Part shown: piece after piece, positions 1-64,000 of the stretch | Position numbering within the stretch: position 1 is the first letter of the stretch | Layout of the letters: every line of letters starts with the position of its first letter | Sequence record: PQ805429.1 | Source of the DNA: Escherichia phage EK5 | Direction: 5' to 3' (one strand) | Length of the DNA: 64,000 bases | The notes under the pieces: model-generated | Database searches by the model: none | The model's input: the letters and a program-made list of their open reading frames with translations, nothing else | What the model was told of the DNA's origin: nothing | Program-made: the position numbers and the translations under genes

Positions 1-97
1 TGAAGTGTTGCAGCCTCAAACCCGTATAGTTCGGTTTGCCGATGAAGCGGGTCGTGGAATCTCTTTTGACATGGAAACAAATAACTAAGGAATAAGA

Positions 98-631
98 ATG
101 AGTTTACTAGGAAGTATTGAACTGCATGATGTAATTGACAATGGCTATCTGGATGCGGAGCATAAGTATGTTAACGCTGCTAGTGTGGATATCCGTATTG
201 GTGATACTATCCTTGTTGAAGAACAGGCTGATGGCATCGTTGATATTGATGCGAAAGAGAATCTTCAGTGGAAGGAAGTAAAGATTCCTGAAGAGGGTTT
301 GGTTATCACTCCGGGTCAGTTCTTCTTGGCTCACTCTATGGAGGAGTTTAATCTTCCAGATAACATCTCAAGTCTGTTTGTTCTGCGTTCGTCTATGGCT
401 CGTTGTGGTTTGAACCACCTTCACGCCGGTTGGGCAGATGCAGGATTTAATAGTAGTAAGCTGACATTTGAATTCCATAACGTAACCAAGCACCACAGCT
501 TACGAGTTCGTGCTGGTATGCGTGTTGGTCAGATGGTTATGTTTGAGCACTCTCATGCAGGGGAACATTCCTACGCAGTGAAGGGTCGTTATAATAACTC
601 TGAAGGTGTGGTTGCATCTAAAGGTGTGTAA
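98..631 (+). CDS. dcd: dCTP deaminase (dCTP deaminase/dUTPase superfamily)
   Basis: 177 aa; motifs RSSMARCGL, DAGFN, LEFHN, RAGMRVGQ and a C-terminal YxVKGRYNN stretch resemble E. coli Dcd; RBS AAGGAA upstream. Confidence 0.75.
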   Translation: MSLLGSIELHDVIDNGYLDAEHKYVNAASVDIRIGDTILVEEQADGIVDIDAKENLQWKEVKIPEEGLVITPGQFFLAHSMEEFNLPDNISSLFVLRSSMARCGLNHLHAGWADAGFNSSKLTFEFHNVTKHHSLRVRAGMRVGQMVMFEHSHAGEHSYAVKGRYNNSEGVVASKGV

Positions 632-829
632 ATGAAAAAGTGGATTGTTCGTGTACATGATAACACGACTGGAGAGTTAGTAGCTGTAGATTTTGTTAAG
701 ACTCGAGAACACGCACGTAGGGTCAAAAATCAATACAAGTCTACTTTTAGACTTAATAAGGTTACACTAGGAAAAGCTATCGTGAATAGTGAAGGTGCTT
801 TTTGTGTCAACAGTAAGGTTTATTACTAA
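632..829 (+). CDS. small protein, tandem paralog 1 of 3 (ends KVYY)
   Basis: 65 aa; start overlaps preceding stop; shares W..(R/K)EAR..KK...G..V.S...KV(Y/H)Y pattern with next two ORFs. Confidence 0.5.
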   Translation: MKKWIVRVHDNTTGELVAVDFVKTREHARRVKNQYKSTFRLNKVTLGKAIVNSEGAFCVNSKVYY

Positions 830-1038
830 TGAGACCAATCACTATGAGAAAATTCTGGTTAGCGAAGATTAAGTGGGCATCAGGTGGTATGACTATGACT
901 GCACTCCCTACTCGTCAACAAGCTCGAGATTTTAAAAAGACTATGCTTACTGGTGACGTGGTTAATAGTATCAGCATCCATAAGGCCAAGGAGTATTCTT
1001 CTGGTCGTGTTTATATCAGCGGAAAGGTACATTACTAA
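829..1038 (+). CDS. small protein, tandem paralog 2 of 3 (ends KVHY)
   Basis: 69 aa; TAATG stop/start overlap; paralog pattern as above. Confidence 0.5.
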   Translation: MRPITMRKFWLAKIKWASGGMTMTALPTRQQARDFKKTMLTGDVVNSISIHKAKEYSSGRVYISGKVHY

Positions 1039-1247
1039 TGAAAAAGATGTGGGCTATTCATGTTGTTTGGGATCTTGAGCAACACATGAGAAAAGATAAC
1101 ATCAAATTGTTTGATACTCGCAAAGAGGCTCGTATTGCTAAGAAACAGTTGAAGACTCTGGGCACAATAGTAAAAAGCGCTGACATACATCGCTGGTATG
1201 AAGACCCTAACACTGGTTCTTTTATGTCTAAAGTAATTTACTACTGA
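1038..1247 (+). CDS. small protein, tandem paralog 3 of 3 (ends KVIYY)
   Basis: 69 aa; TAATG overlap; paralog pattern as above. Confidence 0.5.
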   Translation: MKKMWAIHVVWDLEQHMRKDNIKLFDTRKEARIAKKQLKTLGTIVKSADIHRWYEDPNTGSFMSKVIYY

Positions 1248-1319
1248 TTGGTAGTAGATATGGTAACTCTCAAATGTATATAGAGTACAATAAGAATTTG
1301 TATTTTACAGGAGAGAGTT

Positions 1320-1649
1320 ATGTTAGATTTGAGTAAAGTGGCCCCGCCCACTGAAGAGATTACAAAATCCAAGGTGATGCAACAGTTTTATCATCGTGAT
1401 ATGCTTGGTCGCTTTATCAAGAATCGTGATGTTGTTGCTTGGTCTATTGGTAATCAGGGATATCTGTTGAAGGTTCTTCAGGTTACAGGTTCAACTGCTA
1501 AGCGAGTTAAGGTGTATGACCCTGAAATGGGGCGTTCTAAGTCAGTAGACCCACAGAACTGCATCGTAATTACCCAGCAGGTAATGGATAATATTGCACG
1601 TAACGTTGCTAACTCAGTTGAACTTGATGGAGAAAACCCAAATGCATAA
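1320..1649 (+). CDS. hypothetical protein
   Basis: 109 aa ORF with RBS GGAGAG; no recognisable motif. Confidence 0.45.
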   Translation: MLDLSKVAPPTEEITKSKVMQQFYHRDMLGRFIKNRDVVAWSIGNQGYLLKVLQVTGSTAKRVKVYDPEMGRSKSVDPQNCIVITQQVMDNIARNVANSVELDGENPNA

Positions 1650-2205
1650 GAATGTCTTTGATTTACCTGAGATTGGTCGTGACAGCTATAGTATGTTAGA
1701 CCGGTCCGACCTATCAATCTCTCGCCTTGAAACGATGCAAGGTATGATTAGTGGAAACAGCCTAGAACACATCCTGAGCTGCTTACAAGCTAACATGGAA
1801 CTCTTGCATATCAAAGCTAAAAACTACCACTGGAACGTCTCTGGTGCAGGATTTCAGGGTGTTCATGGTATGTTTGATGAGCTGGAAGATTACGCACGAC
1901 AGGTAGGAGATCGTATTGCTGAACGTATGCGTTACCACTGTGTTAAAGTGGATGCTACAGCAGCTAACTACCTCTCTCATTCTTGGTTCTCAGAGGGTAA
2001 TGCTGATCTAGACATGGACGGTATGCTCTCTGATATGTGCATGACCTTGATGTGTATTATTGAGAAGATGGATGAGTTTGATGGTGATTTAGCCACCTAC
2101 CCTGTCGATCAGAGTATGCTTCAAGAAATTAATGAAGGTCTTGGCAAGTATTGCTACTTCGTCAAGAGCAACATGTCCCATTCAAGTGGTGACGTGTCTT
2201 ACTAA
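1642..2205 (+). CDS. Dps-like ferritin-fold protein
   Basis: Start moved to ATG 1642 (overlaps upstream stop); KNYHWNVSGAGFQGVHGMFDELEDY...DRIAERM matches the Dps ferroxidase-site signature HWNV.G..F..LH..FeE...D..AER. Confidence 0.6.
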   Translation: MHKNVFDLPEIGRDSYSMLDRSDLSISRLETMQGMISGNSLEHILSCLQANMELLHIKAKNYHWNVSGAGFQGVHGMFDELEDYARQVGDRIAERMRYHCVKVDATAANYLSHSWFSEGNADLDMDGMLSDMCMTLMCIIEKMDEFDGDLATYPVDQSMLQEINEGLGKYCYFVKSNMSHSSGDVSY

Positions 2206-2266
2206 AAACCTCCGCCCTGTCTCCTAACCCGAGGTGGGGCGAACTTATTTATAAGGATATAGATAT

Positions 2267-2446
2267 ATGTTATCAGCAATCGTATGGGGTATTTGGGCTA
2301 TCTTTATTGGTGGTGGTATTTATTGGGCTTCTGGTAAGCTTATTGAAGAAACTCCTGATAAGAAAGGTGAGATTCAAACAGCATCAACCATCATGGTTAT
2401 CGTAGCTGTTGTTATCCCATTCCTGCTTCACCTCCTGACTGCATAA
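2267..2446 (+). CDS. small membrane protein (two predicted TM helices)
   Basis: 59 aa ORF below track cutoff; hydrophobic segments AIVWGIWAIFIGGGIYW and IMVIVAVVIPFLLHLL. Confidence 0.4.
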   Translation: MLSAIVWGIWAIFIGGGIYWASGKLIEETPDKKGEIQTASTIMVIVAVVIPFLLHLLTA

Positions 2447-2454
2447 GGATTTAC

Positions 2455-2730
2455 ATGTCTAAAGTAATTAAGTTTTATAGTGATCAGTGTGCTCCATGTA
2501 AAGCAATGGCTCCTACCTTTGAGAAGGTTGTTAAGGAGTTTGATGTAGAAGTGGAAGAGATTAACATCCTTGAAGGTGATGGTCGTGAACAAGCTGTTAA
2601 GTATGGTATACGAAGCATCCCTGCTTTTGTTGTGCCTGACCGTAACAGTGGTGCACACTACAGCCTCTCCGGTATGCAGACTGAAGCAAACCTGAAAGCA
2701 TTTTTGGACACAGCCCTGAGAAATAAGTAA
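2455..2730 (+). CDS. thioredoxin-fold protein (CxxC active site)
   Basis: 91 aa; FYSDQCAPCKAMAP active-site context typical of thioredoxin/glutaredoxin. Confidence 0.7.
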   Translation: MSKVIKFYSDQCAPCKAMAPTFEKVVKEFDVEVEEINILEGDGREQAVKYGIRSIPAFVVPDRNSGAHYSLSGMQTEANLKAFLDTALRNK

Positions 2731-2745
2731 TAAGGATATTCACGG

Positions 2746-3402
2746 ATGAATGAACAACTACAAGCAACATTAATCGAAGCTATGGGAAGTGATCGTAGCG
2801 TAGTAAACGCAGCTCGAGTTTCCTTTGGCGTAACCCGTGAAGGTGATTTAAATGAACGTGATGAACGTCTCATCAACTTCCTCGCAAGAGAGAAGCATGT
2901 TACCCCATTCCGACACCCGCAAGTCAGTTTCCGATGCAAAGCACCTATCGCAATTGCGAGACAGTTGGGCAAGCATCAGGTTGGATTCTCGTGGAACGAA
3001 ATGTCCCGGCGGTATAAAGATGGAGCAGTTGAAGTCTTCATCCCTAAAGAGATTTTTGCGAGACCTTCGGACCTCCATGCAGGTTCAGGGGTTCAACTCA
3101 TCGATGGAGAACGAGCTGAAGCATTAATGTTGATTAACGATGCATATGAAGCTTCTCTAGCAGCATATGACAAGTTGATTGAATTTATTGCACCAGAGCA
3201 AGCTCGATTTGTTCTTCCTCAGGGGATGATCACTGAGTGGGTGTGGACTGGTTCTTTGTATGGCTGGTTTGAGTTGTGCCGTCAGCGACTCTCCTCTCAC
3301 GCTCAATATGAAGTTCGAGTGTTTGCTAAATCTCTAGATGAAGAGATGGCTAAACTCTACCCAATCTCGTGGGCAGCTCTGAAGAAAACTTTGGAGAGTT
3401 AA
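2746..3402 (+). CDS. thyX: flavin-dependent thymidylate synthase ThyX-like
   Basis: 218 aa; RHPQVSF...KHQVGFSWNEMSRRY resembles the ThyX RHR...S.RY signature. Confidence 0.6.
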   Translation: MNEQLQATLIEAMGSDRSVVNAARVSFGVTREGDLNERDERLINFLAREKHVTPFRHPQVSFRCKAPIAIARQLGKHQVGFSWNEMSRRYKDGAVEVFIPKEIFARPSDLHAGSGVQLIDGERAEALMLINDAYEASLAAYDKLIEFIAPEQARFVLPQGMITEWVWTGSLYGWFELCRQRLSSHAQYEVRVFAKSLDEEMAKLYPISWAALKKTLES

Positions 3403-3403
3403 A

Positions 3404-3652
3404 ATGGCTAGTAAAAGTATTTGGATTCTGAGTCGTGTTGAAGAGACAGACAGAGGGGAGTACACAGAAGTGCTTTGCTCTTTCATTACATACCCCACAA
3501 AACAACAGCTTGAAGATGCTGGAGTAGAAATAAATCTTTCTCAATCTCTTTTTGATAAAAAGGTTTCCAAGTCAACAGCCCCATTCTTTGGTTATTACTA
3601 CACACTTGATAGTTTGGAGCTACTGATGAATGATTCTTGTTTGGAGAATTAA
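3404..3652 (+). CDS. hypothetical protein
   Basis: 82 aa ORF, RBS GGAGAG upstream. Confidence 0.45.
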   Translation: MASKSIWILSRVEETDRGEYTEVLCSFITYPTKQQLEDAGVEINLSQSLFDKKVSKSTAPFFGYYYTLDSLELLMNDSCLEN

Positions 3653-3786
3653 TGTTGGAAGAAGATGACGATGTGTTCTGCACCAAGTGTGGGATGACAG
3701 TTGATGATGCATATGACCCAAGTGTAGAAATTTGTCCATGTTGCGGAGTATGTGAATATTGCTGTTCCCACAACTCAGAGGATTAG
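3652..3786 (+). CDS. small Cys-rich protein (putative zinc ribbon)
   Basis: 44 aa, CTKCG...CPCCGVCEYCC; start overlaps previous stop (TAATG). Confidence 0.35.
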   Translation: MLEEDDDVFCTKCGMTVDDAYDPSVEICPCCGVCEYCCSHNSED

Positions 3787-3798
3787 CAGGAATTCCTT

Positions 3799-4032
3799 AT
3801 GAAGATAAAACATATTACAGATATTCAGGAGGCATTTAGAATGCTTCCTCGAAGAGAGAAAGATAAGATTAAGAAGCTTATTCAAGTCTATGGTCATACA
3901 TCTGAAGGTGATGTAGATTATATGCCTGCCACTTTTAGAGAATGCGGAATTGCTCGTAATTTCACATTTGATCGTAAAGTGTTTCAGCAATTCGTTGACC
4001 ACTGGAGAAAAGATGGAAAAGAAAGTCTGTAG
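3799..4032 (+). CDS. hypothetical protein
   Basis: 77 aa ORF. Confidence 0.4.
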   Translation: MKIKHITDIQEAFRMLPRREKDKIKKLIQVYGHTSEGDVDYMPATFRECGIARNFTFDRKVFQQFVDHWRKDGKESL

Positions 4033-4198
4033 CTTCTGTAATAAAGAGAAGACTGTCGCCAACTTTAAACCTAATCCTGTAACTGGTCTGACCCATGTCA
4101 TGTGCCACTCTTGCAGGATATATCTTGAAACAAAACACACTATCAATAGATTGCATTATTATCACCCAACAACATTCAAATTTAAGGTTGTGAAATGA
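4013..4198 (+). CDS. small Cys-rich protein (CxxC...CxxC)
   Basis: Start moved to ATG 4013; CSFCNKEK...CHSCRIY. Confidence 0.4.
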   Translation: MEKKVCSFCNKEKTVANFKPNPVTGLTHVMCHSCRIYLETKHTINRLHYYHPTTFKFKVVK

Positions 4199-4524
4199 TT
4201 GACAGTAATACATTTAGGACTTCAAATGGAAGTGAAATAAGTCCCGCTGAAGTAATCAATCGGCATAGAAGGCAATTGATCATCCATTCCTATTTGTATT
4301 ACTGGTTGGATGACCCTATCTGGTCTGATGATAAATGGCAACAAGTTGCTAATGATCTAGTGGAGCTGCAAGCTCTGTATCCAGAGCCTACCGGAGTCTT
4401 TGACAATGAGTTCAAAGATTGGGATGGTTCTACAGGAATGCATCTCCCACACAATGAGGCTGTTGCTTGTATGGCGACAGCTGTTTACAGGATTCATAAA
4501 GATATGAACCATGAAGTGCTCTAA
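4195..4524 (+). CDS. hypothetical protein with NAD-ligase domain-Ia-like motif
   Basis: 109 aa; HSYLYYWLDDPIWSDDKWQQVANDLVELQALYPEP resembles the LigA N-terminal Ia pattern [29 protein letters not shown]..HPE. Confidence 0.4.
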   Translation: MIDSNTFRTSNGSEISPAEVINRHRRQLIIHSYLYYWLDDPIWSDDKWQQVANDLVELQALYPEPTGVFDNEFKDWDGSTGMHLPHNEAVACMATAVYRIHKDMNHEVL

Positions 4525-4696
4525 ATGTGAAGGAACAAACCTTCATTTAAGTAACAAGATTATCAGAGAGCTTGCCAAAGGCTCTCCAACCAAAGGGAAG
4601 AACAAACGATTTACTAACGTCAGGGTTTATACAGCAATCTGTAAAGACTGTTTAACTACTGAGTGTCATTACGAAGAAATTGGAGAGCGTAAATGA
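4511..4696 (+). CDS. small Cys-rich protein
   Basis: 61 aa; CSKCEG...CKDCLTTEC. Confidence 0.4.
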   Translation: MKCSKCEGTNLHLSNKIIRELAKGSPTKGKNKRFTNVRVYTAICKDCLTTECHYEEIGERK

Positions 4697-5436
4697 GTCG
4701 TCGTCAATCACGGAAAGAATCACGGAAAGACCTTCGTCGGGAAGCACTTGTTACTCGTAAGGGTAAGCGAGAGTATGAAGAGGTGGTTTTAGCAAAGCCT
4801 GTAGTCCCTCAGAACCAGTTTCAGTCTGAGCTACTCAATGCTATTAAGACTAAACAAGTTGTGTTCACAGACGCTCCTGCGGGCTGTGGTAAGACCTTTG
4901 TAATCACTTCCACGGTTATCGATGCACTGAAAAGTGGTAAGATTCAGAAGATCATTCTGAGTCGACCTTCAGTTGGCATGGGCAACTCTCTTGGGTTACT
5001 TCCTGGAGGAATGCGTGAGAAGTTTGAACCTTACCTGATGCCCATCATTGATGTTATTACTCAGCGATATGGTAAGGGGTTCTATGAATGCCAGCTCGGT
5101 AACAGTAACATTGAGTTCGTACCTCTGGAATATCTCCGTGGTCGTTCTTTCAATGATGCTATTGTTATTGTTGATGAATTCCAGAACACCACTAAAGATG
5201 AAGCCTTCTCGATCATGACTCGATTGGGAGAAACCTCTCAGCTGTTCTGCATGGGTGATACTAACCAGCATGATATGCGTGGTCGTGAGAGTGGTCTTAC
5301 TTGGGCTACTAACTTTATTGATGAACATGATCTGTATGAGTTCGCTGAGATTGTAGACGGCGAATCGGATGACATTGTTCGTTCTGGTTTCTGTAAAGCT
5401 ATTGTTAAAGCTATGGAAAAGGAACAAGATAAATGA
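4693..5436 (+). CDS. phoH: PhoH-like ATPase
   Basis: Walker A APAGCGKTF, Walker B IVIVDEFQNTT, PhoH block LEYLRGRSFNDA...MGDTNQHD. Confidence 0.85.
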   Translation: MSRRQSRKESRKDLRREALVTRKGKREYEEVVLAKPVVPQNQFQSELLNAIKTKQVVFTDAPAGCGKTFVITSTVIDALKSGKIQKIILSRPSVGMGNSLGLLPGGMREKFEPYLMPIIDVITQRYGKGFYECQLGNSNIEFVPLEYLRGRSFNDAIVIVDEFQNTTKDEAFSIMTRLGETSQLFCMGDTNQHDMRGRESGLTWATNFIDEHDLYEFAEIVDGESDDIVRSGFCKAIVKAMEKEQDK

Positions 5437-5618
5437 AAGTCGCTTTAGTTATTCGAGATTGTGGTGATGGTTCATCAACCATCGACTTCTACAAAAATAT
5501 CGAACGAGCGTGTTTTGAGTGTGAAGAGTTCAATGAAGACACCTGCATGAATGATGGAGAACCTACTATCATTGACGTTCCTGATGAATTTGTACCACCG
5601 GGAGGGTGGAGTGAGTAA
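5433..5618 (+). CDS. hypothetical protein
   Basis: 61 aa ORF, ATGA overlap with phoH stop. Confidence 0.4.
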   Translation: MKVALVIRDCGDGSSTIDFYKNIERACFECEEFNEDTCMNDGEPTIIDVPDEFVPPGGWSE

Positions 5619-5799
5619 TACTCAAGAGTCAGTAATAGAAGAGATTAAAGCTCAGATAGTTGATAAACTCTCTATCAGAGTTGACTCTAAAGACACCAAA
5701 TGCTCTGGTATACTGAAAATAGAACTCCTCTACAACGGAGAGACTATTTCTTTTGACGAGGTATATGCCTCTGATATTAAATACTTAGCAGAGTTTTAA
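5611..5799 (+). CDS. hypothetical protein (start uncertain, GTG 5611 or ATG 5551)
   Basis: ORF 5551-5799 overlaps upstream gene; in-frame GTG at 5611 follows GGAGGG. Confidence 0.3.
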   Translation: MSNTQESVIEEIKAQIVDKLSIRVDSKDTKCSGILKIELLYNGETISFDEVYASDIKYLAEF

Positions 5800-5808
5800 C
5801 ATCATTCA

Positions 5809-5817
5809 TAATGTATA
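5809..5817 (+). promoter_or_regulatory. TAATGTATA(CT) motif, candidate phage-sigma promoter element
   Basis: Exact TAATGTATACT, 37 nt upstream of ATG 5854; same 11-mer at 12526. Confidence 0.5.
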
Positions 5818-5853
5818 CTCCTTAGTGTACACTGATATATTAAGGAGTTCTAA

Positions 5854-6171
5854 ATGGCAGACCATGTAGGAAAGAGAGATTATGCACAAGAAAGACGTAC
5901 CGCAATTGCCCGTGGTGAAACAGGCGTTGGGAGCAAGAGCGGAGATGCTCAGCGCCACCGTGCACGTCGCATCGTTGAAAAGCGCGATGGAAAAGCTGCT
6001 GTCAGAGGTAAAGATGTTGGACACAAACGAGCTGTCAAGTCTGGAGGCTCTAATGCGTCAAGCAACTTACGTGTTGAATCAGTCAGCTCAAACCGTTCAA
6101 ACGGCGGCAAAAGTGGTGATCGAGCTGGAAAAGCGGCTGGAGCACGCAAAGGAGCTTTAAGCTCATCGTAA
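5854..6171 (+). CDS. small basic Gly/Lys/Arg-rich protein
   Basis: 105 aa; strong RBS TAAGGAG; codon usage (cgt/ggt/gct) matches other likely high-expression genes; flanked by promoter motif and terminator. Confidence 0.5.
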   Translation: MADHVGKRDYAQERRTAIARGETGVGSKSGDAQRHRARRIVEKRDGKAAVRGKDVGHKRAVKSGGSNASSNLRVESVSSNRSNGGKSGDRAGKAAGARKGALSSS

Positions 6172-6175
6172 TATG

Positions 6176-6205
6176 AGGCTACCCAAATGGGTGGCCTTTT
6201 CTTTT
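6176..6205 (+). terminator. rho-independent terminator
   Basis: AGGCTACCC-AAAT-GGGTGGCCT stem-loop followed by TTTTCTTTTAT. Confidence 0.7.
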
Positions 6206-6239
6206 ATATAAACCAAAATAAACTTCTTAGGTAATAAAT

Positions 6240-6494
6240 ATGTCTATTGTAAAAATCGTAAATATTTTTGATGTAACCAGAGATGGCAAGATTGTTAAGT
6301 GGACTTTCACTAACCACCACAACAAATCAAACAAGATCATCGAACGGATGATTGAGATTAACCCAAAAACAGCTCGCACTAATGTAATCCTTCGTGGTGC
6401 TGATGGTAAATTCATTTCTTATAAGAATAAGAACGTAGAAAAATCTTTCCGTGTTGCAGTAGAAAATCTCATCCCATTCCCTAAAGGAGTTTAA
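6240..6494 (+). CDS. hypothetical protein, tandem paralog 1 of 2
   Basis: 84 aa; shares KTART.V.LR...GKFISY......A.E.L.PFP.G with next ORF. Confidence 0.5.
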   Translation: MSIVKIVNIFDVTRDGKIVKWTFTNHHNKSNKIIERMIEINPKTARTNVILRGADGKFISYKNKNVEKSFRVAVENLIPFPKGV

Positions 6495-6495
6495 T

Positions 6496-6780
6496 ATGAA
6501 TAAGTTAGCTATGGTACAGATTCGAGATACATACCCTAACCGCCCGGAGCAGAAACCGCGTACTTGGTCTTATCTGTTGGCTGAAAGTAAGACTATTGAC
6601 AAATACGCTGTAGGGATTGATGCTATTCCAACTAGTATCACATTGCTCCCTCACAAAACAGCCAGAACCCATGTGATGTTACGTGATAGTAAAGGTAAGT
6701 TTATCTCTTATCGTGATTCACGAATCAATAATGAAATTAAATCTGCTATGGAATTTTTGATGCCATTCCCAAGAGGTTGA
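6496..6780 (+). CDS. hypothetical protein, tandem paralog 2 of 2
   Basis: 94 aa; same conserved C-terminal block. Confidence 0.5.
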   Translation: MNKLAMVQIRDTYPNRPEQKPRTWSYLLAESKTIDKYAVGIDAIPTSITLLPHKTARTHVMLRDSKGKFISYRDSRINNEIKSAMEFLMPFPRG

Positions 6781-6783
6781 GTG

Positions 6784-6942
6784 ATGAAAGAATACATTTA
6801 CGTAGGACAGCGCTGGTTCGGCGATGAATGGGAAGGCGGATACAGCGTTGTGAAAGCTTTTAAGTCGGAAGAAGATGCCAAGTCATGGGTCTTAAAAGAC
6901 GACGTTGGCGAGAGAACTTACATTGAAGTAGAGGTGGAGTAG
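6784..6942 (+). CDS. small hypothetical protein
   Basis: 52 aa ORF below track cutoff, tightly packed between neighbours. Confidence 0.3.
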   Translation: MKEYIYVGQRWFGDEWEGGYSVVKAFKSEEDAKSWVLKDDVGERTYIEVEVE

Positions 6943-6943
6943 G

Positions 6944-7357
6944 ATGCCATTACCAGCTAGACACCAAAACCGTTTCTTAGTTCTAAAGTGGGATGATATC
7001 GAAATGAATCTCACTGAACATGAACTAGATTTGTTCCATGAATTATTATCAGAGATTCGCTCTGGTATTCCTGAACGTCAGTATGTGGTTATCAGCGATA
7101 AGCACCCTCAAGAATTTGAAGAAGCTTGGGGTATGAAACTGGCTTACATCCAAAGAGCTATTCGAGAAAGAGAAGAAGTTGCTAATCAAAGAGTTGTGGC
7201 TCATCTAGTCAGAGAACAGCCTCGTGAAGTTAGGTCTTCTTATTCTCCATCTACTTGGGCACAAACAAATGCAGCAATGAGAACATATGCTGTTGATTCC
7301 ACATCCTTGGATGTAGTAGAAGATAACCAAGCATTTACAGATTTACTTTACCAATAA
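6944..7357 (+). CDS. hypothetical protein
   Basis: 137 aa ORF immediately upstream of the polymerase gene. Confidence 0.45.
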   Translation: MPLPARHQNRFLVLKWDDIEMNLTEHELDLFHELLSEIRSGIPERQYVVISDKHPQEFEEAWGMKLAYIQRAIREREEVANQRVVAHLVREQPREVRSSYSPSTWAQTNAAMRTYAVDSTSLDVVEDNQAFTDLLYQ

Positions 7358-7373
7358 TTTAAAGGAGTATAAA

Positions 7374-9218
7374 GTGAGCAACCCGGACGCTCTTCCATTT
7401 TTGACAGAGATGACTGTCGCTGATATAATCTCTAAGCAAGCAAAGCACGGAGTGAGTTTCAACCGAAGAAATGCTCGGTGGTATGTTCACCTCCTTAAAG
7501 AGATTATTGTTAATATTGACAGAGAGTTGATTCCTCTCTTACCTAAGATGAGATTAGATGGCTCTACTTACATGAAGCCATTTAAGAAGTCTGGAGCTTT
7601 ACAGAAGTGGCCTCAAGCCTATTGTGATAGGGTTGGGCTGAAGAGAGAAGATATTGGTGGAGCTTTCACCTGTGTCGAATACGTAGACTTTGACCCATCG
7701 AAAGATGCACGAGTTAAAGAAGCTCTTATGGATGAGGGCTTTCTTCCTCCAGAGTTTAACGTATCTAAGAAGCCTTGGAATACTTTCGAAATTAAGAAAG
7801 ACATGCGAAAGTATGGAACATACCAAGCATGGTATACTGCTTGGATGCGAGGCAATGCTAAGCAGAAGCAGACAGCCGAGATGGTTGACGCTGATATTAA
7901 GAAGTTCTTAGAAAAGCATTTCAGGTTTAAAACTAAGAATTATATGAAGGCTTACGTATTTGGTTTGGGATTAAACCCTAATCGCCGTAATCCTGTAACG
8001 TTTGATGAGATTAAGAAAGCACTAGCCACATCAAACAAGTGGCCTACAGCTCCTACAAACCTCGAGGAGACTCTTGAAGAAGGGTTAGGGGGTGAGCTAG
8101 GGAGTGTCGGAAGTTTGCTTAAGAGACGCGTTGTAGCGGCTCACAGGCTAGGTCTTATCAGTGGACTCATAGCAAAGGAACGCGAAGATGGTAAACTTTC
8201 GGCAGAAGCTAACAGCTGCGCTACGCCGACTTTTCGATTCAAACATCGTATCGTGGTTAATATTCCCTCCCGTGGTCTGTTTGGTCACGAGTGTCGCAGT
8301 TTGTTTGAGTCTGACTATAACTCAGACAGTGATCACTCTCGTCCTTTCGTTATTACTAACGTTGTTCCTGATGGTTGTTATATACGAAAAGGTACTAACG
8401 TAATTTACGAGAAAGGTAAGCCGGGTAAGAAAGACAAACCTATAGGTGCTTACAAATATTACATACCCGCTGGTAAAGAAGTATTCTTAGGGTATGATGG
8501 TTCTGGACTTGAACTTCGTATGCTCGCTCACTACCTCATTAAAGAGTGTAGAGATATGCTTGCTGAGGCAATTGAAGAGAACAATCCAGCTAAGAAAGCT
8601 CTGGCAGAACGTGGTTTAGCTTCTGCTATTATGTATCGTGATATTCTCCTTGAAGGTGATATCCACTCCCACAACCAGAAACTTGCTGGTCTTCCTACTC
8701 GTGACAACGCTAAAACGTTTATCTATGCATTCAACTATGGTGCTGGCGACGCTAAGCTTGGTTCAATTGTAGGTGGTGGGGCTGACGAAGGTTCAGTGAT
8801 GCGAGCACGTTTCTTAGCAGAGAACCCATGTATTGCAATCCTCATTGATCGTATGACAGAAAAGGCTGCTCAAGGATACTTGATTGGTGTTGATGGTCGT
8901 AAGATTACAATGAGACGAGATGCCACTGGTAAAGTTATGGTTCATAAAGCACTTAACACTCTCCTGCAATGTGCTGGTGCTGTTGTTATGAAATACGCTA
9001 TGATGTTCCTTAACAAGTGGATTGAGAAAGATAAGGTTCGTTGTGCTAAGGTAATTGATATGCACGATGAAGGTCAGTTCTCAGTGAACCGTAATGATGT
9101 ACAGAAACTCAAAGAGCACACCGAGCTTTGTGTTAAGAAGGCTGGTGAGTATTTGAACATGGAATGCCCTCTGGCTTCTGATTGTCAGATTGGACTTAAC
9201 TGGATGCATACACACTAA
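7374..9218 (+). CDS. family A (T7-type) DNA polymerase, polymerase domain
   Basis: GTG start after AAAGGAG; motif A YDGSGLELRMLAHY, motif B RDNAKTFIYAFNYGAG, motif C VIDMHDEG, C-terminus GLNWMHTH (T7 gp5 ends GPNWAICH); no 3'-5' exonuclease motifs seen. Confidence 0.85.
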   Translation: MSNPDALPFLTEMTVADIISKQAKHGVSFNRRNARWYVHLLKEIIVNIDRELIPLLPKMRLDGSTYMKPFKKSGALQKWPQAYCDRVGLKREDIGGAFTCVEYVDFDPSKDARVKEALMDEGFLPPEFNVSKKPWNTFEIKKDMRKYGTYQAWYTAWMRGNAKQKQTAEMVDADIKKFLEKHFRFKTKNYMKAYVFGLGLNPNRRNPVTFDEIKKALATSNKWPTAPTNLEETLEEGLGGELGSVGSLLKRRVVAAHRLGLISGLIAKEREDGKLSAEANSCATPTFRFKHRIVVNIPSRGLFGHECRSLFESDYNSDSDHSRPFVITNVVPDGCYIRKGTNVIYEKGKPGKKDKPIGAYKYYIPAGKEVFLGYDGSGLELRMLAHYLIKECRDMLAEAIEENNPAKKALAERGLASAIMYRDILLEGDIHSHNQKLAGLPTRDNAKTFIYAFNYGAGDAKLGSIVGGGADEGSVMRARFLAENPCIAILIDRMTEKAAQGYLIGVDGRKITMRRDATGKVMVHKALNTLLQCAGAVVMKYAMMFLNKWIEKDKVRCAKVIDMHDEGQFSVNRNDVQKLKEHTELCVKKAGEYLNMECPLASDCQIGLNWMHTH

Positions 9219-9226
9219 GGTGAGTG

Positions 9227-9592
9227 ATGAAAGAAACCAATATCATCTACAGAACATTGAGATGTTTAGCTAAAGAGAGGGGGATGGAGGATTTCCTCCT
9301 CCAATATTATGAAATAACTAAGACTGGAATTTATCCAAAATGGTTTAGTGAAGATCACGGATTATGCTTCAACTTTCGCTGTTATAAGAGGTATTACTAT
9401 TTCACAAAGCATTTAGATATTGACGACATGAAGAATATGTTTAATCAAGAAAAGTTTTTGGACCCAACATACCCATTCGGATGTGATCAATATTTTAGAG
9501 ATAGGGAAAACGGGGCACATCATAAGAATCCAAAACGACGGGCTTGGATTAAAGATACACTGAAAACTCTATATAGTATTGAGGTTGAGTGA
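9227..9592 (+). CDS. hypothetical protein
   Basis: ORF, ATG 9227 after AAGGTGAG. Confidence 0.4.
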   Translation: MKETNIIYRTLRCLAKERGMEDFLLQYYEITKTGIYPKWFSEDHGLCFNFRCYKRYYYFTKHLDIDDMKNMFNQEKFLDPTYPFGCDQYFRDRENGAHHKNPKRRAWIKDTLKTLYSIEVE

Positions 9593-9783
9593 TGAGTGTT
9601 CGTGGTTATTATGAATCTTGGGCCGTCTTCAGCGGTGGCTCCACTCTCGTAGCATTAAATGGTCAACTGTGTATCTTTGAGACAGAGAACTTAGCAATAA
9701 CCAAAGCAGCAGAACTAGTTCGAAAGTTTCCAAACAAGACATTCACAGTTAAAAGGATAGAAGTACCTGCATTGGTAGAGTGA
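9592..9783 (+). CDS. hypothetical protein
   Basis: 63 aa, start overlaps previous stop. Confidence 0.4.
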   Translation: MSVRGYYESWAVFSGGSTLVALNGQLCIFETENLAITKAAELVRKFPNKTFTVKRIEVPALVE

Positions 9784-10326
9784 ATAAATAAGACGAATGA
9801 ACTATTCTTATTGATTGGTTCGTAACAAGGAGATTGAAGTGGAAGAGATGCCATCGGATTGGTGTTATCGTCAGAGCGCCATCTGTAATGAACAAGGTCG
9901 TCCTGATGAGGCTGAGTTCTATCTAGAGCTAGCCGAACTGTGGAAAGAACGAGAGGAGAAAGAGTGATGGAAGGTATTTACCGTAAACCGCCTCCAAAAT
10001 ATAACATCCTTTATATTGATGCAACAGGTGAGTTTAGAAGTGTGTTAGTTTACACGGATGAAGAACGAAACCAAATGGTTGCTGCTATTGAAGCCAATGG
10101 TGGTACAATCATGCGAATTTATAACATAACATAAGGAATATCAATGACTGCTTCTGAATTAAAAGAAACCCTATCCACTGAAGAAGGTAAAGCTTTCTTC
10201 TTATCTCAAGTACACTCTATGGGTAAAGATGCCCTTCGCCAAGCAGTCGTTGAGCTTACTGGTGTAGTGATTGACTTGAGTATTGAAAATGAAACACTTG
10301 AAGCTAAAGTGAACGGTTAAATAAGA

Positions 10327-10350
10327 AGCTGCCTTCGGGCGGCTTTTCTT
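10327..10350 (+). terminator. rho-independent terminator
   Basis: AGCTGCC-TTCG-GGCGGCT followed by TTTTCTT. Confidence 0.6.
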
Positions 10351-10366
10351 GTCTAAAGGATTTGAC

Positions 10367-10759
10367 ATGAATATTGGTTTAGATTATGATGACACTTACA
10401 CAGCAGACAGACGACTGTGGAGAGATGTGATAGGCTTGATGAAAGGGTATGGGCATGATGTAAGATTCGTGACTTTCCGTTTCTCAGAGCCTAACGGTTA
10501 TGATAACGTGGATATCCTCTATGATGCAGAGACCCTGCAAATCCCTGTCATCTTTTGTAATGGTGTACAGAAGGATGAGGTGTGTCGACAGTTAGGTTTC
10601 TTCGTCGATATCTGGATTGACGACTTCCCTGTTGGAATCCCCAAAAAGGACCACCTAGACGGTATGCTGAAGGGCGTAAGACTTAATGACCTTAGGGCAG
10701 CACCTCCTGTAGAAATAGCCGCTCCTGTGTACTCTGAAGAGCCTTTGGTGATTCGATGA
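10367..10759 (+). CDS. HAD-superfamily hydrolase, possible 5'-nucleotidase
   Basis: Start moved to ATG 10367; N-terminal MNIGLDYDDT (HAD motif I) and VDIWIDDFP (motif IV-like). Confidence 0.45.
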   Translation: MNIGLDYDDTYTADRRLWRDVIGLMKGYGHDVRFVTFRFSEPNGYDNVDILYDAETLQIPVIFCNGVQKDEVCRQLGFFVDIWIDDFPVGIPKKDHLDGMLKGVRLNDLRAAPPVEIAAPVYSEEPLVIR

Positions 10760-10932
10760 AAAAGATAATCCTTTGGGCTTTAGGTATAGCTCTTTTCCTG
10801 TATCTGATTGATCTCGGAGGAGATGCCAGTAGAGAAGACTGTGAAGTGAGATTGTCTCAGGAATTTAAGTCAGAGACAAAGTGGGTTAACGGTCGATGCT
10901 ATGTAAAAGATTGGGGAAGAACTTCTCGATGA
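10756..10932 (+). CDS. small protein with N-terminal signal/TM segment
   Basis: 58 aa; MKKIILWALGIALFLYLI hydrophobic N-terminus. Confidence 0.3.
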   Translation: MKKIILWALGIALFLYLIDLGGDASREDCEVRLSQEFKSETKWVNGRCYVKDWGRTSR

Positions 10933-11090
10933 AAAAGTATAGTGTATGGTTTAACGAAGTAGAAGAAGGTTTTGATGAAGTTGGAGGATGGGTAAATATC
11001 CTAAACACTGACGACATAGAAGAGGCCGAGAAGTGCGCCCTAAACTATAACTCTGGATATTATGAAAGAAATTGGGAATATGAGGAATAA
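10929..11090 (+). CDS. hypothetical protein
   Basis: ATGA overlap with upstream stop. Confidence 0.35.
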   Translation: MKKYSVWFNEVEEGFDEVGGWVNILNTDDIEEAEKCALNYNSGYYERNWEYEE

Positions 11091-11092
11091 GA

Positions 11093-11314
11093 ATGATTTG
11101 GGTTCACACTTATAGAATTGGGAAGAAAGGGCTTACTACTATTCACACATCTGAAGATAGTGCTAAAGCATCTCAGGCTGTACTGAAAGGAAAGATCACA
11201 CCTTATGTAGTCGCTGAAGAAAAGAAGAATCCTCCAGTTCTGGAATACTTAGGAACAGGTAAAGCTTATACAGCACTGGATGTTATTAACAACAAACAAG
11301 GAGATGTGGCATAA
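11093..11314 (+). CDS. hypothetical protein
   Basis: 73 aa ORF. Confidence 0.4.
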   Translation: MIWVHTYRIGKKGLTTIHTSEDSAKASQAVLKGKITPYVVAEEKKNPPVLEYLGTGKAYTALDVINNKQGDVA

Positions 11315-11316
11315 AA

Positions 11317-11532
11317 ATGGAATACATTGATAAATACTCAGGTGAAGATTCAACAGACGCTGAAGTTTTATTTATACTAAAAACAGACTGTCTTGAACAT
11401 GGTCAACTTATCAATTTCATTGAGTTGGCAAAACTTAAAGAAGAGATTGATCAACTGTATAGCGATGAGCAATCCAGATTACTTTCTCTATCACTTCTAG
11501 GCGATTTAACTTGCGATGGGTGTACTATCTAA
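11317..11532 (+). CDS. hypothetical protein
   Basis: 71 aa ORF. Confidence 0.4.
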   Translation: MEYIDKYSGEDSTDAEVLFILKTDCLEHGQLINFIELAKLKEEIDQLYSDEQSRLLSLSLLGDLTCDGCTI

Positions 11533-11541
11533 GAGGTCTTT

Positions 11542-12045
11542 ATGGCTGAAGTTTATTTTGCAGGGGATGGTCACTTAGGTCATCGCAACATCTGTAGTTT
11601 TCGTAAGCAATTTAAAACCATCGAAGAACATGACAAAGCAATTCTAGCTGCATTTGATCATGTAACTAAGCGAGATAAAATCTTCTTTACCGGTGATTGG
11701 GTGTTTGAAAAGTATGCCCTTGATATCATCGCTGAAGTAAAAGGAGAGAAGCATCTAGTCTTAGGAAACCATGACAGGTTAGAACTTCTCCCTGATATGA
11801 TGAAAGTCTTCCGTAGAATCTCTGGTGATTATAAATATAAAGAGTTTTGGGTAACTCATATCCCTATTCACACTGATGAGATGAGAGGAAAGTTTAACAT
11901 TTATGCTCATACACACAACCATGTAATTGATGATTGGAGATATTTCTGTACATCAATGGAGCAAATTGACTATAAAGCTGTTTCTCTGCAAGAGATTAGG
12001 AAGGTCTTTGATGAAAGAAGAAAAGAACAAGATCTCGTTATTTAA
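11542..12045 (+). CDS. calcineurin-like metallophosphoesterase
   Basis: GDGHLGH, FTGDWV, LGNHD, AHTHNH match phosphoesterase metal-binding motifs. Confidence 0.7.
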   Translation: MAEVYFAGDGHLGHRNICSFRKQFKTIEEHDKAILAAFDHVTKRDKIFFTGDWVFEKYALDIIAEVKGEKHLVLGNHDRLELLPDMMKVFRRISGDYKYKEFWVTHIPIHTDEMRGKFNIYAHTHNHVIDDWRYFCTSMEQIDYKAVSLQEIRKVFDERRKEQDLVI

Positions 12046-12525
12046 AGAACCTGTAGTACATAAAGACTCTATCAGAGATCAATATAATGAGATGTTAAAG
12101 AAACAAGCTGATTCTAATCTTCGTTATCAGAGGATAGTAGAAAAATCTAACTTTAAAGGTTTACTTGAATGGTAACTTATATCCTTTACTTTTTAGCTTT
12201 CTTAGGAATAATCTTTTTATCTATTCTTATTGAATTCGGTTTAAGTAAGTTAGTTAATTATTTAGGTAATAAGTAATTAATATTCTTTTAAATAGAGAAT
12301 CAAAGTCCCTAGGAGTCCCTACAACCTAAATCAAGGATTCCTTAATTCTCTATTTTTATCTCGCAGGTGGCTCCTGCCCTTCGGTACTTGCAAGGGATTC
12401 TGTGAATTGCCCAATATACAAGCCTGCAATAACTTTATCAGCTATACAATATATATACATTACTAGTGTGTTATATCTACTACCAAAGATACTTATATTA
12501 TATAGTACTCTTATCGGTATAAGCG

Positions 12526-12534
12526 TAATGTATA
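12526..12534 (+). promoter_or_regulatory. TAATGTATA(CT) motif, candidate phage-sigma promoter element
   Basis: Exact TAATGTATACT 60 nt upstream of ATG 12594 in a 410-bp AT-rich intergenic region; inverted copy (minus sense) at 12454-12462. Confidence 0.5.
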
Positions 12535-12593
12535 CTATACATAACCGCTCAAAGAGAGCAACAATCTTTCAAATTAAATAAGGAAATTAAAAT

Positions 12594-13340
12594 ATGTCTA
12601 TGATTCCAACTATCGCAACTGCTTCCCGTAAATCCAACTACGATGTAATCCCTGATGGTGAGTACGAAGCACGTATCGTTCGTGTAGTAGGTTTAGGTGT
12701 TCACAATCGTGACCCTTGGATTGACCCGAAGACCAAAGCAGTAACTCCTAAGAATCCGGCTTTCCGTATGGATTTGGCTTTCGAGCTGATTGGTGTTGAT
12801 GCTACTGGTAAAGATTCCGATGGTAAGGCATTAGAACCACGTCCAGCTTGCCAGTTCAAGAGCTATGATGTAAACCCACGAGCTAAGAACTCTGGTATTC
12901 TTGATCTTTGCAAGATGATTGACCCAAGTATTCAAGCACTGAAAGGTGATCTATCTTGGTTCAAGGATGTTCTGTTAGGTCAGCCTGTTAACATTCTGGT
13001 TAACTCTTATACTAACAAAGCTGGTGAAGTTAAAAACTCCATCAAGACCATTTCTCCAATCCCAACCAAATATCGTGCAGCAGTTGGTGAAGCTCGTAGT
13101 CCTCTGGTATTCTTCGAACCATATGCTGAAACCGACGAGAACGTAGCATCCTACCAACTGATGTTCCCGTTCCAGCGCAACCTGCTTACTCAAGCTAATG
13201 ACGCTAAGAACATGCCTCTGGCTGGTCGTGAAATTACTCGTGCTTCTGAAACAGAGCAGAAAGAAGCTACTCCTTCAATCCCTACGATTGATAAAGAGCC
13301 TGCTTCTACTTACGAAGACGACAACGATAGCCCATTCTAA
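12594..13340 (+). CDS. putative ssDNA-binding protein (acidic C-terminal tail)
   Basis: 248 aa; C-terminus YEDDNDSPF resembles the SSB tail DDDIPF; strong RBS AAGGAA, high-expression codon usage, promoter motif upstream and terminator downstream. Confidence 0.45.
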   Translation: MSMIPTIATASRKSNYDVIPDGEYEARIVRVVGLGVHNRDPWIDPKTKAVTPKNPAFRMDLAFELIGVDATGKDSDGKALEPRPACQFKSYDVNPRAKNSGILDLCKMIDPSIQALKGDLSWFKDVLLGQPVNILVNSYTNKAGEVKNSIKTISPIPTKYRAAVGEARSPLVFFEPYAETDENVASYQLMFPFQRNLLTQANDAKNMPLAGREITRASETEQKEATPSIPTIDKEPASTYEDDNDSPF

Positions 13341-13361
13341 TAACTCTCCTTGTTATAGCTT

Positions 13362-13385
13362 AGCCACCTCCGGGTGGCTTTTTTC
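13362..13385 (+). terminator. rho-independent terminator
   Basis: AGCCACC-TCCG-GGTGGCT followed by TTTTTT. Confidence 0.75.
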
Positions 13386-13397
13386 GTTGGAGACAAC

Positions 13398-13748
13398 ATG
13401 CAAAACACATTAAGTGATAACTTAGGGTTTATCGTTTTCTCAGCTCTTGTATTCTTTGGTGGTATGAAGTTTAACGAATATCAAACAGACAGCAGTAATC
13501 TGGACAAAGAGAAGCACCAGCAAGAGTTAGAGATTGAAAGAAGTAGAGCAGCTGATGAAGTTGCTCAGAGAGTTCTTACCGGTTTATCTAACTGGAAGAA
13601 GAACACGGAAACCGTTTATAAAGAGATGCATTATGAGAAAACTAAACCAGTTTTTTATAATGTCTGCGCTAGTGATGAGTATGTCAGCTTGTTCAACGAG
13701 CGACAACAGCAGGCAATCAATGCCCTTACCAACAAACCTAAAAGCTGA
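13398..13748 (+). CDS. putative i-spanin (Rz-like)
   Basis: N-terminal TM helix LGFIVFSALVFFGG followed by charged coiled-coil region; contains overlapping lipoprotein gene in +1 frame. Confidence 0.5.
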   Translation: MQNTLSDNLGFIVFSALVFFGGMKFNEYQTDSSNLDKEKHQQELEIERSRAADEVAQRVLTGLSNWKKNTETVYKEMHYEKTKPVFYNVCASDEYVSLFNERQQQAINALTNKPKS

Positions 13749-13892
13749 ATGTAGGGTTGACCTACCTCTTTTAGAAAGTGCTCAAGGAAAAGCACTAGCC
13801 ACTACGTTGGAGTGGTATCAGGACCAGTATACAGAATGTGCTGCTAATCACAATGGATTGTTAGAAGCTCTGAAAGAGCGTGGAATAGAATA

Positions 13893-13893
<1 letters not shown>
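13633..13893 (+). CDS. putative o-spanin (Rz1-like lipoprotein)
   Basis: ATG 13633 inside the i-spanin gene; signal peptide MRKLNQFFIMSALVMSMSAC with lipobox-like MSAC; short mature protein. Confidence 0.5.
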
Positions 13894-15385
<1,492 letters not shown>

Positions 15386-15389
<4 letters not shown>

Positions 15390-16279
15390 ATGAAGAGGTA
15401 AAAGCTTTAAAGAAAGCTCTTGCAATTAAAATCAAACATTTAAATTTCGTCAGAGATGAGTTGGAGGAGCTATCCAACTTATCAGGATATGAGTTACAGA
15501 ATGAGCTTGTAGAGTTTCAAATCAATATTGATGGCGGTAAATACGTAGAAACAACTAGAGCGATTTTACCTAAAGTTACTGGTAACAAAACTTCTCCAAT
15601 AGACTACTCACATGACCACACGGAGCAATTAGAAATGGAATCTCAAGGCAATCCAGCACTGACCAATATGGTGGGAGATTCCCATTATAAGCCTTTAGTA
15701 GTAATTCTTAATGGGCCTCCGGGTTGTGGTAAAGATACGATAGCCAATGCTTGGGTTAATGCCCATTCATACCATCACAATTATTCAACCAAATCCTTCA
15801 AGGAGCCAATGTACAAGGTAGCTGCTGCTGCACTAGGCATACCTCTAGAAAACTTTCTAGCACGCTATGAAGACCGTGAATGGAAAGAAAAACCTAGACC
15901 AGAATGGGGAGGGAAGTCTGTAAGAGATTTGATGATTTCTACAAGTGAAGACTTCTTAAAACCTATGTTTGGCAACAATCATATGGGGGATCTTGCTGTA
16001 AAAAGCATCAAACAAGAAGGGCTAGGTCAGGATGATATTGTCGTGTTTACTGACGGAGGTTTTGATGCAGAGGTACGAGAACTAGAAAAGAATTTCCATG
16101 TCCAAGTTGTCCAAGTTCTTAGAGATGGTTGCTCTTTTGATGGAGACTCTCGCTCATATATTGAAGGCGAACAGAGAAAAACATATCTACTGTTTAATGA
16201 CTCAACTATTGAATCAGCAGTATCAGATCTAGATTGGATTATTGCACAAGCTCAGGATGATATTTATGGAAGAAGTTAA
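15386..16279 (+). CDS. P-loop nucleotide kinase, dNMP-kinase-like
   Basis: Walker A NGPPGCGKDTIANAW similar to T4 gp1 SGKDTTADF; N-terminal ~100 aa extra coiled-coil region; ATGA overlap with upstream gene. Confidence 0.5.
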
Positions 16280-17084
16280 GCTCCCTGAAGTTGCTATAGT
16301 GGATGCTGACGTTCTTCGATATGAAGTGGGTGCTCTTACTCAGGAGCATCCCTTTCTTGACACAGGACGTGTTCCAGTTGATTACAATTTCATGATTGAA
16401 CGACTTCAGTACAAGATAGATACAATCATTGCTCGCTCAGGTTGCAGCAAGGTTGTGTTCTACTTCAGCGAAGGTGGTAACTTCCGTTTTGATGTTGCTA
16501 AGCAGCAAGACTATAAAGCAAATAGACCTCCCGGAGAGAGACCTTTTCACTGGCAAAATGTTGGTGATTATATTAAAGGTAAATATGAATACATAGATGT
16601 ATTTGGGAGAGAGGCTGATGATGCACTAGCTGAAAGGCAACGTAGGGATAAGAACACTATCATCTGTACTAGAGACAAGGATTTGTTGATAACTCCCGGA
16701 TGGCACTACCGTTGGGCTTGTGGAGAAAGACAGAAAGAAGTTCCTCCTCACTATGTATCTGATTTAGTTTCATGGCAAAACTTCTTCTATCAGATGTTGA
16801 TTGGAGATGGTACAGATAATATCCCCGGATGTGGGGAACGTAAAGAGGTTATGTGGGGTGGTAAACTTCAGCTTCGACGTCAAGGTATAGGGAAGAAGGC
16901 AGCAACTAAATTACTAGCTGATGTTACAGATAAGTGGACCATGTATCATATAGTACGAATGGAATATTATAAGAAGTTCGATACTGAAGATGAAGAGAAG
17001 ATGCTTGAGAATGCTAGGCTGCTCTTTGTTGGTCAGACTCCGGAAGATTTATTTGATTGGACATGGTTGGATAGAGAATGGTAA
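16266..17084 (+). CDS. 5'-3' exonuclease (FEN/Pol I 5'-nuclease family)
   Basis: YKANRPP, GREADDALA and TRDKDLL match Pol I 5'-nuclease motifs YKA.R, EADD, GDKD; start moved to ATG 16266. Confidence 0.7.
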   Translation: MEEVKLPEVAIVDADVLRYEVGALTQEHPFLDTGRVPVDYNFMIERLQYKIDTIIARSGCSKVVFYFSEGGNFRFDVAKQQDYKANRPPGERPFHWQNVGDYIKGKYEYIDVFGREADDALAERQRRDKNTIICTRDKDLLITPGWHYRWACGERQKEVPPHYVSDLVSWQNFFYQMLIGDGTDNIPGCGERKEVMWGGKLQLRRQGIGKKAATKLLADVTDKWTMYHIVRMEYYKKFDTEDEEKMLENARLLFVGQTPEDLFDWTWLDREW

Positions 17085-17590
17085 CAGATTATAGATCTAG
17101 TAATACCCCAGAAGACATTAGAGATTTATGGCAAACTCCTAAATGGCTGTTTGATTTCTTTAACACAAGGTTTGAATTCTCCTGTGATATAGCATCTAGT
17201 GACAAGAATCATCTACTAGAAAAATATATAACAGAGGAAATGAATTCTCTAACCTATGATTTCTCTGAGTTCAGAAACACTTACACTTGGTGTAATCCTC
17301 CATATTCAGATATAACTCCTTGGGTTGACTTGGCAATCAAAAACAAGAAACTTAAAGTTGGTACAGTTTTATTACTACCAGCTGATACTTCTGTTAAGTG
17401 GTTTACTAAGTGTATAAACCATGCTGATGAGATTGTTTTCATAACAGGTGGTCGTGTGAGTTTCACAAGAGCAGATACACAGCAAAGTGTTAGTGGTAAC
17501 ACTAAAGGAAGTGTAGTAGTCATCTTCTCCACTGAAGCAGAGAGACGTAAGCTCTCAACCTCCTATATAGAAAGAGACTGGATAAAATAA
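17078..17590 (+). CDS. DNA N6-adenine methyltransferase (phage Dam family)
   Basis: WQTPKWLFDFF and catalytic NPPY motif. Confidence 0.75.
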   Translation: MVTDYRSSNTPEDIRDLWQTPKWLFDFFNTRFEFSCDIASSDKNHLLEKYITEEMNSLTYDFSEFRNTYTWCNPPYSDITPWVDLAIKNKKLKVGTVLLLPADTSVKWFTKCINHADEIVFITGGRVSFTRADTQQSVSGNTKGSVVVIFSTEAERRKLSTSYIERDWIK

Positions 17591-17600
17591 GGATATTATA

Positions 17601-17780
17601 ATGGGTAAATTTGATTATCGTTCATATGATGAAAACTCATCCAATCGTGAATCTCGTAAAGATCAAAAGATTAAACATCAACTGTTTGATCAGCGAACCG
17701 GTCGTATTCCTCGTGAGGGCAAAGTGAGCCATCGTGTAAACAAACGAGTTTGGGAAGAAGCTGATTATGGCGAAGTCTGA
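17601..17780 (+). CDS. small hypothetical protein
   Basis: 59 aa ORF below track cutoff filling the gap between neighbours. Confidence 0.3.
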   Translation: MGKFDYRSYDENSSNRESRKDQKIKHQLFDQRTGRIPREGKVSHRVNKRVWEEADYGEV

Positions 17781-18168
17781 GAAGACTCGCTGTAGTGGAA
17801 TGTGGACTGAAGCTCGTTATAACTCTTTCATCAAGTCAGGGATTCGTTCTCTGACTAGAAAATGGAAGCCCATGTTCGATGCACTAGCAGACGCCAAGAC
17901 AGAGCAGAAGATTAATCCAAAGACAGGCAGACTGGCAATGCACTTTAAGTGTGCCATGTGTGGTTCTGACCACCCTGTAAAGGATATGGCTATTGACCAC
18001 ATAGAGCCTATAGTTCCTCTTGACCATGAAGCCACTTGGGATGAGATCATCTCTCGTGCTCTGTGTGAGAAAGAAGGTTTTCAGGTTCTGTGTAAAGACC
18101 CTTGTCATAAGATTAAAACAAAAGAAGAGAATGATGCAAGAAAACAATTCAAAAAAGGAAATGAGTGA
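17767..18168 (+). CDS. HNH endonuclease
   Basis: CAMCG...AIDHIEPIVP...CHKIK matches the HNH zinc-finger nuclease pattern. Confidence 0.65.
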   Translation: MAKSEKTRCSGMWTEARYNSFIKSGIRSLTRKWKPMFDALADAKTEQKINPKTGRLAMHFKCAMCGSDHPVKDMAIDHIEPIVPLDHEATWDEIISRALCEKEGFQVLCKDPCHKIKTKEENDARKQFKKGNE

Positions 18169-18388
18169 TGATCAAAAATCTACGCAACAAGTGCTTCGCT
18201 TTCGCTATCGCAATTGGAGAGGCGAGGTTGCTGACCGGTCCGTTATTCCACTCCGAACCTCCGTTGCTAGCTCCCGTTTTCATAACGGTGGCAAACCTTG
18301 TTGGATTATGACAGCGATAGATGTAGAGAAAGATGAGATTCGAGAGTTCAAACTCTCTGACATTATTCAGTATTACGATTTAATCTAG
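18161..18388 (+). CDS. hypothetical protein
   Basis: Start moved to ATG 18161 overlapping HNH stop. Confidence 0.4.
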   Translation: MSDDQKSTQQVLRFRYRNWRGEVADRSVIPLRTSVASSRFHNGGKPCWIMTAIDVEKDEIREFKLSDIIQYYDLI

Positions 18389-18713
18389 GAACTGACATGA
18401 TCACACAAGCAGATAAAAACAAGCTCTTCGACTTAATCCATGACCTACTAGAAGCTCAGAGCTTTATTGATAATGCCGATACTTGGGAGATGGAAGCAGC
18501 TGGAAAAGCTTTTGATGAAAGTGAAGAGAAACTTACTAATTTTATAAACACAATCTAGGAGGGTATATGAATGAAGAAGTTGTTATCCTTGGAAGTAAAT
18601 CGGATTGGTTCTATGGAGGCATCTCAGGATGCTTTGAAGATGAACATCCAGACTTCTGAAGAGAATTGGGATGTATGACGAATTTGATGGTTTTTAAAAC
18701 TTAGAAACAAATA

Positions 18714-18746
18714 AAGCCCCTTCCTTTCGGTTGGGGCTTTTCTTTT
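18714..18746. terminator. bidirectional rho-independent terminator between convergent blocks
   Basis: AAGCCCC-12 nt loop-GGGGCTT flanked by T-runs on both strands. Confidence 0.7.
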
Positions 18747-18747
18747 A

Positions 18748-21700
18748 TCACTCCTTAGGTCGAACTCTTACACGGAGTCTCGATTGACGCTTACTGCGTT
18801 CAAGCTTCTCTGACAATGAGCCACGTTTAATCTTAGGCTTCCCTTCGTCATTAAACTTCTCCAAGAACTGCAAGTACTCAGTACGATTTGTTGTCTTGTA
18901 AGAAGGAATCTTGATATCAGGATTCTCTTCAATCACACGTCTCATCTTCGCTACATCATCCCTACCAAGCAACTTACTCTTAGCCTGTTCAGCTGTAGAA
19001 CCAAAGATTTTCTCCAGTGCTCTAGATTTGTTACCACCTGCGGACGAAGCACCAAGTTTAGCAATGGCAGAGTAATCATCAGCACTAAACCAAGCTACTG
19101 GATTATCACCATACTTCTTCTTGTTTTCAGCAGCAGTCTGCAATGCACGTACAAAGCGACGGTTGTTACCAGCCTTATCTGCACCATGAACCCTGTCTAA
19201 AACTTCAGCCACACTAGCCAACTCATCCAAGCTCTTCCCACTCAAGAAAGCTTTCTCTACTTTATCAGCAAAGACCTCTTCCTGTTGTTTAATGCTTTCC
19301 AAGATATCAGAATTTGCTTGAGATTTTTCATCATCAGGCAGAGCAGAACGAATCTTCTCCATCTCCAATTCTTCCTCTTGCAGTTTCTTAATATCAGAGT
19401 CAACCTTCTGAGCCTCCTCAATAGCCTTCCTAGTATCCGCATCCAAGTTATCAAGCTTACCTTCAGTATCTCCAGTAACCTTAACAATCTCTTTCTCGAT
19501 AGGAGTCATTGATTCGTACTTCTTAGCAAACTTCTCAACATCAGCTTCGATACGAGAACGAGCATTCTGATGTTCAGTAGGAGTCATAGGTTTCTCAAGA
19601 AGTGCATAACGGTTGTCCATATAGGAACCAGCAAACGCTTCAGCATCCTCTCTAGATATGCCCTTATCTTCCATAGTACGCATCAGGCGGCGATGAATGT
19701 CATCACGTTGACGTTGTACTGCCATAAGATCATTCTCACGCTCTTGGGCCGCTTTAAGCTCTTCACTGCGCTTAACTCTCTTGTCCACATCAAACTTACG
19801 GTTCATCTCTTCCGCTTGCTCGTACATCTTGTTCCACTTGGCCTGACGAGCATCTTCCTCTGCATCAGTTAAACGACGCTGACGATCAAGGTAATCTGAC
19901 TCGGCGTTGTGGATACGTTCAATGTAACTACGGAACTTCTCTGGAGGAACTGGAGAGTTCTTGTCATGGTGAGCAGCCAACTGTTTCAATGTACGAGATT
20001 CCTGAGCCTCACGAACAGGTTTAGGTAAACCTTCCATCATCTTCTCAATCTCACTCTTCTGAGCTGCAATAGCCTCTAAAGTTTTACGTTCATTCTCAAC
20101 AGCAGCCTTAGCATCTGAACGAGCCTGAGCCTTTTTCCTGAGGGTAGCAAGACGTTCTTCACGAGCCTGTAAGTGCTTAGCAGCAGCTTCGTATTGAGAG
20201 TTCTTGTTAGCTTTGTTGAAGGCATTCACTTCTCTGTTGTAGGTGTTAATAAACCCATCCCAAATATCCTTCATCTGACCAACTTCCAAAGCCTCTTCCC
20301 TACCAGCCTTCTCTGAAGATTTAAACTTCCCATCTACAAAGTCATTCATCAGCTTACGCATAGCATCTTTCTGAGCAGGACGTAAAGGTTCTGAATCAAT
20401 CAAAGCATCAATCTCAGACTGAAGCTCTTTCTTCTGATCAACCAGTTTAGGAGCATCTTTCTTATCGAAAGCTTTGTTCTCTTCTAGAGCTTGTTGGTAC
20501 AGTCTATCAAACTCATCCTCACGCTGCTTCTGATACAACCTTTCAGCACGACGTTTCAGACTATCCAAGTTAGTTACGTTCCCACCTAAACCTTTCTCTT
20601 CAGCACGTAATGCCTTAGTAGCAATGTCTTCTGGCAGACCACGTTCTTTAACCCATTCAGCAAAATTAGTTCGTACAGTGTTGTTCTTAGCAGTAGCAAT
20701 ACCTTGCTGAGAGGCCAGCTGGTTACGAGCCATTTCTTCATGACGTTCAGTGTTGATAGCATTATCTTCCTGACGAATACGACGCATCAGTTCCTTAGGA
20801 TCGCCTTTATAAGCCAAGAAGTTTTCAGCAGTAGCTTTAGCTTTAGCAGCCTTAGAGTACAGAGAACGAGCAAAGCGTTCTGCACGATCTTTAGTAGCCT
20901 GACGAGCAGCACTAGACATAGCAGCTAAACGTTCTACACCACTTGCCGGTTTAACGTCCTGTACAGCTTCCTTAGGAGCTTTAGGAGCACGAGCAGGTAA
21001 TGGCTCAGCTTTGACTGTTGGTTCCTCTACGGTTGGTTCTGGAGCCTGTGCGGCCTCTTCTTGAGCACGTTGCTGTTCCATTGCACGACGCTCCTCTAGA
21101 GGGTTACGAGCAGGGAGAGGTTCAGCCCGTGGAGCTTGTTCGACCGGAGCTTCTTGAGCTGCTGCTGCCTCTTCTTCAGCGCGACGCTGTTCAGCCTGAC
21201 GGATAGCGCGTCTTTGCGCAACTAAATCACGAGCTGTGAGAGGGGTTTCTTGAGGAGTAGAAGAAGGAAGATTTTCTTCCGTCACAGTACTAGAAGAAGG
21301 CTCCCGAACCGGTTCGGTTTCCACGTCATTTTGCGTCTTAAATTTAATGTCATCAACAACTGGTTCTTCTTCCATCTTAGCACGAGCTTCATCAGCAGTA
21401 GATTTAGCACGAGCAACTTCCAAATCACCACGAGCCAGAGAGCGGATAGCTTCACTATTAGACTCTTGTTGCTTAACACGTTGAGAACGGGCACGCTGAG
21501 AAGAGAAGCGATTCAGAGCATATTTAGCAGCACCGAGAGTGTTCATCACCAGACTAGGAGAAGAAGCCTCACGGAATCCATCATCAGTCAAGGAAGTCCA
21601 ACCACGATCTTGGTTGCTCATGAATTTAGCTGTATTGTTCAGAGTGTAAGCATCTTGAATAGGATTAAAACCTTCAGGCATACCTTTCAGTTTCTTCAAC

Positions 21701-23169
21701 CCACCAATAGCTTTCTTCATCTCTGGAGAAACATTATCAGCCATCTTCTGTAGTTCAGCAGCTTTCTCTACAAAGTTATTAAAGTCTTCACCATCACGAG
21801 CTTTGAATCGATTTGCTTCATTGTAGAAAGTCTTGTAAGCATCAATGAAATCACGGTCAGCTTGTGTACGATTCTTAATATCAATCGGACTACCAGTAAA
21901 ATCACCAGAAGCTCGGAGAGAAGTTAATTCACGGTCTAGGTTATCTAGAACATCTGTAAGAGCTTTCGTATTGTCTTTGGTGTAATCAGCCATTGCATCC
22001 TTCATAGCAACAGCCTGCTTCTGGTTGTGCTCGTTGTCAGCGAATGCTTTACCACGAGTCTTAGCAGGAGAAGCTAAAGGGTTGAGGCCCGGAATGTTGG
22101 AATGTTCTTTCTGAACGGAAGCAGCTTTCTCAGCACGAGCTTGGTCAGTATTAAGAATACGCTGAGCAGCAGGAGAGTCTACAGCAACAGCATCTGTAAT
22201 ACGGAATCCATTCTCATCCAGAAGGTTCAGAGCAGAAGCAGCGTTAGCAGTTTCAGCTTTAGAGTAAGCTTCTTTCAGTTCATCAATATTCTTAGCACTA
22301 CGAATTAGTTCATCATCAGCAGCAATATCAGTCTTCGCATACTCTGGAGTGTTCTTGAAGACAGTAGAATCCGGACGGCTAATCAAACCATGAACCCCAC
22401 CAACTGCACCACCGAATGCAGCACCCATAGCCCCTTCTTCGATAACACCTTCCAATGTCTTAGCTAGATCGTTGTCGTCGCCATACTTGTTCTGAACTTC
22501 AGCAGCACCCACAAGAGCACCACCTTTAGCACCAGCCACTGCGTTACTAGCAACGTTCTGACCAATACGTCCAAGTGTGGACTCAGCTGTACCAACAGCA
22601 CCCGGAAGGATTCTCTGAGCCGCATAGTTAGCACCACCAACTAAGGCTGCATCTAGAATAGACTTATCCTCTCCCTCTTCAGGGGTTTGGTCTGCATATG
22701 CACGACCTGTCTCACGACCTGCGATGATAGCAGCAGCAGCCAATGGGTTAGCAACTGTCAAACCGATATCACCAGCAACGCCAGCATACTGACCGACAGT
22801 TTTACCAATCCCATCCTCAATCTTATCCATACGTTCTTTCAGAAGGTTCTGAGAGTTCTCTTGGATACGCTTACCATAACTAGTTTGTGCTCCAGCTAGA
22901 TTCTCACCAATCTCAACTAAACCACCAATACCTTTAGCAGCACTAGCTGCAATATTTGCACCACCAGATTGAAGAGCATTTGACACACCTTGAGCAAACT
23001 CACCTATAGCACCACGTTCTTCTTGTTGTGGTTGTGCTACTGGTTGTTCCTCAGGAATAGAGCCACCTGCTGCCTTATATTGTTCTCTCATTTGAGCTTG
23101 TTGCTCCGGAGAGGCATTCAGATACGCAGGAGCTTTGGAAGCTTCTTCCCACGGTTTAATGTTAGCCAT
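18748..23169 (-). CDS. large internal virion (ejection-type) protein
   Basis: ~1473 aa; start moved to ATG 23169 with RBS AAGGAG; Gly/Ala-rich hydrophobic N-terminal third, long Ala/Glu/Arg-rich coiled-coil middle; last gene of structural block. Confidence 0.45.
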   Translation of the reverse strand: MANIKPWEEASKAPAYLNASPEQQAQMREQYKAAGGSIPEEQPVAQPQQEERGAIGEFAQGVSNALQSGGANIAASAAKGIGGLVEIGENLAGAQTSYGKRIQENSQNLLKERMDKIEDGIGKTVGQYAGVAGDIGLTVANPLAAAAIIAGRETGRAYADQTPEEGEDKSILDAALVGGANYAAQRILPGAVGTAESTLGRIGQNVASNAVAGAKGGALVGAAEVQNKYGDDNDLAKTLEGVIEEGAMGAAFGGAVGGVHGLISRPDSTVFKNTPEYAKTDIAADDELIRSAKNIDELKEAYSKAETANAASALNLLDENGFRITDAVAVDSPAAQRILNTDQARAEKAASVQKEHSNIPGLNPLASPAKTRGKAFADNEHNQKQAVAMKDAMADYTKDNTKALTDVLDNLDRELTSLRASGDFTGSPIDIKNRTQADRDFIDAYKTFYNEANRFKARDGEDFNNFVEKAAELQKMADNVSPEMKKAIGGLKKLKGMPEGFNPIQDAYTLNNTAKFMSNQDRGWTSLTDDGFREASSPSLVMNTLGAAKYALNRFSSQRARSQRVKQQESNSEAIRSLARGDLEVARAKSTADEARAKMEEEPVVDDIKFKTQNDVETEPVREPSSSTVTEENLPSSTPQETPLTARDLVAQRRAIRQAEQRRAEEEAAAAQEAPVEQAPRAEPLPARNPLEERRAMEQQRAQEEAAQAPEPTVEEPTVKAEPLPARAPKAPKEAVQDVKPASGVERLAAMSSAARQATKDRAERFARSLYSKAAKAKATAENFLAYKGDPKELMRRIRQEDNAINTERHEEMARNQLASQQGIATAKNNTVRTNFAEWVKERGLPEDIATKALRAEEKGLGGNVTNLDSLKRRAERLYQKQREDEFDRLYQQALEENKAFDKKDAPKLVDQKKELQSEIDALIDSEPLRPAQKDAMRKLMNDFVDGKFKSSEKAGREEALEVGQMKDIWDGFINTYNREVNAFNKANKNSQYEAAAKHLQAREERLATLRKKAQARSDAKAAVENERKTLEAIAAQKSEIEKMMEGLPKPVREAQESRTLKQLAAHHDKNSPVPPEKFRSYIERIHNAESDYLDRQRRLTDAEEDARQAKWNKMYEQAEEMNRKFDVDKRVKRSEELKAAQERENDLMAVQRQRDDIHRRLMRTMEDKGISREDAEAFAGSYMDNRYALLEKPMTPTEHQNARSRIEADVEKFAKKYESMTPIEKEIVKVTGDTEGKLDNLDADTRKAIEEAQKVDSDIKKLQEEELEMEKIRSALPDDEKSQANSDILESIKQQEEVFADKVEKAFLSGKSLDELASVAEVLDRVHGADKAGNNRRFVRALQTAAENKKKYGDNPVAWFSADDYSAIAKLGASSAGGNKSRALEKIFGSTAEQAKSKLLGRDDVAKMRRVIEENPDIKIPSYKTTNRTEYLQFLEKFNDEGKPKIKRGSLSEKLERSKRQSRLRVRVRPKE

Positions 23170-23207
23170 AACGTCTCCTTTTATAAATAAAAATGTCCTA
23201 CCCCCTA

Positions 23208-23216
23208 TATACATTA
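23208..23216 (-). promoter_or_regulatory. TAATGTATA motif (minus sense)
   Basis: Reverse complement of TATACATTA, 39 nt upstream of ATG 23169. Confidence 0.45.
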
Positions 23217-23236
23217 TGGAAGGCAGGACTTAGGTC

Positions 23237-24892
23237 TTATTGAGTAAACCAGCTAGTGTCTTCGACAGCTGATAAAGCACCATTAAGCTTAGGATTGGTT
23301 GCTGCACCACCAACTGCTTCTTCTGCTTGTTCAGAGAAAACACCTAGAGGGTCATAGAAACCACCAGAAGGGATTGCACGGTTAACCAATGCAGTAGCTC
23401 TCTTCTTATCCATACCAGAACCGATGTAAGCTTCAATCGTAGCTCTCTTAGCATCAGCAACACCTTTCATTGCAGAGGTGTGACCAACGTTAGCTTGCTT
23501 ACGAGCATAAGCAAGAGCAGAATCAGTAGGACGCCATCCAGACTTCAGTGCAAACTTGTTGCCAACACGAACGAAGATTGATGGGTCTTCTGCAAAGTGC
23601 CCCAAGTCTTCTTCGGTAAGAGAACGAGTAGCACCGATTTCAGCCCTTGCGGAGTTCATGATAGCCTGCATGTAAGCAGAACGAGCTGTCTGATAGTCTT
23701 TATCCTTAACAGCCTTATCAGCCAAATCCAAGTCTTTATTAGACTGGTTAAACAGGCCACCTTTCTCTGCCCACTGCTTAGCAACCGTACCTTCAGCTGT
23801 ATTCTGAGCAAGACGAACTTCTTTCGGGTTAAAGTTAAAACTCTGAGCAGCTTGTTCAGCACGTTCAGCCTTAACCTTATCACGATAACCAATCAACTCT
23901 TTCTGACGTTCAAAGTTCATGTTAGCTCTTTCTTCAGCGGCACGACGAGTTTCATCAGCACGCTCACGCATAGTTTGCTCTTGAATCTGTTGACGTCTAT
24001 CCCATTCAGCATTTTGTCGTTCTTCACGAGCAGCATACAGCGCTTCTTTCTGAGCAGGGTCTACAGCTCTCATCTTCAGTAGAGACGGGTCTCCGTTAGC
24101 AATAGCAGCTGCGATTGAGTCTTGAGAGAAGCCTTGTTCAATCAGAGCATCACGGTTAGCTTCCAGTTGCTTCTTAGTCTCATCTTGATTAGCCATTCCC
24201 TGACCAATCTGGAAAGCTTCAATAGGAGACTTACCTGACATAATGGAAAGACCTACACCCATCAAACCTGTGTAGAAACTGGAGTTTTGGTAGAATGGTT
24301 CTTTCTGTAGTTTGTTCCAAGCTTCCGAAGGGTCTTTAGCTTTCGCAACTTGCAAGATATCATTGTTAACACGTTCCTGATCTTTAGCACGAGTAGCAGC
24401 AGTCATTCCATCACCAGTGTCTTGTCCTTGAGCAAGAGTGTTAATCACACCTTGTGCCTGTTCCACCTGAGAAGGAGTAAACTCCATAGGACCAGCTTCT
24501 AACGGTTTAGTAGGAGGTGTTACCGGAAGAGGGTCACTAGGCATAAGCCCAGCATCCTGTAAACCTTGATCAGTGGATAGGTTAGGGTTAGACGCTACAG
24601 GGGCCGGTGCTCCAATATCAATACCCTGAAGACTGGTAGGAGTTCCTTGATTCTGCTGTTCCATAAGACGTTGCTGGAACCCCGGATTAACCATAGCATC
24701 CTGATCTTCTTCTGCCTGAGAGACAAGACCCGCAAGAGATGAAGGTACAGCAGGACGTTGATACATAGAAATATCTGCTGTCTGAGTTGGTCTAGCCATA
24801 TAAGGAGAGGCCGAAGCCGCTCCCGGATTAACACCATAGAAAGTATTTCTCGGGTCACGACTTCTGACCTGAGCGTAAGTTGTCTGTTGCAT
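23237..24892 (-). CDS. virion structural protein
   Basis: 551 aa, RBS AGGAGA, coiled-coil central region, within structural operon. Confidence 0.4.
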   Translation of the reverse strand: MQQTTYAQVRSRDPRNTFYGVNPGAASASPYMARPTQTADISMYQRPAVPSSLAGLVSQAEEDQDAMVNPGFQQRLMEQQNQGTPTSLQGIDIGAPAPVASNPNLSTDQGLQDAGLMPSDPLPVTPPTKPLEAGPMEFTPSQVEQAQGVINTLAQGQDTGDGMTAATRAKDQERVNNDILQVAKAKDPSEAWNKLQKEPFYQNSSFYTGLMGVGLSIMSGKSPIEAFQIGQGMANQDETKKQLEANRDALIEQGFSQDSIAAAIANGDPSLLKMRAVDPAQKEALYAAREERQNAEWDRRQQIQEQTMRERADETRRAAEERANMNFERQKELIGYRDKVKAERAEQAAQSFNFNPKEVRLAQNTAEGTVAKQWAEKGGLFNQSNKDLDLADKAVKDKDYQTARSAYMQAIMNSARAEIGATRSLTEEDLGHFAEDPSIFVRVGNKFALKSGWRPTDSALAYARKQANVGHTSAMKGVADAKRATIEAYIGSGMDKKRATALVNRAIPSGGFYDPLGVFSEQAEEAVGGAATNPKLNGALSAVEDTSWFTQ

Positions 24893-24905
24893 ATATGTCT
24901 CCTAA

Positions 24906-25874
24906 TTAAGTACTAGCCAACCCACCGATTACACCCCCAGCTAATGCACCCCAAGGCCCAAAGGAAGAACCTGCTGCTGCACCACTCATAGCCCCACCTA
25001 AGAAGCCACCGCCACCACCAGATGTTTTAGTAGTTGTAGTTTGTCCGAGAGCGCCATTAAGTACACCTGCTGCACCGAGTTGGTTATTGATATCTTGCCA
25101 TCCCCAATTAGCTGCGTTCTGAGCATTCTGGTAGGCATTATCATATTCATTCTGTTGTTGCTGTTGTTGCTGCAACCCTGCATTCCATTGATTCATTATT
25201 TGCTGTTGAGACAAATTAGCACCCTGCTGACCTAGGTTAGAAAGGTTAGAACCAATATTAGAAAGACCAGAGAGAGCAGCTGCCTGATTCTGTCTATTAC
25301 CAGAGAGGATGCTTTCAGCTTGGCTAATAGCCGAGTTATAGGCACTATTGGTAATATCTGTTGCTTGGCCTTGCATCTGATTCAGAGCATCACCTTGGGC
25401 AAAAGACTTAGCCATACGAGCACCTGAACCTTGTTGACCAGCAAACTGTTGAGCTAACTGAGGAAGAGCATTACGTGCCAAGTTCTGTTGAACCTGTTCA
25501 TTATTAGCTGTAATGGCTGCCTGAACAGCATCGTCGTCATACAGTTGACCAGCAAGAGCACCAATCTGTTCTCCAGTAATCCCTCCTTGTCCAGAGAGGC
25601 TCTGATAGCCTTTATAGGCGTTATCGAGATACCCTAACCCTTGACCTGCTGCATCCATATATTGCTGTGAGAGAGTGCCTAAAGCTCCAGATTGTGCTAG
25701 GTTATTAAGTGCCTCTGTCTGATTATTATTAAACCCTACATTGTCACGATAAACATAATCCCCTGAACTAGTATTACCAATCTGTTGGTTAAGCTGGTCA
25801 ATATACTGTTGAATGTATTCAGGGCGAATCATTTGGGAAGTAGTTTTACTACCCCCGCCTCCGAAAAGTCCCAT
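24906..25874 (-). CDS. Gln/Asn/Gly-rich virion protein (paralog of 25887-26939)
   Basis: 322 aa; M.LFG...S.TT N-terminus, poly-Q stretch, Gly-rich hydrophobic C-terminus. Confidence 0.45.
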   Translation of the reverse strand: MGLFGGGGSKTTSQMIRPEYIQQYIDQLNQQIGNTSSGDYVYRDNVGFNNNQTEALNNLAQSGALGTLSQQYMDAAGQGLGYLDNAYKGYQSLSGQGGITGEQIGALAGQLYDDDAVQAAITANNEQVQQNLARNALPQLAQQFAGQQGSGARMAKSFAQGDALNQMQGQATDITNSAYNSAISQAESILSGNRQNQAAALSGLSNIGSNLSNLGQQGANLSQQQIMNQWNAGLQQQQQQQNEYDNAYQNAQNAANWGWQDINNQLGAAGVLNGALGQTTTTKTSGGGGGFLGGAMSGAAAGSSFGPWGALAGGVIGGLAST

Positions 25875-25886
25875 ATCAAATCTCCT

Positions 25887-26939
25887 TTAGTTTGCTCCAA
25901 ATGCCCCTAAGACACCACCTAAGATATTACTACCTGCTGTGGATAACCAGTTAGACTGACCTTTCTGTTGAGAAAGATTAGAACCACCAATCATAGGACC
26001 AGCCATTCCAGATTGCCCACCTGAGTTGTTATAGGAACTCCAAGCATTCTGAGTCTGTTGATTAGGAGAGAAAGCACCCATACGACCTGCAATACCTAAT
26101 CCAGTGATACCAGCACCTAGGAGCTGTTGTCCAGTATTAACCCCCGGAGCAGCATTCTTAATTGTATACCCAGCCATTGGGCTTACGCTATTTAATACAT
26201 TAAGTTGGTTGTTAAGCTGATTCCACCCATACTGCTGAGAGCCAATAGCGTTCTGCCAATTAATATCAGCTTGAGCTTGGGCTTGTTGTTGTTGTAGATT
26301 ACCAGCCATGAGTTGATTCTGGATAGCTTGTTGAGTTGCCTGAACACCTTGAGCACCAAGATTGAGATTCTGTCCAGCCAATCCTGACTGAGCGCCAAGT
26401 AAGCCTCTCTGGAAGTTTTGATCTTGTTGAAGAGCACTTACACCCATATTCTTACCACTGATAGTACGAGACAGGTTAGTGTTAGCACCATTCAAAGCAG
26501 CCCCTTGAGCCGCAGCCCTACGGAGAGAGCCAGAGTCAGAGCCATTGCCAAGAGAGACATTAGAAGCTGCTTTGCTAGTAGCTTGTGCAAGGGCTGAGTT
26601 ATTCAAACCTTTACTAAAGTTATTAACCCCTTCAGCCGTTACTCCACCACCATTAACAATATTCTGATACTGCTGGGCAAGAGCATTTAATTGGTCTAAC
26701 CCTTGCTGTGTACGAGGCGTGTACATATCAGCCAATTGCTTCTGAGTAGTAGAAGCTGCTAAGTTGTTCAGAGCACCTTGTTGGTTGCCATTAAACCCAG
26801 CCAGCTGTTGGGAGATGAATCCCGGATCGTTGTTCTGCATATTCTGAGCATTAGCAACAATCTGCTTCAGCAGGGCATCAACCTGAGAGGAAGGGGCCAC
26901 TGTGGTTTTGCTAGAAGCTGATTTTCCAAATAAAGACAT
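25887..26939 (-). CDS. Gln/Asn/Gly-rich virion protein
   Basis: 350 aa; same architecture as downstream paralog. Confidence 0.45.
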   Translation of the reverse strand: MSLFGKSASSKTTVAPSSQVDALLKQIVANAQNMQNNDPGFISQQLAGFNGNQQGALNNLAASTTQKQLADMYTPRTQQGLDQLNALAQQYQNIVNGGGVTAEGVNNFSKGLNNSALAQATSKAASNVSLGNGSDSGSLRRAAAQGAALNGANTNLSRTISGKNMGVSALQQDQNFQRGLLGAQSGLAGQNLNLGAQGVQATQQAIQNQLMAGNLQQQQAQAQADINWQNAIGSQQYGWNQLNNQLNVLNSVSPMAGYTIKNAAPGVNTGQQLLGAGITGLGIAGRMGAFSPNQQTQNAWSSYNNSGGQSGMAGPMIGGSNLSQQKGQSNWLSTAGSNILGGVLGAFGAN

Positions 26940-26958
26940 AAGTCCTCCTTAAAGATTA

Positions 26959-27741
26959 TTACTTTACACCAATGCTAGCCAAACGTCTGAGCACTGCTTG
27001 TGTTTGTGGACTGTACTGAGAACCTGCTGCATGTGGTGCACTTGCCCTCTGAACTGTTTGAGAAGTCGGAGGTTTACCAGCAAGCATAGCAGCTACACCT
27101 AATACTGCATTACCAAAGTTCTGTTGAGGCTTCTGATCTTCCCCTTCTTGTACTTCATCAGAGTAAAACTCTACCGGATTACCACCTAAAGCACCTGTCT
27201 TAGAAGCAGCAATCTCTGCCTGAGTGGGAGCTTGTGCAGCCTTCTCTCTGTCTAACAAGTCAGGGTTAAACTGATTGACTGGTTGAACAGCTTGCAAAGC
27301 TCCAATTGGGTTAGCAATCTGAGAAGCTGCATCACCGTAAAAAGGAAGAAAGTGTTTGTTGTTCATTGAGTCTAGAGCCTGAGGGGTAAACCCTTTCTTA
27401 CCAGCAAACATCTGCCTAGCACCCCCTGTCCCTTCAGAGTAACCAACCATTGCTTTCTTAACATCGCCATTAAAAGCTTTTAAGTTATCTCTGATATAAC
27501 GAGCACCCATGTCAATATTCTTTGCTGGGTCCAGTCTATCTTCTAGTTTGTATCCATAGTCTTTAGCCAATCCTTTACTGATCTGCATTAAACCTACAGG
27601 ACCAGTTCCAGAGGCTACTTTAGGACGTCCACTAGACTCTCTTTGGATTACAGCATGAATCAAAGCAGCAGGAATCCCATACTTCTTTGAAGCTTGCTGT
27701 ACCATTGGGTCTAGTTCTTCGATACCCATTCTAATTGCCAT
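26959..27741 (-). CDS. SLT-domain lytic transglycosylase (virion-associated)
   Basis: IPAALIHAVIQRESSGRP...GLMQI matches the SLT catalytic E-S and GLMQ motifs. Confidence 0.75.
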   Translation of the reverse strand: MAIRMGIEELDPMVQQASKKYGIPAALIHAVIQRESSGRPKVASGTGPVGLMQISKGLAKDYGYKLEDRLDPAKNIDMGARYIRDNLKAFNGDVKKAMVGYSEGTGGARQMFAGKKGFTPQALDSMNNKHFLPFYGDAASQIANPIGALQAVQPVNQFNPDLLDREKAAQAPTQAEIAASKTGALGGNPVEFYSDEVQEGEDQKPQQNFGNAVLGVAAMLAGKPPTSQTVQRASAPHAAGSQYSPQTQAVLRRLASIGVK

Positions 27742-27750
27742 AATATCTCC

Positions 27751-28785
27751 TTATTGTATACTCCTGAATATCTTTCTAGCATCTAATACTGGAATACTCA
27801 ACCCGAGGGCACCACCCCCTCCTAAATCATATTGACTACTCCAAGAGTAAATCATCCTTCCGAAACCTGTACCGAAAGAAGAGCCATTCATCATGTGAGA
27901 TCTTGTGTGTTGAAAATACCAACCACTAGCCTTGCCCCTTATTGCTCCTGCTCCGTAAGATAGTGGTATCATTGGATAGGCCAGAGATGTGTTACCGCCA
28001 CTCATAGGCATAAATCCCTCAACACTAAAAGGGGTTCTATATGTAGAAAATACACACTGAGACCCATTTGGAGAGAAGATATTTAAACCCCCATTGTGGG
28101 TTGGTACTCCAGAACCATCACAGAAGACGGCAATTCTAACACCACCAATGTATCCTGTTTGGTTTGTGTTACCATTATCATGAGATCTGTTCTGGTACAC
28201 ATAAACAACCCTATTGGATGGATTGTATAGCAGCCCTGCTCCACCGTTACTCCAATTCGCGTAGACAGTTGCTCGGCTCATATCAAAACCACCAATATCT
28301 GGTATTTGAAGAGAACCATTTATGTCACCCTCCCAAGCCCAAATACATTGACCAACAACCCCAGAATCGGATATTGAGAAATAGTCAGCAGAGTTGGAGA
28401 ATGTGATTCCATAATTCCTGTTAGCTCTAGGCCATATTTGATACACATTAAAAGCCATATCAAATACCCAACCGTTTACATTATAGTCCATAGTAACTCT
28501 GAAGGTTGAGTTATTAATAACAGATATATCCGTTATCCAATACACATCAGACGTTACGTTAGGAGGTATGTATCTCTCCCAAACAACAGACCCTGTTGGA
28601 ACTACAACTATCTGACCACTACCATCCCAACCACTTATAGGCAAGTCACAGGTATTTCCACTAAAAGAGAAATTCCCACTGACTCTATTTCTGAGTTGAG
28701 GGAATGTGCTACCACTATCGATGTAAATATCAGCAGGTGCCGCTGGACCCGGACCAACCGGGCGTGTCCATATTCCATATGCCAT
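27751..28785 (-). CDS. virion structural protein
   Basis: 344 aa in structural operon, RBS GGGAG. Confidence 0.4.
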   Translation of the reverse strand: MAYGIWTRPVGPGPAAPADIYIDSGSTFPQLRNRVSGNFSFSGNTCDLPISGWDGSGQIVVVPTGSVVWERYIPPNVTSDVYWITDISVINNSTFRVTMDYNVNGWVFDMAFNVYQIWPRANRNYGITFSNSADYFSISDSGVVGQCIWAWEGDINGSLQIPDIGGFDMSRATVYANWSNGGAGLLYNPSNRVVYVYQNRSHDNGNTNQTGYIGGVRIAVFCDGSGVPTHNGGLNIFSPNGSQCVFSTYRTPFSVEGFMPMSGGNTSLAYPMIPLSYGAGAIRGKASGWYFQHTRSHMMNGSSFGTGFGRMIYSWSSQYDLGGGGALGLSIPVLDARKIFRSIQ

Positions 28786-28786
28786 G

Positions 28787-29755
28787 TTACCAACTCCCTA
28801 TTCTTATGCGAAGAGTTCCACTCCCATCATAAAAATCTATTCTATTACCATTCATCCACAACTGAGAACCACCTGTACCACCCATAACAAAATCACCACC
28901 AACAGTAAGTCTCCAGTTAGAACCCCACATAGAACCAGCAGTGATTTTATCCGCTGATAAGTTCTGAATCTGAGCATTGGAGATAGATACGTTATCAATC
29001 TGTGCCCATTGGATCCTAGCGTTGGCAATCTGAGCAGTTGTGATGTTGACGTTCTTTATGTCAGCGAATTCCATCCTAGCTCGCCCACCCTCAAATACGA
29101 AGGGGGTATTCCCAGAGCTGCCATCACCAACAATAAATTTGTTAGCTGTTACTTGGAATTGACTGTTTGTTCCGTTGTTAGTTAACTTGACCCCAGCATA
29201 TCTTCCGTTGACTGTAGAGTTAACACCCCACGTAGCTTCATACTCAGAGAGTTTCATATACTGAGAAAGGCTTCCGTTGATATTTTGCAGTTCTGTCTGA
29301 ACAAGAGCAATCTCTTGACCTTGATCGTTAACAATACCTTCTACTGTCTGAATTTTAGTTGTGTTACCTTCGATGCTGGTCTTAAAACCAGATACAGTGC
29401 TTTCTAGCTTCACAGGGGGTTGAACAGAATTATCCCAAATGTCCTCAGTGGACAGGTTCCCCATCTGGGTTTGGATATCTGCAATAGCTGTTTCTATCTC
29501 TGTAGTAATTCTATTCTCAAGCTCATCAAATTGTAGATTCATTGCATTAAGAGCTTTAATACGAACATCAATCTCTTCGTGAATTTCATCTATAGCTTGG
29601 AACATTTGGTTAGTAGCTGTGCTAACTTTTTGTAATTCATCATACACGGCTACGTTATATGTTTCTGTGTCCTGTACATTATTGAGAAACCCAACGTTGT
29701 ACGGGAGTGTGGTGTTGTTGCGACCAGTATTCTTACGAAAACCACCTGCACCCAT
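28787..29755 (-). CDS. tail-associated structural protein
   Basis: Start moved to ATG 29755 (RBS GGAGG), removing overlap with upstream gene; N-terminal coiled coil. Confidence 0.4.
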   Translation of the reverse strand: MGAGGFRKNTGRNNTTLPYNVGFLNNVQDTETYNVAVYDELQKVSTATNQMFQAIDEIHEEIDVRIKALNAMNLQFDELENRITTEIETAIADIQTQMGNLSTEDIWDNSVQPPVKLESTVSGFKTSIEGNTTKIQTVEGIVNDQGQEIALVQTELQNINGSLSQYMKLSEYEATWGVNSTVNGRYAGVKLTNNGTNSQFQVTANKFIVGDGSSGNTPFVFEGGRARMEFADIKNVNITTAQIANARIQWAQIDNVSISNAQIQNLSADKITAGSMWGSNWRLTVGGDFVMGGTGGSQLWMNGNRIDFYDGSGTLRIRIGSW

Positions 29756-29798
29756 AAGTTCCTCCAAAACAATAAAAGGGGCACGAAGCCCCTTGTTG

Positions 29799-32700
29799 TT
29801 ATCTCCGCCCGCCAACAGCAAACTCTATCGTTAAACCATTGATAGCAGCATTACTATTAACATCATTATCTATAACATTATAGAAAAGGTATGGATGGTT
29901 CAGTCTCACCGAGACATGCCTGTCAACACCGATCGTATATGTCTTAGATGTGTGTGGGTGTCCATATTCATTTGAGAATTGACTACCACCAGCTTCAAAT
30001 ATGTAAGTACCTGAACCAGTTGTCTGAGGTCGGAACCTGTTAATATGCTTCTGATTCCACTCATTCGTCACATTATCAAAATCTATACCAGTCCTCTCCA
30101 ACCTCATTTCCAGAGGCTTCTCTATAACAACATCATTTAGCCTGTCATAGAAGTAATCAAGAGCACCCACATCCACTTGATAGAATCCCTTCAAGAATGA
30201 ACCTACTATCGTAACCCTCTGTCTAAAGTTTGTTGCATCCTTTCTCCAAACGAGTTCTTTAATAGATGGGTCATCCCAAGTGATTTCTTGGAAGTCGGAC
30301 CAGATTGGACCTCTTTCTAAAACAGGAGGATCAACCAGACCAATACACTGAGCATATGGGATAGTACGGAAGGACCAAGTATCAAACTCGTAGTTCCATA
30401 CAGCAGCTTTAGTACAAGCGAAGCTTTCTTTTGGCTCCCCCGGACCTACATACAGAACCCAAACCTCTTTCTTATCCTGATGCAAGTGTACTCGAGTTGC
30501 TAAAGGGTTAACCAGACACACCTCGTTAATCAGCATGTTCTTGACACGGTTAGATGCAATTGATTTCTTAGTTGCACCGTTGTGTAAGATTACATCGTTC
30601 TGAGTAACTACGAAGTGACTACCTTCTACTTCAACCACACACTCAGGAGCAAGGATACCAGAGTCGTTAAAAAGCTTCTTGAACATTAGAGGTTGGTACG
30701 TGTTATTAGTTGGAGAACCAATATACGTTTCAAACTCTGTATAAACAAACAAGTAGTCTTTAAGAGGTAGGATATCAATCAAGCTACCATTAGAGTCAGC
30801 TAGGTCAATGTAACCAGCATACCCATTCTCTAGAGCCTGAGTCTGCCCTACGATATTAGAAGCTAAGTCCGAAGACACAACTCGATCATAGGCAAAGTCA
30901 TCCCACAGTGTAGGAGCCTTGTTCTCATTGGCAAAGTTAGACCAACGAAGACGAAGCGGGTAGTTAGTGGTAACACCAGAAGCATTAGCCTCTCTCATAT
31001 TCAGAGCAAAAAGACGGTTGTTAAAAGATCTTACTCTCTCACATTTCCAGTTAAACTTCTTGACTGAAGGGTTTCCATCATTATCAACAACTGTTTGCTC
31101 ACCCCACCCCGGAAGGTCTACAAAGTATTCTGATTCGAATTCTTTTACCTGAGGAGTTTCATAGTGAGTTGTAGCAACTGCACAGTTAGAGATAACAGCG
31201 TGATACCAAGGATAGTCATCAAAAGCATCGTAATCTTTCTGAGTCATCTGACTAACAGTACAAGTTACATTAATCTCCCCTTTACGGAGAGCAACCAGTT
31301 TGATAGATTTACCAGTGACTGAAGTTGTAGAAACATAGCCAGTTTTATCAACAGACCATTGATAAGAATAATCACCTTCTGGAGAAGCCGTAGCTGTAAT
31401 GACAATCTCTTCACCAACATCAAGTGAGGCGCTGACAACATCTAAGGTTACAGATGACAAAGGGGTTGCCAGTAAAGAAGCTCTTGCAAAACCTTCAATG
31501 TCATTCACGTTAGAGTAGTCATAGAAGTTATTACCTTCGTACATCCCTGACGTATCAATACCGGATGTAGGCTCAGCAAAATAAACCGTCTCTTCACTTT
31601 CAGGAGGAGTTACTACTTCTTCCTCTTGAGTTTCTACTGGCTCTGACACAGGAGCAGCAAATGCCATAGCACTTGTCCTCATTGTCCTTCCAGCTAAATC
31701 CACACGTACAGTACAGACAGCAACTCTGTTACCTTCTTCAGTGGTAGCTGTAATCTCAGTAAAACCAGCAAGTAGAGCGTTGATCGTCCCTTGTGTGCTA
31801 GTCCCTGATACTGTTGCAATATTTGGATTAGAAGAGGTCCAAGTAATATTTTGATTAGGGGCGTTAGCAGGAGAAAGGGTAGCAGTTAAGATATACTGAG
31901 AACCTCTACTCACAGTAACATCTGACTGGCTTAAAGAGATACTATCAATCTGAGGGATGGAAACAACCTCACAAGAAGCAGTCTTAGTTCCGTTATCAGC
32001 AGTGATTGTTACATTACCTTCTCCATTCGCTGTAATGACAGCAGTTAAAGAGTTGGCGTTAGGGGTTACGGATACAATAGAAGCATTATTGCTGGACCAA
32101 GTTACAGGGGTCTTGCCAGTAACAGCCGTGAGAGTAGTAGTCCCTCCTTTACGAATTGTAACAGTATCTTGACTCAAGAAGATACCTGAATCACCATCGA
32201 TAATATTAACAGCAATCTGAGCCACTACGGATTCGTTGGCAGTAGAGATAGTTACTACAAGATTACCCTCTTTCTCAAAAGATGTTAGAGTAGCAAGTTT
32301 AGAGTCACCAGGGTCTACCGTAATACTTCCATAGGATGAGTTACTAACCTCCCAAATAAGATCAGTGTTGTTAGCATCAGCAGGGAGAAGAGAAACCTCT
32401 AGATTCTTGGTCTGATTGAAGTTCATTGAGATAGTTGATTCTTTAGGAACAATCTGAGAAACAACTGGATAAATCTTAATTGAGGCAGAAGCCTTCTTAG
32501 TGACTGTAGCAACCTTACGGCTAATATCAGTCAAGCTTTCATCTGTCAGTTTATATAACTTCTTATCCGTACCTACAACAAGAAAGCTATTACCTGCGCT
32601 ATAATAATCGAAAGGCATAGAAACGAAAGACAGAGGGGTTAAATCCTTATCTTCATCTACATAAGAAAGAGGGGCATTGCCCCCCGTCTTAAATACTCTC

Positions 32701-32816
32701 TGCTCAACAAATCGAGCATTTATAGCATTAGTGAAAGCATTAGGAGCTAAGTCTGTCGGAGCCTGATCAGCGATAACGCCTACAGCACCTAGTGACTTTA
32801 TTGGATACAGCGCCAT
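29799..32816 (-). CDS. large structural protein with tandem Ig-like (BIG2-type) domains
   Basis: 1005 aa; several ~80-aa repeats ending ...G.VTITA / GFTEITA. Confidence 0.5.
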   Translation of the reverse strand: MALYPIKSLGAVGVIADQAPTDLAPNAFTNAINARFVEQRVFKTGGNAPLSYVDEDKDLTPLSFVSMPFDYYSAGNSFLVVGTDKKLYKLTDESLTDISRKVATVTKKASASIKIYPVVSQIVPKESTISMNFNQTKNLEVSLLPADANNTDLIWEVSNSSYGSITVDPGDSKLATLTSFEKEGNLVVTISTANESVVAQIAVNIIDGDSGIFLSQDTVTIRKGGTTTLTAVTGKTPVTWSSNNASIVSVTPNANSLTAVITANGEGNVTITADNGTKTASCEVVSIPQIDSISLSQSDVTVSRGSQYILTATLSPANAPNQNITWTSSNPNIATVSGTSTQGTINALLAGFTEITATTEEGNRVAVCTVRVDLAGRTMRTSAMAFAAPVSEPVETQEEEVVTPPESEETVYFAEPTSGIDTSGMYEGNNFYDYSNVNDIEGFARASLLATPLSSVTLDVVSASLDVGEEIVITATASPEGDYSYQWSVDKTGYVSTTSVTGKSIKLVALRKGEINVTCTVSQMTQKDYDAFDDYPWYHAVISNCAVATTHYETPQVKEFESEYFVDLPGWGEQTVVDNDGNPSVKKFNWKCERVRSFNNRLFALNMREANASGVTTNYPLRLRWSNFANENKAPTLWDDFAYDRVVSSDLASNIVGQTQALENGYAGYIDLADSNGSLIDILPLKDYLFVYTEFETYIGSPTNNTYQPLMFKKLFNDSGILAPECVVEVEGSHFVVTQNDVILHNGATKKSIASNRVKNMLINEVCLVNPLATRVHLHQDKKEVWVLYVGPGEPKESFACTKAAVWNYEFDTWSFRTIPYAQCIGLVDPPVLERGPIWSDFQEITWDDPSIKELVWRKDATNFRQRVTIVGSFLKGFYQVDVGALDYFYDRLNDVVIEKPLEMRLERTGIDFDNVTNEWNQKHINRFRPQTTGSGTYIFEAGGSQFSNEYGHPHTSKTYTIGVDRHVSVRLNHPYLFYNVIDNDVNSNAAINGLTIEFAVGGRR

Positions 32817-32825
32817 AATTCCTCC

Positions 32826-33629
32826 TTAGCTAATACGTCTCCAAATGTGAGCTGCTCTGAATGGTGGCAAAGTGTTAATAGGTTGACGAGAGATATCATC
32901 ACGACCAAGACTTACACTACCAGAGATTGTATGAGTGTGAGTGTCGCTATCAGTTCTCTGACTGTAACCACCACCCGGACTATACCAGTTTGGTGAGCTG
33001 TTATGACCACTAGCATCTCCACGACCAAACACCATATTGTGACTGTGAGTGTTACTGGATAGAGAGAAGCTGGAGCCATTAACTGTCATCAGAGGTACGT
33101 TCTCAGTTCGAATGGTATTGAAGACACGACCACCAGTACCACCTGCTTGGAACTCAACTCTCTGAGCATTAGGGACAGAACCATCAGGGTTTACTACACC
33201 AGTACCCATAATGACACCAGTCACTTTAGCCCAAGAACCAAACCCTAAGGAGATAGAATCACCGGGGTTAATATCTTCTTCAGTGATGTAGTAAGAACCA
33301 ATTCGATAGAGCTTATTCTCCATCCAGTTCTTCATGAACGCTTCCATCTGACCTTTAGTAACAACATCCTTGTCACCAGTTCCCGGAGTAACGTTCTTGA
33401 TCATAAGACCACCAACATCCATTGCATCACCAGTAAACTTGAGCTTCTCTGACATAATCTTAAAGGTGTCAGAATCTATATCAACCGGTTCTGTAACATT
33501 GGGGAATGTGTTCTGTAACGTTTGTTTAATGAGGCGGATTTGAGCCGCCCCTTCGTAGATGTAATCCCTGTCTCTAGGATAGAGTGGGTTTAAGTCGGTA
33601 ATAACTACCGCATTAGTTTCGATAGCCAA
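32826..33629 (-). CDS. tail-associated protein (TTG start)
   Basis: 267 aa; TTG start preceded by GGAGG. Confidence 0.4.
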   Translation of the reverse strand: MAIETNAVVITDLNPLYPRDRDYIYEGAAQIRLIKQTLQNTFPNVTEPVDIDSDTFKIMSEKLKFTGDAMDVGGLMIKNVTPGTGDKDVVTKGQMEAFMKNWMENKLYRIGSYYITEEDINPGDSISLGFGSWAKVTGVIMGTGVVNPDGSVPNAQRVEFQAGGTGGRVFNTIRTENVPLMTVNGSSFSLSSNTHSHNMVFGRGDASGHNSSPNWYSPGGGYSQRTDSDTHTHTISGSVSLGRDDISRQPINTLPPFRAAHIWRRIS

Positions 33630-33641
33630 AAGGCACCTCCA

Positions 33642-34133
33642 TTAATATTTACCTTCGGTGTAAAGATTAGCTTCTGCAACTCTTCTATTATGAAGACCCT
33701 GACTTCTCTGCTTCTCTCCCTTGACCGTTATTTTATCCCAACGAAGAAATTCGGAATAAACATCCCCCTTAACATCTCCATTGATTACCTTCCTTAACTT
33801 AGATGTGCTCAAAGCCCCACTGCCAACATTGAAGTTGAAAGAAGTGAGTGCATCAAACTCATGAACTAGTAAAGGAACCTTTATGTTCTTCTGAGTAGCA
33901 CGAACAGAGTCTTGTGTGTCTCTATCTAGCAGAGCTAGACAATCCTCTATAGAATACGTTAATCCTTGTCTAACCGGATAACCATTCATATCGCGCGTAG
34001 CCCCTACACATATAGTCCAGATACCTGCGGAATCTTTATAAGCCTTTGTTCTCATACCCTCATGCTTCATGATGAATTCCATTCCAGCTGGGCTTAAGTT
34101 TAGTTGTACAGGTGGCAATGCGACGTTATCCAT
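33642..34133 (-). CDS. GH24 phage lysozyme (muramidase)
   Basis: MEFIMKHEGMRTKAYKDSAGIWTICVGAT matches T4/lambda lysozyme E...D...T catalytic region. Confidence 0.75.
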   Translation of the reverse strand: MDNVALPPVQLNLSPAGMEFIMKHEGMRTKAYKDSAGIWTICVGATRDMNGYPVRQGLTYSIEDCLALLDRDTQDSVRATQKNIKVPLLVHEFDALTSFNFNVGSGALSTSKLRKVINGDVKGDVYSEFLRWDKITVKGEKQRSQGLHNRRVAEANLYTEGKY

Positions 34134-34162
34134 TTCTAACCTCCTTTTGTAGTCCCTTTAAA

Positions 34163-34381
34163 TTAAGGTAGTATCTTTCTCAGAGCGTTAGATTCAGCAT
34201 CAGGGCAAATAACAACTAAGTTATTTTGAATTGTTCTCTGCTTGCATTGAGAGCTAAGCTTCTCTACTGGAGCAGGGACAGTTACTAATGGATGAACTGC
34301 GCCTACAGGAACTGCGGTGGATACCACAACACCTGCGCCTAAACATATTAAACCATATGCAGCTTGTTTCATCATTTTCAT
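34163..34381 (-). CDS. small exported protein
   Basis: 72 aa; N-terminal signal-like MKMMKQAAYGLICLGAGVVVSTAV. Confidence 0.45.
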   Translation of the reverse strand: MKMMKQAAYGLICLGAGVVVSTAVPVGAVHPLVTVPAPVEKLSSQCKQRTIQNNLVVICPDAESNALRKILP

Positions 34382-34473
34382 TTGAGTGTCTCCTATATAT
34401 TAACCTCTTGGGATATATTAGTTTCATTACTTACTAAGGGTACTCACTACTAAAGCCCCCGAAGGGGCTTATA

Positions 34474-36672
34474 TTACCTCTCTGCTAGTTTTGCTTCTAG
34501 AACTTCAATACGCTTCAGAAGGTCTTGAACAACCTGCATAGTATCAAGGAGCATAGGAGCTGAGTCTAGCTCTTTCTGTTCTTGCTCTACACCATCATTG
34601 TCGTGGAACCTACGAGTCTTAACATAAAGAGGTTCTACCTTTTCTGCTTGCTGTGCAATAACACCGCGACGAGTTCTTCCTTGTTCATCACTGTTGTACA
34701 CAAACGATTTGAAATCCAAACCTTTGATAGCCTTGATAGCTTTCTCAGGGGAAATATCTTGGATATTATGTTTTAACCTTTCATCTGACACAGGATTCAA
34801 GGCAAGGGTATATGTTCCAGTAGAGCTGGGTTGCCAAGTATAATAGAAAATCTCATTCCTGTTTGGTCGAAGGGTTAGGCGACAACCGTATTTGTTGTCT
34901 TCATCACCTGCAACGTGCCAGCAAGAATCGGCAAAAGTTCCGGCGTCATTGTGAATCATACCAACGTGAGTTGTAGTCTTGTACCCTCCATTGGATGCTT
35001 GTGATGCACTTAGTATAGAGTTGAATGAGTAGTTAGACCCTATCCCTTGGTTATCCATAGAGAATGTTCCTTTCCTAGCTCCTGTTTCACTCCAAGACAT
35101 CAAAGTGCCAAATCTAGAAACATACCTATCAGAATTCAGTGTACCAGAATCGTCGAAAGCTAACTGCTTGGTAACTCCTTTAGTTTTATTGTAGACGTCA
35201 ATGATTCCATAGTAAGCTCCGTTGATGTAGGCATCAGTTTTGAGAGTAGTAGAAGCTTCTACTTCTGAACCGATTTTATACTCAGAGACAACTGACCCAC
35301 TAGAAACTTTCGTTCCGTTGGAAGGTCGTGTGGTGTCACTATTAATAACAGACCAAGAAGTATTAGCAGCAACAAATCCACCGGTAGCACGAATAGTCCA
35401 CACACCAACAAAGTTTCTCGGTATAATGTTATCAGAGATACTATAACGACCATAAACTGGGTTGGACTGACTTGCGTCGAAGACTAGAGTATTATTACGT
35501 CCACCAACTGCACCGGACCCCGGAGGTATAGTGTCCCCCCCACCAGCCGGATACAAACTGTTGTCCGTATAGAATGAATCCTGCACAGACGTCCCGAATA
35601 TCCCTGCATAAGTCCCGGCTGATACACCAGCGACCTTACCCCTGATATTAGGTGCAGCAGAATCGTAGATAACACCATTGTTGGACGATATACCACCATC
35701 ACCGCGACCAAATAGCTCCTTAATAGAACCGACCTGAACCCCGTTGCGGTCTGGAACGCGGAAAGTAGTAGAACCGTCACCAGTAGAGTACTGTCCACGT
35801 TTTTGGGCATCACTAAGCCATTCAGAATCTGAGATAGGGGATAACAACTGTGCATAAGCCCAGAGATCTGGGTACTCTGAACGGTTAAGAAGCTGACCGT
35901 CTGATGTTACCTCAAAAGCTGGAATAAAAGCTCGACTATCACGTAAATGGAAATCACCAATACCGAAGTTAGAGATACCGCTCATCGTAGGACCACCAGA
36001 GCCACCACCACTGTTTCGAAGCTGTCTCAAAGTGACTGCATCATAATCACCAACTGCATCAGGAACAGTAACTGGTTGAGTGAAAGTTACCTTCTGGGTA
36101 AGTTGTTTGATATCAGAGTTAATCCCTGTACGAGTAACCCCAATAGTACGACCCTTGGAGTCTTTAACATAAGAACCAATTGCAGCAAAAGGCAAATCAT
36201 CAATCTCAGGACGGTAACGTTTAGAATAAACTGGATACTTAGTTTCTACCCCAGAGTCATTCTGGTCAACAACCTGAAGACGACCAGCAGAATGAATCTC
36301 TACACCTCGAACTGAAGAGGCATAACTACCAATCTTGATTGAGTTATCAGTAGTAACTTTCATCATATCAACTGATTCTACACCATTAGCTCCAGTAGAA
36401 CGGAATGGGGTATCATTAACAACCCAAGGGTCTTCTCGGAACAAAGCACCAGACATAATAGGTTGAATTGAATCCAGCACAAAATCTTTAGATGCACCTT
36501 CTACTTTAGTCTGGTATGTAGCAGCCGCATCGGTTTTCTGTAAATATTTTCCAGTAAGGTCAATAGCACCTGCTTGTCCATCTACAGTAGAAACGCCAAC
36601 AACAGCCGCATCTCTGGTTACAACTACATGAGGCATCATTATGCCAGATTTGGGCATTAATTCTCTAGACAT
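34474..36672 (-). CDS. tail fibre/tailspike with C-terminal intramolecular chaperone (Peptidase S74-like)
   Basis: 732 aa; C-terminal NPVSDERLKHNI resembles the S-D-x-R-x-K auto-cleavage site of endosialidase-type chaperone domains. Confidence 0.65.
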   Translation of the reverse strand: MSRELMPKSGIMMPHVVVTRDAAVVGVSTVDGQAGAIDLTGKYLQKTDAAATYQTKVEGASKDFVLDSIQPIMSGALFREDPWVVNDTPFRSTGANGVESVDMMKVTTDNSIKIGSYASSVRGVEIHSAGRLQVVDQNDSGVETKYPVYSKRYRPEIDDLPFAAIGSYVKDSKGRTIGVTRTGINSDIKQLTQKVTFTQPVTVPDAVGDYDAVTLRQLRNSGGGSGGPTMSGISNFGIGDFHLRDSRAFIPAFEVTSDGQLLNRSEYPDLWAYAQLLSPISDSEWLSDAQKRGQYSTGDGSTTFRVPDRNGVQVGSIKELFGRGDGGISSNNGVIYDSAAPNIRGKVAGVSAGTYAGIFGTSVQDSFYTDNSLYPAGGGDTIPPGSGAVGGRNNTLVFDASQSNPVYGRYSISDNIIPRNFVGVWTIRATGGFVAANTSWSVINSDTTRPSNGTKVSSGSVVSEYKIGSEVEASTTLKTDAYINGAYYGIIDVYNKTKGVTKQLAFDDSGTLNSDRYVSRFGTLMSWSETGARKGTFSMDNQGIGSNYSFNSILSASQASNGGYKTTTHVGMIHNDAGTFADSCWHVAGDEDNKYGCRLTLRPNRNEIFYYTWQPSSTGTYTLALNPVSDERLKHNIQDISPEKAIKAIKGLDFKSFVYNSDEQGRTRRGVIAQQAEKVEPLYVKTRRFHDNDGVEQEQKELDSAPMLLDTMQVVQDLLKRIEVLEAKLAER

Positions 36673-36712
36673 TTAAATCTCCTTAAAGCTCCCCGAAGGG
36701 AGCATTATTGTT

Positions 36713-39493
36713 TCATTTAGAAGGCATCTCAACACGAAGGTCAATCCATCTTCCAGAAGGGATATCAATTGGTTCACCATCCACCACACCATCTATTACA
36801 TTACTTGCAAAAGAAGGAACTCCCTCATGGGTTCGATGGTAAGTTTTCAGAGTAATATCACCTTCTTCATCAACTTCATAATCAACCCAAAGAAGAGGTA
36901 ATCCGTTAGAGTTCTGAGGAATAGAAAAACCACCGTCATTACCACCCCAAGAGGCATCAGAGTTAAACCCTAAGACTCCTGAGATTTTATAGACACCAAC
37001 ATCTAATCTTTCGGTTGTTGCTCCTTGGGCTTGGTCATTAACTTCAGAAGACCCGTCAGATTTTAGTTTGACTATAGGCGATGCAATCTTAACAAAACCA
37101 TTAACATCTACGGTAGTGTTCAAATCCCTTACTAAGAAGTCACGCCAGTTTGTGATTAAAGAGGGGTCACTAGTCCTTTGTCTATAGCGAGGGGCTTCAT
37201 ATGTGATAGTAGAGAACCCTATTTGGGACCAGTTACCTCCACGACCACCTTCAGCAATAGTCATTATCTCCGCATATGTGAAGGGTGCACCATTACCTCC
37301 CGGAAAAGGTGACGAGTCCCCGCTGTAGAATCCAATACCAGTTGGTAAATCATCACCACCGTAGTAGACTGAGGAACCGTACTGACAATGCATTGCCCCT
37401 AGTTTTTCAGAACCTTCGGCTGGAGTCTTCCCTCCTGTACCACCACTTATTACCGGCAAAGCTATTCGAGAAGAGTCGGAGTTATTGAAATACCCCCAAT
37501 CTGCATCTGTAATAAAGAAGGTATGTTCTCCAGAACCATCTAAGAGCTTAGTGTCAGTTGAACTCTGGATAAGTTTATCAACTTTCAGATTGACACGAGC
37601 AGCAGCTTCAGATATAGCTCCCGTACCACCTGACCCTATAGGGATTGGAGCTGTATTACCCTCTGTTGTTTGGTAGACAAAAGTGCCCTCATTACCAAGC
37701 ATTAGCCGGTAATTTTTATTGGGGGATTGTATTGCAGTATATCCGCTTATAGTTGAAATAGCACCAACACCAAGATTCTCCCTAGCTTCAGAAGCTGAAG
37801 TAGCTCCTGTACCACCCGATTCTATAGCAAAAGGTATAGTGTTTGAATCTGACTGGTTTATCAACTTAAAACTACCACTGTTTGCGAGCCGTATTTGTTT
37901 ACTCCCATCTGGAGTACTCATAGAGCTGTAAAGATTATCACCTTCCCCATTTATGGCATGAAATGTTTGTAAGTTTAAAGAAATTCTAGCATTACCTACA
38001 TCACTGGCGCCTGTACCACCTTGGGCAACAGATAGAGGAGTAGTTAATCCGTTAAGAGAGGTGATATCTGAGTTTGCCCCGGATGCCGCTGCACCAACAT
38101 TAGCAGCTGTGAGGACTACGTTACCATTAGCATCATCAGGAGCTTTTCCATTTACTGTTACAATGTAAGGAATCTGAGATTGAACACGCCCTTTGTAATT
38201 GGAATCCTTATCTGAGTCAGGAGAGCGGATAGCCTCACCACCAGTCCAGTCGGGAAGTCGAATGCTAATAAAATTAGTAGAATCTGCATCAGTTATACCA
38301 TCAGCCAGCTTACCCCAAGAGAAATATTGTCTAGCACCACCCTGCCACTCTGTCTCTGAGACAACAGGAAGCTGTCCACTAATAAGAGATGGGCCTAAAT
38401 CTAGAGCAGACTCTTTTGATACCAAACGACCATCGGCAGGAAGAACTCCTGGGTAGGAGATATTCTTAGTTGGGTCATAAGGGAACATCACCATCTCACC
38501 AAGATACAGAGATGGGTTTCCTGTTGGAATGGTAATATCAATGTTACCACTTGAGTCTGGAGAGCGAGAGTTAACAGTAAGGATTCTACCTTCAGTCTTA
38601 ACAGGAGTTAATGTTTTGTTAGAAGCAACAGTATAAAATTCATACTTAGTAGCTTCCCAAACTAAGACCTTCTCACCAACTTGGCGATATTGAGCGTCAG
38701 CATCAGCTTCTGCTTTAGATTGATATGTCTTGGTGGTTTTATCAAACTTGTCATTAATCTCTTGACGACTGTACTGAGCAACGTTCAGAACATTTCCTAA
38801 ACCTACCGTCTCTTTGTTAAGTGTTAGAGCAACCTCTCCATCAAGAGCTGGACCGCCGTTAATAGAGACAGAACGAACAGATGGGATTAAGTTAGCAATG
38901 TTATCTAGAGTAGTTTTGTGGACGGTATTGTCATCTTTGTCAACATAGAAACCTAAATCACCTAGCTCTGGAACACCTGTAGGTGCTGTATCCAAATCCT
39001 TAACAGAACCATCTTTTCCGGGATCACCTTCTGGAATACCTAAAGAGATTACACCAGTGTTAGGATTAAAAGAGCCAGTAGCCGGAGTTCCCGGAGGGAG
39101 AGTTGTTACATCAACAGACATTCCTAACAGAACATCAAGCTGATTCTGGACTTCAATGAGTTTCTGGTTAATCAGGGCGACTGCGTTATTTGCATCAGAT
39201 ACTGCTGCATTAGTCTGAGCAATCAAGCTCATCAGACGAGCATCTTGATCTTTAAAGTCCTGCTTAAGATCTTCAATATCTTGCTTCATCAGAACACCCT
39301 GTTGATACAGACGTTCTACTTCAGCGATCAAGTCATCAATTGTACCAAACTTAGATTCTGCTAACAGTGCCCAATATTTGGAGTCAGCTGCATATTCTGC
39401 TGCTTGCTTGTAAGCTCCGATAGAGCCTTCAGTAGCACCAAACTGCCCAACGTTATTCACTGCATCAGGTGCTTGGTTATTATAAACGATCAT
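36713..39493 (-). CDS. tail fibre protein with phage fibre repeats
   Basis: 926 aa; N-terminal coiled coil; four repeats of GGTGA(S/T)...AR.NLG. Confidence 0.65.
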   Translation of the reverse strand: MIVYNNQAPDAVNNVGQFGATEGSIGAYKQAAEYAADSKYWALLAESKFGTIDDLIAEVERLYQQGVLMKQDIEDLKQDFKDQDARLMSLIAQTNAAVSDANNAVALINQKLIEVQNQLDVLLGMSVDVTTLPPGTPATGSFNPNTGVISLGIPEGDPGKDGSVKDLDTAPTGVPELGDLGFYVDKDDNTVHKTTLDNIANLIPSVRSVSINGGPALDGEVALTLNKETVGLGNVLNVAQYSRQEINDKFDKTTKTYQSKAEADADAQYRQVGEKVLVWEATKYEFYTVASNKTLTPVKTEGRILTVNSRSPDSSGNIDITIPTGNPSLYLGEMVMFPYDPTKNISYPGVLPADGRLVSKESALDLGPSLISGQLPVVSETEWQGGARQYFSWGKLADGITDADSTNFISIRLPDWTGGEAIRSPDSDKDSNYKGRVQSQIPYIVTVNGKAPDDANGNVVLTAANVGAAASGANSDITSLNGLTTPLSVAQGGTGASDVGNARISLNLQTFHAINGEGDNLYSSMSTPDGSKQIRLANSGSFKLINQSDSNTIPFAIESGGTGATSASEARENLGVGAISTISGYTAIQSPNKNYRLMLGNEGTFVYQTTEGNTAPIPIGSGGTGAISEAAARVNLKVDKLIQSSTDTKLLDGSGEHTFFITDADWGYFNNSDSSRIALPVISGGTGGKTPAEGSEKLGAMHCQYGSSVYYGGDDLPTGIGFYSGDSSPFPGGNGAPFTYAEIMTIAEGGRGGNWSQIGFSTITYEAPRYRQRTSDPSLITNWRDFLVRDLNTTVDVNGFVKIASPIVKLKSDGSSEVNDQAQGATTERLDVGVYKISGVLGFNSDASWGGNDGGFSIPQNSNGLPLLWVDYEVDEEGDITLKTYHRTHEGVPSFASNVIDGVVDGEPIDIPSGRWIDLRVEMPSK

Positions 39494-39502
39494 ATTATCT
39501 CC

Positions 39503-40255
39503 TTATACACGAGAAGTACGAATACCATAAATATCAGGCAAGCTGCTCTGAAGTCGAGTCATGTTATTCGGAATTGCGATAGGTGAACCTGAGTACTCTT
39601 GTTTCTTATTCTGTTCTACCATTTCATCAAGGATAGCTTTTCCTAATGCTGACCATTTCTGAACACCATTATCATCTTGAACAAAGAGACAAGCATGACG
39701 TAGGGTGAAGTACAGAAGAAGTTCTGGTGCTATAGTAAGAATAGTACTAGTATCTGTATCTTCATGGAATTCCGGTGGGTCTGCATAATAGCTAAGAATC
39801 ACTGAGTTTTCTGCTGGAATCAAAGGGCTTCCATCATCAGGGTAGTACGGAGTATCTGCTTCGATGCTAGGGTAGAAAATGAAACGACTACCGAAACGAG
39901 CAAAGTTGACAGGTTGGTTATTCCAGTGAGATGGGTTAATTGTTCCATGCTGTCTACGATAGCTAATCTCTTCAGGAGAGGTTACTTGGAAGATTGTGCC
40001 ATCTTTGGCTCTCATCATCCATTGAGCTTCTAAGTAATCAGGAGGAATGTAAGCTACTCCATCTTTAATATCTAAATACACTTCTTTTTCCAGAGGAGGA
40101 ATACGTAAGTTACGATAAATCTCTTTCTCTGCAAAGTTAATAAAGTTTGGAATTTGATTAACAAATTCGTCATCGTCCCTATCTGCCCAGAGGGCCACGG
40201 CCTTCTTTAGCCACCCATAGGTATTGATGGGGTATTGAACATCTGGCATTGCCAT
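39503..40255 (-). CDS. virion structural protein
   Basis: 250 aa, RBS AAGGAGG, first gene after promoter motif and terminator. Confidence 0.4.
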   Translation of the reverse strand: MAMPDVQYPINTYGWLKKAVALWADRDDDEFVNQIPNFINFAEKEIYRNLRIPPLEKEVYLDIKDGVAYIPPDYLEAQWMMRAKDGTIFQVTSPEEISYRRQHGTINPSHWNNQPVNFARFGSRFIFYPSIEADTPYYPDDGSPLIPAENSVILSYYADPPEFHEDTDTSTILTIAPELLLYFTLRHACLFVQDDNGVQKWSALGKAILDEMVEQNKKQEYSGSPIAIPNNMTRLQSSLPDIYGIRTSRV

Positions 40256-40288
40256 AGGTTGTCCTCCTTGTTATATGTAGACAAAGAA

Positions 40289-40297
40289 TATACATTA
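40289..40297 (-). promoter_or_regulatory. TAATGTATA motif (minus sense)
   Basis: 34 nt upstream of ATG 40255, just downstream of the capsid terminator. Confidence 0.45.
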
Positions 40298-40319
40298 CAC
40301 ACTGGCTTGTATAGGTCTT

Positions 40320-40350
40320 AAAACGAAAAAACCCCGCCCGAAGGCAGGGT
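40320..40350 (-). terminator. rho-independent terminator after capsid genes
   Basis: Minus strand CCCTGCC-TTCG-GGCGGGG followed by TTTTTTCGTTTT. Confidence 0.75.
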
Positions 40351-40356
40351 CTAGTT

Positions 40357-40869
40357 TTAAGCAGGTGTTACACCAGTAAAAGTGCATGTTGCATTGATGG
40401 ATGGGTCAGCTGTCAAACTTGCTTGAACAGTAACTTCGCCACTTGCAGCAGCATCTAAGGTTAACGCACCAGCGGCGCTTACTGTACCGGCTTCTGTAGG
40501 AGTTACAACAAACGTGTAATCCGCAGCAGCAGAGTTAGTTACAGTAAACATGGTAGTGAAATTAGTGGAGGAACCACCAGTTTTACCCGTAATTGGACCC
40601 TTAGCTACAATAGTAGGAGCAGGAGCAACAATTTCAGAAATGGTTGCTGTACCAGAAACACCTTCTAAAGTTGCAGTAATGGATACATCAGTGGATTGAG
40701 ACGCACTCGGAGCAGTATACAAACCCGACTGAGTGATAGAACCACCTCCTGTCACTGACCAAGTAAAGCCAGTTGTTTCGGTAGAACCATCACTTTTCTC
40801 CGCGCTTGCAGTGAACTGCCGAGTAGCCCCTGTCTCTAGACTTGCTAAAGACGCAGGGCTAACAGTCAC
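40357..40869 (-). CDS. Ig-like (BIG2) domain, likely C-terminal extension of capsid protein by -1 frameshift
   Basis: Annotated ORF begins with GTG and has no RBS; frame is open upstream and is the -1 frame of the capsid gene. Confidence 0.5.
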   Translation of the reverse strand: MTVSPASLASLETGATRQFTASAEKSDGSTETTGFTWSVTGGGSITQSGLYTAPSASQSTDVSITATLEGVSGTATISEIVAPAPTIVAKGPITGKTGGSSTNFTTMFTVTNSAAADYTFVVTPTEAGTVSAAGALTLDAAASGEVTVQASLTADPSINATCTFTGVTPA

Positions 40870-40880
40870 ACTGTCTACTG

Positions 40881-41939
40881 TTACGCCGCCACCTTTCCCG
40901 CAGCAGTGAACAGAACGCCAGAAGCATACGGGTTGCGGTGACGCAGACCAACTTCCATTTCAATCATCCACTTCTCGTAAGAACCATCTTTAGCCAGTTC
41001 AGTACGTTTCGGAGCACGCAGAACCATCTGAGTCCAGTCAGCGCTACGGAAGAAGTAAACTGCATCGGTAGGCATCCAACGGTTAACGATGATTTTGTAG
41101 CTCTGGCCCAGCGGGTCAGTGATGCTGTTAACTTCGTAGATGAACTGCTTGGTGTTCTCAAAGATACGCTTACGTGAACCCTGAGTATTTTCTTGCAGAC
41201 CAGCAAAGATCTTAGCATGAGCCGGGTTAATCATGATGATATCTGCTTCAGAACCAGCGGTATACAGTTGCAGAGTCATATCAAAGATATCAGCTTCGTC
41301 GAAACCAATGTTAGTGGTCGGGTTAGAAGCATTCTGTGCAACTTTAACAGTTACTGCACCAGTGTCCGGGTCAGCAGGACCATTCTTGGTCTTGTCAACA
41401 ACGCCACCAGCCAGACCACCGTGAGCACACAGGAACTGGAATGCACCAGTCTTACGAGCTGCATGGGTGTCATTCAGACCAACAACAGCAGGATCAGTTG
41501 CAGAGTTAGTCAGATACTGGTCAGCCAGAACGTCGGTACGAGCCTGACCGGACAGAAGGATTTTCTCGAGGTCACGCTTGATCTCTTTACCTTTCTTCTC
41601 CAGCTGATACATCAGTTCACGACCACGACCGTAGTTAGCGGTGGTGTTAGCAGTATCAGAAACACGAACAACCTTACGCAGAATCTGAGTAACGTTAGAT
41701 TTGATAACAGTCGGTTTCATTTCACCGTCTTCAGCACGAGAGCCTTCGACGTGTGCGTTATTACCGTCAACGCTTGCCAGTGCATCGGTCTGCCAGCTAA
41801 AGATAGTCTGGTTGATAGACTCTTTACCGGTCATAGATACGAACGGGGTATCCTGAGGGGACAGAACAGAAATCCAGTTAGCAAAAGAAAGTTTTTTACC
41901 ATTCTGGTCATACGATACAAATAAAGTTGGATTAGCCAT
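40881..41939 (-). CDS. major capsid protein
   Basis: 352 aa; follows scaffold gene; strong RBS; strong terminator downstream. Confidence 0.65.
   Translation of the reverse strand: MANPTLFVSYDQNGKKLSFANWISVLSPQDTPFVSMTGKESINQTIFSWQTDALASVDGNNAHVEGSRAEDGEMKPTVIKSNVTQILRKVVRVSDTANTTANYGRGRELMYQLEKKGKEIKRDLEKILLSGQARTDVLADQYLTNSATDPAVVGLNDTHAARKTGAFQFLCAHGGLAGGVVDKTKNGPADPDTGAVTVKVAQNASNPTTNIGFDEADIFDMTLQLYTAGSEADIIMINPAHAKIFAGLQENTQGSRKRIFENTKQFIYEVNSITDPLGQSYKIIVNRWMPTDAVYFFRSADWTQMVLRAPKRTELAKDGSYEKWMIEMEVGLRHRNPYASGVLFTAAGKVAA
40893..40899 (-). other. candidate -1 ribosomal slippery heptamer G GGA AAG
   Basis: In capsid zero frame as G|GGA|AAG, five codons before stop; -1 frame continues KGGGVTVDSV into the Ig-like ORF. 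Confidence 0.5.
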
Positions 41940-41979
41940 GTTATGTTAGCTCCTATACTATTAATAATTAATTTGTCGA

Positions 41980-43056
41980 TTAATCTACGAGGAATTTGAA
42001 TGCGTCTTCGTGACTAACGCGACCCTCTGCGAATGCCTTGGCAACCTTAGCGTTGTCGGGCTTATTGGAAGTGCGAGACTTTGCAGCATCAGACTTCACA
42101 ACCTTGCGTGGAGCACCGGGACGTTTAATCTTAGCCATCACCTGTTGCTTACCTTTATCAAATTGGTATGCTTTGTGGAGAGCTAGGAAAATAGACGGAC
42201 GGTTTTCCTTCAATACTTCTTCTTCAGTAGCACCTAAGTCAATTGCGTATTGCATTAAGTTTTGATATAAGTTTTCATCCCAATTTGGAATCTCACGTTT
42301 CAGAATATTAACACATTCAATACTCTTGGCTTGGAAAGCTTCCTGCTCTTTAGCTGCTGCTTCCTGCTTAATACGGACCTGAGCCTGTTCAAGCTGTTGA
42401 CGGCGAGCTGTGTACTTCTCTAGGAAACGTTTGTTTTCAACATATGCTTGAGGATCTTCTACTGCAAGCTTGTCCCAATCAAAACCGTTATAATCTTCAA
42501 TTACTCGGTCTGCTTCTAAAGACGCTAGTTCTAATACATCCTTCAAACCTACTACACGTTCCTCGAATGCTTCCATATGACGCTGAAGAGTTGATTCTCG
42601 TTCTGTCATATCAGCACCAGTAAGATAGCCATTAGAAAGTTCTTCAATAGTCATCTCACGTCCATCAGGAAGGGTGATAACGGTTTCGTAGTCTACATCA
42701 AAGACTTCACCTTCACCGTCAGCAGAATCATCTTCATACTCTGCATCGCTTGAATCTTCTTCCTCTTGTTCTTCTGCTTCAGAGGATTCGTCTTCATCTT
42801 CTTCGACTTCGCCTTCCTCTTCACGATCTTCCCAACCATCTTCATCTTCGAACTTAAGCTCATCGCTTTCACCGAGAAGGTCGGTATCAAAGTCGAAATC
42901 GTCACCGTCTTTTTCCGGGAACTCATCGTCAATGTCCACTTCTGGTTCTTGTTCAGATTCTAATCGACCGAGTTCTTCTTTGAAAGAACCTTTCAGGTCA
43001 TCCAGTTGGAGGAAAGATTTAAAATCGTTCGGGTCAATATAATTATCTTGTGGCAT
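41980..43056 (-). CDS. scaffolding protein
   Basis: 358 aa; very acidic (EEDEDESSEAEEQEEED), coiled-coil; between portal and capsid genes. Confidence 0.6.
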   Translation of the reverse strand: MPQDNYIDPNDFKSFLQLDDLKGSFKEELGRLESEQEPEVDIDDEFPEKDGDDFDFDTDLLGESDELKFEDEDGWEDREEEGEVEEDEDESSEAEEQEEEDSSDAEYEDDSADGEGEVFDVDYETVITLPDGREMTIEELSNGYLTGADMTERESTLQRHMEAFEERVVGLKDVLELASLEADRVIEDYNGFDWDKLAVEDPQAYVENKRFLEKYTARRQQLEQAQVRIKQEAAAKEQEAFQAKSIECVNILKREIPNWDENLYQNLMQYAIDLGATEEEVLKENRPSIFLALHKAYQFDKGKQQVMAKIKRPGAPRKVVKSDAAKSRTSNKPDNAKVAKAFAEGRVSHEDAFKFLVD

Positions 43057-43292
43057 TATGAAACATCTCCTGCACTATTGATAGCAGCTTTTATGACCTC
43101 TTTTAAGCTACCCACCATTTTATACTTTTGATAACAATCTTCGCGTTTCTTATTCTCATGAGGTTCAGTTTGAACTATCTCTGTCATGAGTCTTTCTTTC
43201 AATGCCTCTAATGCTGCGTCAAGACTGCCGTTAAGATTGAGAGCCGCCAAAGCGGCGGCGTGCTCTTTATTGAATTGATGCCTAATGTTCAT
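43056..43292 (-). CDS. hypothetical protein
   Basis: 78 aa between portal and scaffold genes. Confidence 0.4.
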   Translation of the reverse strand: MNIRHQFNKEHAAALAALNLNGSLDAALEALKERLMTEIVQTEPHENKKREDCYQKYKMVGSLKEVIKAAINSAGDVS

Positions 43293-43301
43293 TCGACGTC
43301 C

Positions 43302-45545
43302 TTACTTTTTACTTCCAAGACGTTTGCCTGGAATCCGTGAATCTTTGAGAGAAGCTTGTTGCTCTTTCTTAGTTACATTAGCTTCTTTCTTTTGGAGTTC
43401 CAAAGTTTTGTCCTGAACACGAGCTTGCTGAACAATCTTCTCTTGGTCTACCTGATGAGACATAACCATCTGCAATTCTTTCAGTACAGATTCATACTGA
43501 CGGACCTGCTGTTGCATAAGAGCTAACTTGTGCTTAGCTTGTTCCAGAGTTGCATTGTTATCCTCTTTACGGTTTTCCAGAGTCATAGCATCTGCTGCAT
43601 TTTCTTGCTTGAACTGCAACTCTTCCTGACGCAGACTTAACTCATCCGCAGCTTTCTGCTGTTCGAATGTAGTACGTTCACGTTGGTCGAATGCATCAGC
43701 AATCATCTTCTGAGAGGAAGCCTGTACGTTCTCAACCTGAGCTTTAGTCATCTCGAGCTGGAGGATTTCCATCGGAGAAGGTTCTGGAGGCTGATACTGT
43801 TCCAGAGGCAGAAGGTATTTATGAGTATCTTTAATACCCATCAACTCAAAGATTTGTGCAGTCATGTAACGGTCTTGCTCCAAACCAAAGAGAGGCGCTA
43901 ACTGTGCATCTGCTGCAATCAGCTGTTTCAAGCTAATCAGTTTCTGTGCACGTTCTGCTTTCTCGTTAGGAGAGATAGCTACAACAACTTGGAGGTTGTG
44001 ACGAGCTGGTAATTGTTTTGGATTTACCTGAATCATACCACGAGGGGTTTGTACCTCGATAGGAACTTCACCATTTTCTCTGATAAGGTTGTAAATACCA
44101 CGCATCAATTCAACCATACCATTGTGAGCAATGTTACGACATACCATACGGAGACGGTTCTGTGCAGCATTCATCATCAAGCCTACGGTTGCATAAGCGT
44201 TATCATTCTTAAACACATCAGGGTTGATACCCATGCCTAGTTTGGTTACACCGGTACGTGTCTCTTTAAGCTCCTCAGACATGCCTAGAAGGCCGTCAAT
44301 ACCTTGAGGTAGGTTATGGTATGGGAACAGGTCAATAGCGTCCTGACGTTCCATTTCAACCACTCCACCGGGACGGTTATCAAGCAGAGAGCGACGGTCG
44401 TATGCACCAACAAGAGCTTTGTATCGACCATAGTTAGCATTGTTGACGTTATCAATATAACCACGAACTAACGCGGTACGTAAATCTTGAATATCTTTCG
44501 TAATGTCATAGACCGATTGACCATAGAAGGAACCCGGAATCGGATACGGACAGAAGGTTACAAACGGAATGTGAGTTACTTCTTCAGTGTGAAGGATATG
44601 CTCACCAGCTTGGATAACCTGATAGAGTTTAGACTCTTTATTCTTATCTAGAACACCAGTACGAATGTAGTGCTCGTAAACCCAAACCATAGAAGCGATA
44701 TCTTCGGTATCTGTACCAATATCAGCATCAATGTCCTGACGCCAGTCAGTACGAGACCAAGCAACTGTAGATTGAGTGGTGTCCATCGTATCTGTCCAGT
44801 CGTTGAATGCTTCAATCTCATCTTTAGGGAAGCCCATAGCAACCAGATCTTCTTTAGAACGACGTACACGATGACAGAAGTATTGTGCATCTGCAAAAGA
44901 GGTAGCATGTTCGTCAACAAAGATTTGCTCTGAAGGAACATATTCAACTTTCACACGTTTAACAGTTTGTTCATAAGTAACTTTAACATCTACTGTACCA
45001 TCTTCATTTTCTTCAGTGAAGATTTCCAGATTCTTGAGTCCACCAGCTTCTAATCCCTGAACATATGCAGCCAATGCTTCCGGTGGTACACCTTCAGCTT
45101 CTTCAGTTTGAGTAGAAGTTTGTTCATCCCAATAATACTTGATAAAAGAGTTACGAGTAACCAGACATTCTTGTGCAGCAGAAGAGATAATATTGTATCC
45201 CGGATTGTCACGCAGAAGAATTTGGTTAACCAATTTAGTTGCTACATCAGCAGCATCAGAATCCTGTTGGTTGTCAGCTACGAAAGTAACTGCTTCATCA
45301 CCAGAACAGAATACGTTAATAATATCTTGCAATGTACCGTTAACAGATTCCCAAACAGTACGATCTACCCAACTAGAGCTGCCAGCAGTTACTGGTGCAG
45401 GTAAGTTACCATAGAAATATTCCCAAGCTTCACGAGCATAACCCTTAACAGCCATGTCCACGTAGCCTTGAGCGTAATTAAAACGACGTTGAAGGTCAAC
45501 ACGTAACTCGTCCAACACCTCTTCACTATATTTTTGCTTAGCCAT
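43302..45545 (-). CDS. portal protein
   Basis: 747 aa directly downstream of terminase large subunit; size and position typical. Confidence 0.6.
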   Translation of the reverse strand: MAKQKYSEEVLDELRVDLQRRFNYAQGYVDMAVKGYAREAWEYFYGNLPAPVTAGSSSWVDRTVWESVNGTLQDIINVFCSGDEAVTFVADNQQDSDAADVATKLVNQILLRDNPGYNIISSAAQECLVTRNSFIKYYWDEQTSTQTEEAEGVPPEALAAYVQGLEAGGLKNLEIFTEENEDGTVDVKVTYEQTVKRVKVEYVPSEQIFVDEHATSFADAQYFCHRVRRSKEDLVAMGFPKDEIEAFNDWTDTMDTTQSTVAWSRTDWRQDIDADIGTDTEDIASMVWVYEHYIRTGVLDKNKESKLYQVIQAGEHILHTEEVTHIPFVTFCPYPIPGSFYGQSVYDITKDIQDLRTALVRGYIDNVNNANYGRYKALVGAYDRRSLLDNRPGGVVEMERQDAIDLFPYHNLPQGIDGLLGMSEELKETRTGVTKLGMGINPDVFKNDNAYATVGLMMNAAQNRLRMVCRNIAHNGMVELMRGIYNLIRENGEVPIEVQTPRGMIQVNPKQLPARHNLQVVVAISPNEKAERAQKLISLKQLIAADAQLAPLFGLEQDRYMTAQIFELMGIKDTHKYLLPLEQYQPPEPSPMEILQLEMTKAQVENVQASSQKMIADAFDQRERTTFEQQKAADELSLRQEELQFKQENAADAMTLENRKEDNNATLEQAKHKLALMQQQVRQYESVLKELQMVMSHQVDQEKIVQQARVQDKTLELQKKEANVTKKEQQASLKDSRIPGKRLGSKK

Positions 45546-45570
45546 CTATTCTCTCCCTCGGTTGATAGCT

Positions 45571-45600
45571 TAAATAAAAGAAGGGAGGACAAACCTCCCC
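45571..45600 (-). terminator. stem-loop with T-run (partial terminator) after terminase
   Basis: Minus strand GGGAGG-TTTGT-CCTCCC then TTCTTTTATTTA. Confidence 0.55.
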
Positions 45601-45606
45601 CTTACT

Positions 45607-47148
45607 TTAGTAGCTCTGATTCCATCTGCTTACGTTTGCCTCATACAGAGAAGCACTTCCGTAGCTAACGTCATGCTTAGAGCGACCACGATGTGTAACA
45701 GAGCACGCTGAATAGCGCATTGCATCCATTAAGTCATCATGTTCTTTAATAATCTTACCAACCTTACGGTGATATCTAGCTTTCTCTTCGAATAGCTTAG
45801 CGTTAGCGGCTGTGTTAAAGACTTTAAAGCGTCCACTCATCATTCTTTCTCGGATATCTGTGATTCCCGGTTCTACAAAGAAGTTCTTTTTACCATCCAT
45901 TCCAATTTTGTTGTAGAAGGTCTCACTCTGTACGTTAACTCCTGCATTCTTATAGAATTGAGCAACAGATGAACCACTACCTTTCTCAATATTGTCCGCA
46001 TCGTGCGGTAGGATGACAGGAATCCACTGACCACGACCATTAATAGCTGGAGCATGATACACTGGAGTAAAGCCACCTTCTTTATATGAGTCGTAAACAT
46101 AGATAGTATCCGTGTTTGCGTCGTAAGCTGTCCAAACAGCAGCAGTTGGGTGATCAATACCAATATCAATTGCACAGACACGTTTCCACGTATCAGGAAT
46201 TTCGAATGGTTCACATTTAATTGTGTCATCCGATACATCATATATCAAACCACTTCCTAACAATGGCATACCTTTCGAACGCATCTCTAACTGCCACGCT
46301 GGAATACCTTCAGTCATATCTTTTATATCTTGGTCAGTGATATGTCCACCTAGGTCTGCATGAGCATCCCACCAAGAAGCATTCTGGAAATATAGAGAAC
46401 CTGTGTTCTCATCCCCTTCACCTTTCATAAATTTATCTACCAGTTCAGTTAAACCGTTCTCTGGTGTAGCTGTAATTGTAACTAGACCTTTAGTTGTGAG
46501 TGTACGTGTGACGCACTGTGCGAATATAGCCATAGACTCGTATGGATCTTCTTCGTCTAACCAAATGTAGTCAACTGTTGCACCCATCAATGTGTGTTCA
46601 CCCTGTTGGGTTGAACGGAATTCTAATGTACTTAAACCGTCAAACTCTCCTCTTTCATTTTGATGTTTGATTTGTACGATTTGAAGTTTGTTACCATCTC
46701 GTTCTATCGTGTCAATGACGATAGCATCACGAGGAATGACACCTGTCCCCAATAAATTTGTATCCTTTCCGATAGGTGTACCAAACAATTCCTTTTGCAA
46801 TACTTTCCTTGTGGAATCCCCTGTAATACCAACTGCCCATGCTAAGATAGGTCTTTTAAATTTATATCCTGTCCACCAAGTTGGGTAGCGACCTGTGACA
46901 TGACAAGCAAACTCGTATGCCTCGCTATAAGATTTACCAACACGGTTCGCTGCACACAAGAATCTAAAGCGATGCTTCAATCCTGCTGCATAAAATTTCT
47001 TTTGGAAGTCATACGCCTTGAAAGACAAAATCTTATTATACTTCCTCCATTGGTCGCGCTCTTTCAACATATTCAATAGTGCTTTCTTTTCCTCTACACT
47101 AAGATTGTTACCAGTTAGAGCTTCATAAATTTGTTTATCTAATGACAT
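45607..47148 (-). CDS. terminase large subunit
   Basis: 513 aa; Walker A CAANRVGKSYS, Walker B IWLDEED, C-terminal nuclease-like CAIDIGIDHPTAAV. Confidence 0.85.
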   Translation of the reverse strand: MSLDKQIYEALTGNNLSVEEKKALLNMLKERDQWRKYNKILSFKAYDFQKKFYAAGLKHRFRFLCAANRVGKSYSEAYEFACHVTGRYPTWWTGYKFKRPILAWAVGITGDSTRKVLQKELFGTPIGKDTNLLGTGVIPRDAIVIDTIERDGNKLQIVQIKHQNERGEFDGLSTLEFRSTQQGEHTLMGATVDYIWLDEEDPYESMAIFAQCVTRTLTTKGLVTITATPENGLTELVDKFMKGEGDENTGSLYFQNASWWDAHADLGGHITDQDIKDMTEGIPAWQLEMRSKGMPLLGSGLIYDVSDDTIKCEPFEIPDTWKRVCAIDIGIDHPTAAVWTAYDANTDTIYVYDSYKEGGFTPVYHAPAINGRGQWIPVILPHDADNIEKGSGSSVAQFYKNAGVNVQSETFYNKIGMDGKKNFFVEPGITDIRERMMSGRFKVFNTAANAKLFEEKARYHRKVGKIIKEHDDLMDAMRYSACSVTHRGRSKHDVSYGSASLYEANVSRWNQSY

Positions 47149-47217
47149 ACTTCCTCCAGTTTAAAAATAGAAAAGGGAAAGTCCCTTCGTCAAAGAACCT
47201 CCCCTTCTTTCCTTTAC

Positions 47218-47691
47218 TTAACTCTCGTCCGCTTCCTCCCCCTTTTCAGCGTCCTCAGAGTTGTCTTCTTCTGGAGGCATAACGTCGATACCAAGTGCTC
47301 CAGTCAAGAAGTCCTTGATTTGTGCATTCAATGATTCTTCGTTGATTACATTCTCTTCCTCAATCTTAACTTCAACAGAGGCCGCCTTAGGATATACCAG
47401 ATCTGCAACTTTTGATGCAGCCTTGAATCTAAGATCAGGTGGAATATTAGGATCTTCGTAAATTTGAATTAACACTTCATCAGGAGACAAATGACTTGCA
47501 GCAACACGGTCCAACATTAATTGTGTCAGTTTACCTCTACTACCTCTGGGTCGTCCGAATTTATTTCCCTTTTGAAACTTCCCATTGCTTGGGTTCATAC
47601 CACGGCTTTCGAGTTCTTCCGTTACTCCGGGTAATCTTCCTGTAATCTCAGCTACCTGTGCAGGCGTGAGTTCTCCGTTTTCTCCAAACAT
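47218..47691 (-). CDS. putative terminase small subunit
   Basis: 157 aa upstream of terminase large subunit; basic GRPRGSRGK block and acidic C-terminus. Confidence 0.4.
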   Translation of the reverse strand: MFGENGELTPAQVAEITGRLPGVTEELESRGMNPSNGKFQKGNKFGRPRGSRGKLTQLMLDRVAASHLSPDEVLIQIYEDPNIPPDLRFKAASKVADLVYPKAASVEVKIEEENVINEESLNAQIKDFLTGALGIDVMPPEEDNSEDAEKGEEADES

Positions 47692-47715
47692 TTTATACTC
47701 CTTCTACATTATCAA

Positions 47716-47742
47716 CAACACAAAAAGCCTCCCAACGGAGGC
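47716..47742 (-). terminator. rho-independent terminator
   Basis: Minus strand GCCTCC-GTTG-GGAGGC followed by TTTTTGTGTT. Confidence 0.6.
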
Positions 47743-47747
47743 AAATA

Positions 47748-48380
47748 TTACTTACAATCACCAACGGACAGGTTAAACATCTTACCAAGAGCGATCGTCT
47801 CACCTTCCCACGGAAGTTCTACGCCCTTCTCTTCCTCTAAAAGAATAGAGCCGTCGACCAAAAATTTTTCGTAGTCTCGCAGTGCGTCGTCTACTAGCTC
47901 ACTCTTGTGAATCCACGTAATTGTTTCTGTACCATCCTCTTCGATTCGAACATCACGATGCCATTCATCTTTGGAGGTAATGTAATCATGGAGCATTTCA
48001 TATTCAGCTTCTTCAATCATCTCAATCATTGCGCGAGCATAATCAGGGAGGTGATCATGTTTAGTAGATTCATATTCAACTACTTCCAGAGTAGAAGGCT
48101 TAGCCCGTGCAACTTCTTCAAGTACTTTTGAGCGATCTTTGTAGTAGTTCTCATATTTATCACCAATAGTACCGACTTGAAGTCCACGGTATTGTTCTAC
48201 TAAACTCATCATATCTTTCTTCTCCGTAATAGTTGGTTTAAGAATACTTCCACTATATAAATCTTGTACAGCTAGTCCTGAAATATTTCCCATAGTTTCT
48301 AAATGCTGTAAGCTACAACCGGAGCGGCACAGCTGTGAATTGTACTCGTTAAGGTCCATCGCTTTGATTAAATTATTCAT
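47748..48380 (-). CDS. hypothetical protein
   Basis: 210 aa, first part of minus-strand block. Confidence 0.45.
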   Translation of the reverse strand: MNNLIKAMDLNEYNSQLCRSGCSLQHLETMGNISGLAVQDLYSGSILKPTITEKKDMMSLVEQYRGLQVGTIGDKYENYYKDRSKVLEEVARAKPSTLEVVEYESTKHDHLPDYARAMIEMIEEAEYEMLHDYITSKDEWHRDVRIEEDGTETITWIHKSELVDDALRDYEKFLVDGSILLEEEKGVELPWEGETIALGKMFNLSVGDCK

Positions 48381-48627
48381 CCATCTCTCCCTTGCTATAA
48401 TCTTTGTATGTTTCTACTTTGTAAGTGCGGAATGCTCTGAAGAAGAGCCAACCTAAGCTACTCACATCAATAGTAATATCGAAATCTGTTTCATCATCTA
48501 AGTCAACAAGTCGACCTAAACATGTAGCTTCCATCCCTTCTTCAGAGTCACTGTTGATTACGAAAGCGTATGTCTCTGTTCTGAACCGAGGCACCATCTC
48601 TGATAAAAAGTCTAATACTAAATTCAT
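48373..48627 (-). CDS. hypothetical protein
   Basis: 84 aa, first gene of minus-strand block. Confidence 0.4.
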   Translation of the reverse strand: MNLVLDFLSEMVPRFRTETYAFVINSDSEEGMEATCLGRLVDLDDETDFDITIDVSSLGWLFFRAFRTYKVETYKDYSKGEMDE

Positions 48628-49732
48628 AATTCTTCTCCTCTGAATAAGAGTATAAAGGGCACATCATAAGACCTACCCGTAAAGGCCACCTCACATTAAC
48701 ACCCGTGAGAATACCTGTATTCATTTTCGTAGTCTTCTTCAGAGAAGCTACCGTATTCATCTTCTGTCATACATCCCTCTGATAAAGTTAAGACATAAAG
48801 GGGACGTCATCTTTGATGACTACTTCACATTAAGGCACCCCCATAAAGGCCATGTCACGTTAAGGCCTATCCATCCATGTGCTGTGTTTAAGCTTACCAC
48901 ATTTACTACATCTCCAAGTGGACTTATAAAAGGTGTGAACTCTTTCATCCCCGTAAGCTTTGCGTATCCGATAGTACTCATGATCACATTTGAATTGCTT
49001 AATGATTAACTTAATTTTCCACATAAGTTCTCTTTCAACCTTATATATAAGAGTTTAAAATTCTGATTTGACCGAGTGGGGCTAGCCGCTTCCCGCGCGT
49101 TTCCTAAAAAGGGGGAGTCCTCATTTAAAAAAGGGTTATTGGCAATGCCTTTACCTTCCCTTTCAACGTTCCACCTCTCCCCGTGCCTACTCCCCGTAAT
49201 TATTCCCCCGTGTATACTACCCAATACATTAGCTACCCGTTTATTTAGTACCCCTTTAAAGAGTGAGAGAAAGGCTAGCACTGTATAAACTAGTACAGGC
49301 ACAATCATAACAGGTCTAATAATACCCATAAGTAATAGTCGCAGCTCCCCATAGTTTGAGTGTAAATAGTTTCAATAGTAATGATTATGAGTGCAATAAT
49401 GATGTATGTATTAATTAAGTGGAAAGATTATGTTTCTTTTAATTGTTTCTTTTATTCTTTCCTTTTTCAGCGTACATGAGCGTAGCGAATGGTCTTTGAT
49501 GTTTGAGTTAACTAATTATTTAAGTGGTATATTATTACCGCACTATCTTGCATGTTTCCCCGTGGTCTGTCCTGCGGTTGTTGTATCCCCGTTTGTCCTG
49601 GTCTGTTGGTCTGTTACCCGTAGTGTTATAAAGTAACAATAAGAAGTAAGCTGATTCTCTGAGTATGGAAAGTTTAGCAAATTAAATTCCTTTAGTTTTC
49701 AGTGAGTTATAGGAAAGTTAGAAAATAAATGG

Positions 49733-49760
49733 TTGACAGCCTTTTCCTTTATTATATAGT
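49733..49760 (+). promoter_or_regulatory. sigma70-like promoter
   Basis: TTGACA-16 nt-TATAGT, about 45 nt upstream of ATG 49805. Confidence 0.5.
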
Positions 49761-49804
49761 TGCGATTGTAGTTTGTAGTTTTCATCAACCATAAGGAATA
49801 TCAA

Positions 49805-50677
49805 ATGTCTAAAGTAGCAATTAACCACTTGAACAAAGCAAACGAAAGCCTTTCCTCTTTAGGCTTAACCGTTGGTAGTCCTGATGCGTGGATGGAAAAC
49901 GAAAGTGCACGTAAAGGATTCAAAAACTCAATCATGTTGGCTTGCTTGATCATCAATTCTACTGCGAACGCTTTACAGTGTGAAGATGAAAGCACGTTCA
50001 AAGAGAACGGTTTTACCGATATGCAGGACGCTATTAATTGCTACATTCAGGCTAATTTAGATAGCTGGAATCAGAAAGATTGGCCTGAGTCGTGCCGTGA
50101 TGTGAAAGCTGAATTATCCCGCTTGTCTGTCATGGTTGAAGCATGGAACAAGAAAAACAAGAAACAGCCAATCAAGCCTACTGTTGCAAGTAAGATTATG
50201 AAGTCTGTTAATCTGGCAAGTTATGCACTGGTTGCAGCTATTGGTGTTAGTGCACTGGTCACATCTCTTTCTGATAAGGCTATCGCTAGTCCTACTCCTG
50301 CAACTGATGCCGCTGATGTTTTCGCTAGTTCCATCAATAAGGGTTGGATGATTTGCAACGGTGCGGATAGTGATGGAAGTACTATTGTATTAAAAATGAA
50401 GTTTAGCAACGTAACTAATGATGGCGTTCTCTTTCAGTCTAAGACACTAGACAATCAGCCTAACAATGATCTAGTTCTCAAGCGCACCGATAGTGACTCG
50501 GATATGGTTACATTTGGCACTGTACAACGTTACGAAGACGTTAAAGCTGTAACCAATCTAGTGAGTTATGGTCCGGTTAATGAGTCGATGATCGCCACTA
50601 CCGTTTATAATAACGCTGATAACGCTGTTTATACCGTTCACGTTAATTTAGCCAACTGCATTAAGGCTAGTAAGTAA
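49805..50677 (+). CDS. hypothetical protein with internal TM segment
   Basis: 290 aa; hydrophobic LASYALVAAIGVSALVTSL. Confidence 0.5.
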   Translation: MSKVAINHLNKANESLSSLGLTVGSPDAWMENESARKGFKNSIMLACLIINSTANALQCEDESTFKENGFTDMQDAINCYIQANLDSWNQKDWPESCRDVKAELSRLSVMVEAWNKKNKKQPIKPTVASKIMKSVNLASYALVAAIGVSALVTSLSDKAIASPTPATDAADVFASSINKGWMICNGADSDGSTIVLKMKFSNVTNDGVLFQSKTLDNQPNNDLVLKRTDSDSDMVTFGTVQRYEDVKAVTNLVSYGPVNESMIATTVYNNADNAVYTVHVNLANCIKASK

Positions 50678-50701
50678 ATAACCTATTTTGGGAGTGTAAA
50701 A

Positions 50702-50953
50702 ATGGCTATCAAAGAAATTAAGTTATCTAATGGCTTTTCTTGTTTTGTTGGTGGAAGCTCTATCCTGTTTAATACACTTGATGGTCAGATAATCTTGCCT
50801 GTTATCACTTTTTGCAGGATGGAATATCAGCCTCTTAAAGATTGGCTAGCCTTTGCTGATTTCGAAATTACCCGCGATGATTTCAGATCAATCTATATTG
50901 ACGGTGATTTGTCGCTGGCTAACCTGCTTAATCATGGTCTGATTGGGGGATGA
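50702..50953 (+). CDS. hypothetical protein
   Basis: 83 aa, RBS GGGAG. Confidence 0.4.
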   Translation: MAIKEIKLSNGFSCFVGGSSILFNTLDGQIILPVITFCRMEYQPLKDWLAFADFEITRDDFRSIYIDGDLSLANLLNHGLIGG

Positions 50954-51159
50954 TACCAATGGGAAATGAAACTATCGCGCTAATTGATACGCATAATTAC
51001 GGTGGCGTTACGTTATCCTTTGATGAATCAGCCGACGTTGGCTATTTGTCTTTTCTTTCCAAAGGTGAGATACAAAATATACGCTTTCCTATTGTCTGTT
51101 TAGTGCAAGATTATATAACCGTTGGGAAGTATTTAGCCCAACGCGGGATTCTCCTGTAG
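50950..51159 (+). CDS. hypothetical protein
   Basis: 69 aa, ATGA overlap. Confidence 0.4.
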   Translation: MIPMGNETIALIDTHNYGGVTLSFDESADVGYLSFLSKGEIQNIRFPIVCLVQDYITVGKYLAQRGILL

Positions 51160-51315
51160 CTGGAAGAAGTGGAACAGATTAGCGTAGCATTTTTTGGTGA
51201 GGATAGCAACCAATGATTCATGATTATTTTTGGCGTTGCTTGTTCGTTGTTACAGTGGCGTTATTCGTCGCTGATATGCTTTATTCTTACATTCTCTAAC
51301 TAAAGGTTTATTATC

Positions 51316-51681
51316 ATGGGTGTTATCAAGTTTGTAGTGAAAGTATTTGTAGGCTTCTTTCTGGTTGTTCTCCTGTTAGGTGTCCTGCTGTCATCTATGG
51401 GTAGCGTTAAGGCTGCAACATTTTCCCCTGATACGGTTGACGGTTTACAGTGCACCTATTTGATAGAAAACTATGAAACTGGTAAAAAGTCACCTAAAGT
51501 TATTATTTTACATGTGAATGATTTCGAACATGTACAATCATACGATAAAACTATTCAACTGGTAAATGAAACTACCGGTAAACAAATTACGGTGGATCAC
51601 TTGATGCGCTCATCGTTGACGCTCTTTGATGAGTCCATGAATGAAATGGCATCCGGTAACGGTCAATGTGTAAATCCATAG
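51316..51681 (+). CDS. exported protein (signal peptide)
   Basis: 121 aa; N-terminal FVGFFLVVLLLGVLLSSMGSVKA. Confidence 0.45.
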   Translation: MGVIKFVVKVFVGFFLVVLLLGVLLSSMGSVKAATFSPDTVDGLQCTYLIENYETGKKSPKVIILHVNDFEHVQSYDKTIQLVNETTGKQITVDHLMRSSLTLFDESMNEMASGNGQCVNP

Positions 51682-51757
51682 GCTTAATCTTTCTCCTGTA
51701 TTGTGCCGTAGTCATGCCTATGGTCATAATTTATCTGATTCTCTAATCCTTCCTGTA

Positions 51758-51784
51758 AGCCTCCTAGTGAGGCTTTTCTCTTTT
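51758..51784 (+). terminator. rho-independent terminator
   Basis: AGCCTC-CTAGT-GAGGCT followed by TTTCTCTTTT. Confidence 0.65.
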
Positions 51785-52589
51785 ATGAGGTGATTGTATG
51801 CCTTACTCCCTTTTAGCTCGTTGTGATGCGTTTTAGGCCGCTAAATATCGCTTTACAAGCCGTTTTCTATGATGTATCGCGTGCGCCTGCTCTTTTACCT
51901 TCCTATAGTGAAAAAGTTTAAAATAATTTGCTTTACCCTATTGCAACCTCATCTGATTAGCGTATACTTCATTTCATCGGGTACGATGTAAAACATACAA
52001 GGCAAGAAATTGCCCCGCTCTTTAAAAATATGATTTGTCTTACGGGTGGCGGCGACGTCATTACTATAAGGCGCTCAGTTAATCGGTAGAATTGATTCCT
52101 GATTCATACGTGACGCAGGCGGACAATAAGCAATATCAATAAGCCTTATTTGTTCGATACTTTCAAAAGATTAATGCTTGAAAGCGCACTAGATTCCCTG
52201 AAAGACAAATCAGACTTATCATCTTGCCCTTTCGCATAGATTCACGCGAGATAAGGGAAAGGAATTAAAAGAAGATGATAAAAAGAGTTGCAAACGTGGT
52301 TAAAGTAGTCCATACTAACCACAAGTTAGCAAAACATCGCTAACTAGTTCCCAAATCAACGTATCGCGGGAAAGGTGGCACATAGTGCAGCGATTAGTTC
52401 AGGTGTAGGCGGCCTGTTAATGAATCAGTAAGCCTTCAATGTGACAGTGATTAGCAGACACTTTAAAAGGCTAAACGCTCTTTAACAATATGAGTCATAA
52501 GTTAAGCCTCACCGCTTAATCTTCAATCAAATAAAGCTGATTGATATATCCTCCCAATAGCGGGAACGACGAAAAAGATTAAAAAGCGG

Positions 52590-52618
52590 TTGACAGCGAA
52601 AACAACATGATTCATAAT
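52590..52618 (+). promoter_or_regulatory. near-consensus sigma70 promoter inside ORF-free region
   Basis: TTGACA-17 nt-CATAAT. Confidence 0.5.
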
Positions 52619-53541
52619 GAGCACTCACTAAGCAAATCATCGCTTCAGTGAAAAGCGTAACAACGGCTAACAGTTGCATAGTGTGAGAAAGCACACTGAT
52701 AGATTTACCGCTCTTTAATAATTTAAACATTCTCCTATATCGGTTGAATATGCTTGATGATAATAACCATCGGAAAGCATACCAGATAAAACGGCGTAAA
52801 ACTCCCTAAATTATCAGGGTAAACAGTTTTACATTCCCTTACTGGAAACGTCACCATTGATAAACGGATTCATTGAGTACACGCAAAGACTTGAGCTAAT
52901 CGCCCACGGTTAAGGGTAGCGGCGGTCATTGCTAACACGGTGCTACAGTGAAAGAAGTTAATCAGGGTAGGCAATCCCGACGAATTAACGCTCAATTGAG
53001 AGCGGCGGGGAGTGGTTAAAAAGTGGCAAATTGCTATTTAACAATAAGGTTTAGTGTGAACGTTTACAATGTGAACGGCTTGAGATTCATCTTATGATGA
53101 AAGTACATAGTCGGTTTATGTAGTAAACTTGCCGAAAGATATAAAACGTCGGAACATTAGACGGTCAATGACTCTTTCGCAATAGTATCCCGTAGTGGGC
53201 GATGACTAGCGATTGAGAGTTGATATAAAAGGATAGGCGAGAGCGAAAGCAAAGTAAACGATATTGCCGACGGTTACAATAACGTAACTAATTAGAGTCG
53301 GACGCACTGCCTTATTGTGATGATTGATCATCGCTATCAGGTCGGCTTCGTTTATAGCGACTAATTAAAGATACCAGATGAAACATCACGGATAAGGGGG
53401 CGGCAAGGTTAACTCCTGATAAGACCGCCCCGCTTACCTATAACTACTTAACAACGAGTGGTTATAGTTAAGTTAATAGTGACTTAAACAAGCTCATAGA
53501 GAGCGGGGCAATAGCGCCCTTACAATTGAAAGGTGAATATT

Positions 53542-54441
53542 ATGGCTAAAATCTTTACTCTGGTTAACGAATCCGGTTTTAATGCTCTGGCTAACAACAT
53601 TCGCAGTAATAACGCGGCGATCAAACAAGATGTTTCTAACTTCCTGTTAGGTCATTTGCAGCACTTTCGTAGCAACGGTAAGAAGTTAGATGTATTGCAG
53701 GCGGCGGTTGACTTCCTGTTAACCGAACGTTTCCGCGATATGGATGTTATTGCCACCGCGATTACTTTCTTAACTCCTATCAAGTTTAACACCGATGCGG
53801 CAAATGGTCGTAAAAAGTGGATTAATCTGGAAGGTGAGGCGAAAGCTAAAGAAGATGCGAAAGAAGCGCAAATTAAGGCCAAAATGGAACAAAACCGCGC
53901 TCGCTGGTCAAACGCTTTCGAAAACTTTGCATTAGGTCGTGCAATTGAAGTGGATAATCCTAACTTCTACAAAGGTTGCAATGACAACGTGGCGGCACAC
54001 CTGCAAATTCCGGCGAAAAACAAGGAAGATTTTAATCAGGATATTTACGCTTTGGTTGAACGCTTGAATGCAATCCGTATTGAAGCCAAATTACTGGCTG
54101 ATGAGCGCAACGGCGCAACCAGCGATAACACTATCGCCCTGAGTGAAGAAGTTGGGAAGGTTAAAAAGTCCTTTGATTCACTCATCAAGAAAATCACGGC
54201 CTCGACGGTAGCGATCTCGGATGATTATCTGATGAACGCATCAAGCAAGGAATTAGAATCACTCGATTCATACGCTGATGAAATGGAAAAGACTGTTGCA
54301 GCTATGCAGGAGAAGTTAGAAAGTCTGCGCGGTCGTATCTCTTCAACGGTTGCTACCCGTAGCGAACAAGCGGCGAAAGCAGAAGAGGAAGAAGTATTGC
54401 GTAAAGCGGCTGAAATTATGGCGGCACGTCAAGCGGCATAA
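53542..54441 (+). CDS. hypothetical protein (coiled-coil C-terminus)
   Basis: Start moved to ATG 53542 after AAAGGTG. Confidence 0.5.
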   Translation: MAKIFTLVNESGFNALANNIRSNNAAIKQDVSNFLLGHLQHFRSNGKKLDVLQAAVDFLLTERFRDMDVIATAITFLTPIKFNTDAANGRKKWINLEGEAKAKEDAKEAQIKAKMEQNRARWSNAFENFALGRAIEVDNPNFYKGCNDNVAAHLQIPAKNKEDFNQDIYALVERLNAIRIEAKLLADERNGATSDNTIALSEEVGKVKKSFDSLIKKITASTVAISDDYLMNASSKELESLDSYADEMEKTVAAMQEKLESLRGRISSTVATRSEQAAKAEEEEVLRKAAEIMAARQAA

Positions 54442-54464
54442 GTAAGACAATTTAAATAAACATA

Positions 54465-54499
54465 AGGCGCTATCTTAACGGGTAGCGCCTTTTCTTTTA
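54465..54499 (+). terminator. rho-independent terminator
   Basis: AGGCGCTA-loop-TAGCGCCT followed by TTTCTTTTAT. Confidence 0.65.
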
Positions 54500-54552
54500 T
54501 CAGTGCATTGATTCAGTGCATTAATCAAAGAATCTAATTAAAGGTGACGATC

Positions 54553-54771
54553 ATGTTAATTACACATACCACGATCTATAGGAATCTTGTCAACGGTCAA
54601 CATTACCGACTATCTAAAAAGTATGGCGTTGAATGTAAATGTGTTATTACCGGTGAATGGTATCCGTCGCCAATGAAGATTGAAACGTTGGAACGTGAAG
54701 CGATCAGCTATATTATCACGCAAGAAACAACGTTAGGTCGTATCTTAAGAAAGTTGGGATTGAGAAAATGA
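54553..54771 (+). CDS. hypothetical protein
   Basis: Start moved to ATG 54553. Confidence 0.4.
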   Translation: MLITHTTIYRNLVNGQHYRLSKKYGVECKCVITGEWYPSPMKIETLEREAISYIITQETTLGRILRKLGLRK

Positions 54772-54992
54772 TATTCAGTAGCAATTTTGGCAAGTGTCCT
54801 ATTTGTGAGAAACATCGCAGCACGGGAAACCATCGCAAATGTAGTAAGATATTACAGCGCCAACGTGATAACAAACATTGGGATACTGTACACACTAACC
54901 AGCGTAAAGAAGAAGTTAGGAAAATGGCTGTTAAAGCGTCATTTGCTCAATCCACCCGTATTGAACACATTCAAAGGTATCAAGCATTATGA
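54768..54992 (+). CDS. small basic Cys/His protein
   Basis: 74 aa; CPICEKHRSTGNHRKC. Confidence 0.4.
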   Translation: MIFSSNFGKCPICEKHRSTGNHRKCSKILQRQRDNKHWDTVHTNQRKEEVRKMAVKASFAQSTRIEHIQRYQAL

Positions 54993-55198
54993 TCACTAAC
55001 ATTTCAGAATTTAAGAAAGCACCTTCCCGCTTGTTAGGCCGTCGTGTTGTATATCTTTACAGCAATAAAGGTAAATGTACAACTGGACGAATTACAACGG
55101 TGAGTAGTGCTAACAAGAAACTGTTAAAGTTATGCGTAGCTATGGATGACGGTACAATCCTGCTACGCAGTTGGAAATCGTTTAGTTTACTAGATTAA
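54989..55198 (+). CDS. hypothetical protein
   Basis: 69 aa, ATGA overlap. Confidence 0.4.
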   Translation: MITNISEFKKAPSRLLGRRVVYLYSNKGKCTTGRITTVSSANKKLLKLCVAMDDGTILLRSWKSFSLLD

Positions 55199-55267
55199 GT
55201 TATTTGTTCAAGCCTATCGCCTTGATGGGCTTGCCCGATATAACTTATCACTGAAAGGAATAAGATT

Positions 55268-55711
55268 GTGGCTAAATCTAAAATCAGCATGAAGGGCGGG
55301 CGTTGTTTTGCTATCTCTGAACTAGAGAAAGAGAAACCGAAGGCAACTAATCACGTTAGTAAGCGTAGTTTAAAACGTCGTGCTGCAAAGGCTGAGGCTG
55401 AATCCCATGTTCCTTCCAGTGTGGCAAAGCGTGTAGGCCATCGTGTCCATCGGGCTGATGCGTTGTTGTTGGCTGATCATAAACGTTCTTTGTTAAAGAG
55501 CGGGGGAGCTAAAACAGAAGAGGAGAAGAAGTTAGAAATCTTCTGTAATGGTCGCACCCGTGGTAAACAGAAGTTTAAAGGTAGCACGAAAGACCCGCAG
55601 GCTTTCCCTAAGACAAGCCAGTGTGCACCTGATGTTTTCTACGCAGATAGTAAACACAAGTGGGGCGTTGAAAAATACATTGACCCCATCAAAGAGGCAA
55701 GGGTTAAGTAG
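55268..55711 (+). CDS. basic hypothetical protein
   Basis: 147 aa, GTG start after AAGGAA. Confidence 0.4.
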   Translation: MAKSKISMKGGRCFAISELEKEKPKATNHVSKRSLKRRAAKAEAESHVPSSVAKRVGHRVHRADALLLADHKRSLLKSGGAKTEEEKKLEIFCNGRTRGKQKFKGSTKDPQAFPKTSQCAPDVFYADSKHKWGVEKYIDPIKEARVK

Positions 55712-55791
55712 TAGGAATATAGCCCCCTCTTTTAGTACTATGACGCTCTTTCTGTAGCGTCGTGCCCTCTCCCCATTTGAAGCTTCCGCAT

Positions 55792-55814
55792 AGCCGCCTT
55801 TGAGCGGCTTTTTG
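55792..55814 (+). terminator. rho-independent terminator (first of tandem pair)
   Basis: AGCCGC-CTTTGA-GCGGCT followed by TTTTTG. Confidence 0.55.
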
Positions 55815-55875
55815 CGTTGCTGTAAGTGCATTTGCGAGTGTATTTATAGCAACGGTCATGTGTTGCTTTCAGGTT

Positions 55876-55901
55876 TGCCCCGGCTACGGCTGGGGCTTTT
55901 T
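55876..55901 (+). terminator. rho-independent terminator (second of tandem pair)
   Basis: GCCCCGGC-TACG-GCTGGGGC followed by TTTTTT. Confidence 0.65.
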
Positions 55902-55928
55902 TATGTCTACTGTATAGGAATCTATGAA

Positions 55929-56609
55929 ATGAAAGCAATTGTATTATCCTCAATCCTAGCTCTGTCCATAATGGCATCGCCTGTTTTTGCTAAAAGTGGA
56001 AACAATGGCAATGGCAATGGAGGTTGTGGTGTAGGTCAATCTACCAATGGTTGCGGTATCGGAGATTGGTTTAAAGGTGAAAAAGGTGATCAGGGAGAGA
56101 AAGGCGACACTGGCGCTAATGGCATTGATGGTAAAGATGGCATTGATGGAGAACAAGGCGCTCAAGGTGAAAAAGGTGATTCTGGTGCAGATGGTAAGAA
56201 AGGCGAAACTGGCCTAACTGGTGCAGCAGGTTTGAATGGCGTTGACGGATTAAATGGCAAAAACGGTAAAGATGCAGATATGTCTGCCGTTAATGCTAAC
56301 GCCAAATCCATCAAAGCTCTGGAACAATCCACCAATAAACGTTTTGCTTCTTTGCAAAAACAAGTAGACCGTAACCGTGATCATGCCTCTGCTGGTATTT
56401 CTGGCGTGGCTGCAATGGCTAACATCCCGCAAGTAAGTCAAGGATCTGCTTTCTCTGTTGGTGCTGGGGTAGGTGCTTACGATGGTGAATCTGCTCTTGC
56501 TATTGGTGTTAGTGCTCGTTTCAATGAAAACTTAGTAACTAAAGCATCAGTGGCAATGACTTCAGAGAGTGACGCTGTTCTGGGCGCTGGTGTAAGTTAC
56601 GAGTGGTAA
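55929..56609 (+). CDS. collagen-repeat protein with YadA-type C-terminal anchor (trimeric autotransporter-like)
   Basis: Start moved to ATG 55929; signal peptide MKAIVLSSILALSIMASPVFA; ~22 uninterrupted G-X-Y triplets; coiled-coil neck; C-terminus ...ALAIGVSARFNENLVTKASVAMTSESDAVLGAGVSYEW matches the YadA anchor ending. Confidence 0.7.
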   Translation: MKAIVLSSILALSIMASPVFAKSGNNGNGNGGCGVGQSTNGCGIGDWFKGEKGDQGEKGDTGANGIDGKDGIDGEQGAQGEKGDSGADGKKGETGLTGAAGLNGVDGLNGKNGKDADMSAVNANAKSIKALEQSTNKRFASLQKQVDRNRDHASAGISGVAAMANIPQVSQGSAFSVGAGVGAYDGESALAIGVSARFNENLVTKASVAMTSESDAVLGAGVSYEW

Positions 56610-56616
56610 GATAGTG

Positions 56617-56645
56617 CCTCTCCCGAAAGGGAGGGGTGTTTCTAT
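56617..56645 (+). terminator. rho-independent terminator
   Basis: CCTCTCCC-GAAA-GGGAGGGG followed by TGTTTCT. Confidence 0.6.
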
Positions 56646-56719
56646 AAGCATCTTTTCGAGGGTGTTTATTGAAACAACAAAACAGGAGGTAGCAAGTTCT
56701 GATAACAACGGCACAGCTA

Positions 56720-57109
56720 ATGTTGACATTGACTATTTATTATGAGGCAGGGAATCAGCCAACCGCATGTAAGGCTTTAGTTGCGGATACCGTGATAAAT
56801 AGAATGGCCCAACGAAAACTGACCGCTGAACAGGTGATAAGACAGAAGAACCAGTTTGAGTGGATTCCGGTACTATTAAAACAGGAGAAACCTTATAAAC
56901 GTTATGTAAAGCTGATTCGTGATAAAAATCCGATGACTAAGCAAGCCATTGGAGAAAGCGAGCGACTTGCTAAACGTGCCCTTAAGAAGAATTATGTTCC
57001 GCTGTACAGTGGGACTTACTTTCAGAGTAAGAGCGAAGGGGTGCCAAAATGGTATGCCAATCCTATGTATTGTGGTGATTTAGTGTTCGATAATAGCTCT
57101 AGGGAATAA
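56720..57109 (+). CDS. cell-wall hydrolase, SleB/CwlJ-like (Hydrolase_2)
   Basis: IYYEAGNQPTACKALVADTVINRMAQ resembles the Hydrolase_2 N-terminal motif GEA..E...G..AVA.VI.NR. Confidence 0.55.
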   Translation: MLTLTIYYEAGNQPTACKALVADTVINRMAQRKLTAEQVIRQKNQFEWIPVLLKQEKPYKRYVKLIRDKNPMTKQAIGESERLAKRALKKNYVPLYSGTYFQSKSEGVPKWYANPMYCGDLVFDNSSRE

Positions 57110-57308
57110 TCACTAGTGCCAGATTTGACAAACTAAATTCCTTTATAAACCAACCACTTAGTAAATTTATCGAAAAAGATGGTAGTATTCTGGGACTATG
57201 GGTAATGCTCTGTATATAGACCCTTTGAAAATTTCTTAGAAAATAAGTTTACTAAATATAACTTACTTAAATAATATTACTTTTAATCTCTGATAAAGGG
57301 TAAATAAT

Positions 57309-57605
57309 ATGACTTTAGAAGTATATAAATTCCTTTTTGTAAGCTGTTTAACTATCAGCGTTCTAGGATTTATTGTTCTCAGAAACAAAGCAGCAAGCTG
57401 GGAAAGAATGTATAAATCCCTAGTTCGAGTGGATGAGATGTATAACGAGAAGGTTAAAGTAACACTCAACGATCTTATTATGCAAGTTGAAGACAGAAAC
57501 AAACGTCTTCAGAACCTCAATCATGAAGTGTTGCGACTTGCTCGTGCTAATGAAGACTTACGAGTGGCTATTGCTAAGCAGCAGGAGATTAACAGTGAAA
57601 GTTAA
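57309..57605 (+). CDS. membrane-anchored coiled-coil protein (possible holin or spanin-like lysis accessory)
   Basis: 98 aa; TM helix FLFVSCLTISVLGFIVL then charged helical region; next to hydrolase gene. Confidence 0.35.
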   Translation: MTLEVYKFLFVSCLTISVLGFIVLRNKAASWERMYKSLVRVDEMYNEKVKVTLNDLIMQVEDRNKRLQNLNHEVLRLARANEDLRVAIAKQQEINSES

Positions 57606-57831
57606 TATTAAATCTGATTATACAATGCTTCGATTAAATAACATGAAGCCGGGCGTTCTGTTTGAGCGTAAAGAATCCCTTTACATTAGAACCGACACAT
57701 TGTACGCAGACAATTATGTCAACTGTGTTGATGTGGTAACTGGAAAGCTCATGCCTTTTAAACGGGATGAAGTCTGCCAAGTACGTAGTGATCTCCACAT
57801 AACTAACATAGGGGCTAAGGATGAAGATTAA
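57595..57831 (+). CDS. small protein, paralog family member
   Basis: GTG start after AGGAG; shares family pattern with 57821, 58079, 60721, 62146, 62394, 62642. Confidence 0.4.
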   Translation: MKVNIKSDYTMLRLNNMKPGVLFERKESLYIRTDTLYADNYVNCVDVVTGKLMPFKRDEVCQVRSDLHITNIGAKDED

Positions 57832-58078
57832 TCTTGAAGTAAATGAACCGTCTTTGTGTGTTGGTGATCTCAAACTTGGAGATGTATTCCAAATCAGGGA
57901 AACACGAGCAGATTTCTACATGGTTGTTCAGCTATTTACCTCACAGATTGAAGAGACCAAGCCTTCTGATGGTGGTTGTGTCGTCCTTAGTCTAACAAAT
58001 AAGCAAGTCCTTAAGCTCAGCTCGAAAAGCAAGGTTGTTCTTCTTCATGATGTTGTTATTACTAACAAGGGTAAGTGA
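57821..58078 (+). CDS. small protein, paralog family member
   Basis: 85 aa; MKI..., L..GDVF motif. Confidence 0.45.
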   Translation: MKINLEVNEPSLCVGDLKLGDVFQIRETRADFYMVVQLFTSQIEETKPSDGGCVVLSLTNKQVLKLSSKSKVVLLHDVVITNKGK

Positions 58079-58297
58079 ATGGAAATTAAAGTAGTTGATT
58101 ATCCTAAATATGCAAATGCAGAAGACGTTAAAAGTGGTGATGTTTTCTCTTACGATAGACGTTTCTGGCTGATGTTAGAAGATAAAACTCCTGATGGTTT
58201 GTGTAAGGCCGCCGATCTGAACAGTGGTTCTGTTGAAGTCTTCGGTTTATCAACCACTGTTATGCCCCGTCCTGATCTGTGTTTATCCCAAAAGTAA
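58079..58297 (+). CDS. small protein, paralog family member
   Basis: 72 aa; V.SGDVF motif, LNSGSVE. Confidence 0.45.
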   Translation: MEIKVVDYPKYANAEDVKSGDVFSYDRRFWLMLEDKTPDGLCKAADLNSGSVEVFGLSTTVMPRPDLCLSQK

Positions 58298-58305
58298 CAT
58301 CGACT

Positions 58306-58408
58306 TATAGCCCTTGTGTTTATCAGAGGGCTATGTGAGGGTGTTCCTCATTAACTTATTAATTCAGGCATATGCCACACCGCTAGGGAGAGCTTGCTCG
58401 AACATCCG
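58306..58408 (+). repeat. conserved intergenic element, copy A
   Basis: Hairpin TATAGCCCT...AGGGCTATGTGAG plus GCTAGGGAGAG...CTCGAACATCCG; second copy at 63584-63693. Confidence 0.5.
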
Positions 58409-58785
58409 GTGTTAGACTAAAACCTGTCAATTTTCGAAAGACTTTCTGATATGTAGGGGTACATATTGGTTTGGGATTCAGGAGACTTCCTAGGGGTAGG
58501 GAGTCTTCACCAGTTGGAATAAGAGATAGCTCTAGAACCTGAACTCTTAGGCAGAGAGGGTCGGCAATGAGTACGCGGTCAGAATTAGTCTACTGACTAG
58601 AGCTATCCCTTATATTAACTGGCAATAATGCCTCCACTAACAAAGAGAGATAGGTATGAAAGTATCAACCAAACGTATGAACCGCCCTGAACGTATGGAT
58701 GTAGTAGCTAATGGTGCTCTGAAACTGGAAGGCTTTTGGATTCATGCAATGTCAGCCATCCGTAACAAACAAGGCAATTGGACCT

Positions 58786-58995
58786 ATGCCGGTTAAGACA
58801 ACCCATGTGATAGGTATGCGAGAGATCATTCGCATTGCCTTGATGGAACACACAGAACGCAACATTCAACTAACGCAAATCTCTAAGTGTCTTAATTGCT
58901 CAAGAGATGTGGCTAAGGAGTTGATGTTTGCATTCCTGTATAATGCAGAAGACGAAATGCTACAGAATCATCTGATTCGTTGTGTTAGTCAATAA
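58786..58995 (+). CDS. hypothetical protein (possible HTH)
   Basis: Start moved to ATG 58786; terminator follows. Confidence 0.4.
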   Translation: MPVKTTHVIGMREIIRIALMEHTERNIQLTQISKCLNCSRDVAKELMFAFLYNAEDEMLQNHLIRCVSQ

Positions 58996-58999
58996 AGAG

Positions 59000-59029
59000 A
59001 GGCTGCCTTCGGGCGGCCTTTGTTGTTTT
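59000..59029 (+). terminator. rho-independent terminator
   Basis: AGGCTGCC-TTCG-GGCGGCCT followed by TTGTTGTTTT. Confidence 0.7.
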
Positions 59030-59073
59030 AATTAAGGGTCAGCTCTTACTTAAACTAACAAGAGGAAGCTAAA

Positions 59074-59250
59074 ATGTCTAAGCAAACAATCAAACATACG
59101 CAAGCTGGTTACTCTTATGTCAACTCCCCTTGCTGTGGTGCTCGTGTCAATCTGGTTAAGGAAGAGGTTCGTATCGTTCAGCGTGGCGCTACTGTTGTTC
59201 GCTCATGCTGTGTCTGTGGTAATGACATTTTTATCAAAGGTAAAGTATGA
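59074..59250 (+). CDS. small zinc-ribbon-like protein
   Basis: 58 aa; SPCCG...SCCVCG. Confidence 0.35.
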   Translation: MSKQTIKHTQAGYSYVNSPCCGARVNLVKEEVRIVQRGATVVRSCCVCGNDIFIKGKV

Positions 59251-59498
59251 AAAACTTTCAAGCTGCACCGATAACTAAAGTGATCGAAGTTGATGATGTG
59301 ATGATGACTGTTCCTCTGAACACTCGTTACATTGCAATTGACAGGATGGGTTATGTATGGGCTTGGAAGATTAAGCCTAGCTATAACGCACTGTTCGACG
59401 AGTTTGTTTGTACTGGTATTTACAGTCCTACATTCTTGGGTTTATTTGGAGAGTTCGAAGGTCAGTATAAAATCATCACTCTCCCTGCTTGTGCTTGA
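59247..59498 (+). CDS. hypothetical protein
   Basis: 83 aa, ATGA overlap. Confidence 0.4.
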   Translation: MKNFQAAPITKVIEVDDVMMTVPLNTRYIAIDRMGYVWAWKIKPSYNALFDEFVCTGIYSPTFLGLFGEFEGQYKIITLPACA

Positions 59499-59505
59499 GG
59501 TTAAT

Positions 59506-59667
59506 ATGTTCAAGTGGCTAAAGCGTGTCTTTCATTGTCATGATTGGAAGATTATTAATACTCGCCCTCTGGTCTATACAGATTCGGATGGGAACAATGA
59601 CAAGGGCACACGTTACGTTATTCAGTGTAAGGTGTGTGGTGATGTTAGTCATCGTGATGTAATCTAA
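59506..59667 (+). CDS. small Cys/His protein, paralog 1 of 3
   Basis: 53 aa; MFKWLKRVFHCHDW...CKVCG. Confidence 0.4.
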   Translation: MFKWLKRVFHCHDWKIINTRPLVYTDSDGNNDKGTRYVIQCKVCGDVSHRDVI

Positions 59668-59676
59668 GGAATCATT

Positions 59677-59841
59677 ATGATCAAATGGTTCAAACGCTTC
59701 TTTCATTTCCATGAGTGGGAAGATCTTCATACTTATGAACTGACGATCACAAATAAACTTACTGACAGAGAGCGACAAGGGTTGCGTATCTACTCTCGCT
59801 GTAAAGTGTGTGGTCTGCACAAGAAAACAGATCTGATCTAA
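59677..59841 (+). CDS. small Cys/His protein, paralog 2 of 3
   Basis: 54 aa; MIKWFKRFFHFHEW...CKVCG. Confidence 0.4.
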   Translation: MIKWFKRFFHFHEWEDLHTYELTITNKLTDRERQGLRIYSRCKVCGLHKKTDLI

Positions 59842-59849
59842 GGGGTGTT

Positions 59850-60059
59850 ATGTTCTTTCGTAAGAAAAAGCCCGAAGATTCTGGATGTAAACATGAGTGG
59901 GTGATCACTGAGAACCTACATATCACCCACGCTAAAGACACTCCGGTCGAGAGAAAAGAATCTCGTGTATCTCGTATCTGTAAACACTGTTTGAAAATAG
60001 AACAGCATAAAGTTCCCGGTCATATCGGTCACGATGTAGCCATTCGTATCTTTAGTTAA
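59850..60059 (+). CDS. small Cys/His protein, paralog 3 of 3
   Basis: Start moved to ATG 59850; CKHEW...CKHC. Confidence 0.4.
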   Translation: MFFRKKKPEDSGCKHEWVITENLHITHAKDTPVERKESRVSRICKHCLKIEQHKVPGHIGHDVAIRIFS

Positions 60060-60068
60060 ACAAATCTA

Positions 60069-60144
60069 GCACCCTTAGCTCAATGGACAGAGCAGCGACC
60101 TTCTAAGTCGTTGGTTACAGGTTCGAGTCCTGTAGGGTGCACCA
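60069..60144 (+). tRNA. tRNA-Arg (anticodon UCU)
   Basis: 7-bp acceptor stem GCACCCT/AGGGTGC, D-arm GCTC/GAGC, anticodon loop CTTCTAA, T-arm ACAGG-TTCGAGT-CCTGT, discriminator A and encoded CCA. Confidence 0.9.
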
Positions 60145-60163
60145 ATCAACGTAGGAGGTAGTT

Positions 60164-60463
60164 ATGAGTTGGGGTGGTGTAATATCCTTAATCTGTATCT
60201 TCCTTGTCTGTGTGGCCCTTACAGGCTGCGTACAGAGCCGTCCTGATGGATGGTGTGCAGTAGCAGTGGATGGTATTTGTGTATCTCGCTGGCATAAAGG
60301 TGAGAAGGTTCCTTCTGGTGAGATTGATATGCGCTGGAACGGAGCAACCTGCTCTAATGCTAACCCTTCTATCAACGAAGAGAAGTCTACGCCAGACAGT
60401 GTTGTGATTGATACAGCGTTGTGGTGTGGTGGCTCTACAGTTACCACTGGTAAGGAGTGGTAA
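60164..60463 (+). CDS. Cys-rich lipoprotein
   Basis: Signal peptide with lipobox LTGC; strong RBS AGGAGG; four additional Cys in mature part. Confidence 0.55.
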   Translation: MSWGGVISLICIFLVCVALTGCVQSRPDGWCAVAVDGICVSRWHKGEKVPSGEIDMRWNGATCSNANPSINEEKSTPDSVVIDTALWCGGSTVTTGKEW

Positions 60464-60464
60464 C

Positions 60465-60713
60465 ATGACAGCTCATTATTGGAATACAAAGAAGCTCCTT
60501 GAAGAGATGGCTGGAGTTAGTAGAGTACAGCTAATCTCTATGCTTCGAATGGATGCTCGCTCCTTACGCTTCCAAGTAAAGATTGGTAACTTCAGTGATG
60601 GCCTTTATTACACGCTGAAGGAAAGGATTAAGAAGACACACTTCATTATATATGGACTCAAACCGAGAACATATGTTAACTACATGTATTGGGATACATG
60701 CTACGATAATTGA
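60465..60713 (+). CDS. hypothetical protein
   Basis: Start moved to ATG 60465 after AAGGAG. Confidence 0.4.
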   Translation: MTAHYWNTKKLLEEMAGVSRVQLISMLRMDARSLRFQVKIGNFSDGLYYTLKERIKKTHFIIYGLKPRTYVNYMYWDTCYDN

Positions 60714-60720
60714 GGTTATT

Positions 60721-60942
60721 ATGAAACTAGACTCTAAGCAGTCACTTAAAACCGTTGAGCTGTCCAGCCTTCCAAACGGAAGTGTTTTTGGTCATGATAA
60801 ACACTTCTGGATTAAAACAGACATCATAAACGATGGATATATCACCTGTGTCAATCTTTGGAACGGCTCAGTGGATGGTTATCGCCCTAGCGCAAAGGTA
60901 GTCCCTCAACCTGATGCAAAGGCTGTAGGTTTAGTTTATTAG
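60721..60942 (+). CDS. small protein, paralog family member
   Basis: Start moved to ATG 60721; LPNGSVF, NLWNGSVD. Confidence 0.45.
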   Translation: MKLDSKQSLKTVELSSLPNGSVFGHDKHFWIKTDIINDGYITCVNLWNGSVDGYRPSAKVVPQPDAKAVGLVY

Positions 60943-60951
60943 GGAGTATGT

Positions 60952-61125
60952 ATGAGTTGTTTTGGTGGCGGTGAAGTAGATGACGATGATGACATGGAAT
61001 CCAACGGTACATGTCCTGATTGTGGATGTGAGACGTTTGATGGGGTGTCTGTTTATCCTGCCTGTAGTTACTCACCAGTGATCTGTAAAACATGTGGTGA
61101 TCAGCCGTGTGACCAATCTTGTTAA
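60952..61125 (+). CDS. small Cys-rich acidic protein
   Basis: 57 aa; CPDCGC...CKTCGDQPC. Confidence 0.35.
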   Translation: MSCFGGGEVDDDDDMESNGTCPDCGCETFDGVSVYPACSYSPVICKTCGDQPCDQSC

Positions 61126-61277
61126 GAGAATCTTATGACTGAAGAATTTTTAGAGTGGTTTGGGAACACCTTCAAAGATTATCTATTCTCTCCAGAAGAC
61201 TTTGAAGAACTGAAAACCTACACTTGGTTGGCTTGGAGAGATAGCCGACGAAAGTTGAACAAGTAAGAGATGATTAA

Positions 61278-61535
61278 ATGGGTTTACTTGATATTTTTAT
61301 CTCAGTTTACTTTATTGGAGTATTCCTTTCTGTCTTAGTGATGAAACTGCTATACAAGAAAGGTCTACTAAAAGGGGTCATTACAACAGGGTCTACCAGC
61401 TCTGAACCTGATGAGATGATGGTTGTTCTCTTAATTGTGTTGTGGCCTATCTCAATACTGTCAGGAGTTTTTTATCCAATAGGTTGGCTTCTGTTTAAAG
61501 CATATGATGCAGTTATGCATTTTATCTTTAAGTAA
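61278..61535 (+). CDS. small membrane protein (two TM helices)
   Basis: 85 aa; two hydrophobic segments. Confidence 0.45.
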   Translation: MGLLDIFISVYFIGVFLSVLVMKLLYKKGLLKGVITTGSTSSEPDEMMVVLLIVLWPISILSGVFYPIGWLLFKAYDAVMHFIFK

Positions 61536-61825
61536 TATCGTGAAGGATTCTTACGAGAGTCCTTTGAGATAGGACTTCAGATCTCCTATCAAACTAACAT
61601 TCATGTAACTAGCCCATAAGGGCGTTACCCTTTAATAACCCAGCCCACTAAGGGGGCGGGAGTTTAGTGCTGGATTAGCATAACGCTTATTCCTACAAAG
61701 GCAACCGATTGTTAGATCTTACATGCAATATTAACTAATAGGATAAGGGAGGATTCGTCCCCTCCCCCTATTTTATTGAATCTTTATCTAAGCAAGTCTT
61801 ATATAAACGTTTAATTGGAGGATGT

Positions 61826-62137
61826 ATGAAAGCACGAAGAACTATATGGACTCCGATGCAGATTGAAAATCTTCGGAGACTGATCAAAGAGTACTCGGTT
61901 CAAGAAGTTGCTCAGATTATGAATGTAACGGAGAATGCTGTTAACACAGCTTGCACTAAATTCGGAATATCAAGAGCTTCAATCCGAGTCAAGTGGTCTA
62001 AAGAAGAAGATCAGTTCCTTATCCGTAATGCCGGGTTTATGTCTATTCAGAGAATGGCTGACATGCTTGGTAGAAGTTATGCTGCTGTACAGAACAGGGC
62101 ATGTATGCACCTTAATATTAGCCTCAAACTTAAATAG
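61826..62137 (+). CDS. DNA-binding protein with two HTH-like repeats
   Basis: 103 aa; internal duplication W(T/S)..(Q/E)...L.......S..(E/R)(V/M)A..(M/L)...........(F/M)..IS. Confidence 0.45.
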   Translation: MKARRTIWTPMQIENLRRLIKEYSVQEVAQIMNVTENAVNTACTKFGISRASIRVKWSKEEDQFLIRNAGFMSIQRMADMLGRSYAAVQNRACMHLNISLKLK

Positions 62138-62145
62138 GAATCAAT

Positions 62146-62394
62146 ATGAAGATTACTCACAAGAAAGAAGAAGTGTCCACGGTTGATATCAACTCTCTTC
62201 CTAGTGGAGCAGTATTTAAATTCCCTGAGAGTTCTACTCTCTATGTCAAAGGGTCTGTGTCTGAAAGTCCTAATGTAACCGTTAACTCCGATCGAGCAAT
62301 CACTCTTCGTCTATCTGATGGTAACGTAACAGCCCCTTCTATCTGGTGCCGAGTTGTCCCTGTATCGGCAGAACTTTTGGTGGATAATACATAA
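62146..62394 (+). CDS. small protein, paralog family member
   Basis: 82 aa; LPSGAVF. Confidence 0.45.
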   Translation: MKITHKKEEVSTVDINSLPSGAVFKFPESSTLYVKGSVSESPNVTVNSDRAITLRLSDGNVTAPSIWCRVVPVSAELLVDNT

Positions 62395-62639
62395 TGAAAA
62401 TCATCCCAAAGAAAAAGGATAATACGGTTCGATTGGAAACAATCATTCCCGGAAACCCCTTCGTAGTTCAGCACGGAAGTGCCTCTCCTCAGTATTATAT
62501 GAGGGTTGAAAATGCTTCTGGTAACATCCGTATAGCCAGTGGCTGGGTTCCTGTAGTAAATCTATCCACAGGTGTACTGTCTGTTAAAGGTCTTGATGAT
62601 CAGGTAGAAATGATTCGTATGTCTGTGGTTCAGGAGTGA
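62394..62639 (+). CDS. small protein, paralog family member
   Basis: 81 aa; NLSTGVL. Confidence 0.45.
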   Translation: MKIIPKKKDNTVRLETIIPGNPFVVQHGSASPQYYMRVENASGNIRIASGWVPVVNLSTGVLSVKGLDDQVEMIRMSVVQE

Positions 62640-62641
62640 GA

Positions 62642-62887
62642 ATGAGCACGATACATATTAAGGTTCACAACAAAGAAAAAAAGAAACTCTTTGTTAAAGA
62701 TCTATCAACCGCTGACATCTTTACTTTAAAAGATGATGACAGTCAGGTCATTTATTTGATGATGCCTCTATCTGGTGGATATCGCAGAGCAGTTAATTTA
62801 GGTACAGGCGAACCTCGTCCTGTTTCTGACACTCTTGAAGTTGGCGAGAAGTTTGCCAAAGCAGAGATCATCTTAACTCCGATGTAA
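62642..62887 (+). CDS. small protein, paralog family member
   Basis: Start moved to ATG 62642; NLGTGEP. Confidence 0.45.
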   Translation: MSTIHIKVHNKEKKKLFVKDLSTADIFTLKDDDSQVIYLMMPLSGGYRRAVNLGTGEPRPVSDTLEVGEKFAKAEIILTPM

Positions 62888-63120
62888 GGGTAAGTAAGTG
62901 AAAACAAAAGCATATTCTTATGATGATATGATCAACCAGAAAGGCTTCGGTCAACGCCAGCCTGACGGTTCAATTATCTGGTTTGTAAACGGACAGAAAA
63001 AGGTAGCTAAATAAGCCCTCTTCTCTCCTCCTTTTAGTACTATGACGCCTCTCTGTGGGCGGCCCAATTTGCGTAGGGAATTCCCTCTACGCAGCCATGA
63101 CTTTTTAAGGAATTTCCCCT

Positions 63121-63354
63121 ATGTCTAAAGTAAGTGCAATTGATGCAATCCGTCAACCGTTCCAGTTCCAATCCAAATCAACCCAAACCTTCAGCGAACC
63201 TAAGCAAATTCGCTTGGGTGGCACAGAGAAAACTGTGTTCGATCTGGCTAAAAACAAGAGCGTTACCGTAGTTGATGGTGGCACTCTGGTTAACGTTTCT
63301 CATCGCATCCGCACTGGCAAAACTGCCAAAGATCGTGCTAAGAAAGGCGAGTAA
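63121..63354 (+). CDS. hypothetical protein
   Basis: 77 aa. Confidence 0.4.
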   Translation: MSKVSAIDAIRQPFQFQSKSTQTFSEPKQIRLGGTEKTVFDLAKNKSVTVVDGGTLVNVSHRIRTGKTAKDRAKKGE

Positions 63355-63569
63355 TGATAACACTTGTGTCGATCGTTTACAGAATACACTACCGTCTAGA
63401 CAAAGGTAAGACCTATAAGTGCAAGAGTAAGACAGGCAATAGATGCTCTGTAGAAAACAACTCTGGTCAATGGGTGGATGTACCTTGTTGTTGGTTCAGG
63501 AAAGACTTGACTAACAAAGAAATTGACGAAATCCTTAGTGATGATTTTGTAAAATCAAGTGATTTTTAG
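63354..63569 (+). CDS. hypothetical Cys-containing protein
   Basis: 71 aa, ATGA overlap. Confidence 0.4.
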   Translation: MITLVSIVYRIHYRLDKGKTYKCKSKTGNRCSVENNSGQWVDVPCCWFRKDLTNKEIDEILSDDFVKSSDF

Positions 63570-63583
63570 TTGTAGTAACGCCT

Positions 63584-63693
63584 ATAGCCTTCTTCGGAGG
63601 GCTATGTGAGTTATTCTGACTCAACTAACCTAATCTTAATATATTTCCCGTATGGGGCCGATGCTAGGGAGAGGAACATTCCTCGAACATCCG
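63584..63693 (+). repeat. conserved intergenic element, copy B
   Basis: TATAGCC...AGGGCTATGTGAG and GCTAGGGAGAG...CTCGAACATCCG, same order as copy A. Confidence 0.5.
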
Positions 63694-63760
63694 TCGGATA
63701 GATATTTTAAGAGCAGGTTATCCACAGATATTGGGTAATATCTTTTTGTATTTAAAGCTT

Positions 63761-63786
63761 GACTCTTTTCGGAGAGTCCTTTTTTA
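63761..63786 (+). terminator. rho-independent terminator
   Basis: GACTCT-TTTCGG-AGAGTC followed by CTTTTTT. Confidence 0.65.
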
Positions 63787-64000
63787 AATTCAACGAGAGG
63801 AAATATGTCTAAATTAGATTTAAAACTGCTAGCAGCAGCGGTAGTGATTTGTGCACTAGCACTGGTAACGCAGAGAACATCTGGATTTATTCAGTGTTTC
63901 TTTTCTGGGCAATCCACTTATCAGTGGGTTATTGACGAGTGTAAACAACAGGAGTAAGTATGAATACACGTCCCATCAAGGGCAACGTTAATATTGAAAC

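What the first reader, a model, noticed from the sequence alone, without database searches (positions are those of the whole stretch)
55727..56645. Phage-encoded collagen-repeat protein with a YadA-type outer-membrane anchor
The ORF from ATG 55929 has a Sec signal peptide, a Gly/Asn-rich region with two Cys, about 22 uninterrupted G-X-Y triplets, a short coiled coil, and a C-terminus that ends in the trimeric-autotransporter anchor pattern (...GAGVSYEW). That is the architecture of a bacterial surface adhesin, not a virion protein. It sits in the plus-strand block, insulated by two tandem terminators upstream and one downstream. Such a gene in a virulent phage could remodel the infected cell surface (superinfection exclusion, aggregation) or be a moron.
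Basis: partly seen in the sequence, partly recalled or inferred. Interest (0 to 1): 0.78.

Follow-up and report, generated by a model that had tools for sequence, protein, structure and literature searches.

The report
Phage gene for outer-membrane collagen fibre
A virulent E. coli phage of the phiEco32 group carries an optional early gene for a small bacterial-type surface fibre: an export signal, a collagen stalk of variable length and a YadA-type outer-membrane anchor; the gene is real but has been annotated since 2008, and what it does for the phage has never been tested.

Summary
ATG 55929..56609 encodes 226 aa: a signal peptide, a 28-aa Gly/Asn cap with 2 Cys, 22 uninterrupted G-X-Y triplets, a helix, and a full-length YadA_anchor domain (Pfam 2e-19). 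The modelled C-terminus matches the Hia, AtaA and YadA anchors.

The window is a Kuravirus (phiEco32-like phage). This gene is phi32_119, annotated "agglutinating adhesin" in 2008 and noted in the literature in 2013. It is therefore not new.

What I add:
- The true start is ATG 55929. Database CDSs start upstream and run through a terminator.
- The gene sits in a variable slot. Only 14 of 75 related phage records carry it. In SU10 and Bas91 window 55906..56678 is cleanly absent, and in SGF2 and 172-1 an HTH gene replaces it.
- The stalk length varies from 12 to 39 triplets through a perfect 18-nt tandem unit, and there are two head alleles.
- Similar signal-peptide plus YadA-anchor proteins lie in non-structural gene blocks of several unrelated virulent phage lineages.

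The gene is very probably a true trimeric autotransporter displayed on the infected cell, not a virion part. Its purpose (adhesion or aggregation versus exclusion of other phages) remains inference. Interest is moderate to low.

The parts
55739..55764 (+). First upstream hairpin, directly after the stop of the phi32_120 homologue; no T-run follows it.
   Evidence: -11.5 kcal/mol, z = -3.7.
55792..55814 (+). Terminator T1: AGCCGC-loop-GCGGCT followed by TTTTT. It is part of the conserved backbone.
   Evidence: -15.4 kcal/mol. It is present in all compared Kuravirus loci.
55877..55902 (+). Terminator T2: an 8-bp stem with 7 G-C pairs followed by T6. It is the top-listed terminator-like site in the scan of window 48300-64000 and ends 26 nt before the start codon.
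   Evidence: -18.6 kcal/mol. It is retained in SU10 and Bas91, which lack the gene. In head-allele 2 (L017) a different hairpin plus T-run occupies the same place.
55906..56678 (+). The insertion/deletion cassette: ribosome-binding site, ORF and downstream hairpin. This stretch is precisely absent in SU10 and Bas91.
   Evidence: homology to L003 and L004 stops at 55905 and resumes at 56679.
55916..55919 (+). Ribosome-binding site AGGA, 9 nt before the ATG.
   Evidence: Sequence.
55929..56609 (+). Coding sequence of the 226-aa trimeric-autotransporter-type protein, orthologue of phi32_119.
55929..55991 (+). Signal peptide, aa 1-21, with predicted cleavage VFA|K.
   Evidence: 109 of 120 homologues have the same kind of N-terminus.
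55992..56075 (+). Mature N-terminal cap, aa 22-49. It is Gly/Asn-rich and carries the Cys33/Cys42 pair.
   Evidence: 103 of 120 homologues have exactly two Cys, 6-9 residues apart, and both lie before the collagen.
56076..56273 (+). Collagen-like stalk: 22 G-X-Y triplets (aa 50-115), no proline, and 22 of 44 X/Y positions charged.
56119..56149 (+). An 18-nt unit (encoding GIDGKD) present in 1.7 copies here. It is the site of the length polymorphism.
   Evidence: Bas90 has 7.7 copies that are 99% identical to each other.
56274..56426 (+). Neck (GKDADMSxVNAN) and the helix/coiled-coil segment that leads into the barrel, aa 116-166.
   Evidence: helix 119-164, pLDDT 77-87. (nearly invariant K114-N124; invariant A153-V169).
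56427..56606 (+). YadA-type membrane anchor, aa 167-226: four beta-strands ending in ...GAGVSYEW.
   Evidence: 69.7 bits, 60/60 profile positions; strands 175-184, 187-197, 202-211, 216-224.
56616..56637 (+). Downstream hairpin with a GAAA loop and a weak U-rich tail. It is a possible terminator and lies inside the cassette.
   Evidence: -17.5 to -18.3 kcal/mol, z = -3.9.

Best explanation
This is a dispensable early gene of a virulent Kuravirus that encodes a minimal but complete trimeric autotransporter (type Vc secretion).

Proposed steps:
1. Host RNA polymerase reaches the gene only by reading through terminators T1 and T2, so it is probably made at a low level early in infection. This is inferred.
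2. Translation starts at ATG 55929. The 21-aa signal peptide sends the chain through Sec, and cleavage follows. This is inferred from the sequence.
3. Three C-terminal 60-aa segments form a 12-stranded barrel in the outer membrane via BAM. Family membership is shown by profile and fold; assembly itself is inferred.
4. The rest of the chain is threaded outward: a coiled coil, then a proline-free, charge-rich collagen triple helix of about 19 nm (22 triplets), then a 28-aa cap with a closely spaced Cys pair. This is inferred.

The infected cell therefore displays a short fibre whose length changes quickly by gain or loss of an 18-nt unit, and whose tip comes in at least two alleles.

Every characterised trimeric autotransporter, including the collagen-bearing VtaA proteins, makes cells stick to surfaces or to each other. 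The most likely effect is therefore adhesion or aggregation of infected cells, keeping the burst close to surfaces or to new hosts. My confidence in the structural identity is about 0.9. My confidence in the adhesive purpose is much lower, and the overall figure reflects that.
For: Family identity:
- Pfam YadA_anchor at 2.1e-19 over the full profile, and Collagen at 3.1e-09.
- PDB sequence matches to the YadA and Hia anchors.
- An AlphaFold model with a helix at 119-164 and four strands, pLDDT 75-87.
- The only Foldseek matches with E<=0.001 are Hia, AtaA and YadA anchors, with target-normalised TM-score (TMt) 0.67-0.85.

Export signals:
- Signal peptide and C-terminal Trp.
- Among 120 relatives, 109 have a signal-peptide-like N-terminus, 116 end in W, and 103 have exactly two Cys 6-9 residues apart ahead of the collagen.

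Not structural:
- The gene lies in the + strand block of small early genes, opposite the late structural block at 18748-48380.
- SU10 genes 69-125 are classed as early (PMC4281155).
- In N4-like FSL SP-058 and in two metagenomic phages the homologue likewise sits among RNA polymerase, DNA polymerase and nucleotide-metabolism genes.

Dispensable:
- 14 of 75 related records carry it.
- There is a clean deletion junction in SU10 and Bas91.
- SU10 forms virions without it.
- T4-like Serratia phages survive loss of a region that includes a YadA-anchor ORF (PMC5449768).

Variation typical of surface adhesins:
- Alleles of 12, 18, 22, 28, 34, 37 and 39 triplets, and two head alleles.

Adhesive role of collagen-bearing autotransporters:
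- VtaA2 (PMC6755704).
Against: - No experiment of any kind exists for this protein or for any phage homologue in the literature I could search.
- The mature tip is only 28 residues, which is small for a specific binding head.
- Self-aggregation normally needs the adhesin on both cells, so only infected cells would clump.
- No precedent is known to me for a virulent phage making its host sticky.
- The gene lies behind two terminators and I found no promoter, so the amount made may be very small.
- A proline-free triple helix is unproven here.
- Trimer formation could not be modelled.
Confidence: 0.45

Rival explanations
1. The protein is the same surface-displayed trimeric autotransporter, but its job is competition. 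The fibres would hinder adsorption or DNA entry of other phages (superinfection exclusion), or stop progeny from being wasted on infected cells and debris, as the T5 Llp lipoprotein does for FhuA.
For: - It is an early-block envelope protein in a virulent phage, and it is optional and variable like many exclusion genes.
- Kuraviruses use O-antigen as receptor (PMC11990801), and a stalk of 10-33 nm is in the size range of the O-antigen layer (my own knowledge).
- The alternative cargo at the same slot is a small HTH_37 regulator, which fits a slot that collects host-interaction accessory genes.
- Known early envelope proteins of virulent phages (T4 Imm and Sp, T5 Llp) act in exclusion (my own knowledge).
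Against: - Known exclusion proteins bind a specific receptor protein or act at the inner membrane. None is an autotransporter.
- A sparse fibre made by terminator read-through is unlikely to mask an abundant glycan receptor.
- Presence of the gene does not follow tail-fibre type. Phages that carry the gene share only 45-75% of the window's tail-fibre genes, whereas the closest tail-fibre matches (DE5, TH06, TH38) lack the gene.
Confidence: 0.22
2. The gene is neutral or decaying cargo. A bacterial-type adhesin gene was picked up at a recombination hot spot between terminators, is carried along with little or no benefit to the phage, and is being lost.
For: - It is absent from about four fifths of related records.
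- It is replaced or deleted cleanly.
- No promoter of its own was found.
- The HTH replacement keeps the last ~22 nt of the ORF, so the adhesin gene was there first and was overwritten.
Against: - The ORF is intact in every complete assembly examined, with signal peptide, Cys pair and C-terminal Trp preserved.
- Repeat changes always keep the reading frame, because they occur in 18-nt steps.
- The 3' half is 96-100% conserved while the 5' half has been exchanged for a second functional allele.
- The same architecture is kept in unrelated virulent phage lineages: 908 relatives and 78 phage records.
Confidence: 0.1
3. The protein is a virion component (a tail fibre or receptor-binding protein), as the database labels 'tail protein' and 'tail fibers protein' imply.
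For: - PHROG 26246 'tail protein' at 5.7e-102.
- Collagen repeats are common in phage tail fibres.
- The homologue in Yersinia phage fHe-Yen8-01 is labelled 'receptor binding protein; phage particle associated protein'.
- Cyanophage 'YadA domain' proteins were detected in virions (PMC9146016).
Against: - A cleavable signal peptide and a beta-barrel anchor that needs the outer membrane remove the protein from the cytoplasm, where virions assemble.
- It lies outside the structural module.
- SU10 and most relatives lack it yet make infectious virions.
- In the fHe-Yen8-01 record many small neighbouring non-structural genes carry the same 'particle associated' label, which suggests co-purifying material.
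- The PHROG label appears to be inherited from the collagen repeats.
Confidence: 0.04
4. The rod stays in the periplasm, hanging from the outer-membrane barrel. At about 25 nm it would span the periplasm and act in envelope remodelling or lysis, like a spanin or an Lpp-type strut, together with the adjacent early cell-wall hydrolase.
For: - The gene is next to a conserved SleB-like Hydrolase_2 gene.
- The homologue in phage SKML-39 hits the Lpp 'Alanine_zipper' profile.
- The rod length is close to the width of the periplasm (my own knowledge).
Against: - In all studied trimeric autotransporters the passenger is outside the cell.
- The phage has its own holin, endolysin and Rz-like spanin elsewhere.
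- The hydrolase is present in every relative, whereas this gene is optional.
Confidence: 0.03

Closest known systems
phi32_119 of Escherichia phage phiEco32 (ABY52920.1, 'agglutinating adhesin'; RefSeq 'tail protein')
   Same: It is the same gene at the same locus: 98.5% nucleotide identity over 1,021 nt, a 226-aa ORF with 22 triplets and the same head.
   Different: The database CDS is 798 nt long and starts upstream of terminator T2. The biologically sensible start is the ATG equivalent to window 55929. No function has been tested.
YadA (Yersinia), Hia (Haemophilus) and AtaA (Acinetobacter): trimeric autotransporter adhesins, type Vc secretion
   Same: - Signal peptide.
- A coiled coil entering a C-terminal anchor of 4 strands per chain.
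- A C-terminal aromatic residue.
- The anchor aligns to 2lme, 2gr7/2gr8/3emo and 9vnj.
   Different: - There is no YadA-type head or neck repeats.
- The passenger is almost entirely a collagen rod.
- The protein has only 226 aa.
- It is encoded by a virulent phage and presumably made only during the latent period.
VtaA proteins of Glaesserella (Haemophilus) parasuis
   Same: They are trimeric autotransporters whose passengers contain collagen triple-helix repeats that vary in number between paralogues. VtaA2 mediates adhesion, and its collagen part contributes to collagen binding (PMC6755704).
   Different: - VtaA2 has 1,225 aa, with LbR-YadA-like repeats and other adhesin motifs.
- They are chromosomal virulence genes of a bacterium.
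- I did not test direct sequence relatedness outside the anchor.
Collagen + YadA_anchor proteins of N4-like Salmonella phages (FSL SP-058 SP058_00135, vB_SalP_TR2); PHROGs 26246, 17426 and 8062
   Same: - The order of parts is the same: signal peptide, cap with two Cys, collagen, GKDADM neck, coiled coil, anchor.
- Identity to the window protein is 51-65% over about 79% of the query for the Salmonella-phage and Salmonella-assembly hits.
- They sit in a non-structural block next to dUTPase.
- They were discussed as a putative virulence gene in PMC3728262.
   Different: - The head is longer, at about 55 aa.
- In the relatives surveyed, mostly of this kind, the collagen has a median of 36 and up to 57 triplets.
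- The phage family is different (Schitoviridae).
Eib immunoglobulin-binding proteins of E. coli prophages; lambda Lom and Bor
   Same: They are phage-borne outer-membrane proteins that change the surface of the host cell, and Eib proteins are trimeric autotransporters (my own knowledge; EibG is mentioned in PMC4352079).
   Different: They are expressed from resident prophages for the benefit of the lysogen. Here the phage is strictly virulent. There was no nucleotide match in 5,426 complete E. coli genomes.

Membership tests
Trimeric autotransporter adhesin (type Vc secretion) | N-terminal Sec signal peptide | tested here: met
   MK start, then an 18-residue hydrophobic core (mean Kyte-Doolittle hydropathy 2.14), then VFA|K. 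109 of 120 homologues share the pattern. No dedicated signal-peptide predictor was available, so this rests on the sequence pattern.
Trimeric autotransporter adhesin (type Vc secretion) | C-terminal YadA-type anchor with four beta-strands per chain | tested here: met
   Pfam PF03895 at 69.7 bits (cutoff 22.7), covering 60/60 profile positions. The model has four strands at pLDDT 74-81. Foldseek matches to Hia, AtaA and YadA have E = 6e-8 to 7e-4.
Trimeric autotransporter adhesin (type Vc secretion) | Alpha-helical (coiled-coil) segment leading into the barrel | tested here: met
   The model has a helix at 119-164. The alignments to 3emo, 2gr7 and 9vnj include the helix, with 104-110 aligned columns.
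Trimeric autotransporter adhesin (type Vc secretion) | C-terminal aromatic residue (signal for the BAM outer-membrane insertion machinery) | tested here: met
   The protein ends in ...VSYEW. 116 of 120 relatives end in W.
Trimeric autotransporter adhesin (type Vc secretion) | Obligate homotrimer forming a 12-stranded barrel | not testable with these tools
   The structure tool predicts single chains only. The collagen and coiled-coil parts are both trimer-forming motifs, which is consistent with a trimer but does not prove it.
Trimeric autotransporter adhesin (type Vc secretion) | Outer-membrane location with the passenger exposed on the surface, and adhesive activity | not testable with these tools
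   This needs fractionation, protease shaving and adhesion or settling assays.
Collagen-like protein | Long uninterrupted (Gly-X-Y)n | tested here: met
   22 triplets at aa 50-115, with 0 of 10,000 shuffles reaching this length. Pfam Collagen scores 36.9 bits against a cutoff of 27.2.
Collagen-like protein | Stabilising imino acids (Pro/Hyp) in the X/Y positions | tested here: not met
   There is no proline in the repeat. Half of the X/Y positions are charged, and there are 5 KGE/KGD motifs. Charge-pair stabilisation is known for bacterial collagens (my own knowledge). Triple-helix formation itself was not tested.
Phage tail fibre / 'tail protein' (PHROG 26246 label) | Encoded in the structural module and assembled in the cytoplasm (no export signal) | tested here: not met
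   The gene lies in the early + strand block, and the structural genes are on the - strand at 18748-48380. It has a signal peptide and a membrane anchor.
Phage tail fibre / 'tail protein' (PHROG 26246 label) | Present in all members that build the same virion | tested here: not met
   It is absent from SU10, Bas91, ES17 and others. Only 14 of 75 records carry it.
Moron (self-contained accessory transcription unit in a phage genome) | Presence/absence polymorphism with clean junctions between conserved neighbours | tested here: met
   Window 55906-56678 is missing in L003 and L004, with a 5-6 nt junction. There is different cargo in L005-L007.
Moron (self-contained accessory transcription unit in a phage genome) | Own promoter upstream and terminator downstream | tested here: not met
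   No sigma-70-like site was found between 55712 and 55928. The one-mismatch gp36 motif at 55908 is at chance frequency. In allele 2 only ~27 nt separate the terminator from the ATG. A downstream hairpin is present, but its T tail is weak.

The most novel reading that the evidence does not exclude
Signal-peptide plus YadA-anchor fibres may be a general, so far unstudied tool of virulent phages in several unrelated lineages. These include Kuravirus, N4-like, T4-like, Felix-O1-size (about 90-95 kb) and jumbo phages. The fibres would be made early and displayed on the infected cell. In the collagen-stalk forms (Kuravirus, N4-like), stalk length would be retuned by repeat slippage to the thickness of the host's O-antigen or capsule layer. 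They would decide either where the burst happens (sticking infected cells to surfaces or neighbours) or which competing phages can still adsorb.
Probability: 0.2. Interest if true: 0.6.

Novelty: already known. Interest (0 to 1): 0.33.

Why it matters
The existence of this gene is not news. What remains open is why strictly virulent phages from many lineages keep a bacterial-style outer-membrane fibre that can only act during the few minutes between infection and lysis.

If it changes adhesion, aggregation or susceptibility to other phages, that would affect phage therapy cocktails, because Kuraviruses are used against pathogenic E. coli. It would also bear on safety screens, where the gene is flagged as a putative virulence factor.

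The natural allele series (absent, or 12 to 39 triplets, with two tips) is a ready-made experimental panel.

Practical points for annotation:
- The start codon in database records is wrong.
- The 'tail protein' label is misleading.
- The tandem repeat breaks assemblies.

Tried and rejected
- **Own promoter.** The sigma-70 scan found nothing between the upstream gene and the ATG. The phage sigma (gp36) motif tAATGTAtA has a one-mismatch copy at 55908, but 22 such copies occur in the window against 21.7 expected, and the mismatch falls in a conserved position. I rejected it.
- **Bacterial source of the gene.** There was no nucleotide match in 5,426 complete E. coli genomes. The best 120 protein relatives are mostly on phage records or phage-sized contigs, many others on contigs too short to classify.
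- **Link to receptor specificity.** Presence of the gene does not follow tail-fibre type.
- **Link to lysis.** The holin, endolysin and spanin are elsewhere.
- **Timing of expression and virion proteomics in phiEco32.** The two key papers (PMC2587145, PMC3275717) are not held in the library.
- **Functional studies of phage YadA-like proteins.** Literature searches found none. A search for the fHe-Yen8-01 paper also found nothing.
- **Modelling of the N-terminal part.** The monomer model of residues 1-115 is uninformative (pLDDT below 50).
- **phi32_118 (56614-56745).** I considered it as a partner gene and rejected it. It overlaps the hairpin, it is cut by the SU10 deletion, and its start is not conserved.
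Full report
**1. What is in the sequence**

The + strand ORF from ATG 55929 to the stop at 56609 encodes 226 aa, and an AGGA ribosome-binding site lies 9 nt upstream.
- The N-terminus MKAIVLSSILALSIMASPVFA|KSG has the shape of a Sec signal peptide.
- Residues 22-49 form a Gly/Asn-rich cap with Cys33 and Cys42.
- There are exactly 22 uninterrupted G-X-Y triplets (aa 50-115). None of 10,000 shuffles reached this run length.
- The C-terminus is ...GAGVSYEW.

Pfam gives YadA_anchor at 2.1e-19 (69.7 bits against a cutoff of 22.7, all 60 profile positions, aa 167-226) and Collagen at 3.1e-09. Sequence search of the PDB finds the YadA anchor (2lme, 5.9e-8) and Hia anchors in addition to collagens.

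An AlphaFold model built on 47 relatives is confident only for the C-terminal half, where it shows one long helix (119-164) and four beta-strands. Its only significant PDB matches are the membrane anchors of Hia, AtaA and YadA (E = 6e-8 to 7e-4, TMt 0.67-0.85).

Hairpins with T-runs lie at 55792-55809 and 55877-55896. A further hairpin lies at 55739-55764, and one with a GAAA loop follows the stop codon at 56616-56637.

**2. Where the window comes from, and prior knowledge**

The locus is 99.9% identical to Escherichia phage phiEc_1 and 98.5% identical to phiEco32 (genus Kuravirus, Gordonclarkvirinae), which are virulent podoviruses with prolate heads.

In phiEco32 the gene is phi32_119, deposited in 2008 as 'agglutinating adhesin'. 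RefSeq and Bas90 call it 'tail protein', and newer records call it 'YadA-like protein'. A 2013 paper explicitly lists the yadA homologue of phiEco32 together with those of N4-like Salmonella phages as putative virulence genes in lytic phages (PMC3728262). PHROGs has families for it (26246, 17426, 8062).

The finding is therefore already known at the level of annotation. I found no functional study. The two phiEco32 papers that might give expression timing and virion proteomics are not in the library.

**3. Corrections and additions**

*Start codon.*
- The database CDSs (798 nt in phiEco32, 918 nt in Bas90) start upstream and run through terminator T2.
- The sensible start is ATG 55929, which yields the signal peptide.

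*Variable slot.* The gene lies between two conserved genes, the phi32_120 homologue (55268-55711) and a SleB-like Hydrolase_2 gene (56720-57109).
- SU10 and Bas91 lack exactly window 55906-56678, that is, the ribosome-binding site, the ORF and the downstream hairpin, while keeping T1 and T2.
- In SGF2, pEC-N1203-2Af.1 and 172-1 the ORF interior is replaced by a 99-105 aa HTH_37 gene. That gene uses the same start and keeps the last ~22 nt of the adhesin ORF.
- Only 14 of 75 records that share the flanks carry the 3' half of the gene.

*Length polymorphism.*
- An 18-nt unit encoding GIDGKD is present in 1.7 copies here and in 7.7 copies, 99% identical to one another, in Bas90.
- Intact alleles have 12, 18, 22, 28, 34, 37 and 39 triplets.
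- Three assemblies break or contain Ns inside the array.

*Two tip alleles.*
- The same slot carries one of two tips: KSGNNGNGNGGCGVGQSTNGCGIGDWF, or HSDKCS..K.CEVQQ.
- The exchange covers T2 through most of the collagen, while the 3' half stays 96% identical.
- The second allele has a different hairpin plus T-run just before its ribosome-binding site.

**4. The wider family**

A protein search gave 908 relatives. The best 120 nearly all combine Collagen and YadA_anchor, and many lie on contigs of phage size. Within those 120:
- 109 have a signal-peptide-like N-terminus.
- 116 end in Trp.
- 103 have exactly two Cys, 6-9 residues apart, both before the collagen.
- The number of triplets has a median of 36 and reaches 57.

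A closely spaced Cys pair is what autotransporter passengers tolerate during export (my own knowledge).

A tblastn search with the C-terminal 114 aa finds 78 phage records. They include Kuravirus, N4-like phages of Salmonella, Erwinia and Pantoea, T4-like phages, an Ackermannviridae phage (SKML-39), 90-95 kb phages (fHe-Yen8-01, ECML-606-1), and jumbo phages.

Where I looked, the gene sits among early or replication genes rather than in the structural module:
- FSL SP-058, between RNA polymerase and dUTPase.
- A 72-kb phage contig, among Ter-type genes.
- A 45-kb phage contig, on the DNA polymerase strand opposite the tail genes.

T4-like Serratia phages stay viable after deleting a region that includes a YadA-anchor ORF (PMC5449768). 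There is no nucleotide match in 5,426 complete E. coli genomes.

**5. How it most likely works**

The following are shown:
- The family identity of the anchor.
- The collagen repeat.
- The export-type N-terminus.
- The position in the early block.
- Dispensability.
- The allele series.

The following are inferred:
- Transcription by read-through of T1 and T2, because no promoter was found and in allele 2 there is no room for one.
- Sec export and signal-peptide cleavage.
- Trimerisation and BAM-dependent insertion.
- Extrusion of a rod of about 19 nm (66 residues at 0.286 nm each) plus a coiled coil.

Purpose is the weakest step. By homology with every studied trimeric autotransporter, including the collagen-bearing VtaA2 (PMC6755704), I take adhesion or aggregation of infected cells as most likely. 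The variation in tip and in stalk length fits a surface-interaction molecule.

The main rival is exclusion of other phages or protection of progeny, which is the usual role of early envelope proteins in virulent phages. I found no link between presence of the gene and tail-fibre type, which argues against a role tied to one receptor.

A virion role is very unlikely, for three reasons:
- The protein has a signal peptide and a membrane anchor.
- It lies outside the structural genes.
- It is absent from SU10, whose virion structure has been solved (PMC11990801).

The only contrary hint is a 'particle associated' label in Yersinia phage fHe-Yen8-01. That label is shared by many small neighbouring genes.

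A lysis role is unlikely because the phage has a holin, an endolysin and an Rz-like spanin elsewhere.

**6. Verdict**

However, the gene has been annotated since 2008, and comparable genes are labelled in dozens of phage genomes.

The residual interest lies in the unanswered question of what such fibres do for virulent phages, and in the natural allele series that would make the question testable. Interest is 0.33 and novelty is 'already known'.

Noticed in passing
window 56720-57109 (+): A 129-aa SleB-like cell-wall hydrolase (Pfam Hydrolase_2, 1.7e-7) with no signal peptide. It lies in the early block directly after the adhesin cassette and is conserved in every Kuravirus locus compared. It is separate from the late holin/endolysin pair and the Rz-like spanin annotated in Bas90. 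Its role early in infection is unexplained.
   Followed up: partly
L005 1727-2026, L006, L007 1814-2131 (same slot as window 55929-56609): In SGF2, pEC-N1203-2Af.1 and 172-1 the adhesin ORF is replaced by an HTH_37 (XRE/HigA-like) gene of 99-105 aa. It uses the same ribosome-binding site and ATG and keeps the last ~22 nt of the adhesin ORF; the 172-1 protein even ends in ...GDGVSYK. This looks like cargo exchange by recombination inside the gene.
   Followed up: partly
window 56614-56745 (+): The ORF annotated as phi32_118 (43 aa, GTG start) overlaps the downstream hairpin, is truncated by the SU10/Bas91 deletion, and has a different start in SGF2. It is probably not a gene.
   Followed up: partly
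window 55800-55928; L001 4114-4911; L002 2574-3491: Public CDS annotations of this gene start upstream (phiEco32 798 nt, Bas90 918 nt) and read through a strong terminator. In Bas91, which lacks the gene, the leftover 135-nt leader ORF is annotated as 'tail protein'.
   Followed up: yes
L021 (MN03), L023 (PGN6866), L024 (ShigP1): Assemblies end inside the 18-nt collagen tandem array or contain Ns there, so the gene is reported truncated (125 aa 'adhesin' in MN03). This is an assembly artefact rather than biology.
   Followed up: yes
L008 6244-6693; L013 8849-15161: In N4-like Salmonella phage FSL SP-058 and in a 72-kb metagenomic phage contig, the collagen/YadA-anchor gene lies within a few kb of tellurite-resistance-type genes (TerB; TerC, TelA, vWA-TerF-like). 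This may be a recurring accessory neighbourhood.
   Followed up: no
one search hits P0019, P0021, P0030, P0033, P0053, P0070: Whole phage-sized contigs (most 70-72 kb, one 28 kb) carrying the homologue are deposited as Salmonella enterica isolate assemblies. This suggests that these virulent phages travel with bacterial cultures, either in a carrier state or as contamination.
   Followed up: no
window 34474-39493 (-): The two long tail-fibre genes are mosaic. Only 45-52% is shared with phiEc_1, phiEco32 and Bas90, which are nearly identical to the window at the adhesin locus, while 84-87% is shared with DE5, TH06 and TH38, which lack the adhesin gene. The window phage is therefore a recombinant and is not identical to any listed record.
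   Followed up: partly
L007 1636-1758: Phage 172-1 has an extra 138 nt between terminators T1 and T2, with a 40-aa strongly hydrophobic ORF (MESAISYLGEGGFFFLCGMLFGVIITLLILMIGFMEAVSR). The spacer between the terminators is also a variable spot.
   Followed up: no
L009 2332-3306: The Yersinia phage fHe-Yen8-01 homologue has a signal peptide, a coiled-coil passenger without collagen, and a YadA anchor. It is annotated 'receptor binding protein; phage particle associated protein'. I could not find the underlying paper.
   Followed up: partly

Follow-up and report, generated by a model that had tools for sequence, protein, structure and literature searches.

Genes 117 and 116 of Escherichia phage EK5 had been read, from their sequence, as a possible lysis pair in which a SleB/CwlJ-like hydrolase is followed by a holin or antiholin. 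Our analysis does not support that pairing. We tentatively favour a reading in which gene 117 specifies an accessory, holin-dependent soluble endolysin, and gene 116 a functionally separate early membrane protein.

Two conserved genes in the early region

The window analysed here is a stretch of 64,000 nucleotides of the EK5 genome (PQ805429.1). Over the 3.2 kb around both genes, the sequence shares 96-97% identity with Escherichia phage phiEco32 and some 100 related phages (Kuravirus, Gordonclarkvirinae). The coordinates given for the two open reading frames in the first-pass annotation were exact (56720-57109, 129 aa, and 57309-57605, 98 aa, both on the plus strand), and these frames are homologues of phi32_117 and phi32_116, respectively. 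The features of this region are as follows.

51757-51775: known terminator
56617..56634, plus strand: intrinsic-terminator-like hairpin between the adhesin gene and the hydrolase gene (terminator scan)
56684..56689, plus strand: Shine-Dalgarno sequence AGGAGG (read from the sequence)
56699..57109, plus strand: gene 117, phi32_117 homologue, SleB/CwlJ-type (Hydrolase_2) single-domain muralytic enzyme, counted from its probable start (annotated ATG at 56720)
57110..57308, plus strand: AT-rich non-coding spacer (alignments), 199 nt here and 199-205 nt in relatives
57309..57605, plus strand: gene 116, phi32_116 homologue, bitopic membrane protein with a heptad-repeat helical tail (hydropathy, heptad analysis and family alignment)

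In the orientation of the window, the late structural genes occupy the minus strand at about 18.7-49.3 kb, and the plus strand carries the middle genes (1-18.4 kb) and the early genes (49.8-64 kb). The rightward block that includes genes 116 and 117 (SU10 CDS69-125; the 'blue' phiEco32 genes; genes 69-128) has been described as the early, sigma70-transcribed class (PMC8948821, PMC4281155), an assignment that applies to the block as a whole and is taken from secondary descriptions rather than from gene-level data. Published gp36-dependent promoters are confined to positions upstream of genes 6, 13, 26, 40, 58 and 68. Strong early promoters were present, as expected, at 49733-49760 and 52590-52618, and an Rfam search of positions 55000-59000 returned nothing above chance. 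The literature that we searched contained no experiments on gp117 or gp116.

Homologues of the hydrolase and of gp116 were each found in 98 of the 99 phage records that match this region, which makes both close to core genes of the subfamily. All 98 records with gp116 are Escherichia or Shigella phages, and those checked belong to Gordonclarkvirinae. Hydrolase homologues with 31-36% identity occur in Salmonella phage 7-11, Cronobacter phages GAP52 and CsaP_009, Proteus phage Privateer, 3H10_20, J3S and one Edwardsiella phage, and others with about 40% identity are encoded by metagenomic phages of 82-90 kb. The hydrolase thus reaches Grimontviridae, and only in Gordonclarkvirinae and close metagenomic relatives is it linked to gp116. 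In 7-11, Privateer and the relatives L013 and L015, the genes downstream of the hydrolase encode small soluble or zinc-finger-like proteins, with no transmembrane or coiled-coil protein among them. The homologues of 7-11, GAP52, Privateer, CsaP_009 and others are annotated as endolysin or cell wall hydrolase; phage 7-11 has an additional 'putative endolysin', and the Privateer paper names an endopeptidase as the endolysin of that phage. The hydrolases of the window and the ECBP2 clade share 86% identity and their gp116 proteins only 45-48%, with the change in gp116 concentrated in its tail, indicating that the two proteins have different evolutionary histories and constraints.

All three Gordonclarkvirinae genera, as well as L005 and L007, have the spacer between the two genes, and its conservation argues against tight translational or operonic coupling of genes 117 and 116. 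It contains an invariant 20-mer, AAACTAAATTCCYTTATAAA (57130-57149), which occurs once in the window and, in the related phages (Gordonclarkvirinae contigs), at the spacer position only, as well as TCTGTATATA at 57209-57218. A comparison of the spacer with 5,426 E. coli genomes gave no match. An sRNA or riboswitch was dropped as a candidate because no RNA structure was detected in the spacer (single-sequence z = +0.87; no consensus fold, RNAalifold -5 kcal/mol). A promoter scan returned a weak sigma70-like match (TTTACT-16-AATAAT, 57248-57275) directly upstream of gene 116, to which scans of ECBP2 and L007 gave no counterpart at the threshold used. A gp36-type promoter in the spacer was also considered and is a doubtful candidate: TCTGTATATAGA has 10 nt in common with the P68 region, but the -13 A that gp36 contacts is a C, and the motif is not enriched. 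By our own count, TGGTAG, further upstream, misses the register by 4 nt.

Gene 117 encodes a leaderless SleB-type hydrolase

The proposed SleB/CwlJ-like identity of the hydrolase was borne out by Pfam, by a 31-sequence family profile and by an invariant glutamate. The protein matches Hydrolase_2 (PF07486) with 32.2 bits against a cut-off of 27 (E = 1.7e-7) and phrog_938 'endolysin'. When PDB sequences were searched with the 31-sequence profile, the SleB catalytic domains 4F55 and 4FET were matched over the full length at about E = 1e-18; single-sequence and 11-sequence profiles returned nothing relevant from the same database, and SleB was reached only with the larger alignment. The hydrolase has the SleB catalytic-domain fold. 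E9 (E16 when counted from the CTG start described below) is invariant in the 31 homologues and aligns to the Glu of the YGE motif in SleB (4F55/4FET), located where helix 1 ends; we take this Glu to be the catalytic residue. R28 and Q45 are, like E9, invariant or nearly so in the 31-sequence alignment.

The observation that the hydrolase has no signal peptide also stood, and there is no transmembrane segment either (best KD19 mean 0.29, or 0.61 with the N-terminal extension). An exhaustive HMMER search yielded 75 representative relatives, many of them 130-145 aa long and with little room for a leader, as only 8-10 residues precede the match. The signal peptide and N-terminal peptidoglycan-binding domain that make up the rest of SleB are absent from this single-domain protein of 129-136 aa, and its domain architecture is CwlJ-like rather than SleB-like. 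A SAR endolysin was considered and rejected: the hydrophobic stretch before the putative catalytic Glu is only ~13-15 residues long (~18-22 in SAR segments), with a KD19 maximum of 0.61 even when the extension is included. In the model of the fold it forms helix 1, with pLDDT 97 (an earlier AlphaFold model, built from a shallow alignment, reached only pLDDT 51 and was set aside). The hydrolase is very basic, with a net charge of about +10, and high positive charge has also been reported for Hydrolase_2 lysins from Gram-negative phages (PMC8223927).

The hydrolase and gp116 are both real genes, and purifying selection acts on each of them. The dN/dS of the hydrolase is 0.07-0.18, and selection of this strength indicates a working protein; for gp116, pN/pS is about 0.28 in comparison with KBNP1711. 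We expect gp117 to be enzymatically active, as a predicted lytic transglycosylase. SleB-type lytic transglycosylases cut the MurNAc-GlcNAc bond of polymerised glycan, a substrate that exists only outside the inner membrane.

The true start of the hydrolase is probably CTG 56699, 21 nt upstream of the annotated ATG, giving a gene of 136 codons. The AGGAGG at 56684-56689 lies 9 nt before this CTG and 30 nt before ATG 56720. GGAGGT is kept in four of the five aligned lineages, ECBP2 having a single purine change (GGGGGT), and the more distant relatives L005 and L007 have TTG at the aligned start position. In all five lineages, the gene measures exactly 136 codons from the CTG or TTG. Across the codons between CTG and ATG, the window and ECBP2 differ by 3.5 synonymous and 1.5 non-synonymous changes.

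Three hairpins were found by the terminator scan upstream of the hydrolase, two at 55792-55809 and 55877-55896 and the third, past the adhesin gene, at 56617-56634; a further terminator-like hairpin, at 54464, also lies between the early promoters and the hydrolase. ECBP2 and L007, which lack the adhesin gene, have a cluster of four hairpins upstream of the hydrolase, compared with 0.7-1.0 expected by chance. The scan gave no sigma70-like promoter between the last hairpin (56617-56634) and the ribosome-binding site. The upstream terminator hairpins and the weak CTG start suggest that the hydrolase is expressed at a low level and made in small amounts.

Lysis genes and a virion wall enzyme are encoded elsewhere

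Genes for holin, endolysin and spanin functions, and for a wall enzyme of the particle, were identified at other positions in the window.

34163..34381, minus strand: holin-like protein, phi32_16 homologue, 72 aa with one transmembrane domain (phrog_11161 'holin', E = 2.8e-50)
33642..34133, minus strand: GH24 phage lysozyme, phi32_17 homologue (PF00959, E = 3.7e-32; phrog_7 endolysin)
13374..13893, plus strand: overlapped spanin pair (Rz-like i-spanin, phrog_1152, E = 2.7e-37, phi32_39 type)
26959..27741, minus strand: SLT-domain internal virion protein, phi32_22 homologue, among the ejection proteins (PF01464, E = 1.7e-24)

The GH24 gene lies directly downstream of the holin-like gene in the late cluster. 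The authors of the phiEco32 and SU10 genomes annotated phi32_16 as a putative holin and phi32_17 as a lysis protein, with SU10_014 and SU10_015 as their counterparts. The spanin genes are in the middle cluster, where the Rz-like i-spanin (13374/13398-13748) is overlapped in another frame by a candidate Rz1 lipoprotein (13633-13893) with a lipobox-like MSAC in its translation.

These assignments largely answer the question, raised with the lysis-pair proposal, of whether the GH24 lysozyme or the hydrolase is the true endolysin and which of the two is carried in the virion. GH24 is the endolysin of the late cassette, next to the putative holin. The virion-associated wall enzyme is a third protein, the SLT-domain internal virion protein, as judged from particles of the relative SU10. 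Proteomics of SU10 particles detected 34 proteins, including the SLT homologue CDS20 (39.6% coverage) and several non-structural proteins. Absent from the 34 are CDS14 (holin), CDS15 (GH24) and the counterparts of genes 116 and 117, CDS115 and CDS116. The idea that the hydrolase might be found in virions was thus not upheld in this relative.

Gene 116 encodes a bitopic coiled-coil protein

The description of the second gene as encoding a single transmembrane segment and a charged helical tail proved correct. The hydrophobic segment spans residues ~5-24 (KD 2.12), and in the best heptad register of the tail 55% of the a/d positions are L/I/V/M; three gp116 homologues match Pfam DUF7365, a 'coiled-coil region' family. 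The family alignment places the constraint in the transmembrane domain and a juxtamembrane RNK motif, and pN is 0.52 in the tail versus 0.19 in the region of the transmembrane domain. The charge after the transmembrane domain is +3, a bias which suggests that the coiled-coil tail is cytoplasmic.

In having an N-terminal transmembrane domain, a heptad helix of ~70 residues and a length of about 100 aa, gp116 is similar to several bitopic coiled-coil proteins (the i-spanin Rz; FtsB/FtsL/DivIC; PilO; ZipA-type N-out anchors). It has no significant sequence homology to Rz, FtsB/FtsL/DivIC, PilO or ZipA, however, its Pfam matches to DivIC and to coiled-coil DUFs being faint and below threshold, and no lipoprotein partner is encoded within or next to it. 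Its tail, if cytoplasmic as the +3 charge suggests, would also differ from the periplasmic tail of Rz or FtsB. An i-spanin was rejected on these and related grounds: the interval 57309-57605 and its flanks contain no lipobox ORF, gp116 matches no spanin family in PHROG or Pfam, and the genuine pair is at 13374-13893. Pfam and NCBIfam gave no function for gp116. The name 'DNA helicase' on its homologues in RefSeq and pharokka records was inherited from phrog_12154; no helicase domain was found, and the label is, on the evidence of the sequence, wrong.

As for the suggestion that gp116 is a holin or antiholin, its small size, one transmembrane domain and charged C terminus agree with it, but a coiled-coil tail of ~70 residues and the lack of a dual-start motif of the Met-Lys-Met type do not. 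We regard gp116 as a putative conserved early inner-membrane protein, and a host-takeover or exclusion function at that membrane seems more probable for it than a role in lysis timing. Judged by sequence alone, a holin role keeps some probability, the assignment of phi32_16 as the holin being itself positional.

Functions considered for genes 117 and 116

A lytic role as a soluble, holin-requiring enzyme is the most economical function for gp117. The protein would be a minimal, very basic, leaderless lytic transglycosylase of the SleB fold, present as a small, stable pool waiting in the cytoplasm and, by itself, without a route to murein. As it has neither a Sec leader nor a SAR segment, it would act only after the membrane has been breached, like lambda R or T4 E. 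Permeabilization of the inner membrane by the late holin, the phi32_16 homologue, would release gp117 to the wall, where it could cut glycan strands alongside GH24 as a second endolysin differing in bond chemistry. On this account, gp117 would be an accessory, and probably ancestral, soluble endolysin.

Three other explanations were weighed against this one. That gp116 serves gp117 as a dedicated holin or antiholin, so that the two form a second or even the true lysis cassette, is very unlikely. Such a cassette would join a small protein with one transmembrane domain and a charged C-terminal domain to a muralytic enzyme that lacks a leader and can reach the wall only through a membrane lesion; the genes are adjacent in essentially all Gordonclarkvirinae records (98 each, of 99), the assignment of phi32_16 as the holin is positional only, and T5-like phages keep lysis genes in an 'early' region. 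Nevertheless, the phage already has a canonical lysis set, with the holin-like gene next to GH24 in the late cluster and the spanins elsewhere, and genes 116 and 117 lie in the block described as early. They are also not contiguous, being separated by the conserved spacer (199 nt here, ~200 nt in general), and the hydrolase is insulated behind terminator hairpins. Hydrolases of 7-11, GAP52, Privateer, L013, L015 and metagenomic relatives have no gp116 neighbour, and the heptad tail of gp116, together with the absence of a dual start, is atypical for holins. For these reasons, we found the lysis-pair reading to be unsupported. Use of gp117 as a virion-associated enzyme at entry is less probable still, to the point of being barely credible: the protein has a muralytic fold, but its gene is far from the structural module, neither CDS116 nor CDS115 accompanies the SLT protein among the 34 proteins of SU10 particles, and the SLT protein already fills the entry role.

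A non-lytic early function of gp117 is more plausible than either, although we consider it unlikely. The enzyme might remodel murein locally, interfere with superinfection or act as a regulator in the manner of T7 lysozyme, perhaps with gp116 as a membrane partner. T7 lysozyme (gp3.5) is a leaderless murein hydrolase that is expressed before the late genes and waits in the cytoplasm; it has an amidase fold, and its proven regulatory partner is T7 RNA polymerase. The position of gene 117 in the early region is kept in two phage families, its design, with a terminator cluster and a conserved CTG/TTG start, suggests tightly limited expression, and it is strictly conserved despite a GH24 endolysin that appears sufficient. 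The function of 'second SleB-like lysins' is, moreover, an acknowledged open point (PMC11180984). Against such a function, gp117 has no export signal or SAR-like segment with which to gain access to murein before the membrane is damaged, and the cytoplasm contains no polymerised MurNAc-GlcNAc glycan. The only proteins reported to accompany RNA polymerase purified from infected cells are gp36 and gp79 (PMC12276001). The narrower proposition that a leaderless SleB-fold protein is kept deliberately scarce, and conserved early in two families, for some job other than end-point lysis is improbable in our estimate; an early membrane-proximal activity or protein-protein regulation together with gp116 is one form that it could take. 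If it were true, it would define the function of a widespread 'second SleB-like lysin' of virulent Gram-negative phages.

Two observations do not fit easily with an accessory endolysin. An enzyme that is transcribed only early, behind terminators and with a non-AUG start, may be too scarce at the time of lysis, and redundancy with GH24 leaves the strict conservation of gp117 unaccounted for.

Relation to known systems

The SleB/CwlJ enzymes of the Bacillus spore cortex (4F55, 4FET) share their catalytic fold with gp117 but differ from it in several respects. SleB has a signal peptide and an N-terminal peptidoglycan-binding domain, and gp117 has neither. The phage-encoded protein is very basic, contains a helical insertion of ~20 residues (residues ~58-87), and in its lineage the C-terminal GDHxF motif reads GDLVF. 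Muramic delta-lactam, the specificity determinant of SleB, is absent from the murein of the host of this phage.

A closer likeness is to the orphan second SleB-like lysins (T5-like ORF81, PVP-SE1/BME3, Salmonella MET_P1 phages, 7-11 AEK82026 and Privateer gp098). Like gp117, these are small Hydrolase_2 proteins with no leader, and their genes sit in the early or replication module, at a distance from those for the holin and main endolysin. The proteins of 7-11, Privateer and GAP52 are direct homologues of gp117, with identities of 32-36%. A main endolysin near the holin combined with a SleB-like hydrolase in the early/replication module has been described for T5-like AKFV33, PVP-SE1/BME3 and several Salmonella phages, and for the Salmonella phages the authors considered it unclear which of the two enzymes is primarily used (PMC11180984). 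The Gordonclarkvirinae hydrolase is distinguished by its upstream terminator cluster, its CTG start and the spacer and gp116 that follow it, none of which was seen in 7-11, Privateer, L013 or L015.

Relative to canonical holin-endolysin-spanin systems, gp117 is similar to lambda R and T4 E in that a leaderless soluble enzyme would depend on a holin. Unlike lambda S/R/Rz/Rz1, genes 117 and 116 lie outside the late cassette and are not contiguous, and the 'holin' candidate has a long coiled coil; the lambda-type system is already present in this phage as phi32_16/17/39. With T7 lysozyme, gp117 has in common that it is a leaderless murein hydrolase of the pre-late period, and it differs in lacking the amidase fold and a proven RNA polymerase partner.

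Annotation of the two genes

Both genes have been in GenBank since the phiEco32 genome of 2008, gp117 is already named a cell wall hydrolase in some records, and the two do not constitute a new kind of system. As a lysis pair they are of no importance, since the lysis genes of the phage are already accounted for. The value of the analysis lies instead in gp117 as a clean, well-conserved addition to the second SleB-like hydrolases of T5-like, rV5/PVP-SE1-like, 7-11-like and phiEco32-like phages. With its known temporal promoters, phiEco32 is a tractable model and a good place in which to test the role of these enzymes.

Several annotations can be corrected. Where gp117 is listed as a 'hypothetical protein' it should be named a SleB-type cell-wall hydrolase, the start of its gene is probably mis-set, and the helicase label on gp116 should be dropped. 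A further annotated gene, phi32_118, is probably spurious.

Layout of the wall and lysis genes

The wall and lysis functions of phage EK5 are spread across three temporal modules rather than gathered in one cassette, with a SleB-like hydrolase gene (the homologue of phi32_117) lying in the early cluster:

13374-13893, + strand: spanins, middle cluster
33642-34381, - strand: holin-like gene and GH24 lysozyme gene, within the tail cluster
56699-57109, + strand: SleB-like hydrolase gene, early cluster

Just 5' of the holin-like gene, TAATATATA (34394-34402, - strand) differs at a single position from TAATGTATA, the consensus for promoters dependent on the phage factor gp36; this sole mismatch falls on a specifically read G. 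The site might conceivably serve the holin-endolysin pair as a separate weak late promoter.

Start codon of the hydrolase gene

The annotated start of the hydrolase gene (ATG 56720) is probably wrong, and CTG 56699 fits instead.

56684-56722, + strand: hydrolase start region
56614-56745, + strand: phi32_118-like open reading frame, 43 amino acids, GTG start

A conserved AGGAGG is spaced for CTG 56699, the aligned position in relatives is occupied by TTG and, counted from this CTG/TTG position, the gene has 136 codons in all lineages. Changes in the codons upstream of the annotated start are mostly synonymous. Conservation of a non-AUG start implies that the hydrolase would be translated weakly. 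The phi32_118-like open reading frame is probably spurious; it extends across a terminator hairpin and shares sequence, in a different frame, with the extended N-terminus of the hydrolase.

Hairpin clusters and an adhesin gene upstream

In all lineages examined, three to four hairpins resembling intrinsic terminators lie directly upstream of the hydrolase gene, compared with a chance expectation of 0.7-1.0:

55792-55896 and 56617-56634: terminator-like hairpins in the window
1198-1426 of locus L092: the corresponding cluster in one comparison locus
4520-4955 of locus L007: the corresponding cluster in another
55929-56609, + strand: phi32_119 homologue annotated as an 'agglutinating adhesin', early region

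The clusters point to a strong transcriptional boundary within the 'early' block. The adhesin gene has terminator hairpins on both sides (55877-55896 and 56617-56634), and its product is trimeric-autotransporter-like, with a signal peptide, collagen GXY repeats and a match to YadA_anchor (PF03895, E = 2.9e-19). None of the relatives compared (SU10, ECBP2, KBNP1711 and loci L005 and L007) carries it, a distribution suggestive of a moron that entered between the terminator cluster and the hydrolase gene.

A conserved spacer and the genes that follow

Between the hydrolase gene and gene 116 (57309-57605, + strand) lies a non-coding spacer of conserved length, followed beyond gene 116 by a set of small genes:

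57110-57308, + strand: spacer, with the invariant 20-mer AAACTAAATTCCYTTATAAA at 57130-57149
57595-58297, + strand: three small tandem paralogues
3500-3727 and 4404-4661 of locus L089: small proteins encoded on either side of the SleB-like gene in Salmonella phage 7-11

The 20-mer is retained even though, between the same lineages, the neighbouring hydrolase gene is near or past saturation at its synonymous sites. Within Gordonclarkvirinae the block occurs at this spacer position only, neither it nor the spacer had a match in E. coli genomes, and a search for RNA structure in the spacer detected none. Further into the spacer, TCTGTATATAGA (57209-57219, + strand) has TGTATATAGA in common with the sequence around P68 (1272-1285, + strand), a middle promoter that depends on gp36, but carries C in place of the -13 A contacted by gp36; gene 116 may possibly have a weak middle promoter here.

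RefSeq and BASEL records call gp116 homologues 'DNA helicase', a misnomer that stems from the phrog_12154 label; no helicase domain was found in the 98-amino-acid gp116, which consists of a transmembrane segment and a coiled coil. The three paralogues (78, 85 and 72 amino acids) have phrog_6570/7832 in common, and are weakly similar to the 7-11 flanking proteins (pairwise E = 0.01), a likeness hinting that gene 116 and the spacer were inserted into an older arrangement of hydrolase and small-protein genes.

Follow-up and report, generated by a model that had tools for sequence, protein, structure and literature searches.

An array of small early proteins with a predicted SH3-like barrel fold in the kuravirus EK5

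What are the several small, mutually similar proteins encoded in one region of the phage EK5: do they form a single family, and what might they do? In the genomes of virulent phages, small early proteins without known function make up the largest share that is still unexplored, and it is small early phage proteins that have yielded most inhibitors of host processes and immunity. The window analysed here is a stretch of 64 kb from Escherichia phage EK5 (PQ805429.1), a Kuravirus (phiEco32/NJ01-like) phage. An earlier note, made from the sequence alone, had described at least seven paralogous ORFs in it and suggested that they encode host-takeover or anti-defence modules.

Seven related genes and their setting

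All seven proposed ORFs are present on the + strand with the starts assigned to them. The first triplet consists of F1 (57595-57831; 78 aa, GTG start; orthologue of phi32_115, phrog_16423), F2 (57821-58078; 85 aa; phi32_114, phrog_9955) and F3 (58079-58297; 72 aa; phi32_113, phrog_6570). F4 stands alone (60721-60942; 73 aa; phi32_104, phrog_6570), and the second triplet contains F5 (62146-62394; 82 aa; phi32_97, phrog_7832), F6 (62394-62639; 81 aa; phi32_96, phrog_7431) and F7 (62642-62887; 81 aa; phi32_95, phrog_12612). The proteins are thus as small as had been described, the actual range being 72-85 aa and not ~73-85 aa. F1 starts inside the upstream gene at 57309-57605 with an overlap of 11 nt, F2 starts within the end of F1 with another 11-nt overlap, and F3 starts directly at the F2 stop (TGAATG). 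In the second triplet, the F5 stop and F6 start share 1 nt (TAATG), and 2 nt separate the F6 stop from the start of F7. These junctions bear out the triplet, singleton and triplet with coupled starts. Each gene is preceded by a Shine-Dalgarno-like motif 6-10 nt 5′ of its start; that of F1 is AGGAG, 8 nt upstream of the GTG. A broad family HMM detected no eighth copy in the 64 kb window, so that 'at least seven' becomes exactly seven.

The placing of these genes in an early block agrees with published transcription data. The early block of SU10 comprises CDS 69-125, and the last middle promoter lies upstream of phiEco32 gene 68 (PMC4281155, PMC8948821). The orthologues of F1-F7, phi32_95-97, 104 and 113-115, fall in the early class transcribed by host sigma70 RNA polymerase, and by this orthology the EK5 paralogs are placed in the same class. 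The SU10 counterparts were not among the proteins detected in phage preparations, which counts for the paralogs not being virion proteins.

The relationship of the seven proteins was examined by multiple alignment and by a leave-one-out test, in which each profile was run against the full set of 628 six-frame ORF segments from the window. The left-out paralog was the top non-training match in six of the seven cases, with E-values between 3e-4 and 4e-11 (F1, 3.3e-5; F2, 3.1e-4; F3, 4.9e-8; F4, 3.6e-11; F5, 3.0e-5; F6, 3.6e-6), and the similarity therefore exceeds chance. Within the family, F4 takes the most central position and F7 is the most divergent; F7 was missed in this test among the 628 segments, at an E-value (0.28) that is at noise level. 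Against a profile that merged the six remaining orthogroups, however, F7 aligned in register over 48 columns (hhalign 92.6%, E 4.7e-7), and its PHROG, phrog_12612, was also matched by 31 of 125 distant family members. Together with the structural results below, these comparisons support the inclusion of F7 with the other six. The shared sequence blocks are real, but the patterns first given for them were loosely worded. The N-terminal block is MK(I/V/L), except that F3 has MEI and F7 carries a 5-residue extension in front. The second block is hydrophobic-x-x-G-x-(V/I/P/L)-F, with a Phe that is invariant across the paralogs, and the later block is (V/L)-x-L-x-(S/T/N/D)-G.

A chance or compositional likeness, or ORFs that are not genes, could be argued from the failure of F7 in the leave-one-out test and from several pairs of paralogs that are not significantly similar when compared singly. 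This reading has next to no probability and can be regarded as already refuted. The leave-one-out scores of the other paralogs and the profile-profile and bridging matches of F7 contradict it, as do the conservation of all seven ORFs under purifying selection in related phages, the approximately 1,300 representative clusters that match the family end to end, and the confident predicted folds.

In database searches the seven paralogs were full-length members of PHROG families (E 1e-27 to 1e-48). The set comprises PHROGs 6570, 7832, 7431, 8365, 16423, 9955 and 12612, all labelled 'unknown function'. Several of these were matched at once by distant relatives, which shows that groups which PHROGs keeps separate, with no function given, form one superfamily. 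Seven or more 'unknown function' families are thereby joined under one predicted fold; neither their unity nor arrays of 3-11 copies were mentioned in the literature searched. No match to the SH3, KOW, Tudor, Sm/LSM or PWWP families of Pfam was obtained with the seven paralogs at E <= 1, or with the 125 distant relatives at E <= 0.01. The only Pfam matches of the seven, Anillin and DUF4453, were weak and unrelated. Whatever its function, the family is a large gap in Pfam that is worth filling. No sequence relative was found in the PDB, no PADLOC defence model matched, and NCBIfam gave no meaningful match. Across Pfam, NCBIfam, PADLOC and PHROG, no similar protein with a known anti-defence or host-takeover role was found.

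Predicted fold and surface

Structure prediction, a further check proposed for the family, gave one fold for its most central and most divergent EK5 members. The AF2 model of F4 had a pLDDT of 81 (about 90 in the core). That of F7, whose input alignment included other family members, had a pLDDT of 86 and the same order of core strands, and the two models had 30 of their top 50 BFVD matches in common. Each protein is predicted to be a stand-alone SH3/Tudor/KOW-like barrel of about 75 aa. The models have the features of this class, about 50-60 residues folded into a highly bent, antiparallel, five-stranded barrel. Next to it there is probably a ribbon, formed by the pairing of long strands that the conserved N and C termini contribute; these strands were poorly ordered in one monomer AF2 model. 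Known SH3-like, Tudor and KOW barrels lack these strands. Those compared (the ribosomal L2 C-terminal domain, EF-P domain I, Spt5 KOW, the RNAP-binding domains of UvrD, PcrA and CarD, VapX, FeoA and HspQ) were 5-16% identical to the family, a likeness of fold class only.

Across 202 family sequences, only the hydrophobic core, turn positions and the N-terminal MKI were conserved, and no polar or catalytic residue was. Length changes cluster after beta1 and in the beta2-beta3 loop, where F2 has the longest insertion. A conserved core with variable loops suggests that the paralogs are a non-enzymatic binding scaffold. The seven proteins are near neutral, with net charges of -3 to +2 and pI values of 4.7-9.2 (F3, at pI 4.7, is the most acidic); by this sequence-derived measure they appear unlike generic nucleic-acid binders and unlike acidic DNA mimics. 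Acidic DNA-mimic anti-restriction proteins of the Ocr, ArdA or Arn type were rejected as a model on these values. A Tudor-type reader of methyl-lysine or methyl-arginine was likewise rejected, on sequence: such a reader needs an aromatic cage of four to five residues, and only F23 and Y30 (profile numbering) are conserved, both of them core-like.

Distribution and variation of the family

The family comprises about 1,300 clusters at 50% identity and, judged by profile matches, is widespread in virulent phages. N4 gp21 (E 1.4e-15), LUZ24 gp7 (E 4.9e-11) and PaP3 ORF65 (E 4.5e-8) are members. They are of the same size as the EK5 paralogs, lie in non-structural (early/middle) regions and are also structural matches; each is the single, unannotated copy in its genome, in contrast to the seven-copy array of EK5. 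The superfamily thus reaches phages that can be manipulated as models, namely N4, LUZ24 and the K-12-infecting kuraviruses of the BASEL collection such as Bas91. Of the top 150 family representatives, 11 are natural two-domain fusions in which each half has a strong score.

The superfamily also has a cellular counterpart. Bacteroidota SprT-like proteases carry 1-5 copies of the domain as C-terminal repeats, which match the family HMM over the barrel core and share the motifs LPxGxVF...Y...L with the phage proteins. Repeat scores reached 18-27 bits in the Tenacibaculum MAG protein P0121 and its nearest relatives and were weaker in distant ones; Aureibacter tunicatorum P0280 is a further example. 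These cellular proteins differ from the phage paralogs in their fused PF10263 protease, their basic KGEKRRTRY loop and the lack of the N-terminal MKI strand. The phage paralogs have no protease domain, and their kinship is only with the non-catalytic repeats. An identity as SprT-like zincin proteases (PF10263, HExxH) was rejected for the seven paralogs, which consist of one barrel domain and have no match to PF10263.

Across ten Gordonclarkvirinae genomes the copy number ranged from 3 to 11, and in the LAMP clade just three copies are left. Median identity to the relatives was 85% for family genes, as against 96% for neighbouring genes outside the family (p 2e-6). Identities were bimodally distributed, with discrete allele classes reassorted between genomes, and the divergent alleles separated long ago (dS about 1-1.7). 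F4 and F6 were found in all ten genomes, F6 as two allele classes of about 96-99% or about 68-72% identity. F5 is the most variable slot; in Bas91 and SGF2 its place is taken by alleles just 26-29% identical to it, and it is missing in LAMP. Alleles of adjacent slots do not co-vary, the common F6 allele being paired with F7 alleles of 54-100% identity. All seven genes are under purifying selection, with dN/dS values of 0.05-0.26 (F1, 0.10-0.21; F2, 0.14-0.24; F3, 0.05-0.15; F4, 0.12-0.13; F5, 0.12-0.24; F6, 0.05-0.26; F7, 0.19-0.21), and no gene-wide positive selection was seen in these seven. With divergent alleles that are also old, the genes show no direct arms-race signature. In kuraviruses the family is thus handled as an array of variable cassettes subject to purifying selection. 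The array is best explained by the expansion, within this lineage, of a phage family that is widespread but uncharacterised, a reading drawn from these sequence comparisons.

Possible functions of the array

The host-takeover or anti-defence role suggested earlier is a plausible candidate. Ocr/ArdA, Tad2/DUF2829, LUZ24 Mip and phiEco32 gp79 are small, early and encoded by phages, and each acts by binding; the same mode of action is proposed for the paralogs. The best explanation, which we hold tentatively, is a repertoire of host-interaction binders on one scaffold. Host sigma70 RNA polymerase would transcribe the paralogs early, in translationally coupled clusters. The proteins would act stoichiometrically, and variable loops at one barrel end would do the binding of macromolecules of the host, most likely of proteins. 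Their targets would be host or defence proteins, different paralogs or alleles would have different targets, and the array would be an accessory repertoire of takeover or counter-defence binders. The 3-11 copies, the shuffling of alleles under purifying selection and the absence from phage preparations are compatible with such binders and favour them. The scaffold-like conservation, the near-neutral charge and the non-inhibitory result for LUZ24 gp7 count for them as well. In the BASEL study the Gordonclarkvirinae resisted nearly all defence systems tested and had no known inhibitor, which would also be compatible with a takeover or anti-defence role; the array is a small, concrete gene set for studying the resistance of these phages to restriction and other defences. 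The BASEL authors, however, offered DNA modification as a possible reason for the resistance to restriction. Other points against binders are the lack of similarity to known anti-defence or host-takeover proteins, the frequent binding of RNA or DNA by this fold class, the basic loop of the SprT fusions, the missing arms-race signature, the reduction to three copies in LAMP and the predicted nature of the structures.

The paralogs might instead be nucleic-acid-binding regulators, that is, Sm-, KOW-, Tudor- or L2-like barrels that modulate phage or host expression early as translational regulators, RNA chaperones or transcription-complex factors. The best structural matches are barrels associated with RNA or DNA: the ribosomal L2 C-terminal domain, EF-P domain I, Spt5 KOW, a PWWP-ssDNA complex, and the Tudor-like domains with which UvrD, PcrA and CarD bind RNAP. 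The fusion of one to five domain copies, with their basic loop, to SprT-like zincins also counts for regulators, given that SprT/Spartan-type proteases are DNA-dependent, as established for the eukaryotic enzymes. In addition, phiEco32-like phages extensively remodel the host RNAP (gp79, gp36; PMC12276001). We consider regulators a real but minor prospect. It is rather less probable that the coupled paralogs form dimers or a larger complex with a single function and no separate targets. Translational coupling favours equimolar synthesis of neighbours, the two-domain fusions are a 'Rosetta-stone' hint of copies working side by side, and the terminal strands left poorly ordered in the monomer model could pair between subunits. 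Against such a complex, the copy number varies from 3 to 11, N4, LUZ24 and PaP3 manage with one, and the free reassortment of adjacent alleles is unexpected for obligate partners. Least probable among these functions is a growth-inhibiting shut-off, host takeover in its classical form, with every paralog putting some essential process of the host out of action. When 13 LUZ24 early proteins were expressed singly in P. aeruginosa, four inhibited growth or biofilm; gp7, the sole family member with an experimental datum, was not among them. This result argues against toxic shut-off and is neutral on anti-defence. Variable copy number and the loss of most copies in LAMP also fit a core function poorly.

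A more specific form of the binder repertoire is counter-defence, with each paralog or allele neutralising a different immune protein or infection-limiting host factor. As a whole this proposal is rather unlikely. The 3-11 shuffled cassettes would tune the hosts on which a phage can plate, and the array would help to explain the resistance of the Gordonclarkvirinae, which have no known inhibitor. In N4-like phages, Bruynoghevirus and numerous other virulent phages, the same scaffold would provide single-copy inhibitors; it would be derived from, or common to, a target-recognition domain of cellular SprT-like proteases. Among the small binding proteins named above, the DNA mimics Ocr and ArdA are acidic, whereas the EK5 paralogs are not. 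The family is also distinct from LUZ24 gp4 (Mip) and from phiEco32 gp79, whose gene lies elsewhere in the genome of that phage.

The F1–F7 genes and their relationship

The earlier note had described at least seven small paralogous genes with translationally coupled starts in an early block, and all of the open reading frames it named are present, each on the + strand and with the expected start: F1 (57595–57831, 78 aa, GTG start), F2 (57821–58078, 85 aa), F3 (58079–58297, 72 aa), F4 (60721–60942, 73 aa), F5 (62146–62394, 82 aa), F6 (62394–62639, 81 aa) and F7 (62642–62887, 81 aa). A Shine-Dalgarno-like motif lies 5′ of each. The coupling is real: the junctions concerned overlap, abut or leave a short gap (an 11-nt overlap, TGAATG, TAATG and a 2-nt gap), and the start of F1 also overlaps the preceding gene (57309–57605) by 11 nt. 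That gene encodes a 98-aa protein with a hydrophobic N-terminal segment and no match in Pfam; its orthologues in phiEco32 and Bas91 are labelled 'DNA helicase'.

The region 57000–63000 is matched by 108 phage records at 80–96% nucleotide identity, nearly all of them from Escherichia or Shigella podophages that are ~77 kb long and belong to the phiEco32/NJ01 group (Kuravirus, Gordonclarkvirinae), and a protein of Escherichia phage ES17 is 100% identical to one of F1–F7. The window has a GC content of ~41%. Its sole tRNA is tRNA-Arg(TCT) at 60069–60144, and an Rfam search of the window yielded tRNA and no further family.

The early setting was upheld by orthology to phiEco32 early genes, the orthologues of F1–F7 being, in order, phi32_115, 114, 113, 104, 97, 96 and 95; the extra phiEco32 members phi32_98 and phi32_109 have no counterpart in the window. 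Temporal classes were taken from the SU10 and 7-11 papers, which cite the phiEco32 work; in phiEco32-like phages these describe an early class that depends on the sigma70 RNA polymerase of the host for transcription and corresponds to SU10 CDS 69–125, with the final phage-sigma promoter upstream of phiEco32 gene 68. The SU10 counterparts of F1–F7, identified via SGF2 cross-references, are CDS 96–98, 102 and 111–113.

To compare the proteins with one another, we scored all pairs against shuffled sequences. Strong similarity was confined to a core set (F3–F4, z = 15; F1–F4, z = 9.4; F4–F5, z = 8.5), and the remaining pairs were weak. In leave-one-out HMM searches run over the full set of 628 six-frame ORF segments from the window, the omitted member was the top non-training match in six cases (E 3e-4 to 4e-11); F7 was at noise level (E 0.28). 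When a profile of F7 orthologues was aligned to one merged from the remaining six groups, the two were in register over 48 columns covering the L..G.VF and VNL.tG blocks (hhalign 92.6%, E 4.7e-7). Among 125 distant family members, 31 match the PHROG phage protein family of F7 as well as PHROGs of other paralogs. The predicted structure of F7 has the core strand order of F4, and 30 of the top 50 matches of the two models in an independently built viral structure library (BFVD) are held in common. These results refute chance similarity among F1–F7 and bear out the paralogy, for which profile or structural evidence is needed in the case of F7. As to number, 'at least seven' becomes exactly seven, which is what a broad family HMM detects window-wide. 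A candidate eighth member at 46364–46567, the top noise match in the leave-one-out searches (E 0.14–1.1), went undetected by this HMM and was rejected.

Predicted fold and distribution

F1–F7 gave no meaningful match to Pfam, NCBIfam or PADLOC, nor did 125 distant relatives to Pfam, and none of the PDB chains is related by sequence. The seven proteins fall into six PHROGs (16423, 9955, 6570 twice, 7832, 7431 and 12612), all labelled unknown function and cross-hitting one another. Confident AlphaFold2 models were obtained for F4 (pLDDT 81, core ~90) and F7 (pLDDT 86, pTM 0.76), each with a small beta-barrel of five strands. In the model of F7 there are in addition long strands at the N terminus (residues 3–12) and the C terminus (66–79), which, judged from secondary structure rather than contacts, probably pair into a ribbon.

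In a profile of 202 family sequences, the conserved positions are hydrophobic core or turn columns (L14, L17, G20, V22, F23, Y30, V45, L47, G50 and V61) together with the N-terminal M-K-I; conservation extends to no polar or catalytic residue. Insertions and high variability are concentrated after beta1 and in the beta2–beta3 loop, and the net charge of F1–F7 is near neutral (–3 to +2). Taken together, conservation limited to the core, variable loops and neutral charge point to a non-enzymatic binding scaffold; neither an enzyme nor a generic nucleic-acid binder nor an acidic DNA mimic would be expected to look like this.

A word-indexed search returned 166 proteins, the best 120 of which are all orthologues of F1–F7. 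When 1.84 billion cluster representatives were searched exhaustively with a profile, 1,300 matched at E <= 1e-3, mostly 69–87 aa long and aligned end to end; 11 of the 150 best matches are two-domain tandem fusions. Two long matches, P0123 (1315 aa) and P0125 (904 aa), were dismissed as false positives, cadherin-type or other repeat proteins in which many weak stretches are summed. A genuine long match comes from Tenacibaculum, where five domain copies follow an SprT-like zincin protein, and related chromosomal SprT-like proteins of Bacteroidota carry one to three. The Bacteroidota repeats have a basic KGEKRRTRY loop where the phage proteins vary.

Single-copy members were identified in N4 (gp21, family HMM E 1.4e-15), LUZ24 (gp7, E 4.9e-11) and PaP3 (ORF65, E 4.5e-8). 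Foldseek returned 'uncharacterized' proteins of the same size in many virulent phages of Klebsiella, Proteus, Erwinia, Vibrio, Yersinia, Morganella, Serratia and other hosts. Used singly as tblastn queries against the phage collection, a type of search that is too insensitive here, distant member P0128 found no match and P0130 found kuravirus-like phages only. Three metagenomic phage contigs contain one or two distant members each, in varied contexts. In a 50-kb Logan phage contig (SRR28250349), a distant member lies between a ProQ-like gene and PRPP-synthetase/NAMPT-like genes; TerB, TerC, TerD, KilA-N and an nSTAND/AAA ATPase-like gene are also encoded there. A conserved pairing in which a family member comes directly after a lipoprotein gene (N4 gp20–gp21 against window 60164–60942) was considered and rejected, as the lipoproteins are unrelated. 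A comparison of the Pseudomonas phages PaP3 and LUZ24 (Bruynoghevirus) with phiEco32 shows a conserved block of genes common to Bruynoghevirus and kuraviruses and identically ordered (COOH-NH2 ligase, amidoligase, GFAT-like amidotransferase, RimK-like ligase, gamma-glutamyl cyclotransferase, primase-helicase), located downstream of the small early genes, among them the family member.

Allelic variation and possible role of the array

The number of family members in the syntenic region, counted with the family HMM, is seven in the window, three in LAMP, eight each in Bas91, MN05, phiEc_1 and EcoN5, nine each in phiEco32 and SGF2, ten in NJ01 and 11 in EP335, the counts for fetched regions being lower bounds. 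F4, F6 and F7 occur in all ten genomes compared. Some members carry unsupported record names: 'DNA helicase', 'endolysin' and 'endonuclease' in EcoN5 (2096–2353, 2356–2589 and 6740–6970) and 'putative two-domain glycosyltransferase' in NJ01 (NJ01_132, 1479–1697).

Median amino-acid identity between these genomes is 85% for family genes and 96% for surrounding non-family genes (Mann-Whitney p 2e-6). Identity of the family genes is bimodal, at either ~93–100% or ~54–69%, and the combination of allele classes across slots differs from genome to genome. Purifying selection acts on each of F1–F7 (median dN/dS 0.05–0.26), and synonymous divergence between divergent alleles is saturated (dS ~1–1.7). 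The divergent alleles are therefore old lineages that have been exchanged by recombination rather than the outcome of rapid adaptive change.

In the best-supported reading, we tentatively interpret the array as an accessory, recombining repertoire of early, non-structural and non-enzymatic beta-barrel binders, most likely directed at host proteins, which the paralogs would recognise through their variable loops. Such a repertoire might serve counter-defence, a subtler form of host manipulation or regulation. The main alternative is that F1–F7 bind nucleic acid, which the barrel fold class and the SprT fusions favour; the neutral charge argues against this, as does the lack of conservation of basic or aromatic positions on the surface. 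A hetero-oligomeric complex of paralogs is suggested by translational coupling and by the fusions of two domains that occur naturally, an idea weakened by the range of copy number (3–11), by the single-copy homologues and by the fact that alleles of neighbouring slots reassort freely. A toxic role in host shut-off is disfavoured by LUZ24 gp7: of 13 early proteins singly expressed in P. aeruginosa, four impaired growth or biofilm formation, and gp7 was not one of these (PMC4635203).

None of the SU10 counterparts is among the 34 proteins that were found when concentrated phage preparations were analysed, a weak negative for proteins this small. CRISPRi-ART fitness data for PTXU04 were discarded as a kuravirus lead, as this phage (92 CDS, with a 2,198-aa polyvalent protein) is not a kuravirus. 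According to the BASEL study, Gordonclarkvirinae show remarkable resistance to restriction-modification and to the other defence systems tested, and no modification pathway or inhibitor is known for them; its authors suggested that DNA modification might be responsible (PMC11990801).

The fold class, and small early phage effectors in general, are already known. The family has no Pfam name and is split among PHROGs of 'unknown function', and the literature that could be searched yielded no account of it. What appears to be new is that these PHROGs form one family, that its terminal strands are conserved, that it is linked to SprT-like proteins, and that Gordonclarkvirinae carry it as a variable array of 3–11 copies whose alleles are shuffled. 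The array represents a well-defined, testable lead rather than a demonstrated mechanism.

Other features of the early region

Upstream of the early genes, ~1.85 kb (51682–53532) lacks a plausible ORF. This stretch contains the region's best sigma70 promoter match (TTGACA-17-CATAAT, 52590–52618). On its + strand, CGCTCTTTAAnAAT occurs without mismatch three times, at 52016, 52476 and 52709 (chance expectation 0.14). It is probably a multi-promoter early spacer of the SU10/phiEco32 type.

Within the early block, 55923–56609 (+) encodes a miniature trimeric-autotransporter-like protein: its N terminus resembles a signal peptide, and it has both collagen triple-helix repeats (PF01391, E 3e-9) and an outer-membrane anchor of the YadA type (PF03895, E 2e-19). 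Only two of nine compared relatives have the gene; the phiEco32 orthologue, phi32_119, carries the annotation 'tail protein'. The gene at 61826–62137 (+), which directly precedes the second paralog triplet, encodes a 103-aa protein matching sigma70 region 4/HTH (PF08281, E 1.6e-7), annotated in relatives as 'D5-like transcriptional regulator'; it is 89–100% conserved, except in phiEco32 (63%).

Between the two clusters of F paralogs lies a second tandem trio of small paralogs (59506–59667, 59677–59841 and 59850–60059, all +; 53, 54 and 69 aa). These share an N-terminal M(F/I)KW..R.FH.H(D/E)W motif and, near the C terminus, C..CG, which from its sequence looks like a zinc ribbon; none matches Pfam. 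Their alleles are likewise bimodal between related phages, with identities of ~93–100% or ~39–56%.

Follow-up and report, generated by a model that had tools for sequence, protein, structure and literature searches.

The 64-kb stretch of DNA analyzed here (the window) is, judged by its similarity to known genomes, that of a phiEco32/SU10-like coliphage, with the region around the repeat described below showing 97% identity to Escherichia phage SU10 and 89% identity to phiEco32 (Kuravirus, Gordonclarkvirinae), and with its + strand corresponding to the reverse complement of the SU10 and phiEco32 records. Phages like phiEco32 and 7-11 serve as models for the study of phage-encoded sigma factors and are frequent candidates for therapy. 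From ~49.7 kb to the end of the window, all genes lie on the + strand, and by homology they appear to be early genes, consisting of small open reading frames (ORFs) without an assigned function. The early genes of phiEco32-type phages are transcribed by host sigma-70 RNA polymerase (RNAP) from promoters at the start of the cluster, and in phiEco32/SU10 the early promoters are located solely at the start of the early cluster (CDS 69-125) (PMC4281155; PMC8948821). Salmonella phage 7-11 has long polycistronic early transcripts, with an antitermination strategy that "remains to be defined," and how host RNAP passes through the 30- to 40-kb early and middle region of phiEco32-like and 7-11-like phages, with its several intrinsic terminators, is left to be explained there (PMC8948821). 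Our literature searches returned no transcriptome of Kuravirus infection. In the window, we observe consensus-like promoters at 49733 and 52590 and, between these early promoters and the first copy of the repeat, strong terminator-like hairpins at 54464 and 55877.

The two copies of the repeat, A and B, occupy ORF-free gaps on the + strand, 8 to 13 nt past the stop codon of the upstream gene and 5 to 11 kb from the promoters, with the gap holding copy A being 358 nt long. A preliminary description of this DNA had placed a ~100-bp structured element in these two noncoding gaps, at 58306-58408 and 63584-63693; both gaps are indeed ORF free and the locations are right, with only the limits being slightly narrow, as the core spans 58302-58416 and 63579-63701. 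The two sequence blocks said to be shared by the copies are also recovered: the first, AGGGCTATGTGAG, has exactly two sites in the window (within matches at 58326-58339 and 63597-63610), as does the second, GCTAGGGAGAG...CTCGAACATCC (58382-58407 and 63663-63692), a pattern for which there are no matches in 100 dinucleotide-preserving shuffles. The blocks follow each other in the same order at distances of 42 and 52 nt, in agreement with the 43 to 53 nt given before. A covariance model (CM) built from relatives finds two sites in the 64-kb window, at ~119 bits each, with the next-best hit scoring below 12 bits. A chance repeat is ruled out by the shuffles, the exact two-site counts, and the CM scores. 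In an alignment, gaps A and B have a mean column identity of 73%, and their homology continues for ~100 nt downstream of the core element.

Folded alone, both copies give one layout, consisting of H1 (a 9- to 10-bp stem), H2, which directly abuts H1, an A/U-rich linker, H3 (a 3- to 4-bp stem with a GUAU or AUAU loop), and H4 (a 6-bp outer stem, a 7x7 internal loop, and a 3- to 5-bp inner hairpin), at the following positions.

58302..58416, + strand: copy A core (fold; CM hits of 119.1 and 112.8 bits; covariation)
58307-58334, + strand: copy A, H1
58335-58351, + strand: copy A, H2
58352-58366, + strand: copy A, A/U linker
58367-58376, + strand: copy A, H3
58377-58412, + strand: copy A, H4, with 5' loop CUAGGGA (58383-58389), inner hairpin (58390-58399), and 3' loop GAACAUC (58400-58406)
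63579..63701, + strand: copy B core (folds; CM hits of 119.2 and 112.2 bits; covariation)
63583-63606, + strand: copy B, H1 (UUCG loop)
63607-63623, + strand: copy B, H2
63626-63645, + strand: copy B, linker
63647-63656, + strand: copy B, H3
63658-63697, + strand: copy B, H4, with its loops at 63664-63670 and 63685-63691

The single-sequence folding z-scores of the copies are unremarkable (−1.7 and −1.85), and the case for structure therefore rests on comparison between genomes. Conservation in related genomes, on which the preliminary description had let its claim depend, is extensive: among deposited phage genomes, 98 contain copy A and 103 contain copy B, the latter including Salmonella phages of the 7-11 group at ~72% identity. 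Pattern scans of IMG/VR, metagenomes, and GTDB genomes yielded further copies, showing that the element is also present in metagenomes, as well as a diverged member, the metagenomic contig L048. Two copies per genome are found in Kuravirus, Suseptimavirus, and Nieuwekanaalvirus (Gordonclarkvirinae), and one B-type copy is found in the Moazamivirus-type phages 7-11, SE131, and pSal-SNUABM-01 (30- to 39-kb regions examined). Citrovirus (Zobellviridae) contributes one diverged copy each in Klebsiella phage Klyazma (37.8 bits with model R1, then 61.8 bits with model R2), Citrobacter phage CVT22 (30.1, then 36.7 bits; E ~1e-6), and L048 (65.6 bits with R1 and 98.6 bits with R2, for which L048 was a training sequence). 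Erwinia phage Pecta has no copy in its 14.8-kb early-side region. The element-bearing phages have in common a phage sigma factor, a primase-helicase, and an amidoligase/glutamine amidotransferase (GATase)/ATP-grasp cluster, which lies downstream of the small early-gene block in all three phage groups. The element of Klyazma, at 2647-2785, is preceded by a near-consensus early promoter at 1196 and followed by a terminator-like hairpin at 2859-2876; the latter lies 74 nt past the element and 1.6 kb past the promoter and is the sole + strand terminator-like site in 5 kb of early region.

A covariance comparison across related phages, as had been proposed in the preliminary description, reveals compensatory changes in all helices. 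Across 39 distinct sequences, with 500 shuffles as the control, standard pairs fill 95.8% of pair cells (83.5% in shuffles), and pairing drops to 34 to 51% when the partners are slid. Both-side changes are seen in 16 of 27 pairs, and the observed values are reached by none of the 500 shuffles. Because H2 is misaligned between the A and B types, it was checked sequence by sequence, and it forms in every sequence checked, with at least six different stem sequences (UGAGG/CCUCA, UGAGUUA/UGACUCA, UGAGCUA/UGGCUCA, GAGUUA…/…UAACUC, UGGUAUACA/UGUAUAUCA, and UGGGA/UCCCA). In L048, the sequences of H1 and H2 are entirely different and the shape is unchanged. Alternations between U-G and C-G are seen in H1, H2, and H4, and since G-U pairs become A-C mismatches on the opposite strand, the folded molecule is the sense-strand RNA. 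On this comparative evidence, copies A and B are conserved, sense-strand folded RNA domains of ~115 to 125 nt each. Of the earlier proposal of a regulatory or RNA-structure element, the RNA-structure side is thus borne out, with helices kept by compensatory changes across three phage groups, and the label "regulatory" may apply as well. The covariation of H2, H3, and the H4 outer stem adds to that proposal, as do the downstream extension, the terminator of copy B, and a segment after copy B with a DnaA box and complementarity to host nrdD (see below).

The internal loop of H4 reads CUAGGG(A/C) on the 5' side and (G/A)AACAUC on the 3' side and is invariant in the 39 sequences except for one position pair. 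This pair adjoins the inner stem and occurs as A-G in 23 sequences, C-A in 14, A-A in 2, and C-G in none; it shows independent switches in the A, B, and Salmonella phage lineages, covarying in a non-Watson-Crick manner. Written antiparallel, the two sides could form a continuous non-canonical helix (A-G, G-A, G-A, G-C, A-A, U-U, C-C) that would open with tandem sheared-type G-A pairs, and a platform of this kind is what one would typically expect where a protein or other macromolecule is recognized. The loop of Klyazma reads CUAGGAA/…CCAUC, and that of CVT22 is more diverged. Given that loop and architecture are kept across groups that have few early proteins in common but all meet an enterobacterial RNAP, the pattern points to a host partner. 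A pseudoknot that would join UAGG in the H4 5' loop to the linker (CCUA/CUUA/UUCCU) shifts its register between lineages and is absent in CVT22, and we do not claim it.

Downstream of H4 in both copies come WUAGA and a hairpin with a G-rich tetraloop, designated H5. The features of the two extended modules are listed here.

58446..58469, + strand: module A H5, a 10-bp hairpin with a GGGG tetraloop closed by UA/UA, CUGAUAUGUA-GGGG-UACAUAUUGG (MFE fold)
58481..58508, + strand: module A H6, a 12-bp hairpin with a UA-GGGG-UA top like that of H5 and no U-tract
58519..58614 (approximate), + strand: module A H7, a long hairpin, …AGAUAGCUCUAG / CUAGAGCUAUC…, with a lineage-specific insertion of ~58 nt
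63700..63720, + strand: 3' strand of the module B long-range helix, pairing with the linker at 63626-63645
63705..63746, + strand: anti-nrdD segment of module B, 34 to 42 nt with 86 to 91% identity to the antisense strand of the nrdD 5' leader of E. coli
63726..63743, + strand: module B H5, AGAUAUU-GGGU-AAUAUCU, followed by a U/A-rich stretch (folds)
63750..63789, + strand: predicted module B intrinsic terminator, with core stem 63761-63778, a UUUUUU tail, and an A-tract/U-tract extension (terminator scan, 63761-63787, and fold)

In module A, the stem of H5 shows compensatory changes between Kuravirus, phiEco32, and Suseptimavirus in the alignment, and the hairpin includes one of just two exact TAGGGGTA sites in the window. 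H6 takes the position that the terminator has in module B, and a GGGG-loop hairpin is found at this position in Klyazma and L048 as well. The stem of H7 is kept with different sequences in the NJ01-like and Suseptimavirus versions (18 gap A sequences aligned), and 3' of it follow an H3-like hairpin and the ribosome-binding site (RBS) of a 46-amino-acid (aa) gene at 58656. In module B, H5 is present in Gordonclarkvirinae B modules, and the terminator, 60 nt downstream of copy B, is conserved in Salmonella phage 7-11, where it is annotated as such. A terminator or terminator-like hairpin is found 60 to 75 nt after the element in most lineages. The repeated element itself does not qualify as an intrinsic terminator, as H1 to H4 have no U-tracts behind them, a feature that only the hairpin at 63761-63787 shows.

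Module B further contains a long-range helix (UAACCU…UCUUAA…AUAU with AUAU…UUAAGA…AGGUUA) in which 63700-63720 pairs with the linker, so that H3 and H4 would be enclosed in a three-way junction. The 214-nt module B has an MFE z-score of −4.07, with 0 of 200 shuffles folding as well, and the RNAalifold consensus of eight B modules retains the helix, four pairs of which are changed on both sides in the Salmonella phages. It was not found in A-type modules.

The 3' strand of this B-specific helix and its continuation make up the anti-nrdD segment (63705-63746). In a BLAST search, the segment matches a single locus in 5,423 of 5,426 complete E. coli genomes; the match starts 14 nt upstream of the nrdD start codon, reaches to ~47 to 55 nt upstream of the AUG, and lies on the strand opposite nrdD, meaning that the phage sense RNA is complementary to the nrdD leader. 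The predicted phage-nrdD RNA duplex has an energy of −57.3 kcal/mol, compared to −26.7 ± 3.5 kcal/mol for shuffled phage segments. A published NrdR-box/promoter oligonucleotide of nrdD (PMC12176259) maps ~150 nt upstream of the nrdD AUG in the E. coli sequence, a position which suggests that the matched locus is within the transcribed leader. For the corresponding segment of copy A, there is no match in the 5,426 E. coli genomes, and no phage NrdD is encoded in the window. The segment also includes a perfect DnaA box, TTATCCACA, at 63718-63726, half of which is paired with the linker in the RNA model; it is single, DnaA boxes usually being clustered next to an A/T-rich unwinding element, is invariant beside copy B in all B-carrying lineages, and has no counterpart at copy A or in the Citrovirus copies. 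Every B module carries an unchanged GGTTATCCACA, Salmonella phages included, with the Salmonella phage flanks being different (corresponding segments: phage 7-11, L002 19155-19215; pSal-SNUABM-01, L021 15125-15190; segment flanks CCAATGTAAAC… and …TATTCTCTTTAC around a DnaA-box-type core, TGTGGATAACC). On the host side, the core AGAACAGGTTATCCACAGA is conserved in the leaders of Klebsiella and other Enterobacteriaceae, each with two such DnaA boxes, and the coliphage segment also copies E. coli-specific flanks that are missing from Klebsiella and other leaders.

Several known identities were considered and set aside. At the gathering threshold of Rfam 15, the whole window gives a tRNA-Arg alone, and within both gaps at E values up to 10 there are only two chance-level 13-bit hits, both outside the element. 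No Rfam hits at an E value of 10 were obtained for self-cleaving ribozymes (hammerhead, twister, twister-sister, pistol, hatchet, HDV-like), and neither a CUGAUGA/GAAA ribozyme core nor a nested double pseudoknot is visible in the covariation-supported structure, a comparison that does not fully cover minimal HDV-like folds. ARAGORN finds the tRNA-Arg at 60069 and no tRNA or tmRNA remnant besides. The gp36-sigma promoter (tAATGTAtA) has no match in or beside the copies, the nearest being at 57406 and 57680; a weak sigma-70-like site is located inside copy B. A host repeat (REP/ERIC-like) or host-derived element is not supported either, with copy A having no match in the 5,426 E. coli genomes. 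As for protein coding, gap A has no + strand ORF of ≥40 aa, and the covarying stems, along with indels whose lengths are not multiples of 3, speak against the small CDSs that some records annotate. An unfiltered search of the complete HK022 genome with model R2 gave best scores of 13.5 and 10.8 bits and thus no put homologue; in these hits only H1/H2 are aligned and H3-H4 are deleted, and the better of the two falls in what looks like protein-coding sequence. Lambda-type nut features are likewise missing from the element, which has no boxA (CGCTCTTA / TGCTCTTTAACA), no boxB with a GAAAA-type pentaloop, and no purine pentaloop hairpin; the sole resemblance is UGCUCGAACA in H4 of copy A, in place of which copy B has UCCUCGAACA. 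With respect to an N-like protein beside copy A, neither Pfam nor annotated PHROGs give a function for the 46-aa product or its homologue in 7-11, and the homologous gene does not adjoin the element in 7-11 or Citrovirus. Antiterminator pairing with the 5' arm of the terminator is limited to short, non-covarying matches and is not claimed. The phiEco32-group literature that we searched (transcription, genome sequences, prophage sRNA) contained no description of the element.

We tentatively lean toward the element being a nut/put-like cis-acting RNA that sets the read-through of the following hairpin in long host-RNAP early operons, a reading that we regard as possible rather than probable. The element would be transcribed by host sigma-70 RNAP within long early polycistronic transcripts, and the folded RNA, via the H4 loop and the H1/H2 pair, would bind the elongating polymerase directly, as HK022 put does, or alternatively, like lambda nut, bring it together with a phage or host factor. 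The outcome would decide whether the polymerase passes the hairpin 60 to 75 nt downstream, i.e., the strong intrinsic terminator after copy B (Kuravirus, Moazamivirus), the weaker terminator-like hairpin in Klyazma, or, after copy A, a hairpin lacking a U-tract. In this way, immediate-early genes would be set apart by the element from the lysis, amidoligase, and replication genes further downstream, with the two copies being counterparts of nutL/nutR or putL/putR. We arrive at antitermination because of the sense RNA structure, the terminator-side position, the conservation of the loop across groups, and the parallels with put, and because the antitermination device of these phages is stated to be still to be defined (PMC8948821). 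Against it, H6 after copy A is not followed by a U-tract, the distance to the promoters is a matter of kilobases, which is not the case for put and nut, boxA, boxB, and homology to put are all missing, and a constitutive antiterminator right ahead of a strongly conserved terminator is not obviously useful. Moreover, the terminator-like hairpins upstream (54464 and 55877) imply that copy A cannot be the first or only read-through device, and this model leaves the sRNA-like 3' half of module B unexplained, along with the anti-nrdD segment. Those parts are the center of a somewhat less likely proposal, in which the element serves as a structured domain (scaffold, precursor, or stabilizer) at the 5' end of a noncoding RNA (ncRNA) made from the early transcript, with the variable 3' part as the effector. 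For copy B, RNase E would cut in the A/U-rich stretch after H4 and release an ~85-nt RNA composed of a seed antisense to the nrdD leader, H5, a U/A-rich Hfq-type site, and the U-tailed terminator; in the precursor the seed would be masked by the linker, and once released the RNA would pair near the nrdD RBS and alter synthesis of the host anaerobic ribonucleotide reductase. The match to one core E. coli locus antisense to nrdD, the duplex energy relative to shuffles, the copied E. coli-specific flanks, the conserved seed-linker helix, the strong terminator behind a U/A-rich stretch, and the lack of a phage NrdD in the window all speak for such an ncRNA. Since copy A and the Citrovirus copies have no U-tailed terminator and copy A has no detectable host match, however, it would account for the 3' half of module B and not for the repeated element, and the known sRNA chaperones need no four-helix scaffold.

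That the copies directly follow stop codons in long polycistronic early transcripts, and that there are several copies in one orientation, would also suit intercistronic processing or stability punctuation. Here, RNase E would cut the A/U linker or RNase III would cut H4, after which H1/H2 would shield the upstream mRNA at its 3' end and H3/H4 would shield the downstream mRNA at its 5' end, in the manner of the T7 early RNase III sites. The stable hairpin pair of copy A with the A/U-rich single strand behind it and the irregular helix of ~16 to 18 bp in H4 are consistent with this, but simple protective hairpins need no invariant 14-nt internal loop across three phage groups, there are only one or two sites per genome for dozens of cistrons, and the linker of copy B is base paired rather than single stranded, making punctuation unlikely. 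We consider it doubtful that the element is a ligand- or protein-sensing leader (a riboswitch-like attenuator or translational operator) for the following gene cluster, which in Kuravirus and 7-11 includes glutamine amidotransferase, amidoligase, and ATP-grasp genes. The order of an aptamer-like domain, a terminator hairpin, and genes fits this idea, as do the multihelix fold, the invariant loop, and the presence of the amidoligase/GATase cluster downstream in all three phage groups; yet by-eye inspection gave no alternative antiterminator pairing with covariation support, copy A precedes unrelated small genes, the distance to the metabolic cluster is 0.4 to 3 kb, and there is no match to a known riboswitch class. 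Finally, the most conserved core of the segment after copy B is a DnaA box that is also conserved in the host leaders, which opens the way to a function at the DNA level, as a replication origin, a DnaA-dependent site, or a hairpin single-strand initiation signal. The invariance of this perfect box in all lineages with copy B, the A/T-rich stretches, and the hairpins agree with such a role, which we nevertheless hold to be very improbable: the box is single and is missing at copy A and the Citrovirus copies, half of it pairs with the linker, and the G-U (G-T) pairs and the strand-asymmetric covariation favor RNA.

The most likely roles of the element belong to established kinds of phage RNA control. 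HK022 put has functionally important non-canonical G-A/C-A pairs inside a stem (PMC9378689), and the element resembles it in having a stem with putative G-A/C-A pairs, stem-loops placed side by side, two similar copies per genome in what would be early transcripts of host RNAP, and candidate terminators downstream to be passed. It differs from put in sequence and structure, to which there is no homology, in size (~115 to 125 nt and four helices versus ~70 nt and two helices), in its distance from promoters (kilobases versus tens to hundreds of nucleotides), and in its hosts, which are lytic podophages with their own sigma factor. The put RNA binds the beta' zinc-binding domain of RNAP and suppresses pausing and termination unaided by proteins; binding of RNAP by the element is putative. 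The arrangement of copy A ahead of a gene for a small basic protein (46 aa, 58656) is like that of lambda nutL-N, and that of copy B, after a gene and just ahead of a terminator, is like that of cro-nutR-tR1. Unlike lambda nut, the element is much larger and has no boxA/boxB, and the 46-aa protein shows no detectable relation to lambda N and is absent beside the Citrovirus copies. With the T7 early mRNA RNase III sites, the element has in common repeated irregular hairpins with an internal loop in intercistronic positions of a host-RNAP early transcript; it differs in having one or two sites per genome, multiple helices, and an unrelated loop sequence, and its cleavage is putative. A further point of reference is given by the 3'-UTR-derived, Hfq-dependent sRNAs of enterobacteria and by phage and prophage regulatory RNAs, e.g., DicF and the Stx-prophage anti-sRNAs. 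Module B follows the anatomy of such sRNAs, with a seed-like segment near the target RBS, a U/A-rich stretch, and a U-tailed terminator that ends a coding transcript, and copy A shows none of these features. The complementarity of module B (34 to 42 nt) is, however, far longer than the usual seeds and is partly masked by an intramolecular helix, and a large conserved scaffold precedes the seed.

As far as sequence comparison goes, the element constitutes a previously undescribed RNA family, which would be new to Rfam-type resources, and the annotation of several GenBank records that place hypothetical proteins over the element RNA is due for revision. Of note to the phage RNA field are how strongly the helices covary, the loop with its non-canonical covarying pair, and the segment complementary to nrdD. 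A conserved RNA with an invariant loop ahead of a conserved terminator is a testable candidate for the missing control point, and should the anti-nrdD segment work as RNA, it would be one of the rare instances in which a virulent phage directs an extended antisense seed at a particular host mRNA. A combined reading, to which we assign a small likelihood, is that H1 to H4 represent a new class of polymerase- or factor-binding antitermination RNA in at least three families of sigma-encoding enterobacterial podophages and that module B in addition releases an anti-nrdD sRNA. If true, this would explain how phiEco32 and 7-11 early transcription passes through terminators, and it would mean that an RNA of a lytic phage reprograms host anaerobic dNTP synthesis, with its seed kept masked by the linker until processing.

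Small CDSs labelled 'hypothetical protein' or 'membrane protein' overlie one or the other copy of the four-hairpin RNA element (copy A, 58302-58416; copy B, 63579-63701) in several GenBank records, namely those of Bas88 (L018 15839-16107), SU10, CHD5UKE1 and Bas89-94. Because the RNA covaries there, these CDSs are probably spurious calls. The features of the window considered here, in and beyond gap A, the 358-nt ORF-free gap that holds copy A, are the following.

Features of the window around and between the two copies of the RNA element
54464-54491, sense strand, strong intrinsic-terminator-like hairpin
55877-55896, sense strand, strong intrinsic-terminator-like hairpin
58446-58508, pair of GGGG-loop hairpins 3' of copy A, spaced 37 nt, with identical tops (UA-GGGG-UA)
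58519-58614, H7, the long hairpin of gap A
58656-58796, gene of a 46-aa basic protein, directly 3' of gap A, product beginning MKVSTKRMNRPERMD…
58998-59021, sense strand, strong intrinsic-terminator-like hairpin
60069-60144, tRNA-Arg, anticodon UCU, between copies A and B
61747-61766, sense strand, strong intrinsic-terminator-like hairpin

An exact TAGGGGTA occurs just twice across the window, both times within the GGGG-loop hairpin pair. Klebsiella phage Klyazma and L048, a CVT22-like contig with a diverged copy of the RNA element, likewise have a similar GGGG-loop hairpin 3' of their copies. With respect to H7, an insertion of ~58 nt is present in some Kuravirus genomes and absent from NJ01-like and Suseptimavirus genomes; the stem itself is retained through compensatory changes.

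The 46-aa basic protein has a homologue in gp135 of Salmonella phage 7-11 (L002 6893-7072), whose arginine-rich N-terminus, TKAFRRNAEKRMNR, resembles the arginine-rich motif of lambda N. For neither protein did we find a match in Pfam or a functional match in PHROG. Directly after gp135, ~700 nt are without an ORF (L002 7073-7783) and contain two tRNA-like T-arm/acceptor 3' ends, GGTTCGAATCC… and GGTTCGACTCC…, neither of which was called as a tRNA or tmRNA by ARAGORN.

In the early region of the window, ~1.85 kb (51682-53532) are without any ORF of at least 60 aa and hold several hairpins, as well as a near-consensus sigma-70 promoter (TTGACA-17-CATAAT) at 52590. The four terminator-like hairpins listed fall inside what is regarded in the literature as a single long early transcription unit. 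L048, although binned as a Flavobacterium MAG, is clearly phage and not Flavobacterium chromosome; at least seven of its small ORFs (1978-5668) share an acidic C-terminal tail, …(D/E)EENE, which suggests that these small early proteins are paralogues of one family.

The segment immediately 3' of copy B (63705-63746) is 86-91% identical to the strand antisense to the nrdD 5' leader of E. coli, a single matching locus present in 5423 of 5426 E. coli genomes. Enterobacterial nrdD 5' leaders (L054 1187-1400; L055; L058-L060) carry two conserved TGTGGATAA DnaA boxes, ~30 and ~105 nt upstream of the AUG, which go unmentioned in the RNR papers examined. The anti-nrdD segment itself includes a perfect DnaA box (63718-63726), which is invariant across all B-type modules (copy B plus its terminator-ending 3' extension), including those of Salmonella phages.
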